Source of the DNA: an uncultured Actinomycetes bacterium
Lineage (GTDB): Bacteria > Actinomycetota > Acidimicrobiia > Acidimicrobiales > RAAP-2
Length of the DNA stretch: 64,000 nucleotides
Direction of reading: 5' to 3'
NCBI GenBank assembly: GCA_903873775.1
Contig: CAIQPR010000017.1
Location: 69,719-133,718 of the forward strand
The notes under the pieces: model-generated
Told to the model about the DNA's origin: nothing
Databases searched by the model: none
What the model saw: only the letters and a program-made list of their open reading frames with translations
Made by a program: the position numbers and the translations under genes
Shown here: positions 1 through 64,000 of the stretch, piece after piece
Layout of the letters: the number at the start of each line of letters is the position of its first letter
Position numbering within the stretch: the stretch's first letter is position 1

Positions 1-1130
1 TGGCGGAGCACTGCGGGACGAGGGCGGTGCGTCACGATGTCGACGTCGATCTCCGGGTCCACGTCCACCGTGCCCACCGTCGGGGGAATGACTTGACGGT
101 GTAGGGAGAGGACGCTCACTACGGCTTCCAGCGCACCTGCGGCGGCCAGTGAGTGTCCGAGAAATCCCTTGACGGAGGTGACGGGCACGCGTCGTGAACC
201 GAACACCTCTCCGATTGCTCGTGACTCCGCGAGGTCGTTGAGCGGCGTCGACGTTCCGTGGGCATTGATGTGGTCAATGTCATCCGGCGCGAGCCCCGCA
301 TCGGCCAAGGCGGCCGACATGCAGCGAATGGCTCCGCGACCATCAGGATCCGGCGCGGTGATGTGATGCGCATCAGCCGTTGATGCCGCGCCGGTGACCT
401 CGGCGTAGATGGTGGCCCCGCGGGCGAGGGCGTGCTCGCGCTCCTCGAGGACGAGGATGCCGGCACCTTCGCCCATGACGAAGCCATCGCGCTCGACGTC
501 GAACGGCCGCGATACGCCGGACTTGCTCAGAGCGGTCATATTGGCAAATCCAGCTTCCGCAATCGGTACCATCACCGCTTCGGCGCCCCCCACGACCGCG
601 ACGCTCACGCGCCCACTCGCGACGAGCCGGGCTCCGTAGCCCACCGCGTGCGTGCCGGCGGCGCAGGCCGTGGTGATCGTTTCACAGGGTCCTTGGAGTC
701 CCCATCTCATGGAGACCGCCGCGGCGGCGGCGTTCGGCATCATCATCGGCACCATGAAGGGCGAGACGCGGGAGGCACCTCTGTCGCGAAGCACCTCCGT
801 CTGAACGAGAATTGTCTGAAGACCACCGATGCCCGTCGACACAATGGTCGCCGCATCCTCGTAGGGTGCCTCCAGTCCGCTCTGGCGCCAGGCTTCGTCG
901 GCGGCGAGCAGGGCGAAGAGGGTGAAGGGATCAAACCGGCGTAACTCTTTGGGTCCACCGAGATGTGCGACGTCGATCTCGGGGACGCGGCGCGAGGTGG
1001 GTGCTTCTCCTGCTTCTAAAGCAGCCCAGAGAGCGTCGGCACCGGCGCCCGCGCACGACGTGGCACCGAGGCCGGTGACCACCACCCGCGCTCCGGGGAC
1101 GGGACCAGAGGGGAGAACGCCGAGTCGCAC
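1..1130 (-). CDS. fabF: 3-oxoacyl-ACP synthase II (partial, runs off left edge)
   Basis: Translated by hand from GTG at 1130 (not in ORF track): RVVVTGLGA..., catalytic TACAAG (Cys), NAHGTST (His), GHSLAAAG (His). Starts directly after the acpP stop. Confidence 0.95.
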   Translation of the reverse strand, partial: MRLGVLPSGPVPGARVVVTGLGATSCAGAGADALWAALEAGEAPTSRRVPEIDVAHLGGPKELRRFDPFTLFALLAADEAWRQSGLEAPYEDAATIVSTGIGGLQTILVQTEVLRDRGASRVSPFMVPMMMPNAAAAAVSMRWGLQGPCETITTACAAGTHAVGYGARLVASGRVSVAVVGGAEAVMVPIAEAGFANMTALSKSGVSRPFDVERDGFVMGEGAGILVLEEREHALARGATIYAEVTGAASTADAHHITAPDPDGRGAIRCMSAALADAGLAPDDIDHINAHGTSTPLNDLAESRAIGEVFGSRRVPVTSVKGFLGHSLAAAGALEAVVSVLSLHRQVIPPTVGTVDVDPEIDVDIVTHRPRPAVLR

Positions 1131-1370
1131 TTAGAGCTTGGCGTAGATGAGTTCGAAAGCCTGACCCACGGTGCGGATGTCTTTGAGTTCATCCTCGTCG
1201 ACTTCAATGTCGAAGGTTTCTTCGAGGGCCATCACTAATTCGACCAAGTCCAGACTGTCGGCGCCGAGGTCGTCACCAAACGTGGCGTCGGGAGTGAGCT
1301 GGTCGACCGAGACTGCGAGCACTTCGACTGCGTTGTCATTGAACTTGCTCAGGGCTTCGTCGCGTGTCAT
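1131..1370 (-). CDS. acpP: acyl carrier protein
   Basis: 79 aa, acidic, DLGADSLD phosphopantetheine site, SD AAAGGA upstream. Confidence 0.97.
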   Translation of the reverse strand: MTRDEALSKFNDNAVEVLAVSVDQLTPDATFGDDLGADSLDLVELVMALEETFDIEVDEDELKDIRTVGQAFELIYAKL

Positions 1371-1424
1371 GTTGTGATCCTTTCGTTGGACAGATCGTAC
1401 CTGTGCGTCTGCGCAGCGTTCGTT

Positions 1425-2141
1425 CTACAAACCCATCGCGAGGCCGCCGTCGACAGGAAGTACGGCACCCGTGATGTATCGAGCCTCGTCGGACGCGAGA
1501 AATCCCACCACGCCCGCCACATCGTTGGGGCTACCGATTCGCCCGAGAGGAATGGTGGAGGTGATGGCATCACCCAGCGCCAGGCCCGAGGTCATGTCGG
1601 TGTCGATGAAACCAGGGGCGACCACATTGACGGTTACCGACCGACTGGACACCTCCCTCGCGAGAGATCGGGCGAGGCCCACCACACCGGCTTTCGAGGC
1701 CGCATAATTCGCCTGACCCGTGACACCCAGAAAGGGGCTGACGGAACCCACGAAAATGAGCGATCCGCGACGCGCTCGAATCATCGAGGCGAGTGCGGCA
1801 CGTGCCGTGAAGAATGCGCCGTCCAAGTTGATCGAGAGCACGTTGCGCCACTGTTCATCCGACATGCGAAGAGTCAGGCCGTCATGGGTGACGCCGGCAT
1901 TAACAATCACGGCCTCCGGAGCGCCCCACGTCGTGGTCACATGCTTAAAGGCCTCCGTGACGGCATCGCTGTCACTGACGTCCACGGAAAGTCGCGCGAC
2001 GCACTTCTCGGGGCCTTCTCCCTGTCGAGACAATCCGATGACGGTGTCGCCGTGGGCGATGAACCACTCGGCACACGCTCGACCTATGCCGCGACTGGCT
2101 CCGGTGACCACGATGACTCGAGGCGTCGTCACGGGGTCCAA
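1425..2141 (-). CDS. fabG: 3-oxoacyl-ACP reductase
   Basis: SDR motifs TGASRGIG, NAG, YAASK; located in the fab cluster. Start may be GTG at 2132. Confidence 0.93.
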   Translation of the reverse strand: MDPVTTPRVIVVTGASRGIGRACAEWFIAHGDTVIGLSRQGEGPEKCVARLSVDVSDSDAVTEAFKHVTTTWGAPEAVIVNAGVTHDGLTLRMSDEQWRNVLSINLDGAFFTARAALASMIRARRGSLIFVGSVSPFLGVTGQANYAASKAGVVGLARSLAREVSSRSVTVNVVAPGFIDTDMTSGLALGDAITSTIPLGRIGSPNDVAGVVGFLASDEARYITGAVLPVDGGLAMGL

Positions 2142-3037
2142 CTCTCGGGCGCGTTCAGAGGCGTCAACAATGCGAAGTCTCGGATGCGTTTGATGAGACC
2201 TACGAGGGTGCCGGCGGGCGGCATCTCAATCACGGTGTCGACGTCGACAGGAACTGATGCGATGACACCCTCGAAATCGACGGGGGATGTCATCTGCTCA
2301 CGGAGTCGCGCACGCCAGTGATCGCCGCCGTCGTGGAAGTGTGCGTCCACATTGCTCGCGACACGCCCCGAACCCTCAAGGAATTGGGTCTTTTCGAGGG
2401 CGTCATTGAGCTCGACCTGCGCGGGAACCATCAGTGGTGAGTGGAATGCTCCGCCCACGTTCAATCGAGTAGCGCGGCGCCAACCCAACTCGCGATATCG
2501 CTCCGCGACGTCGTCCATTGCGGCGGGCGGGCCACTCACGACGATCTGTCCCGGACCATTGCGATTGGCGACGTACACACCGGCGCACTGAGCCACCGCA
2601 TCTTCGGCTCCCTCAGACGGTCCCATCAGCGCGATCATGGTCCCGGGGTTCTGATCGGCCGCGTCGCGCATGGCACGGCCGCGCGCCGCGACGAGAGCTG
2701 CCCCGTCGGCCAAGGTGAGCACGTCGGCGGCGACGAGGGCTGATATCTCGCCGAGACTGTGCCCCGCGAAATAGGCCGGAGATGGGTGGTGTTCGCGAAA
2801 ATGACGCCATCCGACCATGGACAGGGCAAACGTTGCGATCTGCGCATTATCGGTGCGCACGAGATCTTCTGCGGGTGCCGACACGAGAAGTGCGGACACG
2901 TCGATGTGGGTGGTGTCGCTGATCTCGTGGACAACAGACCATGCGGCGGCATCGGTCCAGGGTTGTCCTGCGTGCGTCCCGAGTGAACCTTGTCCTGGGA
3001 ACACCACGAGGGTGCGAGAAGGCTCGATAGAACTCAT
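2129..3037 (-). CDS. fabD: malonyl-CoA:ACP transacylase
   Basis: VFPGQGS, GHSLGE, GAFHS motifs. Start moved to ATG 3037 (SD GAGAAGG) because the longer ORF-track start runs through the tRNA. Confidence 0.93.
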   Translation of the reverse strand: MSSIEPSRTLVVFPGQGSLGTHAGQPWTDAAAWSVVHEISDTTHIDVSALLVSAPAEDLVRTDNAQIATFALSMVGWRHFREHHPSPAYFAGHSLGEISALVAADVLTLADGAALVAARGRAMRDAADQNPGTMIALMGPSEGAEDAVAQCAGVYVANRNGPGQIVVSGPPAAMDDVAERYRELGWRRATRLNVGGAFHSPLMVPAQVELNDALEKTQFLEGSGRVASNVDAHFHDGGDHWRARLREQMTSPVDFEGVIASVPVDVDTVIEMPPAGTLVGLIKRIRDFALLTPLNAPESWTP

Positions 3038-3056
3038 CCTTCTCAAAATAACAGCG

Positions 3057-3139
3057 TGCCCGAAGTGGGACTCGAACCCACACACCCTTGCGAGTAGAGG
3101 CTTTTGAGGCCTCCGCGTCTGCCATTCCGCCATTCGGGC
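3057..3139 (-). tRNA. tRNA-Leu(CAA), CCA not encoded
   Basis: Acceptor stem GCCCGAA/TTCGGGC, anticodon arm GAGGC-CT-CAA-AA-GCCTC, long variable arm, GGTTCGAGTCC T-arm. Confidence 0.97.
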
Positions 3140-3178
3140 TGCGGAGAAACGGTAGCAGCCACGGTAGGGTCACTTGGC

Positions 3179-4231
3179 GTGAGGCTCACCGCGTGGCGTT
3201 CGGAGATCCGCTTGAGCACCGAAATCTCCGCTGCGACGTACACCCATACACAACCGGGACGGATATTTCTCGAGATGGAGCACCGCGGAGTGTGCGGGTG
3301 GGGGGAAGTGTCGCCGCTGCGGGAGACGGTCGGGTTTGACCCGTCCGCTGACGACGTGTGGCGCGAGTTGATCGACGTGACGATGCCCCGATTTGTAGAT
3401 CTCGTCGAGCGTGAGGGCCGTGCGCCGGAGTGGAGCCGGATTGCGCATCTGGCGGCGCCCCGTTCGACGAGTGCGTGGTCGTGGGCACTGCTCGAGATGG
3501 CACTTTTGGACCAGTATTTGCGCCAAGAACGACAATCCCTCTGCGACGTGTGGGGCGTGCGTGCGGAGTCCGTGCCCACAATCACCACAACGTCGCTCAT
3601 CGACGCCTCTGCCCCCTGGCAGCCTCCGACGCGAGCCGCACGGGTACGCGTGAAGATAAATGGCGACACTGATCTCAACGTGGCGTTGCCAACTTTGGCT
3701 GGCTGGCAGGTCCCGATCCTTCTTGACTACAACGGCGCGGCACGTGACGTCGCGGCTGTCGTGCGTCAATTGGCGCCCGTGTTCGAAGGTGTTGACGTTG
3801 CCGCGATCGAGCAGCCGTTTCCTCCGGGGGACTTCATTCGACCCGCCGAACTCAGTGCGCTGGTGCCGGTTCGGGTAAGCATGGATGAAGGAGTGCGGAA
3901 CATCGCAGATCTCCGGCAAATTTCTCGGTACCGCTCGGCGAGCTTGGTGTGCATCAAACCACCACGCGTGGGTGGCTTGGCGTGGAGTCGATCGATGCTG
4001 GCCCAGGCGGCGTCTCTCGGGCTTGCCGCCTACGTCGGCGGATTCTTCGAATCCCCCTTGGCCCGCCGCGCGCACGCCCTTGTCGCAGCAACCTTCGATG
4101 TCGAACCCTCCGACGTCGCCGCGGTGGCGACGCAGGCGCCCGAAGGGGTTGAAGAGGAGTGGGGAATTGGCCGGCGCCCCGCTCCCGCTGTCGCCGGGGC
4201 GCCGACGGCGACGTGGACGGTCGCCATCTAG
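3179..4231 (+). CDS. enolase-superfamily protein, o-succinylbenzoate synthase / N-acylamino acid racemase-like
   Basis: GWGE N-domain motif, RVRVKI, LDYNG, IEQP, MDE, CIKP metal/catalytic motifs. Start set to GTG 3179 to avoid overlap with the tRNA. Confidence 0.75.
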   Translation: MRLTAWRSEIRLSTEISAATYTHTQPGRIFLEMEHRGVCGWGEVSPLRETVGFDPSADDVWRELIDVTMPRFVDLVEREGRAPEWSRIAHLAAPRSTSAWSWALLEMALLDQYLRQERQSLCDVWGVRAESVPTITTTSLIDASAPWQPPTRAARVRVKINGDTDLNVALPTLAGWQVPILLDYNGAARDVAAVVRQLAPVFEGVDVAAIEQPFPPGDFIRPAELSALVPVRVSMDEGVRNIADLRQISRYRSASLVCIKPPRVGGLAWSRSMLAQAASLGLAAYVGGFFESPLARRAHALVAATFDVEPSDVAAVATQAPEGVEEEWGIGRRPAPAVAGAPTATWTVAI

Positions 4232-4234
4232 AAT
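4229..4234 (+). promoter_or_regulatory. putative -10 element (TAGAAT), leaderless start at 4241
   Basis: TANNNT, then exactly 6 nt, then ATG; overlaps the upstream stop codon. Confidence 0.6.
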
Positions 4235-4240
4235 TTCGGG

Positions 4241-4537
4241 ATGAGTGGGCTGCGAGTCGAGCGTCGGTTGCGCGACGTACAGCGGCGGCTGAGCGCTGCT
4301 CGAGAGTCTCTCCGCATCCTCGTCGAACAACTAGACGTATGGACCGAGGACTATGAGGACGCCCGCCTGAGGTCTCTTATGTCGGAGACACCGCAGAGTG
4401 AGCATGAATTCGGCGAAATTCGTCGTCATTACGATCTGGCGGTGCGCGAGCGTCAACGTCTAGAGCACGAAATCGCCTCTCTCGTCACAGAACGTGACGA
4501 ATTGCTGCGAGAATGGACCCCCAAGGAGGTGTCGTGA
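4241..4537 (+). CDS. hypothetical coiled-coil protein (98 aa)
   Basis: Heptad-like, charged and helical; GTGA overlap with the next gene. Confidence 0.75.
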   Translation: MSGLRVERRLRDVQRRLSAARESLRILVEQLDVWTEDYEDARLRSLMSETPQSEHEFGEIRRHYDLAVRERQRLEHEIASLVTERDELLREWTPKEVS

Positions 4538-5106
4538 GCGCGACTGTTTTTATTGCTGACGATGAATCAATTATTCGTCTCGACCTCAAGGAGATCCTGG
4601 AGAGCGCGGGTTACGACGTGGTCGGCGAGGCTGCTCGCGGTGATGACGCCCTCGAAATGATTCGTGCATTGCAGCCCGATCTCGCATTGCTGGACATCAA
4701 GATGCCCGGCTTGGACGGTATTGAGGTTGCGAACAAAGTCCAAGATCTGCGAACGACCGTGGTTCTCCTGACCGCCTTTAGCCAGCGCGATCTGATCGAG
4801 TCAGCGCGCGACGCCGGCGTTGTGGCCTATCTGGTGAAGCCCTTTCGATCAGCGGAGTTGCTGCCCAAACTGGCCGCTCTGCTCAACCAGAATGAAACCG
4901 TCGTCGCCGACGTCGTTGACTCACGGCACGTCGACGACAAGATCGAGACTCGTGACCTCGTGCAGAAGGCGAAGGAGCGCTTGATGGGGGATCGTGGGAT
5001 TGACGAGCCGGCCGCCTTTGAGTTGATTCAGCAAACAGCGATGCGCTCGCGCAGCCGTATGCGAGATGTGGCTCAAAGGATTCTGAGAGGCGAATCGCTT
5101 GACTAA
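4534..5106 (+). CDS. pdtaR: ANTAR-domain response regulator (PdtaR-like)
   Basis: Receiver domain (ADDE, LDIKMP, LTA, YLVKP) plus C-terminal ANTAR (VQKAKERLM...AFELIQQTAMRSR). SD AAGGAGG before GTG 4534; sits upstream of polA as in Actinomycetota. Confidence 0.9.
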   Translation: MSATVFIADDESIIRLDLKEILESAGYDVVGEAARGDDALEMIRALQPDLALLDIKMPGLDGIEVANKVQDLRTTVVLLTAFSQRDLIESARDAGVVAYLVKPFRSAELLPKLAALLNQNETVVADVVDSRHVDDKIETRDLVQKAKERLMGDRGIDEPAAFELIQQTAMRSRSRMRDVAQRILRGESLD

Positions 5107-7723
5107 CGACGCCCCATCGGGGCCGCTTCTGCTCCTCGATGGCATGTCCCTGGCCTTCCGCGCGTATTTCGCACTGTCGACCGACATCGTGACCAGTTCG
5201 GGGTTGACCACCAATGCCCTTCACGGCTTCGCGTCAATGGTGGCGTCGATGATCAAGACGCACGAACCTCGCGCGCTCGTGGTGGCGTTCGACGTGCCCG
5301 GAGGAACGTTTCGGGATGCGATGACTCCCGACTACAAGGGTGGCCGTGCGGAAACGCCGGAGGACCTGCCGCCGCAGTTCGACTTGATCCGAGAGTTTTG
5401 TGCCGCACTGGCCATTCCGGTTCTCGGGGTTGAAGGATTCGAAGCCGACGACGTCCTCGCCACGTTGGCCACGTGGGGTAAGGAACGAGAGATTCCCACG
5501 ATTGTCGTCACGGGCGACCGAGACTCGTTTCAACTCGTCGAGGATCCGTACATTCGGGTGCTGTACAACCGACGCGGCGTCAGCGACTACTCGTTGTACG
5601 ACGAGGCAGGCATTGTGGAGCGATGCGGGGTCGAACCGCAGAGATACCAGCTTCTCGCCGCGTTGCGCGGAGACCCGTCGGACAATTTGCCGGGAGTTCC
5701 CGGCGTCGGGGAGAAGACCGCAGCGAAGTTGCTCGCAACGTACGCCGATTTTGATGAGCTGTACGAACATCTGTCGGACCTGACGCCCAAATTGCGGGAG
5801 AACTTAGCCGCCAACGAAGCGCTCGCGAGAAACAATGAGCTTGTCATGACGCTGCGCCGTGACGTTCCGCTGGATTTTGATCCTGCGTCGGTGCATCTGG
5901 GCGGGTGGCGTCGCAGCGATCTATTGGCCTTCTTTGATCGTTACGAGATGAACCAAATGCGCGGTCGCTTCGAGCGATTGCTGAAGGACGGCCTCCTCGG
6001 CGCGCCCGCCGACGCGGGGGACGACGAAGGATCACCAACATCCACGTCGGCTCGCACGCCCACCGTGAACGCACTGCGACCTGTGGCAGCTTTCTCTGAA
6101 CTGATGACGGAACAGGGCGTCACGGTGGCTTTCACGTCATCGCGAATCGCGGCGAGTGACGGGGCGAATGTGTGGATCGGAGATCTCGGAGATTTCTGGC
6201 CCGTGGCTGCGCAGGGTCTCATTTTGCGGGGGTATGACCTCAAGCCGTTATACCGTGCAGCTCCGAACGAAGCCCTGGGTCTCGCAGATCCGAGCGATGA
6301 CGGCGTGATCATGGCGTTTCTCTTGGACGCGGTGAGTGGCGATTACTCGCTCGCGACGTCGGTCCGTCGGTACCTAGACGAGGATCTGACGGAGTCTCCG
6401 CAGACGCTCTTTGACGAATCCGATGACGACGCGTTAATCACTCGTGTTGGCGTCGTCCTGCGGCTGAACGATGCGCTCGCTCGCGACATCGAGCGCAATG
6501 AACTCACGTTTGTCTACCGGGAGATTGAGCTTCCATTGGTGGCCGTGCTGGGCCGCATGGAGTCTCGCGGCATCTACGTCGACAGAGACCTGCTGACCGA
6601 TATTGCGCAAGGATTCGCGACAGATGTCGCGGCACTCGATCGACAGATTCAAGAGGTTGCCGGGCATGACTTCAAAGTGAACTCACCTCAGCAGCTGCAG
6701 AAAGTGCTCTTTGAGGAACTGGGGCTTACCCCGACGAAGAAGATCAAGTCCGGCTTTTCCACTGATGCCACGAGCCTCGAAGCGATTAGCGAAGAACACG
6801 TGATCGTTCCTCTCATTCTGCGTTTTAGGGAACTTGACAAGCTGCGTGGCACCTACGGTCAACCCCTCATTGACACCATCGGGCCGGACTCGCGCATCCA
6901 CGCCACCTTTCATCAGACGGTGGCGCGCACTGGTCGTCTGTCCTCGGATCACCCGAATCTTCACAACATTCCGGTTCGTGGCGCCGAAGGCAAGAAATTG
7001 CGTCACGCCTTTGGACCTACGCCGGGGTGGTCACTGTTGGTCGCTGACTACAACCAGATTGAACTTCGCGTCATCGCCCACCTCTCACAAGATCCTGGAC
7101 TGCTACGCGCCTTTGGCGATGAGGTCGATATCCACCGGAGTATCGCGTCGGTGGTCTTCCACGTGCCCGCCGAGGACGTGACGCATGAACAACGCGAAAT
7201 CGCCAAGGCCGTGTCCTACGGTCTCGCGTACGGCATGGAAGCCTTCGGACTGTCACAGCGTCTCGCCATCCCGGTGGGTGAGGCGAAGTCGATCATCGAT
7301 CAGTATTTCGCCGGATTTCCTGCTCTTCGTTCCTATATGGATGAGACCGTGCGGCAAATTCGCGTTCAGGGCTACTCACGAACGGAATTCGGACGCATTC
7401 GTCCGTTTCCGGACTTGGCCACTGCGACCGGGCCGCAGCGCCAAGCGGCGGAACGTCAGGCGATGAATGCGGGCATTCAGGGCTTGGCCGCCGACATCTT
7501 CAAGCTGTCTCTGGTTCGCCTTGACGAGATGTTGCGAAATGGGAATTTTCAGGCTCGTCTCGTCCTTCAGGTCCACGACGAGGTGCTCGTGGAGGCACCG
7601 GTCGACGAGAAGGACGCCGTCGAGGACGTGGTGAGAGAGGCACTCACGAAAGCGGCGTCCCTTTCCGTGCCGCTCGACGTATCCGTCCATTGGGGCGACA
7701 ACTGGGCCCTCGCGAAGGGCTAA
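5099..7723 (+). CDS. polA: DNA polymerase I
   Basis: 5'-3' exonuclease (LLDGMSLAFRAY, EADD) and family A polymerase motifs (ADYNQIELR, KAVSYGLAYG, QVHDE). Confidence 0.98.
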   Translation: MTNDAPSGPLLLLDGMSLAFRAYFALSTDIVTSSGLTTNALHGFASMVASMIKTHEPRALVVAFDVPGGTFRDAMTPDYKGGRAETPEDLPPQFDLIREFCAALAIPVLGVEGFEADDVLATLATWGKEREIPTIVVTGDRDSFQLVEDPYIRVLYNRRGVSDYSLYDEAGIVERCGVEPQRYQLLAALRGDPSDNLPGVPGVGEKTAAKLLATYADFDELYEHLSDLTPKLRENLAANEALARNNELVMTLRRDVPLDFDPASVHLGGWRRSDLLAFFDRYEMNQMRGRFERLLKDGLLGAPADAGDDEGSPTSTSARTPTVNALRPVAAFSELMTEQGVTVAFTSSRIAASDGANVWIGDLGDFWPVAAQGLILRGYDLKPLYRAAPNEALGLADPSDDGVIMAFLLDAVSGDYSLATSVRRYLDEDLTESPQTLFDESDDDALITRVGVVLRLNDALARDIERNELTFVYREIELPLVAVLGRMESRGIYVDRDLLTDIAQGFATDVAALDRQIQEVAGHDFKVNSPQQLQKVLFEELGLTPTKKIKSGFSTDATSLEAISEEHVIVPLILRFRELDKLRGTYGQPLIDTIGPDSRIHATFHQTVARTGRLSSDHPNLHNIPVRGAEGKKLRHAFGPTPGWSLLVADYNQIELRVIAHLSQDPGLLRAFGDEVDIHRSIASVVFHVPAEDVTHEQREIAKAVSYGLAYGMEAFGLSQRLAIPVGEAKSIIDQYFAGFPALRSYMDETVRQIRVQGYSRTEFGRIRPFPDLATATGPQRQAAERQAMNAGIQGLAADIFKLSLVRLDEMLRNGNFQARLVLQVHDEVLVEAPVDEKDAVEDVVREALTKAASLSVPLDVSVHWGDNWALAKG

Positions 7724-7733
7724 AAGGACGCCT

Positions 7734-7784
7734 GCTAGGGTTGTTTGTCGGGTTTGCACCGGAAACCCGACCCTATTGCCTAGC
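7734..7784 (+). other. extended inverted repeat / hairpin between polA and rpsA
   Basis: GTCGGGTTT (7747-7755) / AAACCCGAC (7763-7771) perfect 9-bp stem, nested inside GCTAGG (7734-7739) / CCTAGC (7779-7784). Confidence 0.55.
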
Positions 7785-7818
7785 TGGCCCCGGTGCGGTC
7801 GCGTTGTGAAGGAAATAC

Positions 7819-9186
7819 ATGTCGCAGTCATTGCTGTCCGACCAGCCGATGGGAACCTTCGATGCCGAAGGTAATTACATCCCCCGTGTCATCACCGAAG
7901 ACAACATGGTGGGTACGGACCTCGCCACTGTCGTGGGCGACTCAGTGCTGGAGTTTGAAGACGGCGACCTCGTCGTCGGAACCGTCGTCAAGATTGACCG
8001 AGACGAGGTTCTCCTCGACATCGGCTTTAAGTCAGAGGGTGTGATTCCCTCCAAGGAACTTTCGATTCGCAATGACGTCAATCCCGCCGACATCGTGTCG
8101 CTCGGTGAGAAGATCGAAGCCCTCGTGCTCGCGAAGGAAGACAAGGAAGGCCGTTTGGTCCTTTCGAAGAAGCGCGCGCAGTACGAGAAGGCGTGGGCCA
8201 ACATTGAAGAGCTCAAGGCCAAGGACGAAGTCGTCAAGGGCGTTGTCATCGAAGTCGTCAAGGGTGGACTCATCGTTGACATCGGTCTTCGAGGCTTCCT
8301 TCCCGCGTCGCTCGTCGAATTGCGACGCGTCCGCGAACTGCAGCCGTACATCGGCAAGACGGTGGAAGCGAAGATCATCGAGCTGGACCGCAACCGCAAC
8401 AATGTCGTTCTGTCCCGCCGCGCCTGGCTCGAGGAGACGCAGAAGGAACAGCGTGGCGATTTCCTCAACAACCTCAAGGCCGGCGAGCGTCGTCGCGGTG
8501 TGATTTCCTCCGTCGTGAACTTCGGTGCCTTCGTCGACCTCGGTGGCATGGATGGACTCATCCACGTGTCCGAGCTCAGCTGGAAGCACATCGATCACCC
8601 GTCGCAGGTGGTCACTGTGGGTGACGAAGTGGACGTCGAAGTGCTCGACGTGGACTTCTCCAAGGAGCGCATCAGCCTGTCGCTCAAGGCAACGCAGAGT
8701 GACCCGTGGCAGGAGTTTGCCGACACGCACAGTGTCGACCAGCTCGTGTACGGTCGCATCACCAAGATGGTGCCCTTCGGTGCCTTCGTCCAGGTCGGAG
8801 ACGGCATCGAGGGTCTCGTGCACATCTCCGAGATGGCTGCGCACCACGTGGAATCACCGGACCAGGTCGTCACGCCGGGCGAAGAGTTGTGGGTCAAGAT
8901 CATTGAACTCGACACCGCTCGTCGTCGCATCAGCCTCTCGATCAAGCAGGCCGCTGATGGTGGTGACGTTGCCGCTGAGTACCGTGAGGCCTTCGGATCA
9001 CACGCGTACGACGAAGAGGGCAACTACATCGGCACCTACGACTACAGCGAGTTCACGCCGGAGACCGAAGCGCAGGCGGCGTGGGCCGAATACGCGACGG
9101 AAGTGTCTGGCAAGACCGCTGAGGGTGATGACGCCGCGAGTGACGCTGACGTCACCACCGCGGTCGCGGAAGAAGTGGCCGAATAA
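7819..9186 (+). CDS. rpsA: 30S ribosomal protein S1
   Basis: Four S1 repeats (e.g. FGAFVDLGGMDGLIHVSELSW), SD GAAGGA, actinobacterial acidic tail. Confidence 0.98.
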   Translation: MSQSLLSDQPMGTFDAEGNYIPRVITEDNMVGTDLATVVGDSVLEFEDGDLVVGTVVKIDRDEVLLDIGFKSEGVIPSKELSIRNDVNPADIVSLGEKIEALVLAKEDKEGRLVLSKKRAQYEKAWANIEELKAKDEVVKGVVIEVVKGGLIVDIGLRGFLPASLVELRRVRELQPYIGKTVEAKIIELDRNRNNVVLSRRAWLEETQKEQRGDFLNNLKAGERRRGVISSVVNFGAFVDLGGMDGLIHVSELSWKHIDHPSQVVTVGDEVDVEVLDVDFSKERISLSLKATQSDPWQEFADTHSVDQLVYGRITKMVPFGAFVQVGDGIEGLVHISEMAAHHVESPDQVVTPGEELWVKIIELDTARRRISLSIKQAADGGDVAAEYREAFGSHAYDEEGNYIGTYDYSEFTPETEAQAAWAEYATEVSGKTAEGDDAASDADVTTAVAEEVAE

Positions 9187-9195
9187 CTTTCCCAA

Positions 9196-9246
9196 CGAAA
9201 AGACCCCCTCTCTACACCTCACAGGTGCGGGGAGGGGGTCTTTTCG
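9196..9246. terminator. bidirectional intrinsic terminator
   Basis: Perfect 15-bp inverted repeat CGAAAAGACCCCCTC / GAGGGGGTCTTTTCG with T-runs on both strands, between convergent genes. Confidence 0.85.
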
Positions 9247-9266
9247 CGTGCGGATGACAAACAGAA

Positions 9267-10289
9267 CTAGCGACGCACCGGGATCAACGGGAAGTGACAG
9301 GCGACTTGGTGCCCTTCGCTCAGTGTTTGCATTTGAGGTTCTTCGCTCGCGCAGAGATCGGTCGCCTGCGGGCAACGCGTACGGAAACGACAGCCACTCG
9401 GGGGATTGAGGGGGCTCGGCGGCTCTCCGCCCAGCACCTCATCGTGGCGAGGGCTATCGGGATCGGCGTCGAGAGCCGCTTCCAGCAAGAACTTGGTGTA
9501 CGGATGCGCCGGTTGCGCGTACAGCGTGTCGGACGGACCAATTTCGCAAAAGCGTCCGAGGTACATGACCGCGACACGGTCACTCACGTTCTTCACCACG
9601 GCGAGGTCGTGCGCAATGAAGAGAAGCGTGAGTCCGTATTCCTTCTTCAAGTCTTCGAGCAGGTTCAAGATCTGCGCTTGAATCGACACGTCGAGTGCTG
9701 AGACCATCTCGTCGCAGATCAGCATCTTCGGCTTCATGGCGAGGGCGCGGGCGATCGAGATGCGCTGGCACTGACCACCGGAGAACTGGCGGGCGTAGCG
9801 ATTTCCGTAGACGCGAGGGTCGATGCCGACCTTGGTGAGGAGTTCGAAGACGATGTCGTCACGCTCCTTACCCTTGGCCGCTCGCCAGCAATCAATAGGT
9901 TCGGCGACGATGTCCCGAACGCGTCGGCGGGGATTGAGTGAACTCACGGGATCCTGGAAGATCATTTGCAGCTTCCGACGAGTGAGTCGCAGTTGGCGAC
10001 CCTTCATCTTGGTCATCTCGACCCCATCGAGCTGTACCGATCCAGAAGTGGGCTTCTCGATACGCATTAGCGCACGGCCCGTCGTGGACTTACCGCAACC
10101 GGATTCCCCAACGAGACCCAGCGTTTCTCCCTCGTAGATGTCGAAGGAGACGCCCGCGACGGCGCTGACCACGTGGCCACCTCGACGGAATTCAACCTTC
10201 AGATTCTCGACCGAGAGGAGAACCTTACGTTCATTCTCTTCAACAGCCGGCGTGATCTCAGTCGCGGTCACTGTCAACTCCAATTTCAT
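9267..10289 (-). CDS. peptide/nickel ABC transporter ATPase (OppF/DppF-like)
   Basis: GESGCGKST, FSGGQCQR, ICDE, C-terminal oligo_HPY motif (AHPYT...CRFRTRC). Confidence 0.93.
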   Translation of the reverse strand: MKLELTVTATEITPAVEENERKVLLSVENLKVEFRRGGHVVSAVAGVSFDIYEGETLGLVGESGCGKSTTGRALMRIEKPTSGSVQLDGVEMTKMKGRQLRLTRRKLQMIFQDPVSSLNPRRRVRDIVAEPIDCWRAAKGKERDDIVFELLTKVGIDPRVYGNRYARQFSGGQCQRISIARALAMKPKMLICDEMVSALDVSIQAQILNLLEDLKKEYGLTLLFIAHDLAVVKNVSDRVAVMYLGRFCEIGPSDTLYAQPAHPYTKFLLEAALDADPDSPRHDEVLGGEPPSPLNPPSGCRFRTRCPQATDLCASEEPQMQTLSEGHQVACHFPLIPVRR

Positions 10290-11448
10290 TCGCGCTCGCT
10301 CGGGGCGAGGCTACGGGGACGGCACGTGCGGGAATCGGATTCCAGCACGCGAAGAAGTGACCCGTCGCCTCACTCGGTGTGAGTTCTGGTCGCTCGCTGA
10401 GACACTTCTCGGTGACGTACTTGCAACGAGGCGCAAACGAGCAACCTTGCGGGAGATTCAGAATGTCCGGTGGACGACCGGGGATAGTTGTGAGGCGCGT
10501 GTGGCTCGGATCGGCCACTTTCGGTGTGGATCCGAGAAGCGCCTCGGTGTACGGCATGCGGTGGCTGTAAAACACGTCCCGCGTCGTGCCCATTTCCACA
10601 ATGCGCCCGGCGTACATCACGATGATGCGGTCCGTACGCGTCGCGACAACACCAAGGTCGTGCGTCACCAAAATCACCGACATCTTGTAGTCGGCCTGCA
10701 ATTGCTCCAAGAGGTTGAGGATCTGCGCCTGAATCGTCACGTCGAGACCAGTGGTGGGCTCGTCCGCAAGAAGGAGGCGCGGATTGCACGCAAGAGCGAT
10801 CGCAATCATGACGCGCTGTCGCATACCGCCGGACAATTGATTAGGGAACATGCGGTAACGCTCTTCGGGCGAGGGGATACCAACCTGCGTGAGCAACTCA
10901 ATTGCACGCTTCTTGGCGTTGGCCCGACTCATGCCCAACCGGACACGCAGCCCCTCAGAAATCTGTGTGCCAACCCGGACTACCGGATTGAGCGAGGTCA
11001 TGGGGTCTTGGAACACCATCGCGATGTCGGTGCCCCAGATCTTGCGCAGTTCTGATTCCTTGGCCCGCGCAATCTCGAAGCCGACCAAGGGGTTTTCGTC
11101 CATGGGACCCTCGACCTCATCGGCGGTACCGGTAAACGGCGTGGCGAATTGGATGCTGCCGTCGACTTGGACACCCCGCTTGGGCTGCAGTCCCATCAAC
11201 GTGCGGGAAAGAACGGTTTTTCCCGATCCTGATTCGCCGACAATGCCAACGACCTCGTTGGTGTAGAGGTCAAAGGACACGTCGCTGACCGCCGTGACGA
11301 CACCTCGCGGAGTCAAGAAGCTCGTCGTGACGTTCTGAACGCTCAAGAGGGGAGCGTCTGGTGGCAGAAGACGGATCTTCTTCGAGGGCGTTGCGTTGTC
11401 AACGGCGCTCACTGCTTCGGCTGTTTCGTCCACGGATTCCGCGCTCAT
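10258..11448 (-). CDS. peptide/nickel ABC transporter ATPase (OppD/DppD-like)
   Basis: [23 protein letters not shown]-terminal CSFAPRC. Confidence 0.93.
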
Positions 11449-12440
11449 AGCTTTCCTTCCGTGACGTCAAAGAAGTCCCGGAGCTTGTCACCAATCGTGT
11501 TGATGGACAGCAGAAGGAGGAAGAAAGCAATGCCCGGGAACAGAACGAGCCAGGGTCCGACGCCTGAATTGGGCGAATTGATAAAGGTGGTTCCTTCGTT
11601 GATCATGTTTCCCCACGATGGCTCGGGAGGCGGAACCGATACGCCGAGAACGGCGAGTCCACCTTCAAGGATGATGAGCGTGGCGACGCCAATCATGAAG
11701 AAGGAGATGGCGGTGGGAAGAATATTGGGCAGAATTTCCTTGAAGATGATCCGGAAATCACTTGCACCTTGGACTTTGGCGGCGGTGATGAACTCTCGTG
11801 ACGCGGCGGCCAGGGTGCTGCCTCGTATAACGCGGTAGACGGCGGGGATCGACGCGACCGACAACAGGATGATGATCTTGTTGAGATCCATGGGCTTCCA
11901 CACCGCAGAGAACGCGATCAGGAACACGATCGCCGGAAAGGCGAGGATCGTAAACATGAAAATGCTGAGGAGGCTGTCGAAGCGACCCCGACGGTACGCC
12001 GCGTAAACGCCCAGGGTGCCGCCGATGGCGAAACCGATCAACATGCCACCGAAGCCAATCTCGAGTGATACCCGAGAACCATGAAGGATGCGGCTGAAGA
12101 TATCGCGTCCGGATTCGTCAGTACCGAGCCAGTGTGCTGCCGTCGGGCCTGAGTTGACCGGCAGATTGGGGTCAGTCGCGACTTCCAGCGTCGGATCCTG
12201 AATCGGGAGGAAGTTGACGAAGATCGCGACGAACACGTTGAGACCGAACCACACGACACAGCACCAGAAGAACCATCCCAGCTTCTTGCGCTTCTCTTTA
12301 ATGAATTCGTTGTCGATCTCACCGGGCGTTTCCAGCGCCATGGCGGGCTCGTGGATGCTGTGATCTTCTCGCGGAAACGCCGGCGGTGACTGCGCGAAAG
12401 GCGAGGGTTGAATGTGGTTTGGCGGCGGGTAATCAGTCAC
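11445..12440 (-). CDS. peptide/nickel ABC transporter permease (OppC/DppC-like)
   Basis: HWLGTDESGRDIFSR, EAA-type loop (REFITAAKVQGA), PPPEPSWGNMI. Confidence 0.93.
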   Translation of the reverse strand: MTDYPPPNHIQPSPFAQSPPAFPREDHSIHEPAMALETPGEIDNEFIKEKRKKLGWFFWCCVVWFGLNVFVAIFVNFLPIQDPTLEVATDPNLPVNSGPTAAHWLGTDESGRDIFSRILHGSRVSLEIGFGGMLIGFAIGGTLGVYAAYRRGRFDSLLSIFMFTILAFPAIVFLIAFSAVWKPMDLNKIIILLSVASIPAVYRVIRGSTLAAASREFITAAKVQGASDFRIIFKEILPNILPTAISFFMIGVATLIILEGGLAVLGVSVPPPEPSWGNMINEGTTFINSPNSGVGPWLVLFPGIAFFLLLLSINTIGDKLRDFFDVTEGKL

Positions 12441-13383
12441 GCGAGATCCTTGGGTCGATGTAGCCAGTCAGCAGGTCAATGGCGAAATTGATCAGGATGA
12501 TGAGCGTTGCTGTGACGAACACGATGGCCTGAATGAGCTGGTAGTCAGGCTGCTGGGTCGCTTGGAGCAACTGCCCACCGACACCGTTGATCTGGAAAAC
12601 GGATTCGGCGATGAATGTTCCAGTAATCAGACCGGCCATGTTGACGCCAATGGCGCTCAACAACGCGACGCTGGACGGCCGGTACGCGTGGCGGAACAAG
12701 ATGCGGGACTTCGAGATGCCCTTCGAGCGAGCCATCGTGATGAATTCGTCTTGCAGCGACGTGATCAAGTCAGCGCGGAACACGCGGAAGTAGACCACGA
12801 AACTGCCGATGCTGAGGGCAATGATGGGAATGCTCAAGCTCTCAATGTTGGCCAGCCAGTCCTGTGTGAACGGGACGTAGGACGCGGGTCCAGAGTTAGG
12901 TACCCCAAGCCATTCGGAAATGGGGATGTACAGCAACGTGATCACCACGTATGTCGGTACCGACAAGAGACCGAAGGACCCCATGTTGGCCAGGCGATCG
13001 AAGATGCCCGAAGGACGCAACGCGGCGAGCGTGGCTAACGGTATGGCTAGAACCAGTGCGAGGAGTTGTGAGAGCAGCACCATTTCAATGGTGGGCGGCA
13101 AGCACTGGCTAAGCGTCTGCGAAATTGGCTGGCCGGAAATCCAGTCGGTGCCAAAGTTGAGATGCGCCATATTCCAGACGTAGCTGAGATATTGCTGCCA
13201 CAAGGGCTTGTCGAGTCCGAGCGACTTGTTGAGGGCCGCTCCAAGTTGCGGCGTCCAGCCCTGTTGGAGAATCGCTTGTGCGGGATCTCCGGGCAGAAGG
13301 TGGATGATCAAGAACGCCAAGAACATGACGGACAAAAGGATCCAGACCAGGAACACCAGTCGTTTGACTAAATACCTACCCAC
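12433..13383 (-). CDS. peptide/nickel ABC transporter permease (OppB/DppB-like)
   Basis: LPGDPA, GLDKPLWQQY, DEFITMARSKG, DYQLIQ. Confidence 0.93.
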   Translation of the reverse strand: MGRYLVKRLVFLVWILLSVMFLAFLIIHLLPGDPAQAILQQGWTPQLGAALNKSLGLDKPLWQQYLSYVWNMAHLNFGTDWISGQPISQTLSQCLPPTIEMVLLSQLLALVLAIPLATLAALRPSGIFDRLANMGSFGLLSVPTYVVITLLYIPISEWLGVPNSGPASYVPFTQDWLANIESLSIPIIALSIGSFVVYFRVFRADLITSLQDEFITMARSKGISKSRILFRHAYRPSSVALLSAIGVNMAGLITGTFIAESVFQINGVGGQLLQATQQPDYQLIQAIVFVTATLIILINFAIDLLTGYIDPRISRD

Positions 13384-13455
13384 GTGCCTTCCCCCTCAGC
13401 GCTGTGTGAAGGATAGCGAATCTTGATGTGAACAAAAGGCCAATCTCCAGAGTTC

Positions 13456-13461
13456 TAGAGT
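13456..13461 (+). promoter_or_regulatory. putative -10 element (TAGAGT), leaderless start at 13468
   Basis: TANNNT + 6 nt + GTG. Confidence 0.6.
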
Positions 13462-13467
13462 GTCGCG

Positions 13468-15027
13468 GTGGCGGAAACTCGATTCGGACAAATTGGTCGT
13501 CTGGCGCAGCGTGTTCTGCCCATCCTGATTGTCATCGATCTACTTGCCGGCATTACTTTTCGATTCTGGACGAAATCGAAGTTGTGGCTCGACGAAGCAC
13601 AGGCCGTCAACATCTCCACACATTCACTCACTCAGATCGTCAGTTATCTGAAGAACGATGGCGCACCTCCGCTCTATTACTTCATCTTGCATTTCTGGAT
13701 GAAGGTTGTCGGAACGAGCGACAAAGACGTACGTGCTTTGTCTGGCGTCATCTCTGTGGCGACACTTCTCTTGGTCTACGGCGCCGCCAAAGCGTGGTGG
13801 GATCGACGGAGCGCAATTATCGCGGTGGCCATTGCGGCGGTATTGCCGTACTGCATCTACTTCGCGACCGAGACGCGCATGTACGCGCTCGTGATGGCAG
13901 AAAGTACGGCGCTCCTCTGGGTTCTTCGTGTGCATCTAGATCGGCCCCGTTGGTCAACAACGGTCGGAATGGCGCTGATCGGTTCGTGCCTTCTTTATAC
14001 CCACTACTGGGGCATTTACCTCTTAGGCGTGTTCGGACTGTTTGGGCTCATTCGGTGGTACCTCCATCGAGGTCAGCCGGAACGCCGCGATTGGATGTTG
14101 GTCCTCGCGCCCACTGTGGCCTTCGTGTCCTTCTTGCCGTGGGTGCCCATTTTTAACTCTCAACGACTCCACACGGGTACGCCGTGGTCGCCGGGACCAG
14201 GTCTGTACCAGATCTTCACGTGGTTCAACGGGTTCACGGTGAATCAAAGTGAGCACCTTGTGGCGTTGTCCCTGCACAACGAGATCACGATGCTGGTGTT
14301 CGTGGGTCTCGTCTTGTACGGGGTCTTCGGCCTCGTGATGACGCCGAAAGACAACCGTCTCATTCTGGACTGGACGGGGGTTCCAGAAACACGCACGATT
14401 GCCTTCATCACAATGACGACGATGGCCTTTGGTCTTCTCGCCTCTCACGTCTCGGGATCGGCCTACGTGCCCCGGTACGCCGCCGTCATAGCTATCCCCA
14501 TTGCGTTTCTCGCCGCGCGTGGAGTTCGCAATTTTGAGACGCCGCTACGCATCCTGATCGTTTTGGGTTTGATGTCGGGTGCGGCAATCTGGACTGACAA
14601 GTGGGGCGTACAGGTACAGCGAACGCAAGCCGGCGTCATTGGTACAGCTCTGCGTGCCGCTCCCGCCGGGTCGTTGGTCTACGTCTGTCCGGACCAGCTG
14701 GGGCCATCTCTGCTGCGTTATTCACCTACGAACCTCACCTACATCGGCTACCCGCGCTTTGAGAATCCGAAGATTGTGAATTGGTACGACTACCTCGACG
14801 CGTACAACGCGAGAACGCCCGCTCAAAATGCGGCCGCCCAGGCTGCAACCATTTCGTCCGGACAATCGGTCTACGTGGTGTGGGCGCCCAATTACGGGCT
14901 CAAATTGACATGCGTGGATTTCACGCGCGCATTGGCCGCGTCGCTTCATCGCCACATCGTGACGGTGGCGCCCTTGAATCTGAGTGGGTACTACCAATCC
15001 ATGGAGTTACAGCAACTCGTCGGATAG
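13468..15027 (+). CDS. GT-C glycosyltransferase (GT39/PMT_2-like, polyprenyl-phosphate-sugar dependent)
   Basis: LWLDEA after TM1, DGAPPLYY, ETRMYAL, YTHY; about 10 hydrophobic segments plus a C-terminal soluble domain. Confidence 0.85.
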   Translation: MAETRFGQIGRLAQRVLPILIVIDLLAGITFRFWTKSKLWLDEAQAVNISTHSLTQIVSYLKNDGAPPLYYFILHFWMKVVGTSDKDVRALSGVISVATLLLVYGAAKAWWDRRSAIIAVAIAAVLPYCIYFATETRMYALVMAESTALLWVLRVHLDRPRWSTTVGMALIGSCLLYTHYWGIYLLGVFGLFGLIRWYLHRGQPERRDWMLVLAPTVAFVSFLPWVPIFNSQRLHTGTPWSPGPGLYQIFTWFNGFTVNQSEHLVALSLHNEITMLVFVGLVLYGVFGLVMTPKDNRLILDWTGVPETRTIAFITMTTMAFGLLASHVSGSAYVPRYAAVIAIPIAFLAARGVRNFETPLRILIVLGLMSGAAIWTDKWGVQVQRTQAGVIGTALRAAPAGSLVYVCPDQLGPSLLRYSPTNLTYIGYPRFENPKIVNWYDYLDAYNARTPAQNAAAQAATISSGQSVYVVWAPNYGLKLTCVDFTRALAASLHRHIVTVAPLNLSGYYQSMELQQLVG

Positions 15028-15055
15028 TGCGAGAAAAGTTCATCTTCGCCTTGAC

Positions 15056-15061
15056 TAAGGT
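15056..15061 (+). promoter_or_regulatory. putative -10 element (TAAGGT), possible leaderless start at 15069
   Basis: TANNNT + 7 nt + ATG. Confidence 0.4.
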
Positions 15062-15068
15062 TTCAGGC

Positions 15069-16556
15069 ATGGATGAGCAGAAGCCCATTGTTGTCATCGG
15101 TGCAGGTCCGGCAGGATTGACAGCGGCGTACGAGATTCTCCGTCGGGGCGGTTCCGTGGTCGTGTACGAGTCCGACGGTGTCGTTGGCGGCATTAGTCGA
15201 ACCGTGGAGCGCGAGGGCTGGCGTTTCGATATTGGTGGACACCGGTTCTTCACGAAGGTGAAGGAAGTAGAGGCTTTCTGGCACGAGATTCTGCCCGATG
15301 AAGACTTTCTCCTTCGTCCCCGTATGTCACGCATTTTTTACGACGGGAAGTATTACGACTACCCACTAAAGCCCATGAACGCCCTGAAGAATCTGGGGTT
15401 CATTGAGGCCGTTCGTAGTGTCGGCAGTTACGGATGGGCGAAGGTCCATCCTCCGAAGGATCAGACCAACTACGAAGGTTGGTTGGTTGCGCGATTTGGC
15501 TGGCGCCTCTACCGACGGTTCTTTAAGACCTACACCGAGAAGGTGTGGGGCGTTCCCGTCAATCAAATGCCCGCCGACTGGGCGGCTCAGCGAGTGAAGG
15601 GTTTGTCGCTGGGTAACGCGATTTCTACTGCGCTGTCGCCGAAGAAGAAGCAGACGAACATCACCAGTCTGATTGAAGAATTTCAGTATCCGAAGTTCGG
15701 ACCCGGAATGATGTGGGAGCGCTGCACAGACTTGATTCGTGAAAAGGGAGGCCGCGTCGAGCTCCGCCACCGCGTGGTGGGCATTCGACACGAAAATGGA
15801 CAAGCCGTTGCCGTCAGGGTCAAGGGGCCCGATGGCGTCGTCTCCGAGCAGCCGGCGGCACACGTGATTTCCACGATGCCCATGGCCCAATTGGTTGACG
15901 CCTTCGAACCGGCCGCACCTTCCAGTGTCGTCACCGCGGGACACGATTTGCACTATCGCGACTTTTTGACGGTCGCTCTCGTCATTCCCGAAGACCAAGC
16001 CTTCCCAGACAACTGGATCTACATTCACGCGTCGGAAGTGAAGGTCGGACGTATTCAGAATTTCGGATCGTGGTCCCCGTACATGGTGAAGGAAGGTCGC
16101 ACCTGTCTCGGTCTTGAGTACTTCGTCTTCGAGGGTGACGAGTTGTGGAACGCCAAGGACGAGGATCTCATCGAGATGGGCAAGAAAGAACTTGCGTTCC
16201 TCGGGCTGATTTCCAATGATGTCACCATCGACACGGGGTACGTGTTCCGCATGCCGAAGGCGTACCCGTACTACGACGGCACGTACAAGCAGAATGTCAA
16301 GGTGATCAGTGACTACCTGGCGTCCGACATGTCGAATGTGCACCTGATCGGCCGCAACGGCATGCACAAGTACAACAATCAGGATCACTCGATGTACACG
16401 GCAATGCTCACGGTCGACAACATCTACGGTGCGCACAATGACATCTGGGCGGTGAACGTCGAAGAGGAGTATCACGAAACCTCCTCCACCTCGTCCGGAA
16501 GTGAAGGAACGGGGCGCGACGCACCTATTCTGCCGAAGCGCACCTCGATCACCTGA
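15069..16556 (+). CDS. FAD-dependent oxidoreductase, UDP-galactopyranose-mutase-like (eukaryote-type)
   Basis: VIGAGPAGLTAA FAD motif, FDIGGHRFF, WIYIH, PKAYP, GRNGMHKYNNQDHSM. Start set at ATG 15069. Confidence 0.75.
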   Translation: MDEQKPIVVIGAGPAGLTAAYEILRRGGSVVVYESDGVVGGISRTVEREGWRFDIGGHRFFTKVKEVEAFWHEILPDEDFLLRPRMSRIFYDGKYYDYPLKPMNALKNLGFIEAVRSVGSYGWAKVHPPKDQTNYEGWLVARFGWRLYRRFFKTYTEKVWGVPVNQMPADWAAQRVKGLSLGNAISTALSPKKKQTNITSLIEEFQYPKFGPGMMWERCTDLIREKGGRVELRHRVVGIRHENGQAVAVRVKGPDGVVSEQPAAHVISTMPMAQLVDAFEPAAPSSVVTAGHDLHYRDFLTVALVIPEDQAFPDNWIYIHASEVKVGRIQNFGSWSPYMVKEGRTCLGLEYFVFEGDELWNAKDEDLIEMGKKELAFLGLISNDVTIDTGYVFRMPKAYPYYDGTYKQNVKVISDYLASDMSNVHLIGRNGMHKYNNQDHSMYTAMLTVDNIYGAHNDIWAVNVEEEYHETSSTSSGSEGTGRDAPILPKRTSIT

Positions 16557-16561
16557 GTCCG

Positions 16562-17833
16562 GTGACACTCGTGTCGGGACCCACGGCGTCCTCTCCGTGG
16601 CGGCGGTTGCTGTCGAATGCACTACTTGTCGCCGTCGCCGGAGGCTTCGCCAACGTCCTGAATTTGGGCGTGACGTTTTTCATCGCGCGACTGCTGCAGC
16701 CCAATACCTACAGCGCCTACTCGCAGATGGTGGGAGTGTTTTTCGTTGTGGCGCTACCTGGGAGCGCGTTGAGCGTGGCGGTCGTGCGACGGGCCACCTA
16801 CTACATCGTGCGGGGAGAGGACGACGTCACGCGCCGCTGGGAGTACCGACTCCGCCAACGCGTTATTCGGGCGGCCGCCGTGGGCGCTCTGGGTTCTCTG
16901 CCTTTGGCGGTCGTGATTGCCCTGTGGTTGGGACACCGCGCGTGGATCGATGTGTGGCTGGTGATTTTGGCGGGCATTGTGTACGCGGTCGTGAGCGTCG
17001 ACCGCGCTTTGCTCCAATCACGCCAGAGATACAGCGCCCTCGCGGGGAACTTCGTTGTCGAGGGTCTCGTACGTACGGTTTTCATTCTGGTGGGCACGAC
17101 CTTCGGCGTCGCGGGGTACGGAGTGGGGCTGTTAGTGGCTGAATTGCTGACGCGTTGGCATTCGTCATGGTTAACGCGTCCCGAAGAACCCGTTGATCAC
17201 TCAATTTCCCTGACGCACACCGGTCTGACCAACGAGCTGATGGTGGCCTTTTGGACCTTGGGCATGATGGCCATTTTGCAGTTCATCGACGTGTTCACCA
17301 TTGGTCACGCCAATCCTCACGGTGGGGGTTCCTACACGGCGATCTCGCAAATCGCGAAGACTCTTGTCTACGCCGCCACGATCTTGAGCAGTTTTCTGTT
17401 ACCCGAGGCGGCTCTCGCGAATCGAAAAGGTGGTGACGTTGTCAAGCAGTTGGGAGTGGTGGGCGGGCTGCTCGCCGTGCCAGCCCTCGTGCTCACGGCG
17501 ACTGCCGCGCTCGCGCCCACATTGCTCGTAGACGTGTTTCCCGCGCAATATCGTCACGCCGCCGATTCACTCCTCACCTTGGTGGTCGCGATGGTGGCTC
17601 TCTCGGTGTCGACCGTCCTCGTGACGTTCCTGCTGGGCGACGGAGCTCGCTTGCCCACTCTGTGGCTGACTGCGTGCGTGTCCGTCGGTTTCTTCTGGAT
17701 TGTGGGCGCTCACGGGGTGTGGCATGAGACGGCGACAAGGGACCTCGAGGTGCAGTGCGTGGTCGTGGTGGGCCTCGTCGTCGCGTCGGGATTTCGGCTT
17801 CGTTCTCGTTTACGACTGGAGGCTGCGGCGTGA
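16562..17833 (+). CDS. polysaccharide/oligosaccharide flippase (Wzx/MOP-superfamily-like)
   Basis: About 12 hydrophobic segments, two-fold repeated architecture, located in a glycosyltransferase operon. Confidence 0.75.
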   Translation: MTLVSGPTASSPWRRLLSNALLVAVAGGFANVLNLGVTFFIARLLQPNTYSAYSQMVGVFFVVALPGSALSVAVVRRATYYIVRGEDDVTRRWEYRLRQRVIRAAAVGALGSLPLAVVIALWLGHRAWIDVWLVILAGIVYAVVSVDRALLQSRQRYSALAGNFVVEGLVRTVFILVGTTFGVAGYGVGLLVAELLTRWHSSWLTRPEEPVDHSISLTHTGLTNELMVAFWTLGMMAILQFIDVFTIGHANPHGGGSYTAISQIAKTLVYAATILSSFLLPEAALANRKGGDVVKQLGVVGGLLAVPALVLTATAALAPTLLVDVFPAQYRHAADSLLTLVVAMVALSVSTVLVTFLLGDGARLPTLWLTACVSVGFFWIVGAHGVWHETATRDLEVQCVVVVGLVVASGFRLRSRLRLEAAA

Positions 17834-18963
17834 CCCGCGATGCAACTGCCGAACTTCGTGAGTTGGTCGCCGCGTCCGGCCTTCGAACCATTCGCGTCAT
17901 CGCGTGGCGCGATCTCGACGACCCCGAGGCGGGCGGTAGTGAGCTGCACGCGGACGAGGTTCTACGACGATGGGCGGCCGCGGGTCTGTCGGTCGATCTG
18001 CGGACCTCGGCGGTTCCGGGACGCACCAAGCGCATCCGTCGGCACGGTTATTTCGTAGAGCGGTCGGGGGGCCGGTATCAGGTGTTCCCGCAAGCTGTTC
18101 TCCGCGGTTTCCGTCACGATCGCGATCACTATGACGCACTCGTTGAGATTTGGAACGGGATTCCGTTCTTTGGGCCTCTGTGGTTCAAAGGTCCTCGGCT
18201 CACCTTGCTGCACCATGTTCACGGCGCCATGTGGAAAATTTCGGTTCCTGGTCCGCTGTCCAAGGTGGGTTGGTGGCTTGAACATCGGGTCAGTCCTTTG
18301 ATCTATCGAAATTCGCGTATCTCCACATTGTCCAGTTCGAGTGCGGAAGAGATTAGAGACATCCTGCATCTTCGGGATGTGTCGGTTGTTCCCGTCGGGG
18401 TCTCGACGTTCTATTCGCCCGGCGGACAGCGTTCCGAGACCCCTCTCGTCGTTGCGGTGGGGCGACTGGCACCCGTGAAGAGGTTTGACATTCTGATTCG
18501 GACATTTGCGGAGGTGCGGGCCGCATGTCCGACCGCCCGTCTCGTCATTGCCGGCGAAGGTTACGTCCGCAGCGATCTCGAAGCCCTGGTGGAAGAGGTG
18601 GGGGGTCGGGAGTGGATTTCCTTGCCGGGTCGCATTAGTGACGAGGAACTTCGCGATTTGTACCGGTCCGCGTGGGTGCTGACGTCAACGTCGCTTCGAG
18701 AGGGCTGGGGAATGACGATTACCGAGGCCGCCGCCTGCGGCACGCCCGCCGTGGTCCATGACATTGCCGGTCACCACGACGCCGTGGACGCCAATCACAG
18801 TGGACTTCTTGTTCCTGAAACGGATTCGCTTGCCGACGCCCTGGTGAATGTTCTCAGTGACGCTGAATTGCGTGAACGGCTCGCATCCGGTGCCGCCGAA
18901 TACGCGGCAACCTTCTCGTGGGATGAAGTCGCGCTCTCGCTCTTTCGTCGGCTTGTCGACTAG
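17830..18963 (+). CDS. GT4 glycosyltransferase (Rv0225-like)
   Basis: WRDLDDPEAGGSE, GGRY, NGIPF, HHVH, VGRLAPVKR, TSLREGWG...EAAACGTP. GTGA overlap with the flippase gene. Confidence 0.9.
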   Translation: MTRDATAELRELVAASGLRTIRVIAWRDLDDPEAGGSELHADEVLRRWAAAGLSVDLRTSAVPGRTKRIRRHGYFVERSGGRYQVFPQAVLRGFRHDRDHYDALVEIWNGIPFFGPLWFKGPRLTLLHHVHGAMWKISVPGPLSKVGWWLEHRVSPLIYRNSRISTLSSSSAEEIRDILHLRDVSVVPVGVSTFYSPGGQRSETPLVVAVGRLAPVKRFDILIRTFAEVRAACPTARLVIAGEGYVRSDLEALVEEVGGREWISLPGRISDEELRDLYRSAWVLTSTSLREGWGMTITEAAACGTPAVVHDIAGHHDAVDANHSGLLVPETDSLADALVNVLSDAELRERLASGAAEYAATFSWDEVALSLFRRLVD

Positions 18964-18969
18964 GGCGAG

Positions 18970-21900
18970 TTAGCGACGTTCGATCACAACGACGAGGTCG
19001 TGGATGATGAGGTCCCGCATGAGCGGCACCTTGAGAGTCCATCGCCACGAAGGCCCGAGGAGGCGAGGGCCCACCGTGTAGAGAGCGAGACCTCGGTGCT
19101 GTCGGACGATGCGGACCAATTCGTGCGGACGTAGGGCAAACAGCGTCTCCCCAAATCGCTTGTCAGGCTCGTGGCCCGTCTTGGTGCGATAGCGACGGCG
19201 CCCGTAGGAACCGGAGACCAGGTGCCACGGGCTGGTCTCAAACCCTCCGGTGGGCGAGAGCCACATGCGGTTCTGCACGAAAATGGACCCGCCGGGTCGC
19301 GTCACACGAACCACTTCTTCAAGGAGTCGCCGTGGGTCGTCGACGAAAGAAAAAATGTCGTGCACGATGACGAGGTCGAAACTTCCGTCACGAACGGGGA
19401 TATTCAAAGGTTGAAACGGAATCTCGTCGAGGTACGACACGCGCGGTGTTGGTGAGTCGACGTCCTCGAGAGAGCTCGCCGTCGGCACTCGCATGGCCGT
19501 CACGCGGGCACCACGTTCGGCGAGCGCTTCCGCTGCGGCGAGGCGAGGGTCGGCAATCTCCAAGACCTCACGATTGAAAATTGCGGTGCGACCCACGACC
19601 AGATTGGTGGTGTCTTGTCGCATCAGAGCGTCCAATTCCTCAGGTTGATGGCGCAAGCGACGTGCGGCCCGGAGGAAAAACAAGGTCCTCGGAAGCCCGA
19701 CGACCGGGATCTGCATTGGCTCGTCGGGTTCGATCTCCTCGGTCGGCTGATTGTGGTCCGGGTCAGCAACGTTGAGTCCGCGTCGACGTCGAGCGACGAG
19801 CGCCGGCGCGACGACGACCGGTACTTTCGACGCTCCCGGCATCCATCGACGCGTACGGCGGGACTCTGTGGGGGCGGCCTCGCCTCGAGGGGCCTCTTTC
19901 GTTGCGCTGGCGGCGGGCGGCGGCGTATCTCGAGGAGTAGGTCGCGGTCGTGCGGCTCGCGAGGAGAGAGCCTGGGGCTGGACATTGGCAATCACCAGGA
20001 AGAACCACAGCGCCATGGCGAACCAGACGAAGCTATTGCTGTAGTGGACATGAGCGGGCCACGTGATGTCTCTGGTCCACGTGCCGAGCGTTGCCGACAT
20101 GGTGACGGCAATACCCGCCAGTAGGGACAGGACGGCGCTGGCGCCGAGTAAACGGCCAATCGAGGGACGTGCGCGCCACACCCACGCCGCCGCCACGAGG
20201 AACGGCACCATCCAGATGGACACGAAGAGGCCAATGATCACCGCGGCCGTGTACGTGACGAGGGGTGACGACGTGACATTACCCACGAACACAGAGAGCA
20301 CGGGCGTGGCGTCAACGTGCTCGCGAGTCATTTCGTCAACACTGAGACCACGGCGTCGGGGCCAGTTGAAGACGGCGATGCCGAGCACCGCGAGGAAACC
20401 GAAGAGTGATGCGAGGAGAGCGTAGAGAACGGTGTTCTGCGGTTGCCAGACGAAGGCGAGCTGTTCAGTTGACGAGATGTGCGAAGGAAGACGCCACCCC
20501 ATTGACGCCCCGTCGACGAGGGTCGGTGTGCCGAGATCGCGACCGTTCAAGATTGCGTGCCAACCCGGACCGTAGGACTGTCCGAGAACCGCCCACTGTC
20601 CGGCGTCTGCTGAACCAACCGTGGAGCGAACGACGGTGCGTCCGTACCAGTGTCCGGCCGCGTCGGAAACGGTGGGTACTGGCCCGGCCGTGGTACCCGT
20701 TGACGAGAGCTGAACGTCGTCGAGATCAAGACCGGTCGCAAGTCCGGGGCTGGAGGTAATGACGGATTGACCGGCGGAGACGGTGGTGGGTGCAGTAGCG
20801 CAGGACGTGAACGGCAAGGCGTCTCCAGCCAGAGCCGACGCCGAGCTCCCGCTCACACGAATCGGAATCGACACGCCATCGATCTTGAGCAGGTCGCTGC
20901 GGCAGCCGGACGAGAACGTGGGATTCGTGACACCCGGCGTCACACCGGGAATGGCGATGTCCGCGATGGCGATGGGTGGGAAATTGATGCCGCCGCTGAC
21001 GCGGTCGAGGACGGTGGCGGTCTTGAACTTGACCGTAGTAAATCGAAACGCTGAGCCCGTGATCGCGGGAACGTTGATGGTGAAGATCTGCTCCGTATTC
21101 AGAGCAGAGCCCTGAGCCGCGAGCGTTGTGGGTATCGCGAAGTTTTCGGTAGTGCGCCCGTTGCTAATGCTCATTTCGGTCGGTACCGCGTGATAACCGT
21201 CGTTCACGATGGTCATCTTGAAGGTGTGAATGGTCACAGAGTGCGACAGCGTCGCTTGGACAAATTCTCCAGCACCAGACTTGAAACGAGGCTGCCACAG
21301 AGTTTGCAGCGAGCCGTCGAAGGCGCTCCACGACGAGTTGGCGAGGGAACCTTTGATGTGTGACGAACTTGTCGTGGCGATAATCGACGTGCCGGCGCCG
21401 GGGTGTCGCCCCAGGATCTCATTGACGACCTGGTCGCTCGCGAGTGAATTGAGCGACGCCGTGCCCGAGATCGTGAAAGAGCGGGAATAGGGCAGGTCCA
21501 CGTAGCGCAGCAGATACGGCTCTGGGTCGGCTCGGACTGAATAGGGAGAGACTCGAAGTCGGGATACGACGATCTTGAGAGAGTCAGTCTGTGCGGCAGA
21601 GCCTGCCGCGGCGAGTAGGGACGTGGGGAGGAGCAACCCTCTCGTGGCCGGACCAAAACCCGGGACCGCAACTTCCGAGAATCCCACCATGCTCGCGGTG
21701 GCGACGCCGTGTGGCGCTGCCGTCACTCCCAGAATCGTGATCCGAACCGTACGTCCGGTGGTTGGAGGTATGGAAATGGTCTGACCCGGCGGATTCTGAG
21801 ACGATGGCGTCAAGGTCCGGATGATGTTCGGCCGACCGTCAACGGATATCCCAATCTTGGTGATGTAACGGTTAATAAAGATGTCGCGCGCTTGCGTGAT

Positions 21901-24252
21901 CTGCAGCGAGGAAATTCGGTGGGGCTCCAGTGCTGTCTCCTGCCACCACTGCCCGTCGGCATTCGAGAAGGCGGCTGTTGCCCACGACGTGGTGGAGTCT
22001 CCATCGACAGCCTTATACGCCTGATTCTCTGGGTTGTTCGTGATGGGGTTTCCATAACTGGACGCCGTCACGGATGAGAGGCCCGTGAGTTCCGCGACGG
22101 TTTGGGAATTCGCAGGAGCGTTGGGGAAAACCGGAATGCTCTGCTCTTGCTCGTTGTTCGAGTACTTCTCGTTCGCCGCAAGTACGTAGCCCTGCGTGGC
22201 GTTCAGGGTTCCGAACGTCTGTTGCGACTTTGTATTGGAGTCGGTCAGCACCAATGTGGCGCCGGCTTGGTGCGCCTCCTCGGCGATCATGGAGCGAGGT
22301 GTCGACGCGTCATAGAGAATGACATTGCCGCCCGAGAGTCCACCCACGTTCGCGAGCGTCACGAGGCCCGCTCCATCACCGGCGACGATGTAGGGAGAGC
22401 TCGTTGATTCCACACGCACCAGAGGGCGAGCCGCGCTCACGGAATAGATCTTGAGCGATGGCGGCCACTGGTAACCGGGAGGCAAGGCGAGAGTGTTCTC
22501 GTTGATATAGGGACCATTGATGGCGGTGAATGTCGTCTGAGGTCCGTACGAGCCCACTTCGGTCATCCCGACGTTCGGAGATGAAAAGAGGTGGTCTAAG
22601 TACGGGGGTAGTGGTGTTCCGTATCGCTCATACTGTCCGTCAAACTGCACCAACACGTTTGACGCCCCAAACAAACGCGCAATCGGAGCAATGGAGGCCG
22701 GCTCGGCGACGCCATCTTGGAGAGTGGAGTCCAGCGAACGTATGAGGTTGATACTCGCCGGCTCTCCAACGAGTTGGACCTGCGAGGAGATCCAGGGACG
22801 GTGCACCAGCGCGGGCCACAATGAATCGTTGTAGGTCCCGTAGCGGTAATAGGCGAAATCAAATCCTGGCAAGCCGAGGACATTGCTCGTCGACGAGCCG
22901 GTATTGAGTTCCTTCGCGGCCTGCTGGACGTAGGAGGGAGGCGTCTCGGGCAGCGTCAGGTTGGAGGGGATGGACCGCAGTGTGAACAAGGGCGACATCG
23001 CCGTGATGCACGCGAGCGAGAAGACCCCGACGCTCCACCACTGAAGACGGGGCCAGCGAGCGACCAGTGCGTCAAAGAGGGCTCCGGCCAAAAGCGCCAG
23101 TCCAATGGTCATGATCGGGATCACCCGATTGGTGGAGCGCATGGCGAGAGCGACCGTCGTATGGGTGGCGAGGTACCGCAAGACGACACCAAATGGTGTC
23201 GGACTCGACAGTGGGTACGACGCCACCGCGACTACCAAGCCAATGAAGGTGACACCAACTGCAAACAGGCGGTACCGCCAACGAATCACGAGAGCGGCCA
23301 CGAACCCCGTAGCTGGGACGAGAAAACTGGCGAGGGGAACCACGTTGCCGCTCGTGTAGTGAATCGAGTTCCCTGTCCATAACTGCAGTCCGTCAGTGCC
23401 GTAGAAGTACCAGTACCCCAAGCCACGGAATACCTCGGAGGCCGACGATGTGAGCGTCACCGTGGAGAACGATTCTGTGAACTTCAAAATATTGATGCCG
23501 TACTTGCCCTCAGCCCACAGTCCGGCCAGCCACCACAAGGACACGACGAGCGAGAGCGAGCCCATGCGGATCAGCACGGCGCGAACGCGGCGCCACGGAA
23601 TTTCTCGAGTCGCGGCGGCGAAGAAGAGCCAGGCGATGGGGGCAAGACCAACCGTCAGAATCGATGTGGCGTTAATACCGCCCGCCAACGCCACGACGAT
23701 GGCAAATAAAGCGGGATTGCGCCAGTCATTGCGGTGGGCCGCACGAATTGTGAAGACCATCATCCAGCCAAGTCCCGCCCACGGCATGAGGAGGGCCGAG
23801 GTACGGGCGATGTCGACGATGATGAAGGGCGACAACATGTACGCAAGGGCGACCAAGAATCCCGCGCGACGCGTTAATCCCATTTCGGCGGCGCATTTGC
23901 GAGCTCCAAGACCCGCGAGGAAGAGCAGGCCACCCATCCAGACGCGTTGGGCTATCCAGGTCGGAACACTCAACGCGTGACAGATCCAGTAGTAGGGACC
24001 CATCGGGAAGAGGTATCCGATGTTTTGGTGGGTGACGGTCCCGAACCCGACGTCGGTGTTCCACATGGACGCCGCTGTGGCGAGAAGGTGAGACGGGTCG
24101 AGGTAGAGATAGACCTTGGTGTCGTCGGCAAGCAGCCCCGGCTTCGTCAGCAAGAGGGGCGCGAAGGCCAGCACGATCAAGACCACTGTGTCCCACGGTG
24201 ACTCGAGCCAGCGTCGGCGCGTGGCGGATACGTCTGAGGCGCCAAGGGTCAC
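18970..24252 (-). CDS. AftD/DUF3367-like arabinofuranosyltransferase with carbohydrate-binding modules, fused to a C-terminal Rv0224c/MtrP-like methyltransferase-fold domain
   Basis: N-terminal GT-C region (DDTK, HQNIGYLFPMGPYY, GGINAT), two discoidin/F5-8-like modules (AVDGDSTTSW, AFDGSLQTLW), C-terminal TM block, Pro/Arg linker, then a class I MTase-like domain (SFDLVIV, EVVRVTRPGG, WLSPTGGFE). Confidence 0.85.
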   Translation of the reverse strand: MTLGASDVSATRRRWLESPWDTVVLIVLAFAPLLLTKPGLLADDTKVYLYLDPSHLLATAASMWNTDVGFGTVTHQNIGYLFPMGPYYWICHALSVPTWIAQRVWMGGLLFLAGLGARKCAAEMGLTRRAGFLVALAYMLSPFIIVDIARTSALLMPWAGLGWMMVFTIRAAHRNDWRNPALFAIVVALAGGINATSILTVGLAPIAWLFFAAATREIPWRRVRAVLIRMGSLSLVVSLWWLAGLWAEGKYGINILKFTESFSTVTLTSSASEVFRGLGYWYFYGTDGLQLWTGNSIHYTSGNVVPLASFLVPATGFVAALVIRWRYRLFAVGVTFIGLVVAVASYPLSSPTPFGVVLRYLATHTTVALAMRSTNRVIPIMTIGLALLAGALFDALVARWPRLQWWSVGVFSLACITAMSPLFTLRSIPSNLTLPETPPSYVQQAAKELNTGSSTSNVLGLPGFDFAYYRYGTYNDSLWPALVHRPWISSQVQLVGEPASINLIRSLDSTLQDGVAEPASIAPIARLFGASNVLVQFDGQYERYGTPLPPYLDHLFSSPNVGMTEVGSYGPQTTFTAINGPYINENTLALPPGYQWPPSLKIYSVSAARPLVRVESTSSPYIVAGDGAGLVTLANVGGLSGGNVILYDASTPRSMIAEEAHQAGATLVLTDSNTKSQQTFGTLNATQGYVLAANEKYSNNEQEQSIPVFPNAPANSQTVAELTGLSSVTASSYGNPITNNPENQAYKAVDGDSTTSWATAAFSNADGQWWQETALEPHRISSLQITQARDIFINRYITKIGISVDGRPNIIRTLTPSSQNPPGQTISIPPTTGRTVRITILGVTAAPHGVATASMVGFSEVAVPGFGPATRGLLLPTSLLAAAGSAAQTDSLKIVVSRLRVSPYSVRADPEPYLLRYVDLPYSRSFTISGTASLNSLASDQVVNEILGRHPGAGTSIIATTSSSHIKGSLANSSWSAFDGSLQTLWQPRFKSGAGEFVQATLSHSVTIHTFKMTIVNDGYHAVPTEMSISNGRTTENFAIPTTLAAQGSALNTEQIFTINVPAITGSAFRFTTVKFKTATVLDRVSGGINFPPIAIADIAIPGVTPGVTNPTFSSGCRSDLLKIDGVSIPIRVSGSSASALAGDALPFTSCATAPTTVSAGQSVITSSPGLATGLDLDDVQLSSTGTTAGPVPTVSDAAGHWYGRTVVRSTVGSADAGQWAVLGQSYGPGWHAILNGRDLGTPTLVDGASMGWRLPSHISSTEQLAFVWQPQNTVLYALLASLFGFLAVLGIAVFNWPRRRGLSVDEMTREHVDATPVLSVFVGNVTSSPLVTYTAAVIIGLFVSIWMVPFLVAAAWVWRARPSIGRLLGASAVLSLLAGIAVTMSATLGTWTRDITWPAHVHYSNSFVWFAMALWFFLVIANVQPQALSSRAARPRPTPRDTPPPAASATKEAPRGEAAPTESRRTRRWMPGASKVPVVVAPALVARRRRGLNVADPDHNQPTEEIEPDEPMQIPVVGLPRTLFFLRAARRLRHQPEELDALMRQDTTNLVVGRTAIFNREVLEIADPRLAAAEALAERGARVTAMRVPTASSLEDVDSPTPRVSYLDEIPFQPLNIPVRDGSFDLVIVHDIFSFVDDPRRLLEEVVRVTRPGGSIFVQNRMWLSPTGGFETSPWHLVSGSYGRRRYRTKTGHEPDKRFGETLFALRPHELVRIVRQHRGLALYTVGPRLLGPSWRWTLKVPLMRDLIIHDLVVVIERR

Positions 24253-24309
24253 CTCGACAATCTACCGAAGGCGCACAACGTTCTCGAAGCGGGTGACTAC
24301 CGTAGTTAC
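24253..24309. promoter_or_regulatory. back-to-back putative leaderless promoters (aftD-like gene / coaE)
   Basis: Minus strand TAGATT (24259-24264) + 6 nt + GTG; plus strand TACCGT (24298-24303) + 6 nt + ATG. Confidence 0.6.
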
Positions 24310-24906
24310 ATGAGTCGCTTAGCCGTTGTCGGCGGAATTGGATCGGGGAAAACGGCGGCCACGGATTATCTGGCGACCCGTGGCGCCACGGTGGTCGACG
24401 CGGACGTCGTCGCCCGCGAGATCGTTCTTCCGGGCGCCCCCGCGTGGCAACAGCTCCGAGACGCCTTTGGAGACGCCATCTTGATGGAGGACGGAAATCT
24501 GGACCGCGCCTTCGTGGCGGACGTGGTGTTCCACGACCGTTCGGCCCTGCGTCGTTTGAACGCCATCACCCATACGCAGATTGGTCTGGAGATCATCCGC
24601 CGAATTGACGAAGCACCGACATCCCTCGTTGTTGTCGCCCTGCCGCTCTATAGACCGGAACATCGTGAACTCTTCTCTCTGGACGAGGTGTGGTGCATCG
24701 TTGTGGACCCTGAGACTGCGGTGCGACGTCTCACGCAGCATCGCGGCATGCGCGAAGACGACGCACGAGCTCGACTCGCGAACCAGATGACGAATGTCGA
24801 ACGCACAGCCCTGTGCACCGAAGTCATTTCGAACGAGGGGTCTCTCGACGATCTGCAGGGCGCTCTTGACGGACTGCTCAAGCGCAAGGGGTTGCTCGAT
24901 GGCTGA
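24310..24906 (+). CDS. coaE: dephospho-CoA kinase
   Basis: GGIGSGKT, VDADVVAREIV, LNAITH; directly upstream of uvrB. Confidence 0.95.
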   Translation: MSRLAVVGGIGSGKTAATDYLATRGATVVDADVVAREIVLPGAPAWQQLRDAFGDAILMEDGNLDRAFVADVVFHDRSALRRLNAITHTQIGLEIIRRIDEAPTSLVVVALPLYRPEHRELFSLDEVWCIVVDPETAVRRLTQHRGMREDDARARLANQMTNVERTALCTEVISNEGSLDDLQGALDGLLKRKGLLDG

Positions 24907-26917
24907 TTTCGTTGTTGACACACCCTTCTCACCGCAAGGGGACCAGCCGGTGGCCATTGCGCGTCTCGCGGACGGCGTTCAAAATGGCCTGCGCTACCAA
25001 ACGCTGGAGGGCATTACCGGTTCCGGGAAAACAGCGACCATCGCCTGGATGATTGAACGCGTCCAGCGACCCACTCTCATTCTCGAGCCCAATAAGTCGC
25101 TCGCCGCCCAGTTGGCGTCGGAGTTGCGGGACATGTTGCCGCGGAACCGAGTGGAGTTTTTCGTTTCGTACTACGACTACTACCAACCCGAGGCGTACGT
25201 GCCGTCGTCGGACACGTACATCGAGAAGGACAGCTCGATCAACGAAGAGATCGACCGTCTGCGCCACGCGGCTACGTCGGCCCTTCTCACGCGTCGCGAC
25301 ACCGTGGTCGTGGCGTCCGTGTCATGTATTTACGGTCTCGGCTCGCCACGGGAATACAAGGAGCGCATGCTGGCGCTGGCGGTGGGCGACGTGGTGGACC
25401 AGCGGGCACTGCTGGGTCGTCTGGTCGAGATGCAGTATTCGCGCAATGACCTACTCGTTGCTCGTGGGACCTTCCGAGTTCGCGGCGACACATTGGAATT
25501 GCAGCCGGCGTACGACAACGAGGCCATTCGTATCTCTTTCTTTGGCGACGAGATCGACCGCATCTCCTTCTTCAACCCGATGACGCAGGAAGAGCGAGGA
25601 GATGTCGGCGAAGTGACCATCTTTGCGGCATCGCACTACGCCACCGGTCAAGAGACCCTCGAACGGGCGGTTCGGACGATCGAGGCTGAGCTGGGAGAAC
25701 GACTGCAAACCTTCGAGCGCGAGGGCAAACTCCTCGAAGCGCAGAGACTTCGGTCTCGCACCGAGCACGACATCGAGATGATCGAACAAACGGGTACGTG
25801 TGCGGGTATTGAGAATTACTCCGCGCACCTCGATGGTCGCAGTCGTGGAGAGCGACCCTTCACACTTCTGGACTACTTCCCGGACGACTTCCTCGTGGTG
25901 GTCGATGAATCTCACGTGGCGATGCCCCAGGTACGGGGCCAGTTTGCGGGGGACAAGGCCCGTAAGGAGACGCTCGTCGAGCACGGATTCCGACTTCCGA
26001 GTGCCCTCGACAACCGTCCCCTCAATCTGGACGAATTCCTCGAGCTCGTTCCCCAAATGGTGTTCGTCTCGGCGACGCCAGGACCGTTCGAGCTGGAGAA
26101 TTCCGACCAGATTGTGCCGCAGGTGATTCGTCCCACGGGCTTGCTCGATCCCGTCGTGACGATTGTGCCGACCAAGAATCAGATTGATGATCTCCGAGAG
26201 CGCATTCTCGAGGTGGTGGAGCGGGGCGAACGAGTTCTCGTGACGACGCTGACGAAGCGCATGGCGGAGGACCTCACGAACTACCTGGGCAAGCACGGCA
26301 TCCGCGTGCGGTACCTCCACAGCGACATCGACACCATTGAACGTATTGAGATCCTGCGCTCGTTACGACTCGGCGAATTCGATGTCCTTGTTGGTATCAA
26401 TTTGCTGCGCGAGGGTCTCGACTTGCCCGAAGTGTCCTTGGTGGCGATTTTGGACGCGGATAAGGAAGGTTTCTTGCGCTCCCGTAGCGCACTGATCCAG
26501 ACGATTGGTCGAGCCGCGCGTAATGCCCACGGACACGCCATTCTGTACGCCGATCGATTGACGGACTCCATGCGCGAAGCCATCACGACGACAGAGCGAC
26601 GACGCGCCATGCAAGAGGCGTACAACACGGAACACGGCATTAGCCCCGTGACGGTGACCAAGAATGTGGCGGACATCTTGAATCGTCTGCGGGCGCCGTC
26701 GAAGAAAGAGACGGCGCCGTTATCCGCGCGCGAACGGGCGGGGATTGGCGTGTTGGACGATGTCTCGTCCGAGATTGCCCGCATTGAAGATGAGATGTTG
26801 ACCGCGGCGCACGAACTTCGCTTTGAAGAAGCCGCGGCATTGCGAGATCTTCTTCACGAACTTCGGTCACAAATTGCTTCCGACGCACCGGTCGAAGAGG
26901 AGACATCCGGACAGTAG
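24899..26917 (+). CDS. uvrB: excinuclease ABC subunit B
   Basis: [36 protein letters not shown]-terminal UVR coil. Start ATG 24899. Confidence 0.98.
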
Positions 26918-26920
26918 TCT
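26915..26920 (+). promoter_or_regulatory. putative -10 element (TAGTCT), leaderless uvrA start
   Basis: TANNNT + 6 nt + ATG 26927; overlaps the uvrB stop. Confidence 0.55.
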
Positions 26921-26926
26921 CCGACC

Positions 26927-29773
26927 ATGGCTTCCACTATTCGCGTGCAAGGCGCGCGCGCCCACAATCTAAAGAATGTCTCGTTGGAGATTCCGCGCGA
27001 CAAATTGGTCGTTTTTACCGGATTGTCAGGGTCGGGGAAGTCGTCTCTCGCCTTCGACACGATCTATGCCGAGGGTCAGCGCCGCTACGTGGAGAGCCTG
27101 TCCGCGTACGCGCGACAGTTTCTGGGCCAAATGGACAAGCCAGACGTCGACTTCATTGAAGGGCTATCGCCGGCAATCTCCATTGACCAGAAGACCGCGT
27201 CTCGGAATCCACGGTCAACGGTCGGCACCATCACTGAGGTCTACGACTATCTGCGCCTTCTCTTCGCGCGCATTGGCGTACCGCACTGTCCAAACTGTGG
27301 CGATCCCGTCACGCGACAGACGCCTCAGCAAATCGTGGACTTGATACTCGGGCGTAATGACGGGAGCCGTTTTCTCGTTTTGGCTCCCGTCGTCGAAGGC
27401 CGCAAGGGAGAGTATTCCTCACTGTTTGACGACTTGGCGAGTCAAGGTTTCTCTCGTGTTCGCGTGGACGGCGAGGTTCGTGAGTTGGCGGACCGCGCCG
27501 ACATCAAGCTTGAACGGTACGAAACGCACGTCATCGAGGTCGTCGTCGACCGTTTGACGGCACGCTCGGCGTCACGCCAGAGATTGACCGAGTCGGTGGA
27601 AGCCGCACTCAAACTCACAAAAGGCATCGTGTCCGTTCTGTGGGTCGAAGGCGATGAGTTGGAGTCCTTCAGTGAGCTCTTGGCGTGTTCGAAGTGCGGC
27701 ATTAGTTTCACGGAACTCGCTCCGCGCGATTTTTCGTTCAATTCTCCGTACGGGGCGTGCCCCACGTGCACAGGTCTCGGCACCCGGTTTGAGGTAGACC
27801 CACTGCTCGTCGTCCCCGACGAATCCTTGTCCCTGGCCGACGGCGCGTTAGCCCCGTGGGGAGGACTGCGATTTAAGTACTTCGAGCGGATGATCAAGGG
27901 TGTGTGCGACCTGGGTGGCTTCTCGATAGACACGCCGTGGAACAAGTTGAAGGCCAAGGATCGTCAGTTGGTGCTCTACGGCGTCGGGGATTCCACCGTC
28001 GCCGTTAAGTACCGCAACAGGTACGGCAAGGTTCGGTCCTACGACGCGAGTTACTCCGGCATCGTGACGTGGCTCGAGCGCAAGCGCAACGAAGCGGAAG
28101 GCGACTGGACCCGCGAGCAGGCCGAACAATTCATGCGAGAAGTAGAGTGCCACGCCTGCTTAGGACGCCGTCTCAAGCCAGAGGTCCTGGCGGTCAAAGT
28201 CGCGTCGCGCTCGATCGCCGACGTGTGTAATGACACGATTGATGATGCCGTGGCGTTTTTCACGTCGTTAGCGTTGAACGCCCGTGACGCCAAGATCGCT
28301 GCGCAGGTGGTCAAGGAGATCGTGGAGCGTCTGTCGTTCCTGCTCGACGTCGGGCTCGACTACCTGACGTTGTCGCGCGCGTCTGCTTCGCTCTCAGGCG
28401 GCGAGGCGCAGCGCATCCGGCTCGCCAGCCAGATAGGAAGTCACCTCGTCGGTGTCCTCTACGTCCTTGACGAACCCTCAATCGGGCTGCATCAGCGTGA
28501 CAATCGTCGATTGATCGCGACTCTTGAGCGTCTGCGTGATCTTGGCAACTCCGTCATCGTCGTGGAGCACGACGAAGAGACCGTCCGTGAAGCGGACTAC
28601 ATCGTCGACATTGGCCCCGGGGCGGGAGAGCACGGCGGTCACGTGGTGCACGCGGGGAGCCTCGCGGAACTCCTAAAAAATGAGGCGTCATTGACGGGCG
28701 CGTATCTCTCGGGTTCTCGCTCGATCGCTGTACCCACGTCGCGTCGCGAGATGTCCGAGGACGTCCTTCTGATCCGCAATGCGCGCGCGAACAATCTCCG
28801 GGGCATTGACGTCTCGGTACCCCTCGGAGGGTTTGTCGCGGTCACCGGCGTCTCCGGATCGGGCAAGTCGACGCTGATCAACGGCATTCTGCTGGCGAGT
28901 CTCCAACGGAGTCTCTACGGCACCAAAGTCGTACCGGCCGAACACGACGGTATCGATGGCGTGGGCGCGGTCGACAAGGTGGTGGCCGTCGACCAGCAGC
29001 CGATCGGTCGCACGCCGCGATCGAATCCTGCGACGTACACCGGCGTCTTCGACAAGATCCGCAAGCTGTTCTCCGATACACAGGAAGCCAAGATCCGCGG
29101 CTATCAGCAGGGACGCTTCTCGTTCAACGTCAAGGGTGGGCGTTGTGAAGCCTGTTCGGGTGACGGGACCTTAAAGATCGAGATGCACTTCCTGCCCGAC
29201 GTCTACGTCAACTGCGAAACATGCCAGGGCTCCCGGTACAACCGCGAGACGCTCGAAGTGTTGTACCGCGGTAAGTCCATCGCCGACGTGCTCAACATGC
29301 CCGTCAGCGAGGCTCTGGAGTTTTTCGAGCGTCAGCCGTCGATTCTTCGCCACATTCAGTCTCTGGCGGATGTTGGTCTCGGCTACGTGCGACTCGGACA
29401 ACCCGCTCCCACGCTCTCCGGTGGTGAAGCGCAGCGCGTCAAGCTGGCCACGGAATTGGCGCGGCGTCCGACCGGACACACGCTTTACGTCCTCGACGAA
29501 CCGACCACGGGTCTGCACTTCGAAGACGTGCGGCGCCTGCTCGAGGTTCTGCATCGTCTCGTGGACCAGGGCAATACCGTTCTGGTGATCGAACACAATC
29601 TCGATGTCATTAAGACCGCTGACTGGATCATTGACATGGGACCCGAGGGCGGTCGCCGGGGCGGCACCGTGGTGGCGGAAGGAACGCCGGAGCACGTGGC
29701 CACAACGGGGACGCCGACCGGAACTGTCCTCGCGGACGTCCTTAAGGTGAAGAAGACGCGCCGGCGGAAGTGA
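26927..29773 (+). CDS. uvrA: excinuclease ABC subunit A
   Basis: Two ABC ATPase modules ([26 protein letters not shown] x2) and Zn fingers. Confidence 0.98.
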
Positions 29774-31632
29774 TGCTGGAGAAGCCCAGTGGTATTCCCC
29801 ACGAGAGCGGTTGTTATCTGTACCGCAATGCTCGCGGCGATGTCATTTACGTAGGGAAAGCCCGGTCGCTCTCGCAGCGGCTCAGTAACTACTTTCAACG
29901 TCCGTCAGCCCTTGACCCCAAAACGCGCACCCTGATGCACGAGGCGACGAGTCTCGAGTGGGTGATCACTAAGTCCGAAGTCGACGCCCTCATTCTCGAG
30001 AACGAGCTCATCAAGACGCATCAGCCCCGGTACAACATGCGGCTGAAGGACGACAAGAGTTTCCCTTTCCTCGCCCTGGACCGACGCACCCCGTGGGCGC
30101 AGCCGTACATCACGCGTGGTCGGCACGTCCGAGGTGTTCGCTACTTCGGACCCTTTGCGCACGTGGGCTCTCTCCGTCGCACGCTCGACGAGGTCCTGTT
30201 GGCCTACCCGCTGCGGAGTTGTTCGAACAACAAGTTCCGTGCGCACGAACGTCAGCAGCGACCATGCCTTCTCTACGACGTTGGCAAGTGCGCGGGACCT
30301 TGCATCAACGCGGTGACGCCGGAGAGGTATGCGGAACTCGAAGAGTCTTTCGAGCGATTCTTTGAGGGTGACGTCAATATCTTGCGCCGGCAACTTGAGG
30401 ATCGGATGGCGCAATCCGCCACTGATCAGCGGTACGAAGACGCCGCACGAGCGCGTGACGGCCTCCACGCGCTCGGACGAGCCGCGGAGAGTCAGCGCAT
30501 CGTGTTGGATGACGCCAGCGAGCTGGACGCTTACGCGGTAACGATCTCCGGATCACGAGCCGCGGTCACGATGTTCCGTGTGCGGGGTGGCCGCGTCGTG
30601 GGGCGGCACGCCCTCATGATGGACCTCTCATTCGACGAGGACGACGCGACGATTCTTGTACGGGCTTTCCCGGAGATTTATGAAGACGGTGCCGCGGTGC
30701 CTCGGGTGGTGCTTGTGCCGGAGTCTGTGGCGGCACAGCCCCTCGTCCAGGAGTACTTGGCGCACCTCCGCGGCCGTCCCGTCACACTTATTGCGCCGCA
30801 ACGGGGACGTCGTCGCGATCTCGTGCGCATGCTGATGGACGACGGCGTCGAAGTCCTGCGCACCGATTCTCTACGCCGCGAGCACGACCACAATGCGCGC
30901 GCGCGAGCACTACAGGAGTTGGGAAGTGCACTCTCGCTACCGCAGCCGCCGTACCGGATCGAGTGCTTCGACATGTCCCACCTCCAGGGAACGAACTACG
31001 TCGGTTCCATGGTGGTCTTCGAAGACGGGTTGCCGAAAAAGAGCGACTATCGACGCTTCAATGTGCGCTCGGTGCTCGGTAACGATGACGCCGGCGCGAT
31101 GCGTGAAGTCGTTCGTCGACGACTGGAGCACTGGGGCTCCACTGACGGAAAGTTTCGAAACGCCGATCTCATCATCATCGACGGTGGCCTCCCTCAATTA
31201 GGCGCCGCCCTGCTCGCCTACGACGACGCCGCCCTGACGGCTCCGGTTGAATTTGTGGCATTGGCCAAACGAGAAGAATTGCTCTACCGACCCGGTTCGT
31301 CGGTGCCGATCGCCTTGGATCGAGGTTCGGAATCCCTGTATTTGGTGCAGCGCCTTCGTGACGAGGCTCACCGTTTCGCCATCACCTTCCATCGCTCGAA
31401 GAGAGGCAAGTCGATGGTGCGTGAAGCGCTCGACGGCATCCCAGGGCTCGGGCCCGCTCGTCGAGATGCCGTCATGACGCACTTCGGTTCGCTCGCGGCC
31501 GTCCGGGGAGCAACCCTGGAGGAGCTGCGAGCCGTACCCGCACTTCCCGACGCCGTGGCCGTCACCCTCTACGATCACTTTCACGGTACGTCCCCCGTGC
31601 GGCTAACCAAGGAAGGTGCAGTAGATGAATGA
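29770..31632 (+). CDS. uvrC: excinuclease ABC subunit C
   Basis: GIY-YIG domain (GCYLY...IYVGKA), [23 protein letters not shown], HhH. Start GTG 29770 or ATG 29773. Confidence 0.97.
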
Positions 31633-32470
31633 GATCTTGCTCGTCGCCGGTATGTCGGGGGCCGGTCGTTCCACCGTGTCAGCCTCACTGGAGGATCTCG
31701 GGTGGTTCGTCATCGACAATCTTCCTCTGGATCTGATCGCGCGCGTCAGTGACCTGGCTGTGGCCGGATCTCCCGATTTTGTTGGCGTGGCCTTCGTGGT
31801 TGGACGCAGTGGGCGCGTACAGCCCGACCAATTGCTGGCTGTTCTCACGGAACTACGCGCACAGCAGTTGGACGCTCGCATTCTTTTCCTTGACGCCCCC
31901 GATGAGGTGCTGATTCGCCGCTTCGAAGGCACGCGACGCCGTCACCCCTTTCCGGCGCCCTCGGTCGCGGACGCCATCGCGGGGGAGAGGACGCAACTTC
32001 AATCCATTCGCGACAGCGCGGACCTCGTTATTGACACGGGAGTTCTGAATTCGAATCAATTGCGCCAGAGGATCGCCGAAGTGTTTCACCGCCCCGAAGG
32101 CGATCGGGGCATGCGGATTTCGGTGATCTCCTTCGGCTATTCCAACGGCATTCCGCGTGACGTCGACCTCGTTTTTGATTGCCGGTTCCTGCCGAACCCG
32201 CACTGGGTCGAATCGTTGCGGCCCTTTTCGGGTTTGGACGAGGCGGTCGCGACGTACGTGCTCGAGCACGATGACGCCCAGCGATTCATTACGGACGTCG
32301 TGTCGATGCTCACGTGGCAGATTCCCGCCTTTGCCAAGGAGGGAAAGTCGTACCTCTCGGTGGCGATCGGCTGCACGGGGGGACGCCACCGGTCCGTAGC
32401 GATCACGGAGGAAATTGGGCGGCGCCTGCCCTTCAAGGCCGCGGTGTTCCACCGGGACGTTGATCGATGA
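31625..32470 (+). CDS. rapZ: RNase adapter / P-loop ATPase RapZ (YvcJ)
   Basis: GMSGAGRS, IDNLP, FDCRFLPNP, GCTGGRHRS. Confidence 0.96.
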   Translation: MNEILLVAGMSGAGRSTVSASLEDLGWFVIDNLPLDLIARVSDLAVAGSPDFVGVAFVVGRSGRVQPDQLLAVLTELRAQQLDARILFLDAPDEVLIRRFEGTRRRHPFPAPSVADAIAGERTQLQSIRDSADLVIDTGVLNSNQLRQRIAEVFHRPEGDRGMRISVISFGYSNGIPRDVDLVFDCRFLPNPHWVESLRPFSGLDEAVATYVLEHDDAQRFITDVVSMLTWQIPAFAKEGKSYLSVAIGCTGGRHRSVAITEEIGRRLPFKAAVFHRDVDR

Positions 32471-33324
32471 GAGCTGTCGCGGTCGGGGGTGGACACGGCA
32501 CAGCGGTGTCGCTACGCGCGCTGCGGCAGTTGACGTCCGAGGTGACCGGGATCGTGTCGGTGGCCGATAACGGAGGATCGTCAGGACGCCTGCGCGAAGA
32601 CTTGGAAATGGCCGCGGTAGGGGATATTCGTAAGTGCTTGGCGGCCCTCGCCGACTCTCACGGCCCGCTCACCGCGCACCTGGAGCATCGGTTTCGCGCT
32701 GGCGACTTGGAGGGACACGCCTTTGGCAATCTCCTTCTCGCGGGGCTGATTGACGCCACGGGTGACCTTGAAGGCTCGGTGCGGGCGATTGGAACGGTCC
32801 TCAACATCACGGGAGAGGTCCTGCCGGCGTCGACGGCGGGAGTGGTCCTCGTGGCGCGCACCGACGAAGGTCGCACGGAGGGTCAAGTGGAAGTCGCCGC
32901 ATCCACGAATATTCGGTCGCTCTCAACGGAGCCCGCAACCATTGGTGTGCCCGAGCGCGCGGTGTCGGCTCTCGCACACGCGGACCTCGTTGTCATTGGC
33001 CCGGGTTCTCTCTACACCTCCGTACTCGCAGCGTGCGTCATTCCAGGGATGACTGCGGCATTGGCGTCTACGCCCGCACTACGGGTGTTCGTGGCGAATC
33101 TGCACGAGCAAACGCCGGAGACGCAAGGGTATTCCGTCGCTGACCACGTAAGTGCCCTCGCCCGACACGGGGTTCCCGTCGACGTGGTCGTTCTCGACCG
33201 CTCGTGCGGCCTGGTGCGCGGCGACATCAGCCATCGGGTCGTAGAGGCCGACATCGCTGGACGAAATGGTCGGGTGCACGACGCCGAGAAAATGGCACGT
33301 TGTTTCGCCGAATTGGTGGCATGA
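32467..33324 (+). CDS. yvcK: gluconeogenesis factor / UDP-GlcNAc-binding protein YvcK
   Basis: GGGHG, VADNGGSSGRLR, GDIRKC, GHAFGNL, GPGSLYTS. Confidence 0.95.
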   Translation: MRAVAVGGGHGTAVSLRALRQLTSEVTGIVSVADNGGSSGRLREDLEMAAVGDIRKCLAALADSHGPLTAHLEHRFRAGDLEGHAFGNLLLAGLIDATGDLEGSVRAIGTVLNITGEVLPASTAGVVLVARTDEGRTEGQVEVAASTNIRSLSTEPATIGVPERAVSALAHADLVVIGPGSLYTSVLAACVIPGMTAALASTPALRVFVANLHEQTPETQGYSVADHVSALARHGVPVDVVVLDRSCGLVRGDISHRVVEADIAGRNGRVHDAEKMARCFAELVA

Positions 33325-33352
33325 TTAACCGGCTCTAGTTTGAGAGGTGTCC

Positions 33353-34366
33353 ATGACAGTGCGAGTAGGTATCAACGGATTCGGTCGAATTGGGCGTGGT
33401 TTCTTACGCGCGACGCTCGGCAGCGACGTCGAAGTAGTCGCCATTAACGACCTCACATCAGTCGAGATGAACGCCCATTTGCTGAAGTACGACTCCACGC
33501 AGGGTCGTCTCGGCGTGGCGATTGAGCACTCGGATGACGCGTTGATCGTTGACGGACGCTCCATCAAGGTGTTGGCCGAGCGCGAGCCCGTCAAGTTGCC
33601 ATGGGGCGAGCTCGGTGTCGATGTGGTTATTGAGTCCACGGGTCGCTTCACGGACCGCGAAGGCGCCAGTGCGCACCTCACCGCGGGAGCAACGCGCGTG
33701 ATTGTGTCGGCGCCCGCAACCGACGTCGACGCCACGTTTGTCGTCGGTGTGAATGACGACACCTTCGACCCGGCCGCGCACTTCGTCGTGTCGAATGCGT
33801 CGTGCACGACGAATTGTTTCGTGCCCATGGTCAAAGTGTTGGATGACGCTTTCGGTGTGGCGAACGGCCTCATGACCACCGTGCACGCGTACACCAACGA
33901 CCAGAACCTCTTGGACCTGCCACACAAGGACCTCCGTCGGGCTCGAGCCGCCGCGGTCAATATTGTCCCGACGGCCACCGGCGCAGCACGAGCCACAGGG
34001 CTCGTGCTGTCCGCGATGAAGGGTCGCCTGGACGGGACCTCGTTGCGCGTGCCGATCCCTGACGGCTCCATCACGGACTTCACCGCTATCACTCGGACAA
34101 CGTCGATTGAAGAAGTAAACGCCGCGTTTGCGGCCGCTGCGGCGGAGGGTCCTCTCAAGGGTGTTCTCGTGTACACCGAGGATCCCATTGTGTCCGCGGA
34201 CATCGTGGGGCAGCCAGCGTCGTGCACCTTTGACGCGCAGATGACGATGGTTCAGCAGATCAACGACGAGCAGAGCCTGGTCAAGATCTTCGGTTGGTAC
34301 GACAACGAGTGGGGTTACTCGAATCGCCTGGTCGACCTCGCTGCTCTCATGGGATCGCGATCCTGA
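33353..34366 (+). CDS. gap: glyceraldehyde-3-phosphate dehydrogenase (type I)
   Basis: [27 protein letters not shown]. Confidence 0.98.
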
Positions 34367-34368
34367 CC

Positions 34369-35502
34369 ATGCGTCTGCCTTCGATCGACGACTGGGGTTC
34401 ACTCGCGGGAGCGAACGTACTGGTGCGCGTGGACTTCAACGTTCCGATGAAGGAAGTCGACGGTCACATGACGGTGGTCGACGACTTCCGTATTCGTGCC
34501 GCCGTGCCTCTCTTCGAAGATCTCATGTCGCGGGGGGCGCACGTTGTGGCGTGCACGCACATCGGCCGACCCAAGGGTCACGATGAGAAACTCTCCGTGG
34601 CGCCGATTCGTCGTCGCTTGGAAGAGCTGTGTCCGGGCGTGGAGTTGCTAGAGAATCTCCGCTACGAACCCGGCGAGGAGGCCAACGACGAAGAGTTCGG
34701 CCGTCTGTTGGTGAAGGGATTTGACTACTACGTCAATGAAGCTTTCGGCGTGTCGCACCGGGCACACGCGTCCATCGTCGCTCCGCCGAAATTCATGCGG
34801 AGTGCCGCGGGGCCCAATCTGATTCGAGAGGTCGAGACTCTTCTCGGAGTGTTTGATCAGCCCGCCGGCCCGTTCGTCGCCATTGTCGGTGGCGCCAAGG
34901 TGGCTGACAAGCTGTCCGTGACGGCCAAGTTGGTCGAGAAGGCGGACACTGTCATTGTCGGCGGCGGCATGGCGTTTACGTTCTGGCGAGCTCTCGGCCA
35001 CTCGATCGGCGGTTCATTGGTGGACGACAGCAAGGTTGATGCGTGTCGCGAGTTGCTCGAGACGGGACGCATCGTGTTGCCGACGGATGCGCTCGGACTT
35101 CCTTCGGGATCCCCCTTCGGCGGGGGAGGGGACGAGGAAGCCAGTCTTTTCGGCTCCTCCATTCCGGACGGCTTTGTGGGTCTCGATATTGGACCCGCGT
35201 CGGTTGAGCATTTCTCGGACATCATCGCGAACGCCGGCACCATCCTCTGGAACGGTCCCATGGGGGTTTTTGAGGACCCCCGACTCGAGGCGGGTACTCG
35301 CGCCGTCGCCCAGGCGGTAGCCGCCAGCGACGCGTTCTCCATCATCGGTGGTGGTGATTCCGCCGCGGCGGTGGCGAAGTTCGGCGTTGAGGACCAAGTC
35401 AGCTTCGTGTCAACCGGTGGTGGCGCGTCTCTGGAATTGCTTGAATTTGGCACGCTTCCGGGGCTGACGGCTCTCGTGGAGTGCCCCTGGAACCAGAAGT
35501 AG
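34369..35502 (+). CDS. pgk: phosphoglycerate kinase
   Basis: VRVDFNVP, GGAKVADK, WNGPMGVFE, STGGGASLE. Start ATG 34369. Confidence 0.97.
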   Translation: MRLPSIDDWGSLAGANVLVRVDFNVPMKEVDGHMTVVDDFRIRAAVPLFEDLMSRGAHVVACTHIGRPKGHDEKLSVAPIRRRLEELCPGVELLENLRYEPGEEANDEEFGRLLVKGFDYYVNEAFGVSHRAHASIVAPPKFMRSAAGPNLIREVETLLGVFDQPAGPFVAIVGGAKVADKLSVTAKLVEKADTVIVGGGMAFTFWRALGHSIGGSLVDDSKVDACRELLETGRIVLPTDALGLPSGSPFGGGGDEEASLFGSSIPDGFVGLDIGPASVEHFSDIIANAGTILWNGPMGVFEDPRLEAGTRAVAQAVAASDAFSIIGGGDSAAAVAKFGVEDQVSFVSTGGGASLELLEFGTLPGLTALVECPWNQK

Positions 35503-35509
35503 TTGAGAC

Positions 35510-36274
35510 ATGCGCTCTGAAATTATTGGCAATTGGAAGATGAACCTCGATCACGTCGAGGCCATCCATTTGACCCAACAGATCGGCGTTCTGTTGCGCG
35601 CCGCCGCTCACGAGAATGTTGACGTGATCGTCGCACCTCCGTCGGTGGATCTGCGATCCGTGACGTCAGTTATCGATGCCGACCGTTTGCCGATTGGGGT
35701 CGCTGCACAGCACGTCTCGTCGTTGGACAAGGGCGCCTACACGGGTGAAATCAGTGTCGCCATGCTGCGTCGCTTGGGTGTGACCTCCGTGTTGGTCGGT
35801 CACTCTGAGCGGCGCGCCTATTACGGGATGACCGACGAGGTCGTCAATGCCACGGCGGCTGCGGCTCTCAAGGGCGGCCTGCGTCCGGTGATCTGCGTGG
35901 GTGAAAGCGCCGACGTGCGTGGTGCGGACGAACACGAGACGTTCGTTGCAGGACAAGTGGCGGCTGCCGTCGAAGGTCTCACGGGTGGACCGGTCGCAGT
36001 TGCGTATGAACCGATTTGGGCAATCGGCACGGGCGACACTGCGTCCGTCGAGCAGGTGGCGCGTATGGCCTCCGTGATTCGTGAAGCTCTGCCGGTGGCG
36101 CTGCGCGCGGACACCCCCGTCCTGTACGGCGGATCCGTGAATCCTGACAACGCCAAGGAACTGTCCACCAATGGCAATGTGAACGGCTTTCTGGTTGGTG
36201 GAGCGAGTTTGGTGGCCGCGCAGTTCGTAGAGATTGTGACGATTGCGAGCGAATGCTACGGTAAGAGCCGGTAA
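35510..36274 (+). CDS. tpiA: triosephosphate isomerase
   Basis: GNWKM, GHSERR, AYEPIWAIGTG, LYGGSV. Confidence 0.97.
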   Translation: MRSEIIGNWKMNLDHVEAIHLTQQIGVLLRAAAHENVDVIVAPPSVDLRSVTSVIDADRLPIGVAAQHVSSLDKGAYTGEISVAMLRRLGVTSVLVGHSERRAYYGMTDEVVNATAAAALKGGLRPVICVGESADVRGADEHETFVAGQVAAAVEGLTGGPVAVAYEPIWAIGTGDTASVEQVARMASVIREALPVALRADTPVLYGGSVNPDNAKELSTNGNVNGFLVGGASLVAAQFVEIVTIASECYGKSR

Positions 36275-36283
36275 TCGGAGGTT

Positions 36284-36520
36284 GTGGCCGTGCTGACGTG
36301 GCTGATCATCATCGTGGAAATCATTAGTGCCATCGCGCTGATCTTCCTTATTCTCATGCACTCGGGTCGCGGTGGCGGTATCTCTGACCTTGCCGGTGGT
36401 TCCCTCGGTTCGATGGCGCAAGGTTCCACCGTGGTGGAGCAGAATCTTGACCGCATCACCGTGGCAGTCGCGCTCGTCTTCGCCTTCGCTACGTTGGCTC
36501 TTGACCTCCGGCTTCAGTAG
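36284..36520 (+). CDS. secG: preprotein translocase subunit SecG
   Basis: Two TMs, ILMHSGRGGGISD, EQNLDRIT; follows tpiA. Confidence 0.95.
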   Translation: MAVLTWLIIIVEIISAIALIFLILMHSGRGGGISDLAGGSLGSMAQGSTVVEQNLDRITVAVALVFAFATLALDLRLQ

Positions 36521-38147
36521 TCGCGTCGCGCTGAGTGGCCTCTTACTGGCCGGCTCTCTCTTCGTAGGTTCTGTCGCCGCGCGTGCCGCCACCACGGGTG
36601 GAGGAACACTGACGGTGTCGCTGCCGGGCCCTCTACGGGGCTGCGGGTACTACGACCACAACACCAGCCCCTCGCTGAGAGCTCTGCTCGACCTCATTCG
36701 GCCGTCGGCCTTCACCCCGTCGGTCGGCGACATTCCCGTCGGTGGAAACGGCCCCATCAGCGCCGCGTCGGTGACGTCGCTGTCACCACAAACTGTGCAG
36801 TACACCATTTCGCCGGGCTTCGAATGGAGTAACGGAGCACCCTTCACCGCTACCGACCTTTTAGCGTGGTTTAACAAGGTGCGGACGGTCTCGTCCACGC
36901 AGGCTGACGGCTACCGCGATATTTCCTCTTTCACGGTCAATCCCGCACAAACGGTCGCCACCGCCGTGTTCACGAAGCCCTACGCCGACTGGAGCACGTT
37001 GTTTCGCGACATCGACTTTCGAGGAACTCCTCTCGGATGCACGATGGCGTCCCTCGTGAATCGGCCAAGTTTGGGACCCTACGACCTGATTTCCGTCTCA
37101 CCAACATCGGCAACGCTGGCGGTGGATCCACGGTGGACGGGACAGCAGCCCGCGTACACCTACGTGATTGTTCGTACCGATATGCCCGTCGGGCTCTTTC
37201 CCAACCACGCGGCGGTGGGCTATCTAACGTCAGCGACTCCGTCGTACCTGCTGCACATCTCGAATCGTCCGTACGTGTCGGGCCACATCTCGCCCTCGGA
37301 CCAAATCGTGAACGTTGGATATTCGTCACGGGCACCGAGTGTGGCCTCGTTGGTCGTTCGGGAGTTCCTCAGCCTGGCGCTAGATCGACAAAGCATGATT
37401 AATCAGGTCTTCGGTCCTGTCACGTACACGCCGGCGCTCGCCGATTCCTACATTTATGCTCAGTCGAGCGCGTATCACGGTGAAGCGAGTGGATATACCC
37501 CGTACACACAAAGTGCCCTCGTCCCACTCGAGACAGTGCCCACCAGTGTCAATCAGGACTGCGTCGCGTGCGCCATTCCCACCCTCACGAACGCCGGCTA
37601 CACCCGTCGACGTGGAGTGTGGATCTCTCCTAAAGGGTCTCCACTCGTGATTCGCGTGGCCGTCGGTCCGAGCTCGGTCGATCGCGCGACGGCGGCTGTC
37701 GCACTCGCGCAATGGCGCCACGCAGGCGTTGTGGTCCGCGTTGTTGCTGCAGCTAGCGATCAAACGGTCACGGCTGATCTCGCTCGGGGTGTGGCGAGCG
37801 TGGGGGTGTACACGATGCCTGTCGGACTCGTGCCGGGTCAGGTCGCGCGGGGCTGGACGGGGGTGAACGGTGGTGATGACTTCGACCTCGGCTGGCGATC
37901 AGCGGCGATCGATGCCCTCTACACGCAAGCGCAGGCGACCTATAACCCGGTCGACGCAACGCAGGACTATTTGCAGATTGACGCGATCGTCGCAACCAAT
38001 TGGTGGGCCCGCCCGCTGTACACCGAGCCCCTCGTAACGCTGTCGAGTAGTGACGTAGGTGGTGTGGTTCCGACATCGTCCATTGCCGCGTTCGTCAACG
38101 AAATTCCGAACTGGATCTCGGTGACGCCCAGCACGTCCACTCCGTAG
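36501..38147 (+). CDS. ABC transporter substrate-binding protein, family 5 (OppA/DppA-like), divergent
   Basis: YTISPGFEWSNGAPFTATD motif, VREFLSLALDR, signal peptide ending AARAA. Start uncertain (TTG 36501 chosen; the ORF-track start lies inside secG). Confidence 0.75.
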   Translation: MTSGFSSRVALSGLLLAGSLFVGSVAARAATTGGGTLTVSLPGPLRGCGYYDHNTSPSLRALLDLIRPSAFTPSVGDIPVGGNGPISAASVTSLSPQTVQYTISPGFEWSNGAPFTATDLLAWFNKVRTVSSTQADGYRDISSFTVNPAQTVATAVFTKPYADWSTLFRDIDFRGTPLGCTMASLVNRPSLGPYDLISVSPTSATLAVDPRWTGQQPAYTYVIVRTDMPVGLFPNHAAVGYLTSATPSYLLHISNRPYVSGHISPSDQIVNVGYSSRAPSVASLVVREFLSLALDRQSMINQVFGPVTYTPALADSYIYAQSSAYHGEASGYTPYTQSALVPLETVPTSVNQDCVACAIPTLTNAGYTRRRGVWISPKGSPLVIRVAVGPSSVDRATAAVALAQWRHAGVVVRVVAAASDQTVTADLARGVASVGVYTMPVGLVPGQVARGWTGVNGGDDFDLGWRSAAIDALYTQAQATYNPVDATQDYLQIDAIVATNWWARPLYTEPLVTLSSSDVGGVVPTSSIAAFVNEIPNWISVTPSTSTP

Positions 38148-38170
38148 AGTGCGATAACATGGAAACCCAC

Positions 38171-38257
38171 GTCGAAGTGGCGGAATAGGCAGACGCGCCA
38201 GCTTGAGGGGCTGGTGCTCGTAAGAGCGTGCGGGTTCAAGTCCCGCCTTCGACACCA
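38171..38257 (+). tRNA. tRNA-Leu(GAG), CCA encoded
   Basis: Acceptor GTCGAAG/CTTCGAC, anticodon arm CCAGC-TT-GAG-GG-GCTGG, long variable arm, GGTTCAAGTCC. Confidence 0.97.
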
Positions 38258-38349
38258 GTGAGACATTCCCGATGGGGCCGCGCAGACGCCAGATAGCGGG
38301 ACCAAGCGCACGACGGGCGCAGTCATTTCTAGATTTTTCGAAGTGCGAA

Positions 38350-38895
38350 CTACGCCTCGGAGACGATCGTTTCGAGGGAGACTTCAGAGAGTTGCCGCCA
38401 ATCGCGCAGTGTTTTCATCAAAATGGTGAGAGCGGTTCCTGACAGAACCACGGACGCCAAGAAATAGATAACCAGCGGCGGTACTTGATTGCCTGGAATC
38501 AGTGACGAAACGCCGTAAACGTAGATGAGCGCCACAAGGTAGAGACCACAATTGACTTCTGTCCACGTCGCCATCGCGACGCCCTCGAAAATAATGATTC
38601 GTGCTCGATGGAGGTGAACGGCGGAGCCGCGTGAGTGGGGACGGGCGTCTTCTTCATTCGACGGCGACAACCACCAACCAATTGCCGTGACGGCCAGAAC
38701 AAAAGACAGACTCACGGTCCAATCAGAAGCCCATTGTGACAAATGAAGGAGTGTTGACCAAACACCTTCATTATGGGGTCGAGACAGGACGACTGTGATG
38801 GGCAAAACCACGGAGAGCAATACGAATGTCACGGTAAGGCCAACGGCAGCAATCTCGGTCGTGTACAGCTTGTCTCGAGATGCTGTTCCCCTCAT
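38350..38895 (-). CDS. hypothetical membrane protein (181 aa, about 4 TM)
   Basis: The only long ORF in a 750-bp gap; four hydrophobic segments; hand-counted GC about 53%. Confidence 0.6.
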   Translation of the reverse strand: MRGTASRDKLYTTEIAAVGLTVTFVLLSVVLPITVVLSRPHNEGVWSTLLHLSQWASDWTVSLSFVLAVTAIGWWLSPSNEEDARPHSRGSAVHLHRARIIIFEGVAMATWTEVNCGLYLVALIYVYGVSSLIPGNQVPPLVIYFLASVVLSGTALTILMKTLRDWRQLSEVSLETIVSEA

Positions 38896-39006
38896 GGTCG
38901 CAGATCAAGACCGCTAGTGAAACAAGGCACCAGATTGTTGAGGCCACCCACGACGTCCGCGCTGGACTCACGTTGATGTCAGTACGATGGCGCCGGAGGT
39001 GCGGAC

Positions 39007-39828
39007 GTGCGCGATGTTCTGGTGGTCCTATATCAATCACGCGATGACGCGCTCGCGCTCGCCACATCCATCTCGGAAACGTTGTCGACCGAGGGCATCA
39101 ACGTCCGGATCACGCTTGCTGACGTGGGCGCCGACCTAGAAACGCCCTCGAAAGACACTCTCGTGGTGAGTCTCGGTGGCGACGGGACGTTTCTGCGTGC
39201 GGCACGACTCGCGCACGGAGCCGGAGCCGAAGTCCTCGGCGTGAACTTGGGGCGCGTTGGGTTTCTCCTCTCGGTGCCTCCGGGGACCCTCCTTCAGGAA
39301 ATCCGCAGGGCCCTACGACGGGAATTGCCAATTGAGACTCGCATGGGGCTCATCGTGACAAGCGATGATGGAGCACTTCGTGAGTTCTGTCTCAATGAAG
39401 TGGTCGTGGAGCGCTCGCACGCCGGACGTATGGTGCGCCTGACGTGTTCCATCGAAGGTGATGAGTTCTTGACGTATTCGGCCGATGGTGTCCTGGTGTC
39501 GACAGCCACTGGATCCACTGGCTATAACTTTTCGGCCGGTGGCCCGGTGATAAGCCCTGATCTGAATGTGATGGTCGTGACACCCATCGCGCCCCACTTC
39601 ACCATTGACCGTTCAATCGTCGTCGGAGCCCACCAAACAATCCGTCTCGAGACAGTGGATCGTGATGGCGCAGTGGTCTGCGACGGCACGGTCGTCGGCA
39701 CTCTTGGTACAGGGGAGGGCGTCACTGTTTCTGCCGCCCCCGAGGGAGTTTTGGTGGCCGTCAGCGAACAGTTGGGTCTCGGTGCCCGACTTCGTCACAG
39801 CCTCCGTGAGGGACATGCCGAAGGTTGA
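39007..39828 (+). CDS. nadK: NAD+ kinase
   Basis: GGDGTFL, NE motif, STATGSTGYNFSAGG; SD GGAGG. Confidence 0.95.
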   Translation: MRDVLVVLYQSRDDALALATSISETLSTEGINVRITLADVGADLETPSKDTLVVSLGGDGTFLRAARLAHGAGAEVLGVNLGRVGFLLSVPPGTLLQEIRRALRRELPIETRMGLIVTSDDGALREFCLNEVVVERSHAGRMVRLTCSIEGDEFLTYSADGVLVSTATGSTGYNFSAGGPVISPDLNVMVVTPIAPHFTIDRSIVVGAHQTIRLETVDRDGAVVCDGTVVGTLGTGEGVTVSAAPEGVLVAVSEQLGLGARLRHSLREGHAEG

Positions 39829-41395
39829 ACTCGTCGCACTTGATGCATCGGGACTCGGTCCCATTGATGGAGCATCCATTGAATTCGGTCCGGGGTTCAA
39901 CGTCCTAACGGGGGAGACCGGCGCAGGGAAAACCTTGCTCGTGGGGGCACTTTCTTTGTGTCTGGGCTCGTCGGACACGCGCGGCTCACGAGGAGACGCC
40001 TCACTACGGGTGGCGAGTGTCTTTCGGACGAGTTCCGGCGAAGTCTCGTTGCGACGAGAGCAAGTTGCGGGAGGTCGCCTGCGATCCTTCGTGAATGGCG
40101 GCTCTGTGAGCTCTGAGGAACTTAGGACGCTGGCCCAGGACCTCCTGGTCATCCATGGACAGCACGATTCCCTGCGGCTTCGTCAACGCGCAGAACTCGT
40201 CCGACTGATCGACGAGCACGGTGATGTGGACGACACACCACTTCGAGATGTGCGAACGCGAATTGCGGACCTCGAGCATCAGCGTGACACGTGGGGAGTG
40301 GACCCGGGCAAATGGGAGCAGGAGCTCGAGTTTCGCCGGTTTCAGGTCGCCGAGATCGACCGTGTTGCGCCCACGGACAGTGATGAACTTGACGCCACTC
40401 TGCAGCGGCTCGAAGAAGTGTCGTCGGCGTTGCATCACCTGGGTGCCTTGAGTGCGGCCGTGGAGATCCTCGATGGCGACAGCGAGACTGCCGTCCTGTC
40501 ACTGATGACCCGTGTCGTCCACGACATTCCCGTCGAAGGTAAGTTCGGTGACTTCCGTGATCGACTCACATCCGTGGTCCTCGACGCTCGAGAAGTCGTT
40601 CGTGAATTGGCGGACGAAACGTCGAGAATTGAAGCAGACCCCGATGAATTGGGCCGCTTGAATGAGCGGGTGAGCCAGCTGCAAGCACTGGCCAGGAAGC
40701 ATGGGGGATCCCTCGCAGCCGTTCTTGAGGCCCGTGAACGACTCGTTCAAGAGATTGCGGACGCCGAGGCGATGGCCGACACGGTCGTGACATTGGACGA
40801 GTCGCTCCGAGAACTGCGAATGGAAGAAAATCGACTCGCGGAGATCGTCAAGAAGGCACGTCGGGTCAGCGCAAATTCGCTACAGGACGCAGTGATCGCG
40901 CAATTCACGCGGGTGGCCCTCCCGGGAGCTCATCTCGAGATCGTGGTTGAGGGCGATGACGGGAGCGATGTGGAGTTTCTCTTTTCGCCGTCCCCCGGGA
41001 GGACGGGCGGACCACTCCGTACGATTGCAAGTGGCGGCGAACTATCGAGAATTCTGCTCGCCCTCTCACTGGTCTCGGTTCCGGACGATGTCGTCGCGGT
41101 GTTTGACGAGATCGACGCTGGCGTGGGCGGCACCGTCGCGCAACAAATTGGAGAGTGTCTGCAGGAATTGGCTCGCACGCAGCAGGTCATCGTCGTCACG
41201 CACCTCGCGTCAATTGCGGCCAAGGCTGATCGCCATTTCGTCGTAAAGAAAGCCGTGCGAGATGGCGTCGCCGCGACCGATGTAGCCGAGGTACGAGGAG
41301 AGTCGCGCGTCAGCGAAATTGCCCGCATGCTCGCGGGTGACAGTGCGAGTGCGGAGTCGCGTGCGCTCGCAGCGCGCCTGCTCAGTGGCGGGTGA
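39815..41395 (+). CDS. recN: DNA repair protein RecN
   Basis: LTGETGAGKT, IHGQH, ASGGELSR, FDEIDAGVGG. Start ATG 39815. Confidence 0.95.
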   Translation: MPKVELVALDASGLGPIDGASIEFGPGFNVLTGETGAGKTLLVGALSLCLGSSDTRGSRGDASLRVASVFRTSSGEVSLRREQVAGGRLRSFVNGGSVSSEELRTLAQDLLVIHGQHDSLRLRQRAELVRLIDEHGDVDDTPLRDVRTRIADLEHQRDTWGVDPGKWEQELEFRRFQVAEIDRVAPTDSDELDATLQRLEEVSSALHHLGALSAAVEILDGDSETAVLSLMTRVVHDIPVEGKFGDFRDRLTSVVLDAREVVRELADETSRIEADPDELGRLNERVSQLQALARKHGGSLAAVLEARERLVQEIADAEAMADTVVTLDESLRELRMEENRLAEIVKKARRVSANSLQDAVIAQFTRVALPGAHLEIVVEGDDGSDVEFLFSPSPGRTGGPLRTIASGGELSRILLALSLVSVPDDVVAVFDEIDAGVGGTVAQQIGECLQELARTQQVIVVTHLASIAAKADRHFVVKKAVRDGVAATDVAEVRGESRVSEIARMLAGDSASAESRALAARLLSGG

Positions 41396-41434
41396 GCATC
41401 GCCCCGAAGGACGGGCAACTGTTGTACGATGTAA

Positions 41435-43648
<2,214 letters not shown>

Positions 43649-43656
<8 letters not shown>

Positions 43657-44557
43657 CGCCGCGCTGCAACGGGAGTTCCTGCGTTGGCTTGTCATCGAAA
43701 AGGGTCGGAGTCCGGCGACGGTCGAGGCGTACGACCGAGATCTCACCGCGCTCGGACGCTGGCTGGCAACTCGTTCCCAAAATGTGCGAACCATGGATGC
43801 TCCGCTGCTCGAGGAGTACTTAGCCTCCCAGCGTGCGCAGGGTCTTTCGGCGTCGACAGTGACGAGATCGCTCGCTGCGATCCGTGGCTTTTACGCATTT
43901 CTCGTGGACGAGGGCCTCGCGTCGGGCAGTCCGGCTTCCGGCGTCACTCCGGGCCGTCGGCGTCGGTCACTGCCGAAGCCTCTCAGCGAGGACGCTATTG
44001 ATCGTCTTCTGTCCGCGCACCGACTCACGTCGTCGCCCGCACTGGCGCTACGCGACCAGGTGCTGCTCGAGTTGCTGTACGGCACAGGTTGTCGGGTGTC
44101 GGAAGCGGTCGGTATTGAACTCGGGGATATTGATTTCGATGAGGATCTGATTCGCGTGACGGGAAAGGGATCAAAGCAACGTTTGGTGCCGATGGGTGAG
44201 CCATTGCGTGACGCTCTTTTCGCATATCTCGCCCCGATCGGACGACCATCTCTTGTTACCGATGCTTCACGCTCGCATCTCTTTCTGAATGCCCGGGGCG
44301 GTCGCCTGACGCGGCAAGGGGTGGATCTCGTTATCCACGAACGAGCTCTCGCCGCGGGTGTGCCCACGGGCGAGGTGTCGGCCCACGTCTTTCGTCACTC
44401 CTGCGCGACGCACATGCTCGAGCACGGAGCTGACATTCGTGTCGTGCAGGAGCTCCTCGGTCACGCGTCTATTTCGACGACGCAGGTCTATACCGCAGTC
44501 ACAACGACAACTCTGCGTCAGGCGTACGTCGACGCCCATCCACGAGCACACGGATAG
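43649..44557 (+). CDS. xerD: site-specific tyrosine recombinase XerD
   Basis: Catalytic R (GCRVSE), K (GKGSKQR), HVFRHS, LGH, TTQVYT; canonical chromosomal position. Start TTG 43649. Confidence 0.93.
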
Positions 44558-44575
44558 GGCTGGTAGACAATCTCC

Positions 44576-45217
44576 ATGAGTGTCGACCTGACTCAAATTG
44601 TCCTGCGACTCGGTGCCATCGTTCCCTCGATTGTCTTGCACGAAGTCGCGCACGGGGCAGTCGCCGATCATTACGGGGATCACACGGCTCGTCGTGCCGG
44701 ACGTCTGACGCTCAATCCCGTGTCACACGTTGATCCCTTTGGCACACTGTTGCTGCCGTTCGTCCTCGCCGCGAGTGGTCTACCCATGTTCGGTTACGCA
44801 AAGCCCGTGCCGGTGAACGTCAATAACCTTCGAAAGCCTCGCAATCAAAGCATCGCAGTGTCGCTCGCGGGACCGGCAGTCAACATTCTCTTGGCGGCCG
44901 TGGCCTGGGTGGTGTGCTGGATCTACATCCATCACGATCCCACCGTGAATTTCAACGTCTTGCTGTTCTTCGTGTATCTCGGCATTGGCAACGTGACGCT
45001 CGCGGCGTTGAATCTGCTGCCGATTCCACCTCTTGACGGATCCGCGCTCATCGAACGGCTCGTCCCGCGTCAACATCTCGGAACCTATTTCCGCATTCGC
45101 GGTCAGATGTTGCCGTTCGTCATCCTGCTCTTCATCGTCAGTTCGGCGGTCTTCCACTGGAGCCCGTTCACTCCGCTCACGAATTGGTGGCTCCGGTCGG
45201 CAGGGTTTGCCGTTTAG
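44576..45217 (+). CDS. site-2 protease family (M50) membrane metalloprotease
   Basis: HEVAH, AGPAVN, NLLPIPPLDG. Confidence 0.92.
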   Translation: MSVDLTQIVLRLGAIVPSIVLHEVAHGAVADHYGDHTARRAGRLTLNPVSHVDPFGTLLLPFVLAASGLPMFGYAKPVPVNVNNLRKPRNQSIAVSLAGPAVNILLAAVAWVVCWIYIHHDPTVNFNVLLFFVYLGIGNVTLAALNLLPIPPLDGSALIERLVPRQHLGTYFRIRGQMLPFVILLFIVSSAVFHWSPFTPLTNWWLRSAGFAV

Positions 45218-45231
45218 CAACCTGTACGGCG

Positions 45232-46200
45232 TCAGCCGACGAGACCCACGGCCGTGGCCGCGCGCCGATACGTCGCTTCGGCAATGGTGCTGGCCCGCTC
45301 CGCGCCTCGCGACATAATGCGCAGGACTTCCGCCGGGTCAGCCATATACGTGGCGTAACGCTGCTGAATGGGGCCGAAGACGTCGTTGATCGCGTCGCCG
45401 GTCGCCGCCTTTAGGTCGCCGTATCGCGAATACTTCTCGGCTTCAGCGCTGGGCGTTGACTCGTGCAGACCCGCGAGGATGTCGAGGAGGTTGGAGACAC
45501 CGGGCTTTGCTTTGCGGTCGTATCGGACCTCGGCATCTGTGTCGGTGACCGCCTTCTTGACCTTTTTGATGACGTCCTCAGGGCTGTCGAGCAGGCTCAC
45601 CGTACCCAGCGGACTCGAGACCGACTTGCTCATCTTGCGCTCGGGTTGCTGGAGATCCATCACCCGCGCGCCGGCGGCCGGAAAGGTGCCTTCCGGCACA
45701 ACAAACGTGTCGCCGTAGTTGAAATTGAAGCGCTCGGCAATATTGCGCGCGAGCTCAATGTGCTGACGCTGGTCGTCGCCGACCGGTACATGGGTTGTGT
45801 CGTACAACAAAATGTCGGCCGCCTGGAGGACCGGGTAGGTGAACAAGCCGACCTTTCCAAGACTCTTCTCGGCCTTTTCTTTGTACTGCGTCATGCGGTT
45901 CAACTCACCCATGGTCGCCACGCACTCGAGTAGCCACGACAGGCGAGGGTGGTATTGCACCTCCGACTGCAAGAAAAAGGTGCATTTGTCAGGGTCAATG
46001 CCCGCCGCGAGCAATGACGCCGCGCATTCAACGGTGTTTTGGCGCAAAGCTGCGGGTTCGATGGGCAGCGTCAAAGAATGCAGATCAACGACGCAGTAGA
46101 AGGCGTCTTCGTGTTGCTCGCGCACCCAGGTTCGTATCGCACCGAGATAATTTCCCAAATGAATGGTTCCCGATGGCTGAATTCCTGAAAGCACCCGCAT
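45232..46200 (-). CDS. trpS: tryptophan--tRNA ligase
   Basis: SGIQPSG, HLGNY, VPVGDDQ, KMSKS. Start ATG 46200 supported by a TACGAT-N6 promoter. Confidence 0.97.
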   Translation of the reverse strand: MRVLSGIQPSGTIHLGNYLGAIRTWVREQHEDAFYCVVDLHSLTLPIEPAALRQNTVECAASLLAAGIDPDKCTFFLQSEVQYHPRLSWLLECVATMGELNRMTQYKEKAEKSLGKVGLFTYPVLQAADILLYDTTHVPVGDDQRQHIELARNIAERFNFNYGDTFVVPEGTFPAAGARVMDLQQPERKMSKSVSSPLGTVSLLDSPEDVIKKVKKAVTDTDAEVRYDRKAKPGVSNLLDILAGLHESTPSAEAEKYSRYGDLKAATGDAINDVFGPIQQRYATYMADPAEVLRIMSRGAERASTIAEATYRRAATAVGLVG

Positions 46201-46248
46201 GTCTCCATCGTACGTGAGCATGGTCACGAGGTTGAGTAGAGTTCGTCC
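46201..46248. promoter_or_regulatory. back-to-back putative leaderless promoters (trpS / scpA)
   Basis: Minus strand TACGAT (46207-46212) + 6 nt + ATG; plus strand TAGAGT (46237-46242) + 6 nt + GTG. Confidence 0.6.
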
Positions 46249-47025
46249 GTGACCTACGTCGTGACGACGCCGGCATTCAGCGGGCCCATCGAACTGCTCC
46301 TGCAACTCATCAGTTCGCATGACGTGGATGTTCTCGACGTGCCCCTCGCACCCATTGTCGATTCCTTCGTGGCCATCGTTCGCGATGCGCCCGAGACGCT
46401 CGAAATCGAGGAACTCTCTGAATTCCTCCTCGTGGCCGCCATCTTGCTGGAACTCAAGAGCCAGAGGCTGCTCCCCGGTCGCGAAGTGTCCGATATGGAC
46501 GAGGAATTCATTGGCTGGGAAGAACGGGATGTTCTTCTCGCACGACTGCTAGAACTGCGGACGTACGCCGGCCTCGCGGACGCCTTCGTGTCGTTGTTCG
46601 AGCGCGCCAGCCGTAGTTTTCCGCGTCTGGCGGGTCTGCCGTTGGATTTCGTCGTTCAGCCGCCAGATCTCCTGGCTGGCGTCACTCCCGGTCACCTGGC
46701 CGAGGCGTATTTGAAGGGCATCGAAGAAAAGCCGGTGCCCGTTGTGCGATTGCACCACGTCACCGTGGACGCCGTGACCGTAGCGGAGACTGTTGTCACC
46801 CTGGCGCAGCGCTTGCCGTCCATGGGTCGCCTGAGCTTCCGTGAGCTCACGTCCGCGCTCAGCACGCGCATCGAGATCATTGTCCACTTCCTGGCTCTTC
46901 TAGAGCTGTGCAAGCTGGGGCACGTGGACCTGGGTCAAGGTTCGACATTCGGCGATCTCGACATTCAGTGGGTCAGCGAGGACCGAACACTCGAAATTGG
47001 AATGGTGGATGTATATGAGGGATGA
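46249..47025 (+). CDS. scpA: segregation and condensation protein A (kleisin)
   Basis: FSGPIELLLQLI, FLVAAILLELKSQRLLP, HFLALLELCK. Confidence 0.93.
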   Translation: MTYVVTTPAFSGPIELLLQLISSHDVDVLDVPLAPIVDSFVAIVRDAPETLEIEELSEFLLVAAILLELKSQRLLPGREVSDMDEEFIGWEERDVLLARLLELRTYAGLADAFVSLFERASRSFPRLAGLPLDFVVQPPDLLAGVTPGHLAEAYLKGIEEKPVPVVRLHHVTVDAVTVAETVVTLAQRLPSMGRLSFRELTSALSTRIEIIVHFLALLELCKLGHVDLGQGSTFGDLDIQWVSEDRTLEIGMVDVYEG

Positions 47026-47602
47026 GTTCTCATTGGAGCAGAAACTCGAAGCGATGCTCTCTGTGGCCTTGGAGCCAGTTTCGTCTGCGGAATTGGCTGA
47101 TGTCCTCGAGGTCGATGAAGCGACGGTGAGTGATTGTTTGCGGTCTCTGCGCGATGAATACATCGCCGAGCGACGGGGTTTCGTGTTTGTCGAGCTCGCG
47201 AGCGGTTGGTCCATGCAGAGCTCGCCCGACGTGGCCGAGTGGGTGACCCGCTTTGCTAATCGAGATGTGTCTCATCGCTTGTCCGCAGCCGCTCTCGAAA
47301 CGCTGGCGATCATTGCCTACCGTCAGCCGGTGTCACGCGCTCAGATCTCCGCGCTTCGAGGCGTGAACGTAGATGGCGTCGTGAGATTGCTCGAACAACG
47401 GGGCTACATCGAAGAACGTGGTCGGGCGGATGGGCCAGGACAGGCCATCCTCTACGGGACCACCGAATTGTTTCTCGATCGCATGGGACTGGCCAGTCTC
47501 CACGACCTGCCACCCATCGAAGCATTTCTGCCGCACGTTGACGTCGCCAACGCGTTGGCTGACGAGGTGCTGGCGAGCGCCCCGTCCACCGAGGAGTCGT
47601 AG
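47015..47602 (+). CDS. scpB: segregation and condensation protein B
   Basis: LSAAALETLAIIAYRQPVSR, YGTTELFL. Start ATG 47015. Confidence 0.95.
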   Translation: MRDEFSLEQKLEAMLSVALEPVSSAELADVLEVDEATVSDCLRSLRDEYIAERRGFVFVELASGWSMQSSPDVAEWVTRFANRDVSHRLSAAALETLAIIAYRQPVSRAQISALRGVNVDGVVRLLEQRGYIEERGRADGPGQAILYGTTELFLDRMGLASLHDLPPIEAFLPHVDVANALADEVLASAPSTEES

Positions 47603-48352
47603 TTGGACGAGTACGAGGACGGTGAGCGCCTCCAAAAGACATTGGCGCGTGCAGGGTACGGATCGCGCCGTGCCTGCGAATTGCTGATTGATGCAGGTCG
47701 TGTCACGGTCGACGGACGCGTCGCGAAGTTGGGAAATCGTGTCGATCCCGACCGAAGCCTGATCTGCGTCGACGGCATCATGGCGCCCACCGCGCCGAAC
47801 AACGTCTACTACCTCCTGAATAAGCCGGCGGGCGTGGTGACGACCGCTGACGACCCTCAGGGCCGCCCAACGGTCCTGGACCTCGTGACATCGTCGGCGC
47901 GGATCTTTCCGGTCGGACGCCTCGATATGAATACCGAAGGTCTCTTACTACTCACGAACGATGGCCGCATGGCGCACCTGCTGACCCATCCTTCCAGTGG
48001 GGTGGATAAGGAGTATCTCGTGCGAGTGCAGGGCGACCCGACGCCCGGCGCCATTCGACGACTCCGTGAGGGCATCGAGCTGGAGGACGGCATGACGGCC
48101 CCGGCCAGTGTGAGCCGGGTCAGCGACGGACTTCTCCGGATCGTTATCCACGAGGGAAGGAATCGCCAGGTTCGTCGGATGTGTTCGGCGATTGGACATG
48201 AAGTGATTCGACTCGTACGCACGCGCATTGGTCCCATTCATGACGCCACACTTCCCCCCGGCTCGTCGCGGCAACTGTCCCTCGCCGAGATTCGAAAACT
48301 GATGGACACCGTTGGAGTCGTTGACTTCTCCGACACTACGATGCACCCATGA
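47603..48352 (+). CDS. rluB: 23S rRNA pseudouridine synthase (RluB-like)
   Basis: S4 domain (RLQKTLARAG), VGRLD catalytic Asp, EGRNRQVRRM. Confidence 0.9.
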   Translation: MDEYEDGERLQKTLARAGYGSRRACELLIDAGRVTVDGRVAKLGNRVDPDRSLICVDGIMAPTAPNNVYYLLNKPAGVVTTADDPQGRPTVLDLVTSSARIFPVGRLDMNTEGLLLLTNDGRMAHLLTHPSSGVDKEYLVRVQGDPTPGAIRRLREGIELEDGMTAPASVSRVSDGLLRIVIHEGRNRQVRRMCSAIGHEVIRLVRTRIGPIHDATLPPGSSRQLSLAEIRKLMDTVGVVDFSDTTMHP

Positions 48353-48720
48353 CAACCGAACGAGTGCGCGCCATTCGCGGCGCCACCACAGTCGACGATG
48401 ATTCGACCGCCTCGATAGGAGAGCGCGTTCGCGAACTCCTCATCGAGATTCAGCGCCGCAACAGCATTGCGCACGACGACATCATCAGTGTCTTCTTCAC
48501 CGCGACTCCCGACCTCACGTCCATGTTTCCTGCGGCCGCAGCCCGTGATATCGGATTTGGCGACGTGCCTTTGATCTGTGCCACCGAAATTGACGTCGTG
48601 GGAGCGACCCCCAAGTGCGTCCGCGTCATGTTGCACGTGTACTCCACCATTGAACGCGACAAGATTCGCCACACCTACCTGCACGGCGCGCAGGGCCTCC
48701 GCGATGATCTCCCCGAGTAA
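48349..48720 (+). CDS. aroH: chorismate mutase, AroH class
   Basis: VRAIRGATT, FTATPDL, FPA, PLICATEI, YLHGAQGLRDDL. Confidence 0.92.
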   Translation: MTTERVRAIRGATTVDDDSTASIGERVRELLIEIQRRNSIAHDDIISVFFTATPDLTSMFPAAAARDIGFGDVPLICATEIDVVGATPKCVRVMLHVYSTIERDKIRHTYLHGAQGLRDDLPE

Positions 48721-49780
48721 TCGGCGGGCACACGTTGTCGGTCTGGGCCTCATTGGCGGATCCGTCGCTCTAGCGTTGCGAGACCATGGATGGTCGCTGT
48801 CCGGGACGGATGTCGACGAATCGGTGGTGGACAAGGCGCTTTCGATGGGGATTATTGAGTTCACCGTGTGTCCGAACGACGTGACACTGGTCGTCGTCGC
48901 GGTCCCCGCCGGCCACGTTGTAGAGGCAGTGAGGTCGGTGCTCGCGCAGAGCTCGGCGGAGACCATCGTCACTGACGTGGCGGGGGTCAAGGGTTCGATC
49001 GTGGACGCCATTGGCGACGTTCGCTTCGTGGGGGGACACCCGATGGCGGGAAGCGAGCAGCGCGGCCTGGACGGGTCACGAGCGGACCTCTTCCGCGGAT
49101 GTACGTGGGTTCTCACACCGACGCCGTCGACGCCGCCTGAGATTTACAGTCGGTTGCACGGCATCTTGCGGGATCTCGATGCCAATGTGGTCGCGCTCGA
49201 CCACGCGACGCACGACCGACTTGTTGCGATGGCGAGCCACGTGCCGCATCTCGTCGCGGGTGCTCTCATGAACGAGGCGTCCGCGGTCGCGGAGAGTGAC
49301 GGTGCGTTACTGCAACTCGCGGCGGGAGGATTCCGGGACATGACCCGCGTGTCGGCGGGCGATCCGTCGATTTGGCCGGATGTTCTTATCGAGAACGCCG
49401 AAGCGGTCACCGCCGGCCTCGCGGACCTGCGTGGGCGCCTCCAACGATTAGAGGAACTGATTCGTAGCCAGAATCGCGCGGAGTTGATGTCCGATCTGAG
49501 GACTGCGTCCTCGGCGCGTCGTGAGCTGCCGGGGCGGAGCGTCGCCTCCGCGCATTTGGCCTATTTGCGCGTGCCGGTACTGGACCGACCGGGAGTGCTG
49601 GCTGAAGTGACCACTACCGCGAGCGACATCAACGTCAACATCTTCGACCTCGAGATCGCCCACAGCGTGGAAGGGCAACCGGGTGTTCTGCTCATGGCGG
49701 TCGAACACGACCATGTTGATCGTTTTGTGGTGGCTCTGGAGTCTCGCGGATACCGCGTCACCACCGAGGTCCGCTCGTGA
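48704..49780 (+). CDS. tyrA: prephenate/arogenate dehydrogenase with C-terminal ACT domain
   Basis: GLGLIGGS, TDVAGVK, GGHPMAG, SHVPH, GGFRDMTR, ACT motif DRPGVLAEV. Start ATG 48704. Confidence 0.92.
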   Translation: MISPSNRRAHVVGLGLIGGSVALALRDHGWSLSGTDVDESVVDKALSMGIIEFTVCPNDVTLVVVAVPAGHVVEAVRSVLAQSSAETIVTDVAGVKGSIVDAIGDVRFVGGHPMAGSEQRGLDGSRADLFRGCTWVLTPTPSTPPEIYSRLHGILRDLDANVVALDHATHDRLVAMASHVPHLVAGALMNEASAVAESDGALLQLAAGGFRDMTRVSAGDPSIWPDVLIENAEAVTAGLADLRGRLQRLEELIRSQNRAELMSDLRTASSARRELPGRSVASAHLAYLRVPVLDRPGVLAEVTTTASDINVNIFDLEIAHSVEGQPGVLLMAVEHDHVDRFVVALESRGYRVTTEVRS

Positions 49781-51057
49781 ACGTAACCGTGGAGCCCGCC
49801 GGGACGTTGCGAGGAGAGATACGCACACCCGGGGACAAATCGATCTCGCATCGGGCCTTATTGATATCTGCGCTCGCGGAAGGGGAGTCCACGATTGAGG
49901 GACTATCCGATGGCGAGGACGTGCGCGGGACACTCGAAATCATTCGCGATCTCGGCGCGACGGTATCCATCGTCGAGGACCACATCAGCGTGCGAGGTCT
50001 CGAAGACGGACTGCATCCGTCCGACCGTCCCCTCGAGTGCGGAAATTCGGGAACAACGATGAGGCTCCTGGCCGGCGTCCTCGGAAATGTGCCGGGAGAA
50101 CATCACCTACAGGGCGACCCGTCATTGAGCCAGCGCCCCATGGACCGCGTGGCGGCTCCTCTGCGCGCGATGGGCATTGACATGTCGGGCCTCGGACCTC
50201 GCATGCTGCCCCCGCTGCGCGTCACCGTGCCAAGAGGGGAGATACGGTCACTCGAGTACACGGTGCCCGTGCCCAGCGCTCAGGTGAAGTCGGCGGTACT
50301 CTTCGCGGGTCTCGCCGCCAACGGTGTGACGGAAGTTGCCGAGTCGGTGAGAACTCGAGCGAATACCGAAGAAATGTTGCAACAGGCTGGTATCACTGTT
50401 GTGTCGGAGGATTGCGGAGACGGCCGAGTGGTTCAACTCCACCCCGGCCGTCCTCAGCCGCATCGGTGGCGCGTCCCCGGCGATCCCTCGCAGGCGGCGT
50501 TCTTCATCGTGCTCGGCGCAATTCACGCCGACGCGGCGATAGAGGTTGTCGATCTCTACGACGGACCAGAGCGTCTCGGCTTCCTCGATGTGCTCGAACG
50601 AATGGGTGCGGCCATTGCACGCCACACATCGCCCGCCGGCGTGACCGTGCGTTCGCAGTCGTCAGACCTCGTGGGAACGACGGTGGAGAGTGAGGAAATT
50701 CCTTCGGTCGATGAAGTGCCCATCTTGGCGGTGGCGGCCGCGGCGGCCACCGGGACCACGCGATTTCGAGATGTTGCCGAACTTCGCATTAAGGAATCCA
50801 ACCGACTGACGGGAACGATTGAACTCTTGCGTTCCCTTGGCGTGACCGCTCGCGAGGAAGGAGACGACCTCGTAGTCGAGGGTGCCGGTAGTGCCTCCAC
50901 CTTTCATTCGTTCGAGTATCACGCGGCCTTGGACCACCGTATGGTCATGTCAGCCGCCGTCGCGGCGGCCGCGGGACGAGGTGGAGTGATCCACGGTGCG
51001 GAGACCGTGTCGTCCAGTTTCCCCAGTTTTTTTGACGATCTAGCATCACTGCGATGA
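49777..51057 (+). CDS. aroA: EPSP synthase (class II-like)
   Basis: PGDKSISHR, GNSGTT, SAQVKSA, RIKESNR, DHRM. Confidence 0.95.
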   Translation: MNVTVEPAGTLRGEIRTPGDKSISHRALLISALAEGESTIEGLSDGEDVRGTLEIIRDLGATVSIVEDHISVRGLEDGLHPSDRPLECGNSGTTMRLLAGVLGNVPGEHHLQGDPSLSQRPMDRVAAPLRAMGIDMSGLGPRMLPPLRVTVPRGEIRSLEYTVPVPSAQVKSAVLFAGLAANGVTEVAESVRTRANTEEMLQQAGITVVSEDCGDGRVVQLHPGRPQPHRWRVPGDPSQAAFFIVLGAIHADAAIEVVDLYDGPERLGFLDVLERMGAAIARHTSPAGVTVRSQSSDLVGTTVESEEIPSVDEVPILAVAAAAATGTTRFRDVAELRIKESNRLTGTIELLRSLGVTAREEGDDLVVEGAGSASTFHSFEYHAALDHRMVMSAAVAAAAGRGGVIHGAETVSSSFPSFFDDLASLR

Positions 51058-51683
51058 CACAAGAGGTGATTGCGATTGACGGGCCGGCCGGTTCCGGTAA
51101 GTCAACCGTCGCACGCGCCGTCGCGGACGCGCTGGGTTGGACCTATCTCGACACGGGTGCCATGTACCGCGCGATCACTGTCGTCGCAACGCGACGGGGC
51201 ATCGATCTCGACAATGCGAGCGAGCTCGCCGCCCTCGCGGAGTCGGCCACCATTGCCCTCACCCCTCACGTCTCGGTGAACGGGGAGAGCGTCGATGACG
51301 ATCTGCGCACGCACGCGACAAATGTGGGCGTGTCAGTTGTGGCGGCGAATGAAGGCGTCCGTCGCGCCCTCGTTCACCAGCAACGCCGTTGGGCCGCCGA
51401 ACAGCCCGTGGGCACTGTTGTTGAAGGACGTGACATCACCACCGTCGTGTTCCCCGACGCCACTCTCAAGGTGTTCCTGACGGCGACCCTGGATGAACGT
51501 GCGCGCCGACGAGGAGAAGAAGGAGCGGAGTCCGTTGCTCGTCGCGACGCGGCCGACGCCTCTCGCGCCGCATCACCACTGCGTCAGGCCGACGATGCCG
51601 TCGTGGTTGACACCACTGGTCGTAGCGTGGAAGAAGTGGTTAAGGAGATCATCGAATGTCTGACATCTCGCACATTGAACTAA
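51054..51683 (+). CDS. cmk: cytidylate kinase
   Basis: IDGPAGSGKST, LDTGAMYR, EGRDI. Confidence 0.96.
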   Translation: MTQEVIAIDGPAGSGKSTVARAVADALGWTYLDTGAMYRAITVVATRRGIDLDNASELAALAESATIALTPHVSVNGESVDDDLRTHATNVGVSVVAANEGVRRALVHQQRRWAAEQPVGTVVEGRDITTVVFPDATLKVFLTATLDERARRRGEEGAESVARRDAADASRAASPLRQADDAVVVDTTGRSVEEVVKEIIECLTSRTLN

Positions 51684-52315
51684 AGACAAAGGAAACCGTC
51701 GGTTGGAAGGTCTTCCGAGGCCTCCTGCGGGGGATCTGGGGTGTCATGTTTCGACCCGATGTCACGGGAACGGAAAACATCCCGACCTCCGGTCCGGTAC
51801 TGATTGCGCCGATTCACCGCTCGAACGTGGACTTTGCGTTCACTATTTTCATGACGCGCCGGAAGACGTTCTTCATGGCGAAGGACTCCCTGTGGGGTGT
51901 CCCCGTGCTCGCACAGTTGATTTCGACCATGGGCGCCTTTCCGGTCAAGCGCGGTACTGCTGATCGAGAATCGCTGGCGTTCGCGCAGCAAGTGCTCGAA
52001 GAGGGTCAGGCACTCGTGTTGTTTCCCGAAGGCACTCGACAAGAAGGCAACGACGTGAAGGACTTGCACGATGGTGCGATGTTCATAGCGTCTCGAACGG
52101 GCGCACCTGTTGTGCCGGTCGGCATTGGTCACACCGAACGGGCGATGCCACGTGGGGCGAAGTTTCCGCGACCGGTCAAAGTTTCCATTGTTATTGGCGA
52201 GCCCATTCAGCCCCCCACGAGTGAGACGCGTGTCACTCGATCGCAGATTGCCGCAGCTACGGAAGAACTCCGGGCGTCACTCGAAAAGGTCTACGCCCAG
52301 TCCATGCGCAATTAG
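51656..52315 (+). CDS. plsC: 1-acyl-sn-glycerol-3-phosphate acyltransferase
   Basis: HRSNVD (H-X4-D), FPEGTR; follows cmk. Confidence 0.9.
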   Translation: MSDISHIELKTKETVGWKVFRGLLRGIWGVMFRPDVTGTENIPTSGPVLIAPIHRSNVDFAFTIFMTRRKTFFMAKDSLWGVPVLAQLISTMGAFPVKRGTADRESLAFAQQVLEEGQALVLFPEGTRQEGNDVKDLHDGAMFIASRTGAPVVPVGIGHTERAMPRGAKFPRPVKVSIVIGEPIQPPTSETRVTRSQIAAATEELRASLEKVYAQSMRN

Positions 52316-53109
52316 CGCTCGCGCCACCAGGTGCCGAAGACCACGCGCGTGTAGCGATAGCCGAAGAGCCAGTTCTTGCCCTTCTTCGTCGTTCCGGAGT
52401 GACGGGGGTACCAGTTCGTCGGCACCTCGCTCACTCGCCATCCTCGCTTGAGACACGTGATGAGGAGTTCTGCCGTCTGGTACTGCTCCTGCTCCAAGCG
52501 GTCAATCACGTCGGCCATCATCGACACCCGCAGCGCGCGGTAGCCGTTCGACGTGTCCGTCAAGTGAGATCCCGTCATGCGATTCATCACAAAGGAGAAA
52601 AACTTCACACCAGTCTTGCGAAAGCGGTCGGTGGTGTTGTCAATACCGAGCGCCCGCGACGCCACGACGAAGTCACTTTCGTCCGTGAGCAACGGTGCAA
52701 TGAGCTGAGGGATCTCGACGGGGTCATTTTGTCCATCAGAGTCGATGGTCACGATGTACTTCACGCCATTGTCAATGCAGTAGCGATATCCCACCTGGAG
52801 GGCGACGCCGTGTCCGAGATTGGTGGGAAATTCAATGACGCGCACGCCATCAAACGAGCGGCTGATGTCGGACGTGGCGTCATCCCCACCGTCAACCACC
52901 ACGAGCGTCGTGTAGGGCTGACCGTCAATCGACTCGGGCATCTTCGACAGGACGTGTCCGATGTTGCCTTCTTCTTCGTAGGCGCAGAACAGCACGACGA
53001 TGTCCTCGGGCGTGAAGCCGGGATAGTCACTCTCGAAGCGGCTCATGGCTTCGCCAATGGCGTACTTACGCAGTCCGGCTAAACGGCGCTTCTCAAGATC
53101 TACGGCCAT
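52312..53109 (-). CDS. GT2 glycosyltransferase, polyprenol-phosphate sugar synthase (Ppm1/DPM1-like)
   Basis: CAYEE, VVDGGDD, NLGHG, DSDGQ (DxD), TDTSNGYR. SD GAGGAGG before ATG 53109. Confidence 0.85.
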   Translation of the reverse strand: MAVDLEKRRLAGLRKYAIGEAMSRFESDYPGFTPEDIVVLFCAYEEEGNIGHVLSKMPESIDGQPYTTLVVVDGGDDATSDISRSFDGVRVIEFPTNLGHGVALQVGYRYCIDNGVKYIVTIDSDGQNDPVEIPQLIAPLLTDESDFVVASRALGIDNTTDRFRKTGVKFFSFVMNRMTGSHLTDTSNGYRALRVSMMADVIDRLEQEQYQTAELLITCLKRGWRVSEVPTNWYPRHSGTTKKGKNWLFGYRYTRVVFGTWWRER

Positions 53110-53210
53110 AACGTCGGTCCTCCTCGGCGGATTCCGGTGCGCAGATCCATTCCCCTGTGACACACCGAAAAGTTGTTCCTCAAACTTACCGGTCGAGAAA
53201 TGGTGCTCAC

Positions 53211-53234
53211 GGTCGTTCCGGCACCAAAACGACC
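53211..53234. terminator. possible hairpin downstream of ispH
   Basis: GGTCGTT / AACGACC inverted repeat with extra G-U pairs; no clean U-tract. Confidence 0.3.
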
Positions 53235-53265
53235 TGATTTGTATGACGTTTTCTTTACGATCTGC

Positions 53266-54300
53266 TCAATGATGCGCGTCGAGGACAGTGGCGGCGCTGT
53301 AGTGCCGATCGGTGCTCGCGACATCGTCGCCCGTCTGCGCACTGCCCAGCATCACGCTCAGCACGAGTGACAACGCACGCAACGTCTCCCGCAGTTCCGG
53401 CGGCGGAGGGAAATACTCGTCCTCCACAGTGACGGGATCGATGTCAACGCCGTCTCGCGGGTTGAGGAAGGAGAGAACGTCGTTGACGAGGGACTCGGGC
53501 GCCGATGCTCCGGCCGTGACTGCGACGACTCCCGTGAGATCGTCGGGCAGTTCTGCAGCTGAATTCACGCGCAACACGCGCGCACAACCAGTGGCCTCAG
53601 CCACTTTGGCGAGGGCGACCGTGTTGGAAGAGTTTGCCGAACCAATGACGATGACCGCATCGGCCTGTGCGGCAATCGCGCGTAAGGCGGCCTGGCGGTT
53701 CGTGGTGGCGAAACAGAGGTCCGAACGATTCGGCATCCACAGATCCGGAAACGTGTCTTCTGCGTATTCGCGCAGTTCCTGCCATTCGTCAAGAGACAGT
53801 GTGGTTTGCGACAAGAGGGCCTTCGGGTTGTCGTCTCCTCGCAATGCATCAATGTCAGCTGTGGACTGAATGAGATGCACGGACTCGGGGGCGACCGCCA
53901 TCGTGCCGACGGCCTCTTCATGCCCCTCGTGCCCCACGTAGAGCACCGTGTACCCCTTCTTGGCGCGAACCTTTAACTCGTGATGCACCTTGGTGACGAG
54001 GGGGCAGACAGCGTCAATGACCGTTCCTCCCGATTCCTTGGCCGACGCCACTACTTCGGGGGGCGACCCGTGAGCGCTCAACATCACCGGTGAGCCCGGA
54101 GGCACGGTGCGCACATCATCGACGAATACGACACCCAATCGACGGAAGTGTTCAACCACGAACTGATTGTGAACAATTTCGTGGTAGCAGTAGACCGGCG
54201 GCTCGAAAATCTTGGTCATCCAGTCGAGAGCCTTGATGGCTTTCTCAACTCCCGCGCAGAATCCTCGGGGAGACGCAAGGAGAACTCGATCAACGCCCAC
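53266..54300 (-). CDS. ispH: 4-hydroxy-3-methylbut-2-enyl diphosphate reductase
   Basis: PRGFCAGV, HEIVHN, SAHG, DAVCPLV, CFATTNRQ, SSN. Confidence 0.97.
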   Translation of the reverse strand: MGVDRVLLASPRGFCAGVEKAIKALDWMTKIFEPPVYCYHEIVHNQFVVEHFRRLGVVFVDDVRTVPPGSPVMLSAHGSPPEVVASAKESGGTVIDAVCPLVTKVHHELKVRAKKGYTVLYVGHEGHEEAVGTMAVAPESVHLIQSTADIDALRGDDNPKALLSQTTLSLDEWQELREYAEDTFPDLWMPNRSDLCFATTNRQAALRAIAAQADAVIVIGSANSSNTVALAKVAEATGCARVLRVNSAAELPDDLTGVVAVTAGASAPESLVNDVLSFLNPRDGVDIDPVTVEDEYFPPPPELRETLRALSLVLSVMLGSAQTGDDVASTDRHYSAATVLDAHH

Positions 54301-54356
54301 ACCCGAATCCTACCCAGAGGGAATGAAGACGGGCCCGTGGCTCGTAGGCTGTGTGG
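54301..54356. promoter_or_regulatory. back-to-back putative leaderless promoters (ispH / DUF512 gene)
   Basis: Minus strand TAGGAT (54307-54312) + 6 nt + GTG 54300; plus strand TAGGCT (54345-54350) + 6 nt + GTG 54357. Confidence 0.6.
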
Positions 54357-55736
54357 GTGTCGGGAGCCATTGTCAGCAGCGTGGTGACGGGATCACCAGC
54401 GGGGGAGTCGGGAGTCCTGACGGGCGACGAGATTCTCTCGATCAATGGTCGTGCCCCTACCGACATCATTGAGTATCAGCAGCTCATTGACGGTGACACC
54501 CTCGACCTCGTGATCCAACGTCCCGACGAGGCGCTCCAGCGTCGTATTCGGATCACCAAAGGTGTCGGGGAGCGACTCGGTCTCACCATCGAGTCGGCGG
54601 TGTTTGACCGCATCCGCACCTGCGACAACCACTGTTCTTTCTGTTTCATCTACCAACTGCCCAAAGGGATGCGGCGGAGTCTGTACGTCAAGGACGACGA
54701 CTTTCGCTTGTCGTTTCTCTACGGCAACTACACGACCTTGACCCGGTTCACCGAGTTTGATCTGGAACGCGTGATCGATGACAATCTCTCGCCGCTCTAC
54801 GTCTCGATTCACACCACGAATCCCGAACTGCGCGCATCCATGTTGCGGAACCCTCGCGGTGCGAGTTCGCTGAGGTGGCTCCGCGCCCTCTTGGACGCGG
54901 GCGTGGAGGTGCACGGCCAAGTAGTGGTGTGTCCAGGCGTGAATGACGGCGACGCTTTGGTGTCCACCTTCGACGACGTGATCACCCTCTATCCAGAATT
55001 AGCGACCGTCAGTGTCGTGCCGCTCGGCTTAAGCGATTTCTCTCACGAGCCGGACATGCGCGCCCACACCACCGCGGAGGCAGCCGCAGTCGTCGACCTC
55101 GTCGATACCTACGGATCCTTGTGCCGCGAACTTTTTGGTCGGCAACTGATTCACGCGAGTGACGAGTATTACCTCTTGGCCCATCGTGATCCGCCGAACG
55201 CGCAGGAGCTGGAGTCCCTCGACCAAGCGGAGAACGGCGTTGGCCTCGTCGCTGCCTTTAGTGAGAGTTTCTCGTCTTTCGGCCACATGGACACTCTCGG
55301 ATCTGGGTTCTTCCAATCTGTCGACGGGGCACCCGCGTGGGGATATCGCGCACCGCGCTATTCCTTCGGACCCGACGCCGCGACGTCCGGGCGACCATCG
55401 GTGCTCACGGGCGAATACGCCGCGCCCATTCTTCGCCACCTCCTCGACCAGCACGGCTACGACGCGGTAGACGTCATTGCGGTCGAGAACAAGTACTTCG
55501 GTGGCAATATCAAAGTCGCGGGCCTGCTTACGGGCAGTGATGTCCAACGCGCCACGCGCGACGGGGGAGAGGACCGACTGTATTTGCTGCCCGATCTCTG
55601 TCTGTCCGAAGACCTCTTCCTTGACGGCCTACGATTAGAAGACGTCAAGGCGAACATTGTTGTAGTCCCCACTTCGGGCGACGCCCTCCGCCGCGCCCTG
55701 GACGACATCATGCAGAAGGTGACGGAAGCCCAGTGA
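54357..55736 (+). CDS. PDZ + radical-SAM-like DUF512 protein (TIGR03279-like)
   Basis: N-terminal PDZ-like segment, CDNHCSFC (CxxxCxxC), KDDDFRLSFLYGNY, ENGVG, NKYFGGNIKVAGLLTG. Start refined to GTG 54357. Confidence 0.88.
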   Translation: MSGAIVSSVVTGSPAGESGVLTGDEILSINGRAPTDIIEYQQLIDGDTLDLVIQRPDEALQRRIRITKGVGERLGLTIESAVFDRIRTCDNHCSFCFIYQLPKGMRRSLYVKDDDFRLSFLYGNYTTLTRFTEFDLERVIDDNLSPLYVSIHTTNPELRASMLRNPRGASSLRWLRALLDAGVEVHGQVVVCPGVNDGDALVSTFDDVITLYPELATVSVVPLGLSDFSHEPDMRAHTTAEAAAVVDLVDTYGSLCRELFGRQLIHASDEYYLLAHRDPPNAQELESLDQAENGVGLVAAFSESFSSFGHMDTLGSGFFQSVDGAPAWGYRAPRYSFGPDAATSGRPSVLTGEYAAPILRHLLDQHGYDAVDVIAVENKYFGGNIKVAGLLTGSDVQRATRDGGEDRLYLLPDLCLSEDLFLDGLRLEDVKANIVVVPTSGDALRRALDDIMQKVTEAQ

Positions 55737-57025
55737 AGCCCACAGTTGTCATCGTTGGTCGACCCAACGTCGGAAAAAGTTCCCTGGTCAACAGGCTCGT
55801 CGGTCGACGTGTCGCCGTGGTTGAAGAAGAGCGAGGCGTCACGCGCGACCGGAAGACGGTCGAAGTTGACTGGCGCGGCATCACCTTCGACCTCGTAGAT
55901 ACCGGTGGCTGGCTCGCGGTCGGCGACGAACTCGAGGACAAAGTCTCCAAACAGGCCAACTTGGCGCTGCAGGAAGCGACACTCGTTCTGCTCGTCGTCG
56001 ACACGATGGTTGGCGTCATGGAGGAGGATGTCGAGGCGGCCCGCTGGGTGCTGAAGACAGGCAAGCCCGTTCTGCTCGTCGCAAACAAGGTGGACGACGA
56101 GCGCCACGAATCGGCGATTTGGGAGTTCTTTTCGTTGGGTGCCGGAGAGCCGTTCCCGATTTCAGCTCTTCACGGACGTCGCTCGGGTGACCTACTGGAC
56201 CGCATTGTCGACATGATTACCGAAGGCACGCCCGAACCTCTCGAGGACACCGAGCCGGACGATGACGCTCTCAACGTGGCCATTGTCGGGCGACCCAATG
56301 TGGGCAAAAGCACGCTGTTCAATCACCTCATCGGCGAGGAGCGGGCGGTCGTCCACGACATGCCCGGGACGACCCGCGACGCCGTTGACACTGTCGTTGA
56401 TACCGCCGAAGGTCGCATTCGATTCATTGACACGGCAGGTATGCGCAAGCGTGCACGGACGGAAGCCGGACTCGAGACGTATTCCGTGTTGCGCAGCCTT
56501 CAGGCCCTCGATCGCGCGGACATTGCCTTGCTCGTCATTGACGCCACCGAAGGGGCCACGGGCCAGGACCAGCGGCTCGCCGAGCGCATCTCCGCCGCCG
56601 GTTGCCCCGCCCTCATCATTTTGAATAAGTGGGAACTCATCAGCACGGAGGATCGACCCATCGTTCTCGCCGGCGTCGCCGACAAGTTGGCCTTTCTAGG
56701 CGATGCGCCGGTTATCAAGACCACCGCACTCAGCGGGAAGGGGGCGCACAAGATTCTCCCGGCGCTCCACGTCGCGGCGACGGACTACGTGAAGCGCATT
56801 TCCACGGGAACCCTCAACCGGGCCATTCGCGACCTTCAGGTCAAGCACCCGTGTCCGACCGGACGTATTCGCTACGCCGTCCAAGGTGCTGTCGAGCCGC
56901 CGACGTTCACGTTGTTCGCCTCGGGTCGTATTCCGTCGACGTACCTTCGCTACATCGAGAGAATCTTGCGCGAACGCTTCGAGCTGGGAACCACTCCGCT
57001 GCGCATTCGCGTACGCGTTGACTGA
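55733..57025 (+). CDS. der: ribosome biogenesis GTPase Der (EngA)
   Basis: Two GRPNVGKS / DTxG / NKxD GTPase domains plus a KH-like C-terminus. Confidence 0.98.
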   Translation: MKPTVVIVGRPNVGKSSLVNRLVGRRVAVVEEERGVTRDRKTVEVDWRGITFDLVDTGGWLAVGDELEDKVSKQANLALQEATLVLLVVDTMVGVMEEDVEAARWVLKTGKPVLLVANKVDDERHESAIWEFFSLGAGEPFPISALHGRRSGDLLDRIVDMITEGTPEPLEDTEPDDDALNVAIVGRPNVGKSTLFNHLIGEERAVVHDMPGTTRDAVDTVVDTAEGRIRFIDTAGMRKRARTEAGLETYSVLRSLQALDRADIALLVIDATEGATGQDQRLAERISAAGCPALIILNKWELISTEDRPIVLAGVADKLAFLGDAPVIKTTALSGKGAHKILPALHVAATDYVKRISTGTLNRAIRDLQVKHPCPTGRIRYAVQGAVEPPTFTLFASGRIPSTYLRYIERILRERFELGTTPLRIRVRVD

Positions 57026-57207
57026 TGTCCAACTGGTGTGACGCGTGCGAACGCGCGGAGGAGGGTGACGTCTGCGCGGTCTGTGGCGCTGACCTCACAC
57101 CCGACGTCGCGGGACCCGTGCCCTGGCGCTGGCGGTTTTTCATCGTGGCCACCGTCATTTATCTGGGATACCGTTTGTATCAACTCATCGCCTGGCTGGC
57201 TCACTAG
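57025..57207 (+). CDS. 60-aa CxxC-CxxC zinc-ribbon membrane microprotein
   Basis: WCDAC...CAVC followed by one TM helix; TGATG overlap with der. Confidence 0.75.
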   Translation: MSNWCDACERAEEGDVCAVCGADLTPDVAGPVPWRWRFFIVATVIYLGYRLYQLIAWLAH

Positions 57208-57243
57208 TCGGTCGACACATGGCGCGAAGAACAAAGGACGGAC

Positions 57244-57765
57244 ATGCCGATCTACGCCCTTGACGACCGAGTTCCCGACATTCATCCCGACGCCTACGTG
57301 CATCCCGACGCCGTCATCATTGGTGACGTTCGTATCGGCGCTCTCTCGACCATCTGGCCTGGGGCGGTTCTCCGCGGCGACTACGGAACGATCATTATTG
57401 GCGAACGCACGTCCATCCAGGACGGTGCGGTTGTTCACGCTGTGGCCGAGTTTCCGACCGTGGTCGGTAGCGGATGCGTCATCGGCCACATTGCCCATCT
57501 GGAGGGCTGTGTGATTCACGACCGTGCCCTCGTGGGCAGCGGCTCCATCGTCCTACACCACGCGCACGTACACACCGGCGCCACGGTGGCCGCCGGATGC
57601 GTTGTCACCAACAATGGGGTCGTGCCCGAGAACGCTCTCGCCGTGGGCGTGCCCGCAAAGATCAAAGAAAACGCCTCTCACGCCGAAGCAATCGATGCGG
57701 GAGCCGCCATCTACGTAGACAACGGACGGCGCTACAAGAACGCACTTCGTCGACTCGACGACTGA
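57244..57765 (+). CDS. gamma carbonic anhydrase family protein
   Basis: Hexapeptide repeats, LRGD, IQDG, three metal-ligand His (VHA, GHIAHL). Confidence 0.92.
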   Translation: MPIYALDDRVPDIHPDAYVHPDAVIIGDVRIGALSTIWPGAVLRGDYGTIIIGERTSIQDGAVVHAVAEFPTVVGSGCVIGHIAHLEGCVIHDRALVGSGSIVLHHAHVHTGATVAAGCVVTNNGVVPENALAVGVPAKIKENASHAEAIDAGAAIYVDNGRRYKNALRRLDD

Positions 57766-57779
57766 CGACTGACGACTGA
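57757..57779 (+). repeat. 7-bp tandem repeat (GACGACT x3.3)
   Basis: Copies at 57757, 57764 and 57771 plus GA; spans the gamma-CA stop codon. Confidence 0.9.
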
Positions 57780-57816
57780 AGAGGATGCGGTCAATCGCTG
57801 CGCGCACCTCGGGGAG

Positions 57817-57822
57817 TACCCT
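57817..57822 (+). promoter_or_regulatory. putative -10 element (TACCCT), leaderless start at 57829
   Basis: TANNNT + 6 nt + ATG. Confidence 0.55.
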
Positions 57823-57828
57823 CACGCC

Positions 57829-58785
57829 ATGAGCAACGCCGACCACGCTTCTGCTGCCGACGACGTCGCCGCCGGTGAGGACGAGGAGCTCACCGAGGGC
57901 GCCCACGAACGACAGGCGTTGCGGCTCTCGATGCTCTTCGCCTTTCTCCTCGCGGTTCTCGGCATCACGGTCGGCGTGATTACCAATTCCCAGATCATCC
58001 TCTTCGACGGTTTCTACACTTTTCTCGGTATCGGTCTGTCGTGGTTGGCCCTGCGCATCTCGCGCGTGATTGAGGCGGGACCTACGTCGCGCTACCCCTT
58101 TGGTCGAGAAGCCTTGTCGCCTCTCATCATTGGCGTGGAGGGAGTTGCGCTGCTTGCGACGTGCGCCTACGCAACGTTCAACGCCGTCCTCACGATTGTG
58201 AACGGGGGATCGGTCCCACCGGCGGGGTGGGGGGACGTCTACGCCGCGGTAGCCGTAATTGTTCCACTCTTCGTCGCGTGGCTCCTCCGTCACTGGAACG
58301 AAGGTTCCGAGCTCGTCGAGGCCGAAGCCACCCAGTGGTTCGCGGGTGGCCTTCTCGGCATTGGCATGTTGGCGGGATTTCTTGGTGCGACCGCCATCCG
58401 CGGCACGAGTTTCGCGAGCGCGTCCTTGTACGTCGACCCGGTGCTCGTCATTGTGGCGTGCGCGCTCTTCATTGGTCCTCCGGTGCGCATGATCCGCGGC
58501 ACCTTCATCGAGTTGGTGGAGGGGAGTCCAGACCTCGAGATTCGCACGCCGGTCCTGGACTCTATTGCGGCAGTTCGAGAGAAGTTCGAGTTGACCGCAC
58601 CCGCGATTCGCCTTACCAAAGTGGGGCGCAAACTTTACGCCGAGGTCGACTTCATCGTCTCTCCGGAGTGGCGGGTGCGCCAGTCAGATGAAGTGCGCCG
58701 CGCGCTTCTTGCTCGCTTCGAGGAGCTCGAATACGACATTTGGTTGACGTTGGAGTTCGCTGCTGATCCGCAGGCTCTGGCGTAA
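57829..58785 (+). CDS. cation diffusion facilitator family transporter
   Basis: Six TMs, S..ILFDG, RYPFG, YVDP, C-terminal domain (KVGRKLYAEVDF). Confidence 0.8.
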   Translation: MSNADHASAADDVAAGEDEELTEGAHERQALRLSMLFAFLLAVLGITVGVITNSQIILFDGFYTFLGIGLSWLALRISRVIEAGPTSRYPFGREALSPLIIGVEGVALLATCAYATFNAVLTIVNGGSVPPAGWGDVYAAVAVIVPLFVAWLLRHWNEGSELVEAEATQWFAGGLLGIGMLAGFLGATAIRGTSFASASLYVDPVLVIVACALFIGPPVRMIRGTFIELVEGSPDLEIRTPVLDSIAAVREKFELTAPAIRLTKVGRKLYAEVDFIVSPEWRVRQSDEVRRALLARFEELEYDIWLTLEFAADPQALA

Positions 58786-58794
58786 CGGCCTCTT

Positions 58795-59406
58795 GTGTCA
58801 GAATCACTGACACAACTCAACTATCTGTGGGGGACGGCTGGCGTGGAACTTCTTCTGGATTCTTTGCAACGACGGATGGCGACGATGCACTCGCTGTACT
58901 ACCAGGCAGTTGATTCAATGACGATTGATGACGTGAACCACTTCGAACGTGCCGGTGTCCTCCCAATCGCCTTCTCGCTTTTCCACTACACGAACATGCA
59001 CGACGCCTCCTTCATGATGCTCTCGGGGGAAATGCCCATCTGGTCGTCGGACTGGCAGGAGCGTGTGCGCATGGCGGTCAATGACCACGGCAAAGAGCTA
59101 ACGGTGTCCGAGATGGAGAACCAGCGCATCGGCGACTACGAGGCGTTCAAGGACTACCAGCGCACGGTGTTTGACCGGACCGAGGCCTACCTGCGCACGA
59201 TTGATCCGGAAGAATTCACCCGCGTGATCTTCGCGCGACCCTTCCCTCCGGCGATTGCGAGCACCTACAGCGCCCGCTGCGCCGGCGAACCGGGAATCAC
59301 CGTTCTGGACGGCTTCGAGTGTTGGATTTATCAGCACGGACTGCGTCACATGGGCGAGATCGAATTGGCACGGGGCTTGGTGGGACTCGGCGGCATGACC
59401 TCGTAG
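58795..59406 (+). CDS. DinB/YfiT-family protein
   Basis: IAFSLFHY near the N-terminus and HGLRHMGEI near the C-terminus (His triad). Confidence 0.75.
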   Translation: MSESLTQLNYLWGTAGVELLLDSLQRRMATMHSLYYQAVDSMTIDDVNHFERAGVLPIAFSLFHYTNMHDASFMMLSGEMPIWSSDWQERVRMAVNDHGKELTVSEMENQRIGDYEAFKDYQRTVFDRTEAYLRTIDPEEFTRVIFARPFPPAIASTYSARCAGEPGITVLDGFECWIYQHGLRHMGEIELARGLVGLGGMTS

Positions 59407-59464
59407 GAAGGCCTGTTGTCGTCGACAGCGTCACGAACGCCACGCGGTCGCTGCGCCATTTCCG

Positions 59465-59470
59465 TAGTCT
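59465..59470 (+). promoter_or_regulatory. putative -10 element (TAGTCT), leaderless start at 59477
   Basis: TANNNT + 6 nt + ATG. Confidence 0.55.
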
Positions 59471-59476
59471 GAAGCG

Positions 59477-60100
59477 ATGAGCACCATCCCGAAAGACCCG
59501 CGCAGGGGAGTCCACGCGCTGTCGCTGGGTGACGTGACACTGGCGCCACTCACCGCCAGTGACGTCGACGCGATATGGGCGGCGTGCGCGTCTGATCGAT
59601 CGACGTACGGGTATACGCCGGTTCCGACGTCACGAGAGGCCACGGAGAATCACATCGCGTCACTGTTACGCGATGAGTCCGTGGGCGACACGATTAATTT
59701 CGTGGTTCGCCACCAAGAACGCGTCGTCGGTATGACGCGGTACCTCACTCTGCGTGAGTATTTCGCCGACCACGCGTTGAGCGCCGTTGAAATCGGTGGC
59801 ACGTGGCTGGCACCCGGTGCACAACGGACGCACGTCAACACCACCGCGAAACTCCTGCTCCTCGAGAACGCGTTCGAGCATTGGAACGTGCGTCGGGTTG
59901 ATCTCAAGTCTGACGCACGTAATGAACGCTCACGTCGCGCCATCGAACGGCTGGGCGCGCAGTTCGAGGGAATCCTGAGGGCCTGGCAGCCGTCACTGGC
60001 GCCGGGAGAAGAGGGTGGCGTCAGAGACACCGCTATGTATTCCGTACTTGCCGCGGAGTGGCCGGCCGTGAAAGTCGGTCTTGCCACTGCTCTGCGTTAA
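59477..60100 (+). CDS. GNAT N-acetyltransferase, RimJ/RimL family
   Basis: VEIGGTW, NTTAKLLLL...AFE, RVDLKSDARNERSRRAIERLGA.FEG.LR. Confidence 0.88.
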   Translation: MSTIPKDPRRGVHALSLGDVTLAPLTASDVDAIWAACASDRSTYGYTPVPTSREATENHIASLLRDESVGDTINFVVRHQERVVGMTRYLTLREYFADHALSAVEIGGTWLAPGAQRTHVNTTAKLLLLENAFEHWNVRRVDLKSDARNERSRRAIERLGAQFEGILRAWQPSLAPGEEGGVRDTAMYSVLAAEWPAVKVGLATALR

Positions 60101-60233
60101 GACCACCGTAGATAACGACACGCGCATAACACAGTGGGTCGAAGTGCGTTCAACGAGGAGCCACGTGATCGAAGCCTGCGAGCAGGCTCCGACATGGAGA
60201 GCGGCTCACGTGTGCCATCCACGTACACAAAAA

Positions 60234-60311
60234 TGGTCGGGCTGCCGGGATTTGAACCCGGGACCTCTTGACCCCCAGTCAAGCGCGCTAACCAAGCTGC
60301 GCCACAGCCCG
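60234..60311 (-). tRNA. tRNA-Pro(GGG), CCA encoded
   Basis: CGGGCTG/CAGCCCG acceptor, anticodon arm CTTGA-CT-GGG-GG-TCAAG, GGTTCAAATCC. Confidence 0.97.
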
Positions 60312-60335
60312 CGAAAGAGCCAGCCTACTCGGTTC

Positions 60336-60494
60336 TCAGCTAGCCGAACGATGAGTGCCGTGGGGCTGATCGGGGTTGGTTAACCAGGCACGCGCCTCCA
60401 TGAGAAACGCGATGGATTCACCCGTCGCCTTCGCCTTCAGCGCGTCCAGGATTCTTTCGTCCAACGCCGCCAACAGTTCGTCTGTCGTCGCCAT
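60336..60494 (-). CDS. 52-aa small protein (below the ORF-track cut-off)
   Basis: MATTDELLAALDERILDALKAKATGESIAFLMEARAWLTNPDQPHGTHRSAS; SD GAGGAGG before the ATG; fills the thiS-tRNA gap. Confidence 0.65.
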   Translation of the reverse strand: MATTDELLAALDERILDALKAKATGESIAFLMEARAWLTNPDQPHGTHRSAS

Positions 60495-60524
60495 GAGCCC
60501 TCCTCGTCATTGTCAGCCTAGGGC

Positions 60525-60716
60525 TCACCCTCCAGCGGCCGCTGTCACTACCTCGATCACCGCGTCCGCGGCGAGCCAAGTTGTTGTCCATTGAGAACGG
60601 GGGATGATGTCGCCATTCACCGCGACCGCGACGCCCGCGCGCAGCACGTCATGGGACACCAAGAATTCCGACAATGCTTGCGGCTGATCGTCGACGTCAT
60701 GCCCGTTGAACTTCAC
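60525..60716 (-). CDS. thiS: sulfur carrier protein ThiS
   Basis: VAVAVNGDIIPRSQW, C-terminal GG; GTGA overlap with thiO. Confidence 0.92.
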   Translation of the reverse strand: MKFNGHDVDDQPQALSEFLVSHDVLRAGVAVAVNGDIIPRSQWTTTWLAADAVIEVVTAAAGG

Positions 60717-61786
60717 GCGTCACCTTCAACAAATGTCACGGCGCGACGTGAGGCGTCGGGGGCCATTAAGAATCCGTGTCGATAGTGACCGCTCGACCAC
60801 GCCCATCGTCCGTCACTATCAACTTCAAAGAATGGTGCGTGATCGGACGTGGCGGGACGCAGCCCGACGCGTACTTCGTCGAAGGATGCCTCCTCCAACG
60901 AAGGATCCAGCCGGAGCGCGTCGTCGAGCACCCGACGTAGTGATCCCGCTTCCACGACGTCGTCCTTGGATTCATCGCTGGACGCACCGATGAGGACCGA
61001 GTGCTGAGAGCGCCGCACAATGTAGATCCACTGTCCGTCCACGATGCCTCGCGTCATGGATGGCGCGTGATGATTCGACACCAATCGAACCGTGATGCCT
61101 CGAATCGGTCGAACATGAGGAGGGAACAACGTCGACACCGTCAAGGGATGTGACGAATAGCCGGTTGCAACGAGTCCGACATCGCCACTGACGCGGTCTC
61201 CTGATGCGCAGACCACCGCGATCCCATCAACGTTGGTGTCCGTACTCACGGCGTCGTCGCGAACAAACTCCACGCCGAGCGATGTGGTGGCAAGTCGGAG
61301 AGCCTTCATCACGGCGTCGGGATCAACAAAGCCATCCGTCGGGGCGAAAAATCCCTCGCTGATGCGCGGGGTGAGTCGGTCGAACAATGCGGGCCGCTCG
61401 ACCCTTGAGACGTGCTCGAAGTGATGACCGCCTTCACGCGCAAGTTCCAGATACCGATCGAGTTCACGGCGATCAGATGCGTTGTAGGCAACGAAGAGTG
61501 TTCCGCACGTGGAGAGCGCCAGCGGCTCGGGGAAGTAGTCGGATAACTCGTCCAGTAACTGTGGCCAGTCGTGCAAGCACGTCACCGCAATGTCGCCCAG
61601 CTCCGGATGTTCGATACTGACCTCGGCACTCGGCGCCACCATGCCGGCCGCTGCGTACGACGCACCCTCGCCCGGTGTCGGGTCGATCACCACGACCTGA
61701 TGGCCCCGTCGCACGAGCGCGAATGCGCTCATCATGCCGATGACGCCGCCACCCACGATCACCACTCGCCGAGCACCGCTGTTCAT
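60713..61786 (-). CDS. thiO: glycine oxidase ThiO
   Basis: GGGVIG, GASYAAAGMVAP, GLRP, GHYRHGFLMAP; adjacent to thiS. Confidence 0.9.
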   Translation of the reverse strand: MNSGARRVVIVGGGVIGMMSAFALVRRGHQVVVIDPTPGEGASYAAAGMVAPSAEVSIEHPELGDIAVTCLHDWPQLLDELSDYFPEPLALSTCGTLFVAYNASDRRELDRYLELAREGGHHFEHVSRVERPALFDRLTPRISEGFFAPTDGFVDPDAVMKALRLATTSLGVEFVRDDAVSTDTNVDGIAVVCASGDRVSGDVGLVATGYSSHPLTVSTLFPPHVRPIRGITVRLVSNHHAPSMTRGIVDGQWIYIVRRSQHSVLIGASSDESKDDVVEAGSLRRVLDDALRLDPSLEEASFDEVRVGLRPATSDHAPFFEVDSDGRWAWSSGHYRHGFLMAPDASRRAVTFVEGDA

Positions 61787-61792
61787 GCATTC

Positions 61793-61798
61793 AGCGTA
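61793..61798 (-). promoter_or_regulatory. putative -10 element (TACGCT), leaderless thiO start
   Basis: TANNNT + 6 nt + ATG 61786. Confidence 0.55.
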
Positions 61799-61869
61799 GA
61801 ACGCCGCCCGGCGGTTGCATCAGCGAGAAGGGATAGGATGGAGCAAGGGCCAACGTCGTCCCAGAAGAG

Positions 61870-64000
61870 ATGACGATGACTGAAACCCTTTACAACCCCG
61901 ACTTCGAACACGACGCGTGCGGTGTCGGAATGGTCGCCGACCTCCAACAGCGCAGTTCCCACGCCATTGTGAGCGACGCCCTCACGATTCTGGAGAACCT
62001 CGAGCATCGAGGGGCGACGGGATCTGACGTCAATAGCGGTGACGGCGCAGGTCTGCTCTTGCGCATGCCCGATTCATTCCTGCGCTCCGTGGCGCATGAG
62101 GCCGGCACAGAATTGCCCGAACTCGGTAGTTACGGAGTCACCGTCTGGTTCTTGTCACACGATTCGGCGTCGCAACGAGAATCGATCACGCAGACAGCGG
62201 CAGCGGCGGGCCTTGACACTCTGTGGTGGCGAGAAGTGCCCGTCACCAATGACTTCCTCGGCGCGTCCGCGGCCGCGAGCGAACCTTCGCAGTGGATGCA
62301 GTTCGCTGTGGGACGCGCTCACGAGCGGGATCTGTTGCTCGAACGTCTGCTGTACCGAGCCCGTCGAGTGGCGTCACGCGACCTCGGTGTGTACGCCGCA
62401 TCAGCGTCGTGTCGAACTTTGATCTACAAAGGAATGTTGACGTCGACACAATTGCGGCGGTACTTCGACGATCTGCGTGACCCCGCGATCACCTCGTCGA
62501 TCGCGGTTGTGCACAGCCGATTCTCGACGAACACGTTTCCCTCGTGGCCCCTCGCTCAGCCGTTCCGCCTGATTGCCCATAATGGAGAGATCAACACCGT
62601 ACGCTCCAATCGAAATTGGATGGCCGCACGCGAAGCACTGCTCGACACCAGCATCTTTGACTGCCCGCCCAGTGACCTGACTCCGATCATCACCCCCACC
62701 ATGAGTGACTCCGGCAGCTTCGACGAAGTCGTTGAATTGCTGCACCTGGGAGGACGATCTCTTCCTCACGCCATCTTGATGATGATTCCTGAGGCGTGGG
62801 AGCGTTCGAGCGACATGGAAGAGTCTCGACGAGCCTTCTACCGCTATCACTCGGCCTTGATGGAGCCGTGGGACGGCCCCGCCTCCGTCACCTTCTGTGA
62901 CGGCACGGTCGTGGGTGCCGTGCTGGACCGCAACGGGCTGCGTCCGGCGCGTTTTTGGGAGACCGCCGACGGCCGCGTCATCTTCGCGTCAGAAGTAGGG
63001 GTCCTGCCCATTCCTTCCGGTGACGTCGTTCGCAAGGGCCGACTCCAGCCCGGGCGTATGTTTCTCGTTGACACTGCACAAGGCCGCATCGTGGAGGACC
63101 ACGAGATCAAGGCGGAACTGGCCGCAGCGCAGCCGTATGGCGAATGGCTCGATGCGGGACAACGCACGTTGGACGAACTGCCCTCGCGGTCAATGCTCGT
63201 TCCCGAACACGACAGCGTGCTGACCCAGCAGCGCCTCTACGGCTACACCGAAGAAGATGTGCGGCTGATCCTCGAGCCCATGGCTCGGTCGGGTGAGGAA
63301 CCTATTGGATCAATGGGTTCTGACGCCTCGCTTCCGGCGCTCAGTCAGAAGGATCACTCGCTCTTCGACTATTTCGCGCAGCAGTTCGCTCAAGTCACCA
63401 ATCCGCCGTTGGACGCCATTCGCGAAGAGCTCGTCACCGCCGTACGGGTCGCAATTGGTCCGCAGCACAACCTCCTTGCAGCGGGACCCGAGCATTGCCA
63501 ACAAATTGTTCTCAGCTCACCGGTCGTGTCATTGGAAGAGCTCGCCAAGCTGCGCTATATCGACGAAGAAGGGGGCGTGCCGGGCTTTCACTCGGTGGCC
63601 ATCGACGGACTCTTTGACGCGACCACCGGCGATGGTGGTACTGCACTCCTCACGGGACTTGCCGACATTGAGCAACGAGTGATCGACGCCGTCAGCGGCG
63701 GTGCCAACATCGTCATCCTCTCCGACCGCAATGCCTCGGTCGAGCGAGCACCGATACCTAGCCTCCTCGTGACCGCGGCGGTACACAACCGCCTCGTGCA
63801 TGAGAAGTTGCGCGCGCGTGTCGCGCTCGTGATCGAGGCGGCGGATGCGCGCGAAGTTCACCACGTGGCTCTCCTTCTCGGATTCGGGGCATCCGCGGTA
63901 TCGCCGTACTTGGCCTTTGACACGATCACCGATCTCGCCTCGCGTGGTGAATTAGGCGACGTCTCTGCTGCGCAGGCCCGATACAAGTACGCCAAGGGAC
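61870..64000 (+). CDS. gltB: glutamate synthase large subunit (partial, runs off right edge)
   Basis: Translated by hand: EHDACGVG (N-terminal catalytic Cys), LEHRGA, GDGAG, HSRFSTNTFPSW, HNGEINT, MEPWDGPA, LDRNGLRP. Start ATG 61870 or 61876. Confidence 0.97.
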   Translation, partial: MTMTETLYNPDFEHDACGVGMVADLQQRSSHAIVSDALTILENLEHRGATGSDVNSGDGAGLLLRMPDSFLRSVAHEAGTELPELGSYGVTVWFLSHDSASQRESITQTAAAAGLDTLWWREVPVTNDFLGASAAASEPSQWMQFAVGRAHERDLLLERLLYRARRVASRDLGVYAASASCRTLIYKGMLTSTQLRRYFDDLRDPAITSSIAVVHSRFSTNTFPSWPLAQPFRLIAHNGEINTVRSNRNWMAAREALLDTSIFDCPPSDLTPIITPTMSDSGSFDEVVELLHLGGRSLPHAILMMIPEAWERSSDMEESRRAFYRYHSALMEPWDGPASVTFCDGTVVGAVLDRNGLRPARFWETADGRVIFASEVGVLPIPSGDVVRKGRLQPGRMFLVDTAQGRIVEDHEIKAELAAAQPYGEWLDAGQRTLDELPSRSMLVPEHDSVLTQQRLYGYTEEDVRLILEPMARSGEEPIGSMGSDASLPALSQKDHSLFDYFAQQFAQVTNPPLDAIREELVTAVRVAIGPQHNLLAAGPEHCQQIVLSSPVVSLEELAKLRYIDEEGGVPGFHSVAIDGLFDATTGDGGTALLTGLADIEQRVIDAVSGGANIVILSDRNASVERAPIPSLLVTAAVHNRLVHEKLRARVALVIEAADAREVHHVALLLGFGASAVSPYLAFDTITDLASRGELGDVSAAQARYKYAKG

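Follow-up and report, generated by a model that had tools for sequence, protein, structure and literature searches.

The machinery that builds arabinan is a drug target in mycolate bacteria and, to our knowledge, has been studied almost exclusively there. The class Acidimicrobiia consists mostly of uncultured organisms. The closest described relative of the largest protein considered here is mycobacterial AftD (Rv0236c), a GT-C arabinofuranosyltransferase that depends on decaprenyl-phospho-arabinose and for which K39, D41, E251, K361 and D474 are essential residues in the M. abscessus protein (Tan et al.). The same authors reported that AftD has homologues in different actinobacterial orders and named Ilumatobacter in an alignment legend, so that the Acidimicrobiales were already covered; our literature search on AftD or DprE1 in Acidimicrobiia returned nothing relevant beyond these homologues. 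The lineage, which an earlier note described as not known for arabinogalactan, is not new to such machinery, given those reports and the gene content of the class, about half of which carries AftD-like and DprE1 genes.

In actinomycetes, genes for a GT4 glycosyltransferase, an AftD-family GT-C, a class I methyltransferase from one family and DUF3068 are associated, as in the mycobacterial region of Rv0225, Rv0236c and Rv0224c-MtrP. The literature gives the function of Rv0225 only as unknown. At a Micromonospora locus, a standalone methyltransferase homologue directly follows AftD with overlapping stop and start codons, a DUF3068/PorA gene adjoins the methyltransferase, and a GT4 gene lies nearby. 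A profile search recovered more than 6300 standalone homologues of this methyltransferase, 241-274 aa in length and mainly from Micromonosporaceae and Pseudonocardiales.

The window, which is the whole 64,000-nucleotide stretch of DNA that was analysed, contains a related but more elaborate cluster. The gene identities first proposed for it (a GT39-like GT-C, a UGM-like flavoenzyme, a flippase, a GT4 and an AftD-methyltransferase fusion) were borne out by family profiles and folds:

13468-15027, plus strand: PMT_2-type (GT39/GT83-like) GT-C glycosyltransferase, 519 aa (PF13231 match)
15069-16556, plus strand: flavoenzyme like the eukaryote-type UDP-galactopyranose mutase (UGM), 495 aa (NF005548 match, UGM fold)
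16562-17833, plus strand: MOP-superfamily (Wzx/MurJ/MATE fold) membrane protein, 423 aa, a putative lipid-linked glycan flippase (predicted fold)
17830-18963, plus strand: GT4 retaining GT-B glycosyltransferase, about 377 aa (Glycos_transf_1, Glyco_transf_4)
18970-24252, minus strand: AftD-like GT-C, 1760 aa (PF11847 GT-C_AftD), composed of the next three segments
22153-24252, minus strand: AftD-like N-terminal GT-C domain, residues 1-700 (PF11847)
19831-22152, minus strand: extracytoplasmic carbohydrate-binding modules and C-terminal membrane segment, about residues 701-1474 (F5_F8_type_C, CBM_AftD)
18970-19830, minus strand: linker and degenerate cytoplasmic class I methyltransferase-like domain, about residues 1475-1760 (Methyltransf_11)

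The four plus-strand genes lie close together, separated by 41 and then 5 nt and finally overlapping by 4 nt, and the AftD-like gene converges on them across a 6-nt gap. An opp-type ABC transporter flanks the cluster on one side and coaE-uvrB on the other. The same architecture, including a 1762-aa AftD-methyltransferase fusion, is found in independent metagenome contigs and in related genomes. Because it recurs in this way the cluster is not a chance juxtaposition: a five-gene envelope sugar-polymer cluster is real and is conserved in Acidimicrobiia. The whole cluster is kept in relatives, and its genes do occur together in related genomes, in line with the earlier note. The site between the opp transporter and coaE is modular, as in one relative the GT-C and flavoenzyme pair stands alone at the equivalent position. 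Most of the close relatives found were metagenome-assembled genomes.

The likeness to the actinomycete association that had been proposed for this cluster also holds. The window likewise encodes a GT4, an AftD-family GT-C and a methyltransferase of the same class I family together, and its GT4 is 33% identical over the full length to the GT4 near Micromonospora AftD. The window cluster differs as follows: its methyltransferase forms a fusion with AftD and lacks the SAM-binding motifs, the cluster additionally encodes a UGM-like enzyme, a MOP flippase and a PMT_2 GT-C, and no DUF3068/PorA gene turned up within it.

The reading preferred here, with a probability of roughly 0.5, is that this conserved Acidimicrobiia locus assembles a furanose-containing envelope glycan, draws on a UDP-furanose and on decaprenyl-phospho-arabinose (DPA), and is not self-sufficient. 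What the enzymes act on, in which order, and what they make are all inferred, as follows. In the cytoplasm, the UGM-like flavoenzyme would turn a UDP-pyranose (by default guess UDP-galactopyranose) into the furanose. The GT4, with glycosyltransferases encoded elsewhere, would build a lipid-linked intermediate that the MOP/Wzx-like protein may flip across the membrane. Outside, the AftD-like GT-C would hold the polymer through its carbohydrate-binding modules and extend or branch it with arabinofuranose from DPA, the latter presumably made by a UbiA-type phosphoribosyltransferase, DprE1 and DprE2, whose genes lie on other contigs. The PMT_2-type GT-C could add one more residue, taken from a polyprenyl-phosphate sugar. 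The C-terminal methyltransferase-like domain, which seems no longer to bind SAM, is probably a structural or regulatory cytoplasmic appendage.

The AftD-like protein matches PF11847 with 262.1 bits (cut-off 26; 266 bits in the whole-genome search), F5_F8_type_C with E = 6e-17 and CBM_AftD with E = 1.4e-6, and its translation has hydrophobic helices at about residues 1290-1440. Residues 7-1385 align with M. abscessus AftD (6W98/6WBX; E = 1e-43, about 24% identity), and with a membrane GT-C at the N-terminus, then carbohydrate-binding modules in the periplasm and a membrane segment at the C-terminus, the protein follows the topology that Tan et al. describe for AftD. At the equivalents of the five essential residues the protein has K, Y, E, R and D; it thus resembles the mycobacterial enzyme at K39, E251 and D474, whereas D41 is Tyr and K361 is Arg. 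The Tyr in place of D41 tells against the preferred reading. Throughout the Acidimicrobiia clade the motif reads ADTKxYLYLDP, with Tyr at the D41 position and Asp four residues later. The tree places the window's protein outside the mycobacterial-type clade and within a 41-member Acidimicrobiia clade; AftD sequences scoring 553-663 bits form a separate clade with 100/100 support, and two of them show the mycobacterial-type DTKxD motif. The PF11847 domain, the overall architecture and a DPA pathway in the genome are shared with mycobacterial AftD. The differences are the separate and well-supported clade, the added degenerate methyltransferase domain, a genome without an Emb gene or a mycolate context, and the presence of window-clade members in genomes that have no DPA genes.

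Methyltransf_11 covers residues 1574-1658 of the fusion (E = 1e-10). From motif I (VLEIADPRL) to motif II the sequence reads VLEIADPRL...VTAMRV, in place of VLDVGGGPG...YLGLDP in an intact fusion, and the acidic residue of motif II is lost in the window's fusion. Judged by these residues, the domain has lost its SAM-binding motifs. Fusion of a methyltransferase to AftD was seen in just 17 protein clusters.

The flavoenzyme begins at ATG 15069, a TTG at 14781 having been rejected as its start. It matches NF005548 (NCBIfam PRK07208.1-4) at 781 bits, a family that NCBI names 'hypothetical protein', and our literature search on PRK07208, DUF3367 and bacterial eukaryote-type UGM found nothing relevant. 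Its best PDB sequence matches are the UGMs of A. fumigatus and T. cruzi (E = 4e-21), and all of the top 14 are UGMs. A predicted AF2 model (pLDDT 82.8) has the three-domain UGM fold, and its top 34 Foldseek matches are all eukaryotic UGMs (TM 0.77-0.84, rmsd 3.3-3.7 A). Nine of 11 mapped UGM substrate-contact residues are kept. With A. fumigatus numbering second, these are H58=H63, R175=R182, W316=W315, Y318=Y317, R328=R327, R429=R447, Y435=Y453, N437=N457 and Q438=Q458; the two changed positions are Q107, now K, and Y334, now W. In UGM the nine kept residues contact flavin, sugar or diphosphate, and they are invariant in 24 sequences of the flavoenzyme family, which by record name come from several phyla. 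The enzyme is thus like the eukaryote-type UGMs in length (about 500 aa), fold, the GGH histidine loop and eight further residue equivalents, and unlike them in being bacterial, only 20-22% identical and encoded beside GT-C glycosyltransferases.

The flavoenzyme could instead belong with the protoporphyrinogen oxidase, phytoene desaturase and amine oxidase superfamily and act as an oxidoreductase on a polyprenyl carrier or another envelope lipid; its Pfam assignment is indeed Amino_oxidase. The curated UGM models fall below their cut-offs (GLF 17.2 bits against 26.3; TIGR00031 35.6 against 303.75), PPO structures are the next-best fold matches (TM about 0.74), the NCBIfam family has no assigned function, and source databases often label the protein protoporphyrinogen oxidase. 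Such a role is nevertheless highly improbable, given that UGMs fill the top ranks of both the structural and the sequence matches, that the contact residues are invariant across phyla, and that the neighbouring genes encode glycosyltransferases. A sugar mutase therefore remains the preferred assignment, and the PRK07208 family offers a concrete candidate enzyme family for assay.

With regard to the remaining plus-strand genes, the 423-aa protein is polytopic and all-helical (AF2 model pLDDT 82.8, pTM 0.84). It has no match in Pfam (even at E = 10), NCBIfam or the PDB sequences, and no membership of Polysacc_synt, MurJ or MatE, so it is placed by its predicted fold only. Foldseek's top matches are MATE proteins, the lipid III flippase WzxE and MurJ (TM 0.60-0.70, probability 1.00). 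It is like Wzx/WzxE-type flippases in its helical MOP fold (TM up to 0.69 to WzxE), in a size that fits a 12-helix MOP transporter and in lying inside a glycan cluster, but unlike them it has no detectable sequence-family membership. The GT4 probably starts at GTG 17830, overlapping the preceding stop as GTGA, and its homologues are called at 380 aa. It matches Glycos_transf_1 (E = 8.6e-34) and Glyco_transf_4 (E = 7e-8), and in relatives its gene lies directly upstream of the AftD-like gene or converges on it. The PMT_2 GT-C matches PF13231 at 40.2 bits (cut-off 26.1) and, weakly, an NCBIfam mannosyltransferase model; a DE motif, LWLDEAQ, follows its first membrane helix in the first external loop. 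Its gene adjoins the flavoenzyme gene in most of the Actinomycetota loci examined.

The cluster had been read as a self-contained, DprE-independent locus, a claim that does not survive the analysis of the whole genome. The phosphoribosyltransferase, DprE1 and DprE2 are all present, on contigs C29 and C63. The decaprenyl-phosphate phosphoribosyltransferase scores 309 bits against NF008978 (cut-off 207) and DprE2 252.4 bits against NF053786 (cut-off 250). DprE1 (NF053785, cut-off 500) is split over the break between the two contigs into pieces of 312.6 and 206.9 bits that cover model positions 2-291 and 297-449. With the ordinary DprE1/DprE2 pathway in the genome, the cluster need not be DprE-independent; a complete DPA pathway elsewhere in the genome was what the earlier note itself had named as refuting its proposal. 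The statement that the window holds no dprE, ubiA or emb gene was correct: UbiA-family matches fall only on contigs C34, C10 and C29, DprE1 matches only on C29 and C63, and the whole-genome profile search found no Emb gene. As canonical Glf is missing from the whole genome by profile search, the UGM-like flavoenzyme is the sole candidate furanose-nucleotide mutase. The genome also holds two GT87 and further PMT_2 GT-C genes.

The census of 201 genomes of the class Acidimicrobiia places these genes in a wider context. AftD-like genes are found in 94 of them. By statistics that are not phylogeny-corrected, DprE1 accompanies them in 82 of the 94 (odds ratio 42) and the flavoenzyme in 78 (odds ratio 43). 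About half of the sampled Acidimicrobiia thus carry the DPA pathway together with a distinct AftD-like clade, and in most families these genes are usually physically tied to this uncharacterised bacterial relative of eukaryotic UGM. That physical tie suggests that envelope glycans rich in furanose occur outside the Mycobacteriales. Of the 77 genomes that have both genes, 47 have the flavoenzyme start within 30 kb of an AftD-like gene and 33 within 10 kb; where both lie on one contig, they are within 30 kb in 47 of 52 genomes. In two genomes the flavoenzyme gene adjoins the phosphoribosyltransferase and DprE1 genes, which suggests that both feed one product.

These distributions also bear on whether the cluster is one unit. 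Two unrelated modules could have come to lie side by side in a variable opp-coaE slot, with the PMT_2 GT-C and the flavoenzyme (serving, for example, protein or lipid O-glycosylation) as one and the flippase, GT4 and AftD-like gene as the other. The relative with the GT-C and flavoenzyme pair alone at this site favours such a division, as does a locus with flavoenzyme, flippase and GT4 and no AftD-like gene. Eleven genomes carry the flavoenzyme without an AftD-like gene and 16 show the reverse. Members of the flavoenzyme family at 53-56% identity occur in Gemmatimonadota, Planctomycetota and Acidobacteriota records, in whose fetched flanks no AftD-like gene was found. The division is nonetheless rather unlikely in view of the close linkage in the same-contig genomes and the operon-like spacing of the four plus-strand genes (the 5-nt gap and the 4-nt overlap). 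In addition, the flavoenzyme and AftD-like genes are gained or lost jointly within the window's genus, being present together in five genomes and absent together in two. A single locus for a furanose-containing glycan is retained as the preferred reading.

The partnership between AftD-like genes and the DPA pathway is looser than the overall association implies, which tells against the preferred reading. DprE1 is present without an AftD-like gene in fifteen genomes, two of them in the window's genus, so DPA has other users. In one family (f3), AftD-like genes are present, the flavoenzyme is missing from nearly all genomes and Glf from most, so AftD-like function can do without a UGM. Canonical Glf and the flavoenzyme are nearly exclusive in the census (one genome with both, nine with Glf only; Fisher p = 0.045), a pattern given little weight since all but one of the ten genomes with Glf come from a single family. 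Ten genomes that are 92-100% complete combine the flavoenzyme with AftD-like genes from the window's clade and have neither DprE1 nor the phosphoribosyltransferase. The AftD-like subfamily is thus not strictly DPA-requiring, other lineages may use an alternative donor route, and the question arises of which donor these enzymes use.

One answer would be that the mutase product is loaded on polyprenyl phosphate, flipped and used by both GT-Cs as a furanose donor independent of DprE1 and DprE2, which in the window's genome would run in parallel to DPA. The ten DPA-less genomes speak for such a donor. So does the contrast in linkage, the flavoenzyme being tied to AftD-like genes across many families and DprE1 almost only in family f3, and so does the nearly constant pairing of the flavoenzyme with a PMT_2 GT-C. 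Decoration by a GT2 acting with a GT-C (PpgS/Rv3779) is known in mycobacteria and counts in its favour. This reading is decidedly unlikely. The DPA pathway is complete in the window's genome, and no lipid-linked furanose donor derived from a UDP-furanose was found documented in the literature. The earlier suggestion that the GT4 loads the lipid carrier is not supported, as the window cluster lacks a GT2 gene and we know of no GT4 enzymes that load polyprenyl phosphate. The observation that 93 of 94 AftD-like genomes have either DPA or the flavoenzyme was rejected as a sign of complementarity, because independence predicts about two genomes without both and one was seen.

In several loci of genomes without DPA, an ALG5/Ppm1-like GT2 gene lies between the flavoenzyme and the GT4-AftD genes, which again favours a DprE-independent donor. 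It is conceivable, though unlikely, that the PRK07208-type flavoenzyme is a widespread bacterial mutase of the eukaryotic type, whose product such a GT2 would convert to a polyprenyl-phospho-furanose for PMT_2-type and AftD-like GT-Cs without DprE1 or DprE2. This route would then be the sole one in at least ten DPA-less, AftD-bearing Acidimicrobiia and a parallel one in the window's genome. In one of these loci the GT2 is fused to a methyltransferase. That protein was rejected as a member of the AftD-associated methyltransferase family because the C-terminal SPWH motif is missing; it is related to the family as a class I methyltransferase (hhalign probability 95.9%).

The five genes that the earlier note had drawn together as a glycan module were all confirmed by ORF listing and by Pfam and NCBIfam scans of the window, and are arranged as follows.

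13468-15027, + strand: PMT_2-type GT-C (40.2 bits against a cut-off of 26.1), with a DE motif in its translation
15069-16556, + strand: UGM-like flavoenzyme, NCBIfam NF005548 (PRK07208.1-4, 'hypothetical protein'; 781 bits), its real start being the ATG at 15069
16562-17833, + strand: polytopic membrane protein of 423 aa, no family match
17830-18963, + strand: GT4, its GTG start overlapping the preceding stop
18970-24252, - strand: AftD-like protein of 1760 aa, PF11847 AftD GT-C domain (262 bits)

The AftD-like protein further contains carbohydrate-binding modules of the F5/8 and AftD types, a membrane segment in its C-terminal part and a region that matches Methyltransf_11. The cluster is flanked by an opp-type ABC transporter on one side and by coaE-uvrB-uvrA-uvrC on the other, with polA and rpsA upstream. 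The window lies on contig C17 of a 1.97 Mb assembly (91% complete), and the close relatives that bear names are Acidimicrobiia or Acidimicrobiales metagenome-assembled genomes. With a probability of about one in two, the cluster would build a furanose-containing envelope glycan supplied by a UDP-furanose and by decaprenyl-phospho-arabinose (DPA) from an unlinked pathway, the degenerate methyltransferase domain of the AftD-like protein acting as a non-catalytic appendage.

The sequence and modeled fold of the flavoenzyme make it very probable that the enzyme is a mutase, interconverting the pyranose and furanose forms of a nucleotide sugar. Among solved structures, its best sequence matches are the eukaryote-type UDP-galactopyranose mutases (UGMs) of Aspergillus fumigatus and Trypanosoma cruzi (E = 4e-21), with bacterial Glf and amine oxidases far weaker. 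In pairwise alignment, A. fumigatus UGM residues H63, R182, W315, Y317, R327, R447, Y453, N457 and Q458 are identical in the flavoenzyme, which has K in place of Q107 and W in place of Y334. The nine identical residues are invariant across an alignment of 24 family members that, by record name, come from Acidimicrobiia, other Actinomycetota, Gemmatimonadota, Planctomycetota and Chloracidobacterium. The top 34 PDB matches of the AlphaFold model (pLDDT 82.8) are eukaryotic UGMs (TM 0.77-0.84, rmsd 3.3-3.7 Å); protoporphyrinogen oxidases rank directly after them, and that the flavoenzyme is an oxidoreductase and not a mutase seems quite improbable beside the nine invariant residues. With > 8000 matches the family is very large, and at 53-80% identity across phyla its conservation is high; a literature search on the PRK07208 type found no characterizing paper. 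NF005548 also scores above cut-off in the control genome of Caulobacter vibrioides, so that a genetically tractable host for this family exists.

For the 423-aa membrane protein, a confident model (pLDDT 82.8, pTM 0.84) has the MOP fold, and its best fold matches are MATE, the lipid III flippase WzxE and MurJ (TM 0.60-0.70). The flippase label of the earlier note is therefore supported at the level of fold only.

The DPA pathway, comprising a phosphoribosyltransferase, DprE1 and DprE2, is textbook knowledge. In the window's genome, a decaprenyl-phosphate phosphoribosyltransferase gene on contig C29 (NF008978, 309 bits, cut-off 207) precedes a DprE1 gene that the contig end cuts off after its N-terminal 281 residues (C29:14496-15371; model positions 2-291). 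The C-terminal part of DprE1, 159 residues long (C63:2-481; model positions 297-449), stands at the start of contig C63, and DprE2 comes after it (NF053786, 252.4 bits, cut-off 250). Because DprE1 is split over the contig break, the two contigs are almost certainly adjacent, in the order phosphoribosyltransferase-DprE1-DprE2. Judged by these matches, a complete predicted DPA pathway is present. The earlier note had proposed a DprE-independent furanose route and had named this finding beforehand as refuting; the need for such a route in the window's genome thus falls away. Whole-genome searches found no canonical Glf and no Emb, and two GT87 and three PMT_2 genes above cut-off.

The AftD-like protein aligns with Mycobacterium abscessus AftD across residues 7-1385. 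Of the five residues essential in the latter (Tan et al.), K39, E251 and D474 recur in the window's protein, which has Y in place of D41 and R in place of K361. Throughout the Acidimicrobiia clade the motif is ADTKxYLYLDP, against DTKLDL in mycobacteria. The methyltransferase domain of the window's protein has lost two SAM-binding features, glycine-rich motif I and the acidic residue of motif II, both kept in a related fusion from another lineage. The fusion was seen in only 17 protein clusters, and standalone homologues of the domain are abundant in Micromonosporaceae and Pseudonocardiales. The GT4, AftD and methyltransferase association that the earlier note described is real in actinomycetes, since in Micromonospora andamanensis a standalone homologue directly follows AftD with overlapping stop and start, adjoined by a PorA/DUF3068 gene, and a GT4 nearby is 33% identical to that of the window. 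Rv0225 has no known function in the literature.

Close relatives share the identical five-gene architecture, which more distant Acidimicrobiia keep with insertions. In one abundant lineage, opp and coaE enclose just the GT-C and flavoenzyme pair; a second lineage keeps the flavoenzyme, flippase and GT4 and has no AftD-like gene. The PMT_2 GT-C plus flavoenzyme pair and the GT4 then AftD pair are each more widely conserved than the full cluster. A reading as two unrelated modules sharing a variable genomic slot is rather unlikely. In a census of 201 Acidimicrobiia genomes, AftD-like genes were found in 94, DprE1 in 97, the phosphoribosyltransferase in 99, the flavoenzyme in 89 and canonical Glf in 10. 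AftD-like genes occur together with DprE1 in 82 genomes (odds ratio 42) and with the flavoenzyme in 78 (odds ratio 43), both ratios uncorrected for phylogeny. Of the 77 genomes that have both, 47 place the start of the flavoenzyme gene no more than 30 kb from an AftD-like gene, 33 of them no more than 10 kb; another 25 have the two on separate contigs. DprE1 comes that close (30 kb) to an AftD-like gene in only 14 of the 82, 13 of them from family f3, nearly all genomes of which lack the flavoenzyme. In two genomes of family f21 (G009:C1:469773-474965 and G115:C61:12827-17809) the flavoenzyme adjoins the phosphoribosyltransferase and DprE1 genes, which hints that the flavoenzyme and DPA sugar-donor systems serve one product. 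In the window's genus, the AftD-like gene and the flavoenzyme occur together in five genomes and are both missing from two; all seven have DPA genes.

Ten genomes (92-100% complete) that lack both DprE1 and the phosphoribosyltransferase nevertheless have an AftD-like gene and the flavoenzyme. AftD-like proteins from five of them, and from G168, which keeps the phosphoribosyltransferase and lacks DprE1, were placed in a maximum-likelihood tree of 49 GT-C domains. These proteins are interleaved with proteins from DPA-positive genomes in one clade (support 100/100) that also holds the window's protein; by this interleaving, the subfamily is predicted to function in cells lacking DPA genes. A separate clade holds sequences at 553-663 bits, two with a mycobacterial-type DTKxD motif. 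Gene order in the DPA-lacking loci is PMT_2 GT-C | flavoenzyme-X-GT4-AftD. The X position is taken by a plain GT2, by a second PMT_2 GT-C or by a GT2 that carries an ALG5-like motif and is fused to a methyltransferase. At L091:9926-11518, a locus of G086 (no DPA genes), X is a 530-aa fusion of a GT2 bearing the ALG5-like motif TQCGLKAF with an intact class I methyltransferase, positioned between the flavoenzyme and GT4-AftD; locus L022 has a 74%-identical copy. This arrangement fits, and does not prove, a route from UDP-furanose through polyprenyl-phospho-furanose to a GT-C enzyme. For the window's own cluster, with the DPA genes at hand, a DprE-independent lipid-linked route is unlikely. An AftD-like gene is accompanied by DPA genes or the flavoenzyme in 93 of 94 genomes, a pattern set aside as evidence because independence predicts about 2 genomes lacking both and 1 was seen (uncorrected for phylogeny).

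AftD homologues across actinobacterial orders are already published, with Ilumatobacter in an alignment legend (Tan et al.). Three points appear not to have been described before: a degenerate methyltransferase fused to AftD, AftD-like genes linked systematically with a bacterial family that resembles eukaryote-type UGM, and AftD-like genes in DPA-lacking genomes.

Several further loci were observed. An AftD with the mycobacterial-type motif DTKIDMAIDP (G012:C8:16164-18218; 600 bits on PF11847) is encoded in G012, a genome of 96% completeness where searches detected no DprE1 and no phosphoribosyltransferase. In the window, a 283-aa ORF at 52312-53163 (- strand), 28 kb from the cluster, has weak similarity (25% identity) to the ALG5/Ppm1-like GT2 of DPA-lacking loci; a GT2 of higher identity (39%) is encoded on contig C13 at 26221-27210. 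Loci L094 and L096 (genomes G078 and G120) have several Acyl_transf_3 (AT3) membrane acyltransferase genes between GT4-AftD and the flavoenzyme, one product being fused to an SGNH domain, which suggests that the glycan is O-acylated in these lineages.

What the first reader, a model, noticed from the sequence alone, without database searches (positions are those of the whole stretch)
15069..16556. Bacterial homologue of the eukaryote-type UDP-galactopyranose mutase beside an arabinofuranosyltransferase-like gene
Seen: DIGGHRFF and GRNGMHKYNNQDHSM motifs. Known (recalled): fungal and trypanosomatid UGMs carry DVGGHVIF (His loop) and GRFGxWxYEVxNQDHS, and are longer (~500 aa) than bacterial Glf (~370-400 aa). 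This protein is 495 aa. Such proteins are often auto-annotated as protoporphyrinogen or amine oxidase. Inference: it is a pyranose-furanose mutase, possibly acting on UDP-arabinose, given the AftD-like neighbour.
Basis: partly seen in the sequence, partly recalled or inferred. Interest (0 to 1): 0.55.

Follow-up and report, generated by a model that had tools for sequence, protein, structure and literature searches.

The report
Bacterial eukaryote-type sugar-ring mutase homologue
This gene encodes an unstudied bacterial flavoprotein that keeps the fold and most of the active site of the fungal and trypanosome enzyme that makes UDP-galactofuranose, so it probably supplies a five-membered-ring sugar for a cell-envelope glycan, but it is not the source of arabinose for the neighbouring AftD-like enzyme.

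Summary
Window 15069-16556 (+) encodes a 495-aa protein with DIGGHRFF (residues 54-61) and GRNGMHKYNNQDHSM (428-442).

- **Family:** it belongs to NCBIfam NF005548 (PRK07208.1-4, "hypothetical protein"), a very large uncharacterised family.
- **Closest solved relatives:** eukaryotic UDP-galactopyranose mutases match over the full length (profile E about 1e-51; VIA-align Z 33-36). Bacterial Glf and protoporphyrinogen oxidase score lower.
- **Active site:** fifteen of the 20 published A. fumigatus active-site residues are kept and near-invariant, including five that are eukaryote-specific. The loop II pair is not kept.
- **Nucleotide-sugar link:** the identifiable fusion partners elsewhere are nucleotide-sugar enzymes or glycosyltransferases.

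Best reading: a cytoplasmic nucleotide-sugar pyranose/furanose mutase, most likely for UDP-galactose. It sits in a tight operon with a PMT_2-type GT-C, a Wzx-like flippase and a GT4. The GT-C orthologue was found only in genomes that carry the mutase gene.

The arabinose idea is not supported. AftD enzymes use decaprenyl-phospho-arabinose, and this genome encodes DPPR synthase, DprE1 and DprE2.

The sugar remains unproven. No member has been assayed that I could find. The scan has noted this family before on other DNA.

The parts
15069..16556 (+). UGM-like flavoprotein, 495 aa (NCBIfam NF005548 / PRK07208.1-4); predicted nucleotide-sugar pyranose/furanose mutase
15228..15251 (+). DIGGHRFF: histidine loop (G56-G57-H58) plus F61, equivalent to AfUGM G61-G62-H63 and F66
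   Evidence: PMC3322874 Table 2
16350..16394 (+). GRNGMHKYNNQDHSM: R429, Y435, N437 and Q438, equivalent to AfUGM R447, Y453, N457 and Q458
13468..15027 (+). PMT_2-type GT-C membrane glycosyltransferase, 519 aa; first gene of the operon and the conserved partner of the UGM-like gene
   Evidence: PF13231 E 5e-10; adjacent in 9 of 11 related loci; orthologue found only in UGM-like-positive genomes, 12 of 12
16562..17833 (+). Wzx/MOP-type oligosaccharide flippase-like membrane protein, 423 aa; starts 5 nt after the UGM-like stop codon
   Evidence: no Pfam or NCBIfam hit; Atlas structure match to oligosaccharide flippase clusters, TM 0.84; spacing
17830..18963 (+). GT4 glycosyltransferase; likely start GTG 17830 overlaps the flippase stop codon (GTGA) and has GGAGG 7 nt upstream
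   Evidence: PF00534 E 9e-34
18970..24252 (-). AftD-like GT-C with F5/8 type C and methyltransferase-like domains, 1760 aa; convergent with the operon
   Evidence: PF11847, 262 bits; an AftD-family gene lies 13-15 kb from the UGM-like gene in G027, G032, G033 and G037

Best explanation
The gene encodes a cytoplasmic, FAD-dependent nucleotide-sugar pyranose/furanose mutase built on the eukaryote-type UGM architecture.

Inferred mechanism, by analogy with UGM: reduced flavin N5, positioned under the G56-G57-H58 loop, attacks the anomeric carbon of an NDP-pyranose. The NDP leaving group is held by R175, R328, Y318, Y399 and Y435. The ring opens and recloses as a furanose on the flavin-iminium, and the NDP re-attaches.

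The most likely substrate is UDP-galactopyranose. GalE is present and no classical Glf was found. Another NDP-sugar is not excluded.

The product feeds an envelope glycan made by the co-operonic genes: a PMT_2-type GT-C, a Wzx-like flippase and a GT4. The convergent AftD-like enzyme probably elaborates it outside the membrane with arabinofuranose from the separately encoded DPPR synthase/DprE1/DprE2 route.

Shown here: homology, fold, residue conservation, operon structure, co-occurrence. Inferred: catalysis, the sugar, and the order of steps.
For: - **Sequence:** NF005548 at 782 bits against a cut-off of 389. Eukaryotic UGMs are the best PDB matches for the single sequence (E 4e-21). With the family profile they score E 1e-51 over profile positions 6-341 and 361-452, against 1e-26 or weaker for bacterial Glf (N-terminal 170 residues only) and 1e-16 for PPOX.
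- **Fold:** the AF2 model has pLDDT 91.9 and pTM 0.91. Foldseek puts AfUGM and TcUGM first (TM 0.78-0.83, E 1e-33). VIA-align gives TcUGM Z 36.5 (rmsd 2.7 A, 443 residues aligned) and AfUGM Z 33-35 (445-452 residues). Bacterial UGM scores Z 31.4 (354 residues) and PPOX Z 30.9 (rmsd 4.0 A).
- **Active site:** 15 of the 20 AfUGM residues in Table 2 of PMC3322874 are kept in the target, 14 of them in 80-86 and F61 in 68 of 86 family members. They are H58, F61, R85, F151, Y155, W160, R175, W316, Y318, R328, Y399, R429, Y435, N437 and Q438. Five of these (F66, R91, W315, Y317 and Q458 in AfUGM numbering) are eukaryote-specific.
- **Fusions:** the same NF005548 domain is fused elsewhere to an NDP-sugar SDR, a UDP-GlcNAc 3-dehydrogenase-like domain, GT2, GT4, and GT2 plus a PMT_2 GT-C.
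- **Context:** a tight four-gene operon. A GT-C is adjacent in 9 of 11 loci from the same order. The GT-C orthologue occurs in 12 genomes, all UGM-like-positive. Among 111 immediate neighbours in 80 public loci, PMT_2 (20) and GT2 (12) are the commonest families.
- **Genome:** no classical Glf was found. GalE is present at 334 bits.
Against: - I found no member of the family that has been assayed.
- The loop II (flap) residues P206 and N207 are replaced by L201 and I202. Q107, which is recalled to contact uracil, is variable in the family. N163 is Thr, as in bacterial UGMs, and E373 could not be aligned.
- In a sample of 61 genomes from the phylum, 2 of the 7 that carry classical Glf also carry this family. 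In one of them (G088, unpublished) the two genes lie 4 kb apart. This hints that the two enzymes are not redundant, so the substrate may not be UDP-galactose.
- The constant partner is a GT-C, which uses lipid-linked rather than nucleotide donors. This operon has no polyprenyl-phosphate sugar synthase.
- No GlfT2-type transferase was found.
- The tree puts the family apart from fungal UGMs on very long branches, and the placement of Glf is unreliable.
Confidence: 0.68

Rival explanations
1. It is a pyranose/furanose mutase for a nucleotide sugar other than UDP-galactose, for example UDP-L-arabinose, UDP-GalNAc or a 6-deoxyhexose. It would make a furanose donor not yet known in these bacteria. 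This is a sub-case of the best explanation with a different substrate.
For: - The sugar-side flap (AfUGM N203, P206, N207) and Q107 are not conserved.
- Classical Glf and this family co-occur in G063 and G088.
- One fusion partner is a generic 4,6-dehydratase/epimerase-like SDR and another is UDP-GlcNAc 3-dehydrogenase-like, rather than a clear GalE.
- From recall and one title seen (PMC10615251): Glf homologues with altered specificity are known.
Against: N437 and R175, which contact galactose hydroxyls in AfUGM (PMC3322874), are kept. This genome has GalE and no other route to UDP-Galf. No specificity determinants are established that could be read from sequence.
Confidence: 0.25
2. It supplies arabinofuranose as UDP-Araf for the AftD-like neighbour, giving a DprE-independent route.
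For: The AftD-like gene is nearby. The AftD family and the UGM-like gene co-occur in most relatives and lie within 15 kb of each other in several.
Against: - AftD-type GT-C enzymes use decaprenyl-phospho-D-Araf, whereas UDP-Ara is the L-sugar (established knowledge).
- The genome encodes DPPR synthase, DprE1 and DprE2.
- G023, G034 and G038 have the UGM-like gene but no AftD-family match.
- The conserved partner is the PMT_2 GT-C.
Confidence: 0.04
3. It is a redox flavoenzyme of the amine-oxidase/PPOX/phytoene-desaturase superfamily that oxidises or reduces a sugar, a lipid-linked sugar or a polyprenol, rather than acting as a mutase.
For: The only Pfam hits above cut-off are Amino_oxidase and FAD-binding domains. 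Sources name it protoporphyrinogen oxidase or FAD-dependent oxidoreductase. PPOX shares the overall fold (Z about 31). It is paired with membrane GT-C enzymes that handle lipid-linked substrates.
Against: The PPOX model scores 27 bits against a cut-off of 97.85, and a genuine HemY is present. Outside the Rossmann part, sequence similarity is to UGMs only. The UGM-specific His loop and the diphosphate-binding Arg/Tyr set are near-invariant. The identifiable fusion partners are nucleotide-sugar enzymes or glycosyltransferases.
Confidence: 0.1

Closest known systems
Eukaryotic UDP-galactopyranose mutases (A. fumigatus UgmA, PDB 3UTE/3UKH; T. cruzi UGM, PDB 4DSG/4DSH)
   Same: Similar length (about 500 aa). 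Three-domain fold aligned over 443-452 residues at 2.7-3.0 A. The His loop, both diphosphate arginines and Y419/R447/Y453/N457 are kept. So are the eukaryote-only residues F66, R91, W315, Y317 and Q458.
   Different: Only 21-22% identity. It forms a separate clade on a long branch. The loop II residues P206/N207 become L201/I202, N163 becomes Thr and M159 becomes Phe, as in bacterial UGMs. There is a two-residue deletion in the GRxG...NQDHS motif. It is bacterial, sits in an operon with GT-C, flippase and GT4 genes, and has never been assayed.
Bacterial Glf / UGM (PF03275, TIGR00031; E. coli, K. pneumoniae, M. tuberculosis, D. radiodurans)
   Same: Same superfamily and presumably the same flavin-N5 chemistry. 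It shares H, Y, W, both R, Y, R, Y and T156 (PMC3322874 Table 2).
   Different: Glf is 370-400 aa. Only the N-terminal 170 residues or so align by sequence. The models score below their cut-offs: PF03275 17.9 against 26.3 and TIGR00031 36 against 304. Glf lacks the equivalents of W315, Y317, F66 and R91.
Mycobacterial arabinogalactan assembly (Glf + GlfT1/2 in the cytoplasm, export, then DPA-dependent Aft/Emb GT-C enzymes)
   Same: Same logic: a furanose-nucleotide supply, a cytoplasmic GT, an exporter, and extracytoplasmic GT-C enzymes including an AftD relative. The DPA pathway is present.
   Different: No GlfT2-like enzyme was found. The exporter is Wzx-like, not an ABC transporter. The GT is GT4, not GT2. 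The mutase belongs to another family. The organism is an Acidimicrobiales-like actinobacterium, and the glycan is unknown.
Three-component lipid-linked glycosylation systems (GtrA/GtrB/GtrV, CsbB/YfhO type)
   Same: The mutase recurs next to GT-C and GT2 genes across phyla. One protein fuses mutase, GT2 and a PMT_2 GT-C (P0283).
   Different: This operon has no GT2. The fused GT2 domains resemble EpsD/MftF-type more than GtrB/DPM1-type enzymes. I found no described lipid-linked hexofuranose.

Membership tests
NCBIfam NF005548 (PRK07208.1-4, 'hypothetical protein') | Full-length HMM score above the curated cut-off | tested here: met
   782.4 bits against 389, residues 3-490
UGM superfamily, eukaryote type (EC 5.4.99.9) | Three-domain UGM fold including the eukaryote-type insertions | tested here: met
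   Model pLDDT 91.9. TcUGM Z 36.5 with 443 of 465 residues aligned. AfUGM Z 33-35 with about 448 aligned. Bacterial UGM aligns only about 355 residues.
UGM superfamily, eukaryote type (EC 5.4.99.9) | Histidine loop (GGH) over flavin N5, and Phe at the F66 position | tested here: met
   G56-G57-H58, with His in 84 of 86 family members. F61, with Phe in 68 of 86.
UGM superfamily, eukaryote type (EC 5.4.99.9) | Diphosphate- and sugar-binding set R182, R327, Y317, Y419, R447, Y453, N457 | tested here: met
   R175, R328, Y318, Y399, R429, Y435 and N437, each present in 80-86 of 86 members (residue roles from PMC3322874)
UGM superfamily, eukaryote type (EC 5.4.99.9) | Mobile loop II residues P206/N207, and Q107 | tested here: not met
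   L201/I202. Position 101 is K in the target and variable in the family.
UGM superfamily, eukaryote type (EC 5.4.99.9) | Groups with eukaryotic UGMs in a tree | tested here: inconclusive
   The family and fungal UGMs are separate clades joined by branches of 2.4 and 3.7 changes per site. Glf sits on a 7.7 branch and its placement is unreliable. HemY was the only outgroup.
UGM superfamily, eukaryote type (EC 5.4.99.9) | Interconversion of UDP-Galp and UDP-Galf with reduced FAD | not testable with these tools
   Needs an enzyme assay
Bacterial Glf (PF03275 / TIGR00031) | Model score above the curated cut-off | tested here: not met
   PF03275 17.9 against 26.3. TIGR00031 36.4 against 303.75.
Protoporphyrinogen oxidase HemY/PPOX (TIGR00562) | Model score above the curated cut-off | tested here: not met
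   27.2 bits against 97.85, Rossmann region only. A separate HemY-type gene scores 134.8 bits on contig C28.
Three-component lipid-linked glycosylation module | Polyprenyl-phosphate sugar synthase (GT2) encoded with the GT-C | tested here: not met
   No GT2 in 13468-24252. There are 17 GT2 matches elsewhere in the genome.

The most novel reading that the evidence does not exclude
The PRK07208 family is a second, widespread bacterial lineage of furanose-forming mutases. Its product, galactofuranose or a furanose not yet known, would be passed through a polyprenyl-phosphate carrier to PMT_2-type GT-C enzymes outside the membrane. I could find no described lipid-linked hexofuranose route. The family could also be the bacterial stock from which eukaryotic UGM arose.
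Probability: 0.2. Interest if true: 0.75.

Novelty: new variant of a known kind. Interest (0 to 1): 0.5.

Why it matters
Furanose sugars are absent from mammals, and the enzymes that make them are drug targets in mycobacteria, fungi and trypanosomatids.

This family has more than 2,000 clusters at 50% identity with E below 1e-30. Databases label it hypothetical protein, protoporphyrinogen oxidase or FAD-dependent oxidoreductase. It spans Actinomycetota, Acidobacteriota, Gemmatimonadota, Planctomycetota, Myxococcota, Chloroflexota and a Nitrosopolaris archaeon. If its members are mutases:

- many envelope glycans of poorly studied bacteria would contain unrecognised furanosides;
- thousands of annotations would be wrong;
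- the origin of the eukaryote-type UGM architecture would become testable.

For this genome it also clarifies that the AftD-like enzyme has its own conventional donor pathway.

Tried and rejected
- **PPOX or amine oxidase:** rejected on model scores, on a separate HemY gene and on the absence of similarity beyond the Rossmann part.
- **UDP-arabinose supply for AftD:** rejected after finding DPPR synthase, DprE1 and DprE2.
- **Apparent fusions in relatives** (open frames of 1,000-1,241 aa in L003 and L009): the upstream halves have no domains and look like spurious open frames in high-GC DNA.
- **Tree with fungal UGMs, six actinobacterial Glf and the genome's HemY:** the groups are clean, but the deep branches are too long to say which group is sister to which. 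No kinetoplastid or nematode UGM sequence was available from the tools.
- **GT2 domain of the triple fusion:** too weakly similar to any solved GT2 to say whether it is a lipid-phosphate sugar synthase.
- **Literature:** searches for PRK07208, for eukaryote-type UGM in bacteria, for lipid-linked galactofuranose and for a Caulobacter member found nothing relevant. CCNA_00465 is an ordinary short Glf. The Beverley 2005 paper was not held under the id I tried.
- **Tools:** The consensus promoter and terminator scan gave nothing above chance.
Full report
**The gene.** Window 15069-16556 (+) is an ATG-initiated ORF of 495 aa with AAGG 9-12 nt upstream. A longer TTG-initiated frame from 14781 overlaps the preceding gene and is not supported by homologues, which align from residue 5-7. 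The last 29 residues or so are a Ser/Thr-rich tail that the model leaves disordered.

**Which family.**
- Pfam sees only generic Amino_oxidase and FAD-binding domains. The bacterial GLF model is below its cut-off at 17.9 against 26.3 bits.
- NCBIfam places the protein firmly in NF005548 (PRK07208.1-4, "hypothetical protein") at 782 bits against a cut-off of 389. The PPOX model TIGR00562 scores 27 against 97.85, and the bacterial UGM model TIGR00031 scores 36 against 304.
- The family is very large. More than 8,000 near-length relatives have E at or below 1e-10 in the 90% clustered collection, variously named protoporphyrinogen oxidase, NAD(P)/FAD-dependent oxidoreductase or, occasionally, UDP-galactopyranose mutase. 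There are 2,070 clusters at 50% identity with E at or below 1e-30.
- Public genomes carrying close members include Acidimicrobiia MAGs, Micromonospora, Frankia, Protofrankia, Actinomadura and Geodermatophilus. Members at 49-55% identity occur in Gemmatimonadota, Acidobacteriota, Planctomycetota, Myxococcota, Chloroflexota and a Nitrosopolaris archaeon.

**Relation to solved enzymes.**
- With the single sequence, A. fumigatus and T. cruzi UGM are the best PDB matches (E 4e-21 and 1e-14). They cover residues 6-343 plus the C-terminal motif. Bacterial Glf, L-amino-acid oxidases and PPOX match only the Rossmann end at E 1e-7 or weaker.
- A profile of 86 family members (A1) raises the eukaryotic UGMs to E about 1e-51 over the full length. 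Bacterial Glf reaches 1e-26 to 1e-15 over the N-terminal 170 residues, and PPOX reaches 1e-16.
- An AlphaFold2 model built on A1 is confident (pLDDT 91.9, pTM 0.91).
- Foldseek ranks AfUGM and TcUGM first (TM 0.78-0.83, E about 1e-33), then PPOX.
- VIA-align gives TcUGM Z 36.5 (2.7 A, 443 residues), AfUGM Z 33-35 (445-452 residues), D. radiodurans UGM Z 31.4 (354 residues) and M. xanthus PPOX Z 30.9 (4.0 A).
- The fold alone does not separate these families sharply. The extra 90 residues or so that align with eukaryotic UGMs but not bacterial ones show that the long-form architecture is shared.

**Active site.** Table 2 of van Straaten et al. 2012 (PMC3322874) lists 20 active-site residues of AfUGM and their bacterial counterparts. 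I aligned the 86 family members with eight fungal UGMs fetched and mapped those residues.

| Status | AfUGM residue -> target residue |
|---|---|
| Kept, shared with bacterial UGMs | H63->H58, F158->F151, Y162->Y155, W167->W160, R182->R175, R327->R328, Y419->Y399, R447->R429, Y453->Y435, N457->N437 |
| Kept, eukaryote-specific | F66->F61, R91->R85, W315->W316, Y317->Y318, Q458->Q438 |
| Changed | M159->F152, N163->T156 (both as in bacterial UGMs), P206->L201, N207->I202 |
| Could not be aligned | E373 |

- That makes 15 of 20 kept in the target. Fourteen of them are present in 80-86 of 86 family members. F61 is Phe in 68 of 86, and Q438 is Gln in 50 and Met in 28.
- Y104 is also kept (Y98). 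Q107 is variable, and Y334 becomes Trp.
- R182 and R327 position the diphosphate and the sugar, and R327A is inactive (PMC3322874).
- This pattern is what a mutase would keep and what an oxidase would have no reason to keep.

**Tree.** I built a maximum-likelihood tree of 54 rows: 39 family members including the insert-bearing subfamily, eight fungal UGMs, six actinobacterial Glf and the genome's own HemY as outgroup. The fungal UGM and Glf groups come out as clean clades and the family falls on one side of a 91%-supported branch, but Glf is placed inside the family on a 7.7 branch, which I regard as unreliable. The fungal UGM branch is 3.7 changes per site and the family stem 2.4. The refutation criterion "clusters with HemY/PPOX" is not met. 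The tree does not show that the family is sister to, or ancestor of, eukaryotic UGMs. L030 (G088) was left out because that genome is unpublished.

**Rosetta-stone fusions.** Several representatives carry the same NF005548 domain fused to other enzymes:
- P0129: an extended-SDR NDP-sugar dehydratase/epimerase.
- P0137: a UDP-GlcNAc 3-dehydrogenase-like GFO/IDH/MocA domain.
- P0130: a GT2.
- P0234: a GT4.
- P0161: a methyltransferase.
- P0135/P0283 (Phycisphaera, 1,438 aa): a GT2 followed by a PMT_2 GT-C.

Three further long forms (P0132, P0187, P0248) showed no extra domain. All but the methyltransferase handle nucleotide sugars or transfer sugars, which argues for a nucleotide-sugar substrate. 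The GT2 domains resemble EpsD/MftF-type enzymes. They cannot be assigned to the GtrB/DPM1 type.

**Context in the window.**
- The gene is the second of four tightly packed plus-strand genes.
  - The PMT_2-type GT-C runs from 13468 to 15027, followed by a 41-nt gap.
  - The UGM-like gene follows, then a 5-nt gap.
  - Next is a 423-aa membrane protein that Pfam misses. The Atlas matches it to Wzx/MOP oligosaccharide flippases at TM 0.84.
  - Last is a GT4. Its likely GTG start at 17830 overlaps the flippase stop codon and follows GGAGG.
  - Sources.
- The operon converges on the 1,760-aa AftD-like protein.
- The flanks are housekeeping genes: polA, rpsA and an opp transporter on one side; uvrB, uvrA, uvrC, rapZ, pgk and tpi on the other.

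**Context in relatives.**
- In 11 loci from the same order, the UGM-like gene is adjacent to the GT-C orthologue in nine. It often also sits beside a second PMT_2 GT-C, Acyl_transf_3 acyltransferases and Wzx-like proteins, and beside the same opp operon. The position is therefore ancestral, not a mobile island.
- Across 41 genomes, the GT-C orthologue was found in 12, all of them UGM-like-positive. These genomes are kin, so this is not a statistical test.
- In the three UGM-like-positive genomes where the GT-C was not found (G021, G023, G036), the UGM-like match lies at or near a contig end.
- The AftD family was found in 13 genomes, 10 of them with a full UGM-like gene and an eleventh (G029) with fragments. 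It lies 13-15 kb away in G027, G032, G033 and G037. G023, G034 and G038 have the UGM-like gene without AftD.
- Within the genus, only 4 of 24 other genomes carry the gene.
- In 80 public loci, the commonest Pfam families among 111 immediate neighbours are PMT_2 (20), GT2 (12), GT4 (5) and Acyl_transf_3 (4).

**Why not arabinose.**
- The genome is a 1.97-Mb MAG in 81 contigs, 91% complete.
- It encodes a DPPR synthase (NF008978, 309.5 bits against 207).
- It encodes DprE2 (NF053786, 253.6 bits against 250).
- It encodes the C-terminal 153 residues of DprE1, cut by a contig end (NF053785, 207 bits).
- So the conventional decaprenyl-phospho-arabinose donor for an AftD-type enzyme is available.
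- UDP-arabinose is the L-sugar and is not an AftD substrate (established knowledge of the mycobacterial pathway).

**Which sugar.**
- For UDP-galactose:
  - No classical Glf was found in this genome.
  - GalE is present (334 bits).
  - The galactose-contacting N457 and R182 equivalents are kept.
- Against UDP-galactose:
  - Loop II differs.
  - No GlfT2-type enzyme was found.
  - In a 61-genome sample of the phylum, 11 genomes have this family above its cut-off and 7 have classical Glf. G063 and G088 have both.
  - The statement that the two genes lie 4 kb apart rests on G088, an unpublished genome.
- The genome has 17 GT2 matches, so candidate furanosyltransferases or lipid-phosphate sugar synthases exist outside the operon.

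**Verdict.**
- The mutase reading is well supported by sequence, fold, residue conservation and fusions.
- The arabinose/AftD link is not supported.
- The enzyme is best described as an uncharacterised bacterial, eukaryote-type UGM homologue serving a GT-C-centred envelope glycan operon.
- Earlier notes of this scan reached similar readings on other genomes. I re-derived the points cited here independently. One note on this window proposed a DprE-independent route, which my results contradict.
- I found no paper on the family in the held library.

Noticed in passing
L002 (G000:C63:1-1960) and L037 (G000:C29:12136-15373), outside the window: The complete decaprenyl-phospho-arabinose donor route is present in this Acidimicrobiales-like genome. 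DprE1 is cut by a contig end, DprE2 is adjacent to it, and the DPPR synthase lies on another contig.
   Followed up: partly
window 17818-17833: The GT4 gene most likely starts at GTG 17830. That start overlaps the flippase stop codon (GTGA) and follows GGAGG, which suggests translational coupling. The mechanical ORF start at 17755 is probably too far upstream.
   Followed up: partly
G001-G024 (same genus): Only 4 of 24 other genomes of the same genus carry the UGM-like gene, whereas most sampled families of the order do. This suggests repeated loss of the glycan locus within the genus.
   Followed up: partly
P0283 / P0135 (Phycisphaera MAG, RNC81890.1): A single protein of 1,409-1,438 aa fuses the UGM-like domain, a GT2 and a PMT_2-type GT-C. 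This makes it a natural candidate for working out the pathway order.
   Followed up: partly
G100:C15:30234-31655 and G071:C12:100913-102172: Two actinobacterial members of the family have one in-frame stop codon each (TAG and TGA). They may be pseudogenes or sequencing errors.
   Followed up: no
G088:C4:62583-68803 (unpublished genome) and G063: Classical Glf and the UGM-like gene co-occur in these two genomes. In G088 they lie 4 kb apart, which hints that the two enzymes are not redundant.
   Followed up: no
window 16467-16553: The C-terminal 29 residues of the protein form a Ser/Thr-rich tail (pLDDT below 50) that the family profile and the UGM structures do not cover.
   Followed up: no
window 52513-52995 (-): A further GT2 domain match lies inside the window (G000:C17:122231-122713), about 36 kb from the operon. 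It was not examined.
   Followed up: no

What the first reader, a model, noticed from the sequence alone, without database searches (positions are those of the whole stretch)
18970..24252. AftD-like arabinofuranosyltransferase fused to a degenerate Rv0224c/MtrP-like methyltransferase domain
Seen: one uninterrupted 1760-aa ORF. After the last TM comes an ~88-aa Pro/Arg/Ala linker (about 19717-19980), then a ~248-aa class I methyltransferase-fold domain (18970-19716). Known (recalled): mycobacterial AftD (Rv0236c) and the Rv0224c methyltransferase (corynebacterial MtrP) are separate genes in the same chromosomal neighbourhood. The tail matches the Rv0224c pattern (RVTRPGG, WLSPTGGFE, W-H-L-V-S-G, GHEPDKRFGETLF, LMRDLIIHDLVVV). 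However, motif I reads VLEIADPRL instead of a Gly-rich LDVGGGPG loop, and the post-II EH is replaced by SF. Inference: this is a Rosetta-stone fusion linking the two functions. The tethered domain is probably cytoplasmic (Arg-rich linker after the last TM) and may be a pseudo-enzyme acting as a regulator or scaffold rather than a catalyst. I do not recall this architecture being described.
Basis: partly seen in the sequence, partly recalled or inferred. Interest (0 to 1): 0.8.

Follow-up and report, generated by a model that had tools for sequence, protein, structure and literature searches.

The report
AftD glycosyltransferase fused to dead MtrP-like domain
A freshwater Acidimicrobiales bacterium encodes a cell-wall glycosyltransferase of the mycobacterial AftD type joined to a methyltransferase-like domain of the MtrP/Rv0224c family that has lost its cofactor-binding residues, and comparison with relatives shows these two proteins and an Rv0225-like glycosyltransferase form one conserved gene module whose function is still unknown in mycobacteria.

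Summary
Window 18970-24252(-) is one 1760-aa ORF. It contains an AftD-type GT-C domain, carbohydrate-binding modules, five C-terminal TM helices, a disordered linker of about 85 aa, and a 242-aa class I methyltransferase-fold domain.

An independent assembly gives the identical protein, so this is not an artefact.

The tail belongs to the MtrP/Rv0224c family. Its best hit in three Mycobacteriales genomes is the Rv0224c-syntenic gene. It lacks three features that intact family members keep: the GxGxG loop, the acidic beta2 residue and the E-H pair.

This degenerate state defines a monophyletic clade of 17 sequences. Its sisters, including a sister genus with the same five-gene island, carry an intact AftD::MTase fusion. 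The tail is as conserved as other parts of the protein and folds confidently, so it is probably a retained pseudo-enzyme.

The fusion is not unique. About 25 database clusters carry it, from at least two independent origins, one of them in Actinoplanes. One congener encodes the tail as a separate, translationally coupled gene.

The adjacent GT4 is the Rv0225 ortholog. GT4->MTase->AftD operons and GT4::MTase fusions also exist.

Verdict: a recurrent architecture, present in databases but not found in the literature searched, that links MtrP, Rv0225 and AftD.

The parts
18970..24252 (-). Complete ORF of 1760 aa plus stop: an AftD-like GT-C joined to a degenerate MtrP-family domain.
22153..24162 (-). 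[quoted passage not shown] It carries the subfamily motif DDTKVYLYLDP. The equivalents of E251 and D474 are kept, K361 is replaced by R, and D41 is replaced by Y.
   Evidence: Pfam 262 bits; alignment to 6W98; motif table; essential residues from the paper
21655..22071 (-). F5/8 type C / CBM_AftD carbohydrate-binding module (residues 728-866) within the periplasmic region (about residues 701-1270).
19987..20442 (-). C-terminal membrane region (residues 1271-1422) with five predicted helices, corresponding to AftD TM12 plus the TM13-16 bundle. This places the C-terminus in the cytoplasm.
   Evidence: AF2 secondary structure; hydropathy; AftD architecture
19699..19986 (-). Pro/Arg/Ala-rich linker (residues 1423-1518), predicted disordered. 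Its composition is not conserved; it is acidic in the sister genus.
19771..19788 (-). RRRGLN motif (residues 1489-1494, continued as V-A). It is nearly invariant as [RK]RRGLN[VI]P in all members of the degenerate clade, fused or split, and absent from intact fusions.
18973..19698 (-). MtrP/Rv0224c-family class I methyltransferase-fold domain (residues 1519-1760): two N-terminal helices, a seven-strand Rossmann core and a family-specific C-terminal part.
19540..19566 (-). Remnant of motif I, VLEIADPRL (residues 1563-1571), in the place of VLDVGGGPG.
19483..19503 (-). End of beta2, VTAMRVP (residues 1584-1590), where Arg stands in place of the ribose-binding Asp/Glu.
19342..19362 (-). HDIFSFV (residues 1631-1637), where S-F stands in place of the family's E-H pair (NVLEHV).
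17830..18963 (+). GT4 glycosyltransferase, the ortholog of Rv0225/MSMEG_0311. It is convergent with the fusion gene, with 6 nt between the two stop codons.
16562..17833 (+). Polytopic membrane protein of 423 aa with no family match, conserved in the island.
15069..16556 (+). FAD-dependent oxidoreductase of the PRK07208 type (NF005548, 782 bits). It is the most conserved gene of the island.
13468..15027 (+). PMT_2-type GT-C glycosyltransferase, the first gene of the island.

Best explanation
The gene encodes a polytopic AftD-family GT-C glycosyltransferase. Its cytoplasmic C-terminus carries a domain of the MtrP/Rv0224c methyltransferase family on a flexible tether of about 85 residues.

Shown:
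- The fusion is real.
- It is inherited within one Acidimicrobiales genus.
- It derives from an ancestor whose fused domain had intact SAM-binding motifs.
- It sits in a conserved five-gene island: PMT_2 GT-C, FAD oxidoreductase, an unknown polytopic protein, an Rv0225-type GT4, and AftD::MT.

Inferred:
- In this clade the domain no longer binds SAM or methylates.
- It is retained as a non-catalytic subunit. It probably docks on the cytoplasmic face of the AftD-like enzyme and/or on the soluble Rv0225-like GT4. This would couple the cytoplasmic step of building a lipid-linked glycan to the periplasmic GT-C step, or regulate that step.
- The wider pattern of gene order and fusions implies that MtrP-family proteins generally act in physical association with AftD and the Rv0225-type GT4.

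My odds: fusion real 0.97; MtrP-family membership by descent 0.9; loss of methyltransferase activity 0.7; scaffold or regulator of a GT4/AftD complex as the retained role 0.45.
For: Reality of the fusion:
- The ORF and its domains are confirmed.
- An independent assembly gives the identical ORF.
- Nineteen long relatives show the same architecture at 31-47% tail identity.
- Genomes G030, G016, G020 and G215 carry ORFs of 1708-1765 aa.

Family membership:
- The tail aligns to the M. celatum Rv0224c-syntenic protein over 246 residues (E 2e-23).
- That gene is the best genomic hit of the tail in three Mycobacteriales genomes.
- In the reverse direction, an intact stand-alone member finds only the tail in the window's own genome (1e-31, against 1e-7 for the next hit).

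Degeneration:
- Motif tables show the loss of all three features.
- The former glycine loop is hypervariable within the clade (DTSA, DFET, SIDT, TTNT, PVPT), while GG-x-ETSPWHL and RVTRPGG stay fixed.
- The Pfam match skips the motif I positions.

Retention:
- All-pair identity of the tail is 0.44-0.53, against 0.46 for the periplasmic CBM region and 0.39 for the C-terminal TM region.
- The AF2 model has pLDDT 84, pTM 0.83 and a seven-strand Rossmann fold.
- All top Foldseek hits are class I methyltransferases.
- In G195 the tail is kept as its own gene, with GAGGA, ATG and translational coupling to the aftD stop codon.

Evolution:
- The degenerate clade is monophyletic (SH-aLRT 100) on a long stem of 1.38 substitutions per site.
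- It is sister to the intact fusions P0037 and P0039.
- The sister genus G179 has the same island with VIADVGGGPGYF and SSNVLEHV.

Module:
- The window GT4 is the Rv0225 ortholog.
- GT4::MT fusions exist.
- Other arrangements are a GT4->MT->AftD operon, a GT4::MT fusion followed by AftD, and MT divergent from GT4->AftD.
- C. glutamicum keeps aftD, the GT gene and mtrP within eight genes.

Topology: with the AftD structure described. In that structure a cytoplasmic partner, ACP, binds the TM13-16 bundle and regulates the enzyme.
Against:
- Some class I enzymes tolerate unusual motif I sequences.
- MTase-fold proteins can acquire other chemistry; SpnF, a cyclase, is among the structural hits.
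- No predicted or measured contact between the tail and the GT4 or the AftD cytoplasmic face was obtained, because only single chains could be folded.
- The AftD-like part lacks the D41 equivalent that is essential in M. abscessus (Tyr in the whole subfamily). Its chemistry and sugar are therefore unknown.
- Conservation was measured as identity, not as dN/dS.
- Expression of the full-length protein is unverified.
Confidence: 0.62

Rival explanations
1. The tail is still an active SAM-dependent methyltransferase that binds the cofactor in a non-canonical way, so the protein is a bifunctional glycosyltransferase and methyltransferase.
For: The fold is intact and confidently predicted. The acidic residue of beta1 (VLE/VLD) and the RVTRPGG and GGxETSPWH motifs are kept. 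The sister-group fusions are clearly catalytic-type. Sugar O-methyltransferases (RebM, AtmM) are among the structural neighbours.
Against: Three separate features were lost together: the glycine loop, the acidic beta2 end, and the E-H pair that 39 of 41 intact members keep. The former loop is hypervariable within the clade. The long stem branch indicates a change of constraint.
Confidence: 0.12
2. The tail has been re-purposed for a new ligand or a new reaction, for example binding a polyprenyl-phosphate sugar, a nucleotide sugar or an acyl carrier, rather than acting as a passive scaffold.
For: Conservation is strong in the substrate-side elements (GGxETSPWHL, ARRRY, PRxLP). A new clade-specific motif, [RK]RRGLN[VI]P, has appeared. 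MTase-fold enzymes with other functions exist, such as SpnF. M. abscessus AftD binds an ACP phosphopantetheine on its cytoplasmic face.
Against: No new conserved catalytic-looking residues were identified. There is no ligand evidence. The hypothesis was not tested here.
Confidence: 0.15
3. The tail is a decaying remnant with no function, carried along because removing it is neutral.
For: The catalytic motifs are lost. The stem branch is long and the window's own terminal branch is long as well (0.97). The island is present in only about 6 of 37 congeners.
Against: The tail has no stop codon or frameshift in at least 17 diverged sequences. It is as conserved as the CBM and TM regions. The fold is confident. 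It is kept as a separately translated gene with its own SD and ATG in G195. A new invariant motif has appeared.
Confidence: 0.07
4. The single ORF is an assembly or base-calling artefact that joins two adjacent genes.
For: One congener (G195) has two genes, split by TAG in exactly this region. A split version of an intact fusion also exists (P0203 plus P0202). Reads could not be inspected.
Against: An independent assembly from another run gives an identical 1760-aa ORF with no indel. Many relatives at 31-47% identity share the uninterrupted frame through linkers of different sequence. Base composition is continuous across the junction.
Confidence: 0.02

Closest known systems
AftD (Rv0236c; M. 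abscessus AftD, PDB 6W98/6WBX), arabinofuranosyltransferase D of Mycobacteriales
   Same: The Pfam GT-C_AftD domain, the periplasmic carbohydrate-binding modules, and a C-terminal TM12 plus four-helix bundle are shared. The two proteins are colinear over residues 7-1385. The equivalents of K39, E251 and D474 are kept.
   Different: This protein has an extra cytoplasmic linker and methyltransferase-fold domain of about 335 residues. It belongs to a distinct subfamily with DTK[AV]YLYLxP, in which the essential D41 is Tyr and K361 is Arg. The host is an Acidimicrobiales bacterium with a genome of about 2 Mb, and neither arabinogalactan nor mycolate was demonstrated for it. The sugar and the acceptor are unknown.
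MtrP (Cg3168/NCgl2764) = Rv0224c = ML2584, the putative methyltransferase needed for optimal trehalose-mycolate transport
   Same: The tail is homologous over the full length, including the N-terminal helices and the C-terminal GGxE..P.H and PR..P.W..P.LR signature. It is the best hit in both directions. It lies next to an Rv0225-type GT4.
   Different: The tail is fused to AftD rather than free. It lacks GxGxG, the acidic beta2 residue and E-H. It carries a clade-specific RRRGLN motif upstream. Identity to the mycobacterial protein is only 28%.
Intact AftD::MtrP-type fusions (P0037, P0039, genome G179; and independently Actinoplanes rectilineatus WP_045739728.1, P0020, P0053)
   Same: The domain order is the same. 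In G179 the five-gene island and the AftD subfamily are also the same.
   Different: These proteins keep all SAM-binding and E-H motifs and lack the RRRGLN motif. The Actinoplanes type has the canonical DTKLDL AftD motif and arose as a separate fusion event.
Rv0225-type GT4::MtrP-type fusions (P0040/MDA8357197.1, P0047, P0079, P0159; genomes G049, G039)
   Same: The same methyltransferase family is tethered to another glycosyltransferase of the same module.
   Different: The partner is the soluble GT4, not the GT-C. The methyltransferase motifs are intact.
Catalytically dead enzyme-fold domains kept as regulators or scaffolds (pseudo-enzymes), and activator-dependent methyltransferases such as the Trm112 partners
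   Same: The fold is retained, the cofactor motifs are lost, and the domain continues to be conserved. A 2026 preprint predicts that MtrP itself needs a Trm112-like partner, and Hvo_0019-Trm112 is among the structural hits.
   Different: No partner was identified here. The analogy rests on sequence and a predicted fold only.

Membership tests
AftD family (Pfam PF11847 GT-C_AftD) | A match to the family profile above the curated cut-off | tested here: met
   262.1 bits against a cut-off of 26, over residues 31-700. It is the only copy in the genome.
AftD family (Pfam PF11847 GT-C_AftD) | Architecture: N-terminal GT-C TM domain, a long periplasmic region with CBMs, then TM12 and the TM13-16 bundle | tested here: met
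   The protein is colinear with 6W98 over residues 7-1385. F5/8-C and CBM_AftD are present. Five C-terminal helices are predicted in the AF2 model. The reference architecture comes from the paper.
AftD family (Pfam PF11847 GT-C_AftD) | The five residues shown to be essential in M. abscessus/M. smegmatis AftD (K39, D41, E251, K361, D474) | tested here: not met
   K39, E251 and D474 are conserved. K361 is Arg. D41 is Tyr in this whole subfamily, whose motif is DTK[AV]YLYL[DNS]P.
AftD family (Pfam PF11847 GT-C_AftD) | Transfers arabinofuranose from decaprenyl-phospho-arabinose | not testable with these tools
   A search for a DprE1-like ALO domain gave only weak, ambiguous hits.
MtrP / Rv0224c methyltransferase family | Closest relative in Mycobacteriales genomes is the Rv0224c-syntenic gene, and the reverse also holds | tested here: met
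   Searches show the GT4/MT/Aldedh synteny in M. celatum. One search gives the best hits at 1e-18 to 1e-24, against 3e-7 or weaker for the next hit. One search gives the reverse search.
MtrP / Rv0224c methyltransferase family | Full-length colinearity, including the family-specific C-terminal signature (W.SP.GGHE..P.H, PRY.P.W, VP.LRE) | tested here: met
   The alignment covers 246 residues. WLSPTGGFETSPWH, GPRLLGPSW and VPLMRD are present.
MtrP / Rv0224c methyltransferase family | Glycine-rich SAM-binding motif I (V.DVGGGPG.F) and an acidic residue at the end of beta2 | tested here: not met
   The tail has VLEIADPRL and VTAMRVP. Among close relatives, 0 of 18 have at least 2 Gly in the loop, whereas 41 other members do.
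MtrP / Rv0224c methyltransferase family | The conserved E-H pair in NVLEHV (invariant in alignment A1) | tested here: not met
   The tail has DIFSFV. E-H is present in 0 of 18 members of the clade and in 39 of 41 members outside it.
MtrP / Rv0224c methyltransferase family | Genomic association with an Rv0225-type GT4 | tested here: met
   The adjacent GT4 is the Rv0225 ortholog.
Class I (Rossmann-like) SAM-dependent methyltransferase fold | A seven-strand alpha/beta fold resembling solved methyltransferases | tested here: met
   AF2 model with pLDDT 84.3 and pTM 0.83. Foldseek against the PDB gives E 3e-13 to 1e-9, and all top hits are class I methyltransferases.
Pseudo-enzyme (non-catalytic descendant of an enzyme family) | Loss of cofactor or catalytic residues together with continued purifying selection | tested here: inconclusive
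   The loss of residues is shown. Retention is shown through identity, fold and the separately translated gene in G195. dN/dS was not computed.
Pseudo-enzyme (non-catalytic descendant of an enzyme family) | Absence of SAM binding and of methyl transfer | not testable with these tools
   This needs a biochemical assay.

The most novel reading that the evidence does not exclude
MtrP-family proteins are first of all structural subunits of an ancient membrane glycan-assembly complex in Actinomycetota, made of an Rv0225-type GT4, an MtrP-type protein and an AftD-type GT-C. This complex predates mycolic acids. Methyl transfer is dispensable for its core role, as the natural dead-domain clade shows. 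If so, the essential role of Rv0224c and Rv0225 in mycobacteria, and the mycolate-export phenotype of mtrP mutants, would come from their action on the AftD(-TmaT) node rather than from methylation of a mycolate lipid.
Probability: 0.3. Interest if true: 0.8.

Novelty: new variant of a known kind. Interest (0 to 1): 0.62.

Why it matters
Rv0224c (MtrP) and Rv0225 are essential, conserved mycobacterial genes, and their substrates are unknown.

In 2026 preprints AftD was placed at a regulatory node with TmaT that couples arabinogalactan and mycolate assembly. Neither preprint connects MtrP or Rv0225 physically to AftD.

The fusions and operons found here supply that connection from comparative genomics. 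They do so in lineages for which no mycolate pathway was shown.

The natural series runs from an intact fused domain, to a degenerate fused domain, to a degenerate split gene. It amounts to a ready-made separation-of-function experiment: it predicts that part of MtrP's role does not need catalysis.

This can be tested directly in Corynebacterium glutamicum or M. smegmatis with catalytic-dead alleles and interaction assays. For this organism, the finding also defines an accessory five-gene envelope-glycan island in freshwater Acidimicrobiales.

Tried and rejected
I substituted an independent Logan assembly.
- My first script for reading motif columns mis-mapped the alignment. I discarded it and replaced it with an RF-based mapping.
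- I used a remembered approximation of the Rv0224c sequence only to choose which database hit to use as a query. It is not evidence. Family membership rests on the named loci.
- The MtrP paper (PMC7196642) is not held.
- The 423-aa island protein matches no Pfam or NCBIfam family, even at E = 10, and has no homolog in three Mycobacteriales genomes.
- The test for a decaprenyl-phospho-arabinose route through the DprE1 ALO domain was ambiguous, with hits of 20-26 bits.
- A PDB sequence search with the C-terminal TM and linker region found nothing.
- Twin-arginine signal reading of RRRGLNV: rejected, because no hydrophobic h-region follows and the motif sits after the last TM helix in a disordered basic linker.
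- Foreign (horizontally acquired) origin of the tail: rejected, because GC is continuous and the tail's phylogeny tracks the host genus.
Full report
**1. Observation**

Window 18970-24252 on the minus strand is a single open frame of 1760 codons. Public gene callers report the same product (P0002).

Pfam finds four domains:
- GT-C_AftD at residues 31-700 (262 bits).
- F5/8 type C at 728-842.
- CBM_AftD.
- Methyltransf_11 at 1574-1658 (42.6 bits, cut-off 21.2).

The Methyltransf_11 match begins only at profile position 11, after the glycine-loop positions.

The protein is colinear with M. abscessus AftD (PDB 6W98) over residues 7-1385, against a chain of 1413 residues. The last 335 or so residues are therefore an addition to a complete AftD-like protein.

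An AlphaFold2 model of residues 1260-1760 shows:
- five helices between 1271 and 1422;
- a disordered stretch at 1440-1512;
- a folded alpha/beta domain from about 1520.

Five helices after a periplasmic domain correspond to TM12 plus the TM13-16 bundle described for AftD. Together with the very basic linker, this places the tail in the cytoplasm.

**2. Not an artefact**

An independent Logan assembly of run SRR24390641 carries the same gene. It has three nucleotide differences, all synonymous because the protein is identical. It has no indel, and one difference lies within the linker.

Nineteen relatives of 1572-1820 aa, with tails 31-47% identical, have the same uninterrupted architecture through linkers of unrelated sequence. 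Base composition is continuous across the junction.

**3. What the tail is**

A profile of ten intact stand-alone members retrieved 80 loci from named genomes. All of them were Mycobacteriales.

In Mycobacterium celatum the matching gene lies between a divergent GT4 and a downstream aldehyde dehydrogenase. From my knowledge of the H37Rv map, this is the Rv0225/Rv0224c/Rv0223c arrangement.

The window's tail aligns to that protein over 246 residues at 28% identity (E 2e-23). The alignment runs from the N-terminal helices to the C-terminal VP-LRE element.

In M. celatum, C. striatum and Mycolicibacterium septicum, the best genomic match of the tail is exactly this gene. E-values are 1e-18 to 1e-24, and the next match is 3e-7 or weaker.

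In the reverse direction, an intact stand-alone member finds only the tail in the window's own genome: 1e-31, against 1e-7 for generic methyltransferases.

The tail therefore descends from the MtrP/Rv0224c family. The genome has no other member of that family.

**4. Degeneration**

Among 59 family members that cover motif I:
- 41 have a glycine-rich loop (V-x-D-V-G-G-G-P-G-Y-F), and 39 of those have the E-H pair of NVLEHV.
- The 18 close relatives of this protein have 0-1 glycine and no E-H.
- Those 18 also carry Arg where the others have the Asp/Glu that ends beta2.

Within the clade the former loop is hypervariable (DTSA, DFET, SIDT, TTNT, PVPT). RVTRPGG, GG-x-ETSPWHL and the C-terminal elements remain fixed.

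In a maximum-likelihood tree of the domain:
- The 17 degenerate sequences form one clade (SH-aLRT 100) on a long stem of 1.38 substitutions per site.
- That clade is sister (SH-aLRT 98) to two AftD fusions with intact motifs, P0037 and P0039.

Genome G179 belongs to the same family but a different genus. It carries the same five-gene island and the same AftD subfamily, with VIADVGGGPGYF, SSNVLEHV and GGHETSPWHFI in its fused tail.

The order of events is therefore fusion first, then loss of the catalytic motifs in one genus.

**5. Retention**

Evidence that the tail is kept under constraint:
- All-pair identity in the tail is 0.44-0.53. The periplasmic CBM region gives 0.46 and the C-terminal TM region 0.39.
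- The isolated tail folds with pLDDT 84.3 and pTM 0.83 into a seven-strand Rossmann-like domain.
- Its structural neighbours are all class I methyltransferases. They include sugar O-methyltransferases, the Trm112-dependent Hvo_0019, and the MTase-fold cyclase SpnF.
- A new motif, [RK]RRGLN[VI]P, lies about 30 residues before the domain. It is nearly invariant in the degenerate clade and absent from intact fusions.
- In congener G195 the AftD gene ends with TAG just after the last TM helix. The degenerate domain starts four bases later at an ATG preceded by GAGGA. There it is a separate, translationally coupled 316-aa protein that begins just before the KRRGLNVP motif.

A decaying remnant would not be expected to keep its own translation signals. 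The split form also shows that the domain can work as an independent polypeptide.

**6. The module**

The convergent neighbour at 17830-18963 is a GT4. Its best match in the three Mycobacteriales genomes is the GT4 adjacent to the MtrP ortholog. E-values are 1e-45 to 1e-49, against 1e-14 to 1e-16 for the next hit. It is therefore the Rv0225/MSMEG_0311 ortholog, an essential and uncharacterised enzyme.

The representative search also returned proteins of about 640 aa that join an Rv0225-like GT4 to an intact MtrP-type domain.

Other Acidimicrobiales families show these arrangements:
- a GT4->MT->AftD operon (G054);
- a GT4::MT fusion followed by AftD (G049);
- a GT4::MT fusion with AftD nearby (G039);
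- MT divergent from GT4->AftD (G052).

Actinoplanes and its relatives have an independent AftD::MT fusion with canonical AftD motifs. It groups next to the Mycobacteriales MtrP clade.

In C. glutamicum, aftD (cg3161), the GT gene (cg3166) and mtrP (cg3168) lie within eight genes.

The three proteins thus form a recurrent gene-neighbourhood and fusion triad across Actinomycetota.

**7. Host and distribution**

The nearest named UvrB homologs (77-79% identity) are Acidimicrobiales and Acidimicrobiaceae MAGs. Cluster names point to freshwater metagenomes.

Only 6 of 37 congeners sampled have any AftD-like gene. Every complete one of these is fused.

In a sample of 301 genomes of the class, about 32 have a true family member. 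Five of these are AftD fusions and about seven are of GT4-fusion size.

The island (PMT_2 GT-C, PRK07208-type FAD oxidoreductase, a 423-aa polytopic protein with no family, GT4, AftD::MT) always sits between an opp-type ABC transporter and coaE-uvrBAC.

**8. The AftD-like part**

Five residues are essential in M. abscessus AftD. Of these:
- K39, E251 and D474 are conserved.
- K361 is Arg.
- D41 is Tyr.

The whole subfamily reads DTK[AV]YLYL[DNS]P, where canonical AftD reads DTKLDL. I therefore call it AftD-like. I do not assert arabinofuranosyl transfer, and a check for a DprE1-like enzyme was ambiguous.

**9. Mechanism**

Shown:
- A membrane GT-C has a cytoplasmic MtrP-family domain tethered to it.
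- That domain has lost its cofactor motifs.
- The domain is conserved.
- There is a conserved association with the Rv0225-type GT4.

Inferred:
- The domain acts without catalysis, as a docking or regulatory subunit at the cytoplasmic face. It may bind the TM13-16 bundle, the site where ACP binds and regulates M. abscessus AftD, and/or the soluble GT4.
- In this way it would couple the cytoplasmic and periplasmic steps of building a lipid-linked glycan.

Rivals are residual non-canonical methyltransferase activity, a re-purposed ligand-binding or catalytic function, a neutral remnant, and an artefact. They are weighed in the Rival explanations section.

**10. Comparison and novelty**

AftD, MtrP and Rv0225 are known genes. 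The Pfam architecture is present in public records under generic names, for example WP_045739728.1.

I found no paper describing an AftD-methyltransferase fusion or a degenerate MtrP. Two 2026 preprints on the AftD-TmaT node do not link MtrP or Rv0225 physically to AftD.

I rate this a new variant of a known kind. Its main value is as comparative evidence that MtrP and Rv0225 act with AftD, and as a natural separation-of-function series.

Noticed in passing
L106 (genome G195, same genus) 9340-9640: In this congener the AftD-like gene ends with TAG right after the last TM helix. The degenerate MtrP-like protein (316 aa, equivalent to P0035) starts 4 nt later at an ATG preceded by GAGGA. This is a natural split form of the fusion, and it lacks the Pro/Arg-rich linker.
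   Followed up: yes
window 15069-16556 (+): The FAD oxidoreductase matches NCBIfam NF005548 (PRK07208, 'hypothetical protein') at 782 bits and matches UDP-galactopyranose mutase only weakly (35.6 bits). It is the most conserved gene of the island, 70-90% identical in relatives whose AftD tails are 30-47% identical. It may make the sugar donor for the island.
   Followed up: partly
window 16562-17833 (+): This 423-aa polytopic membrane protein is conserved in every copy of the island. It matches no Pfam or NCBIfam family and has no homolog in three Mycobacteriales genomes. It is a candidate flippase or polymerase of an undescribed family.
   Followed up: partly
window 20341-20358 (-), residues 1299-1304: A second copy of the RRRGL sequence (WPRRRGLSV) lies on the cytoplasmic side directly after TM12. 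It resembles the conserved RRRGLNV motif of the linker. I did not check whether it is conserved in relatives.
   Followed up: no
window 18963-18970: The GT4 gene and the fusion gene are convergent, with only 6 nt between their stop codons. In relatives the two ORFs overlap by 4-7 nt (L093, L095). There is no room for separate terminators.
   Followed up: no
window 31625-36274 (+): The gene order is uvrC, rapZ, yvcK (CofD family), gap, pgk, tpi, with no whiA between yvcK and gap. That differs from the usual actinobacterial order, which I am recalling from memory.
   Followed up: no
L100 (genome G049) 3247-11403: Here the stop-to-stop frame containing the AftD match is 2719 aa. It follows a GT4::MT fusion gene, which suggests a much larger multi-domain AftD variant.
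   Followed up: no
P0203 + P0202 (same 508,821-bp contig): An intact-motif AftD::MT protein of the P0037 type appears split into products of 1456 aa and 325 aa in one assembly. The end of the first piece differs from the fused form, so a frameshift is likely. It could be real or a sequencing error.
   Followed up: partly
window 24794-26917 (+): The longest uvrB ORF (707 aa) overlaps coaE. Gene callers and homologs give 672 aa, so the real start is downstream of 24794.
   Followed up: no
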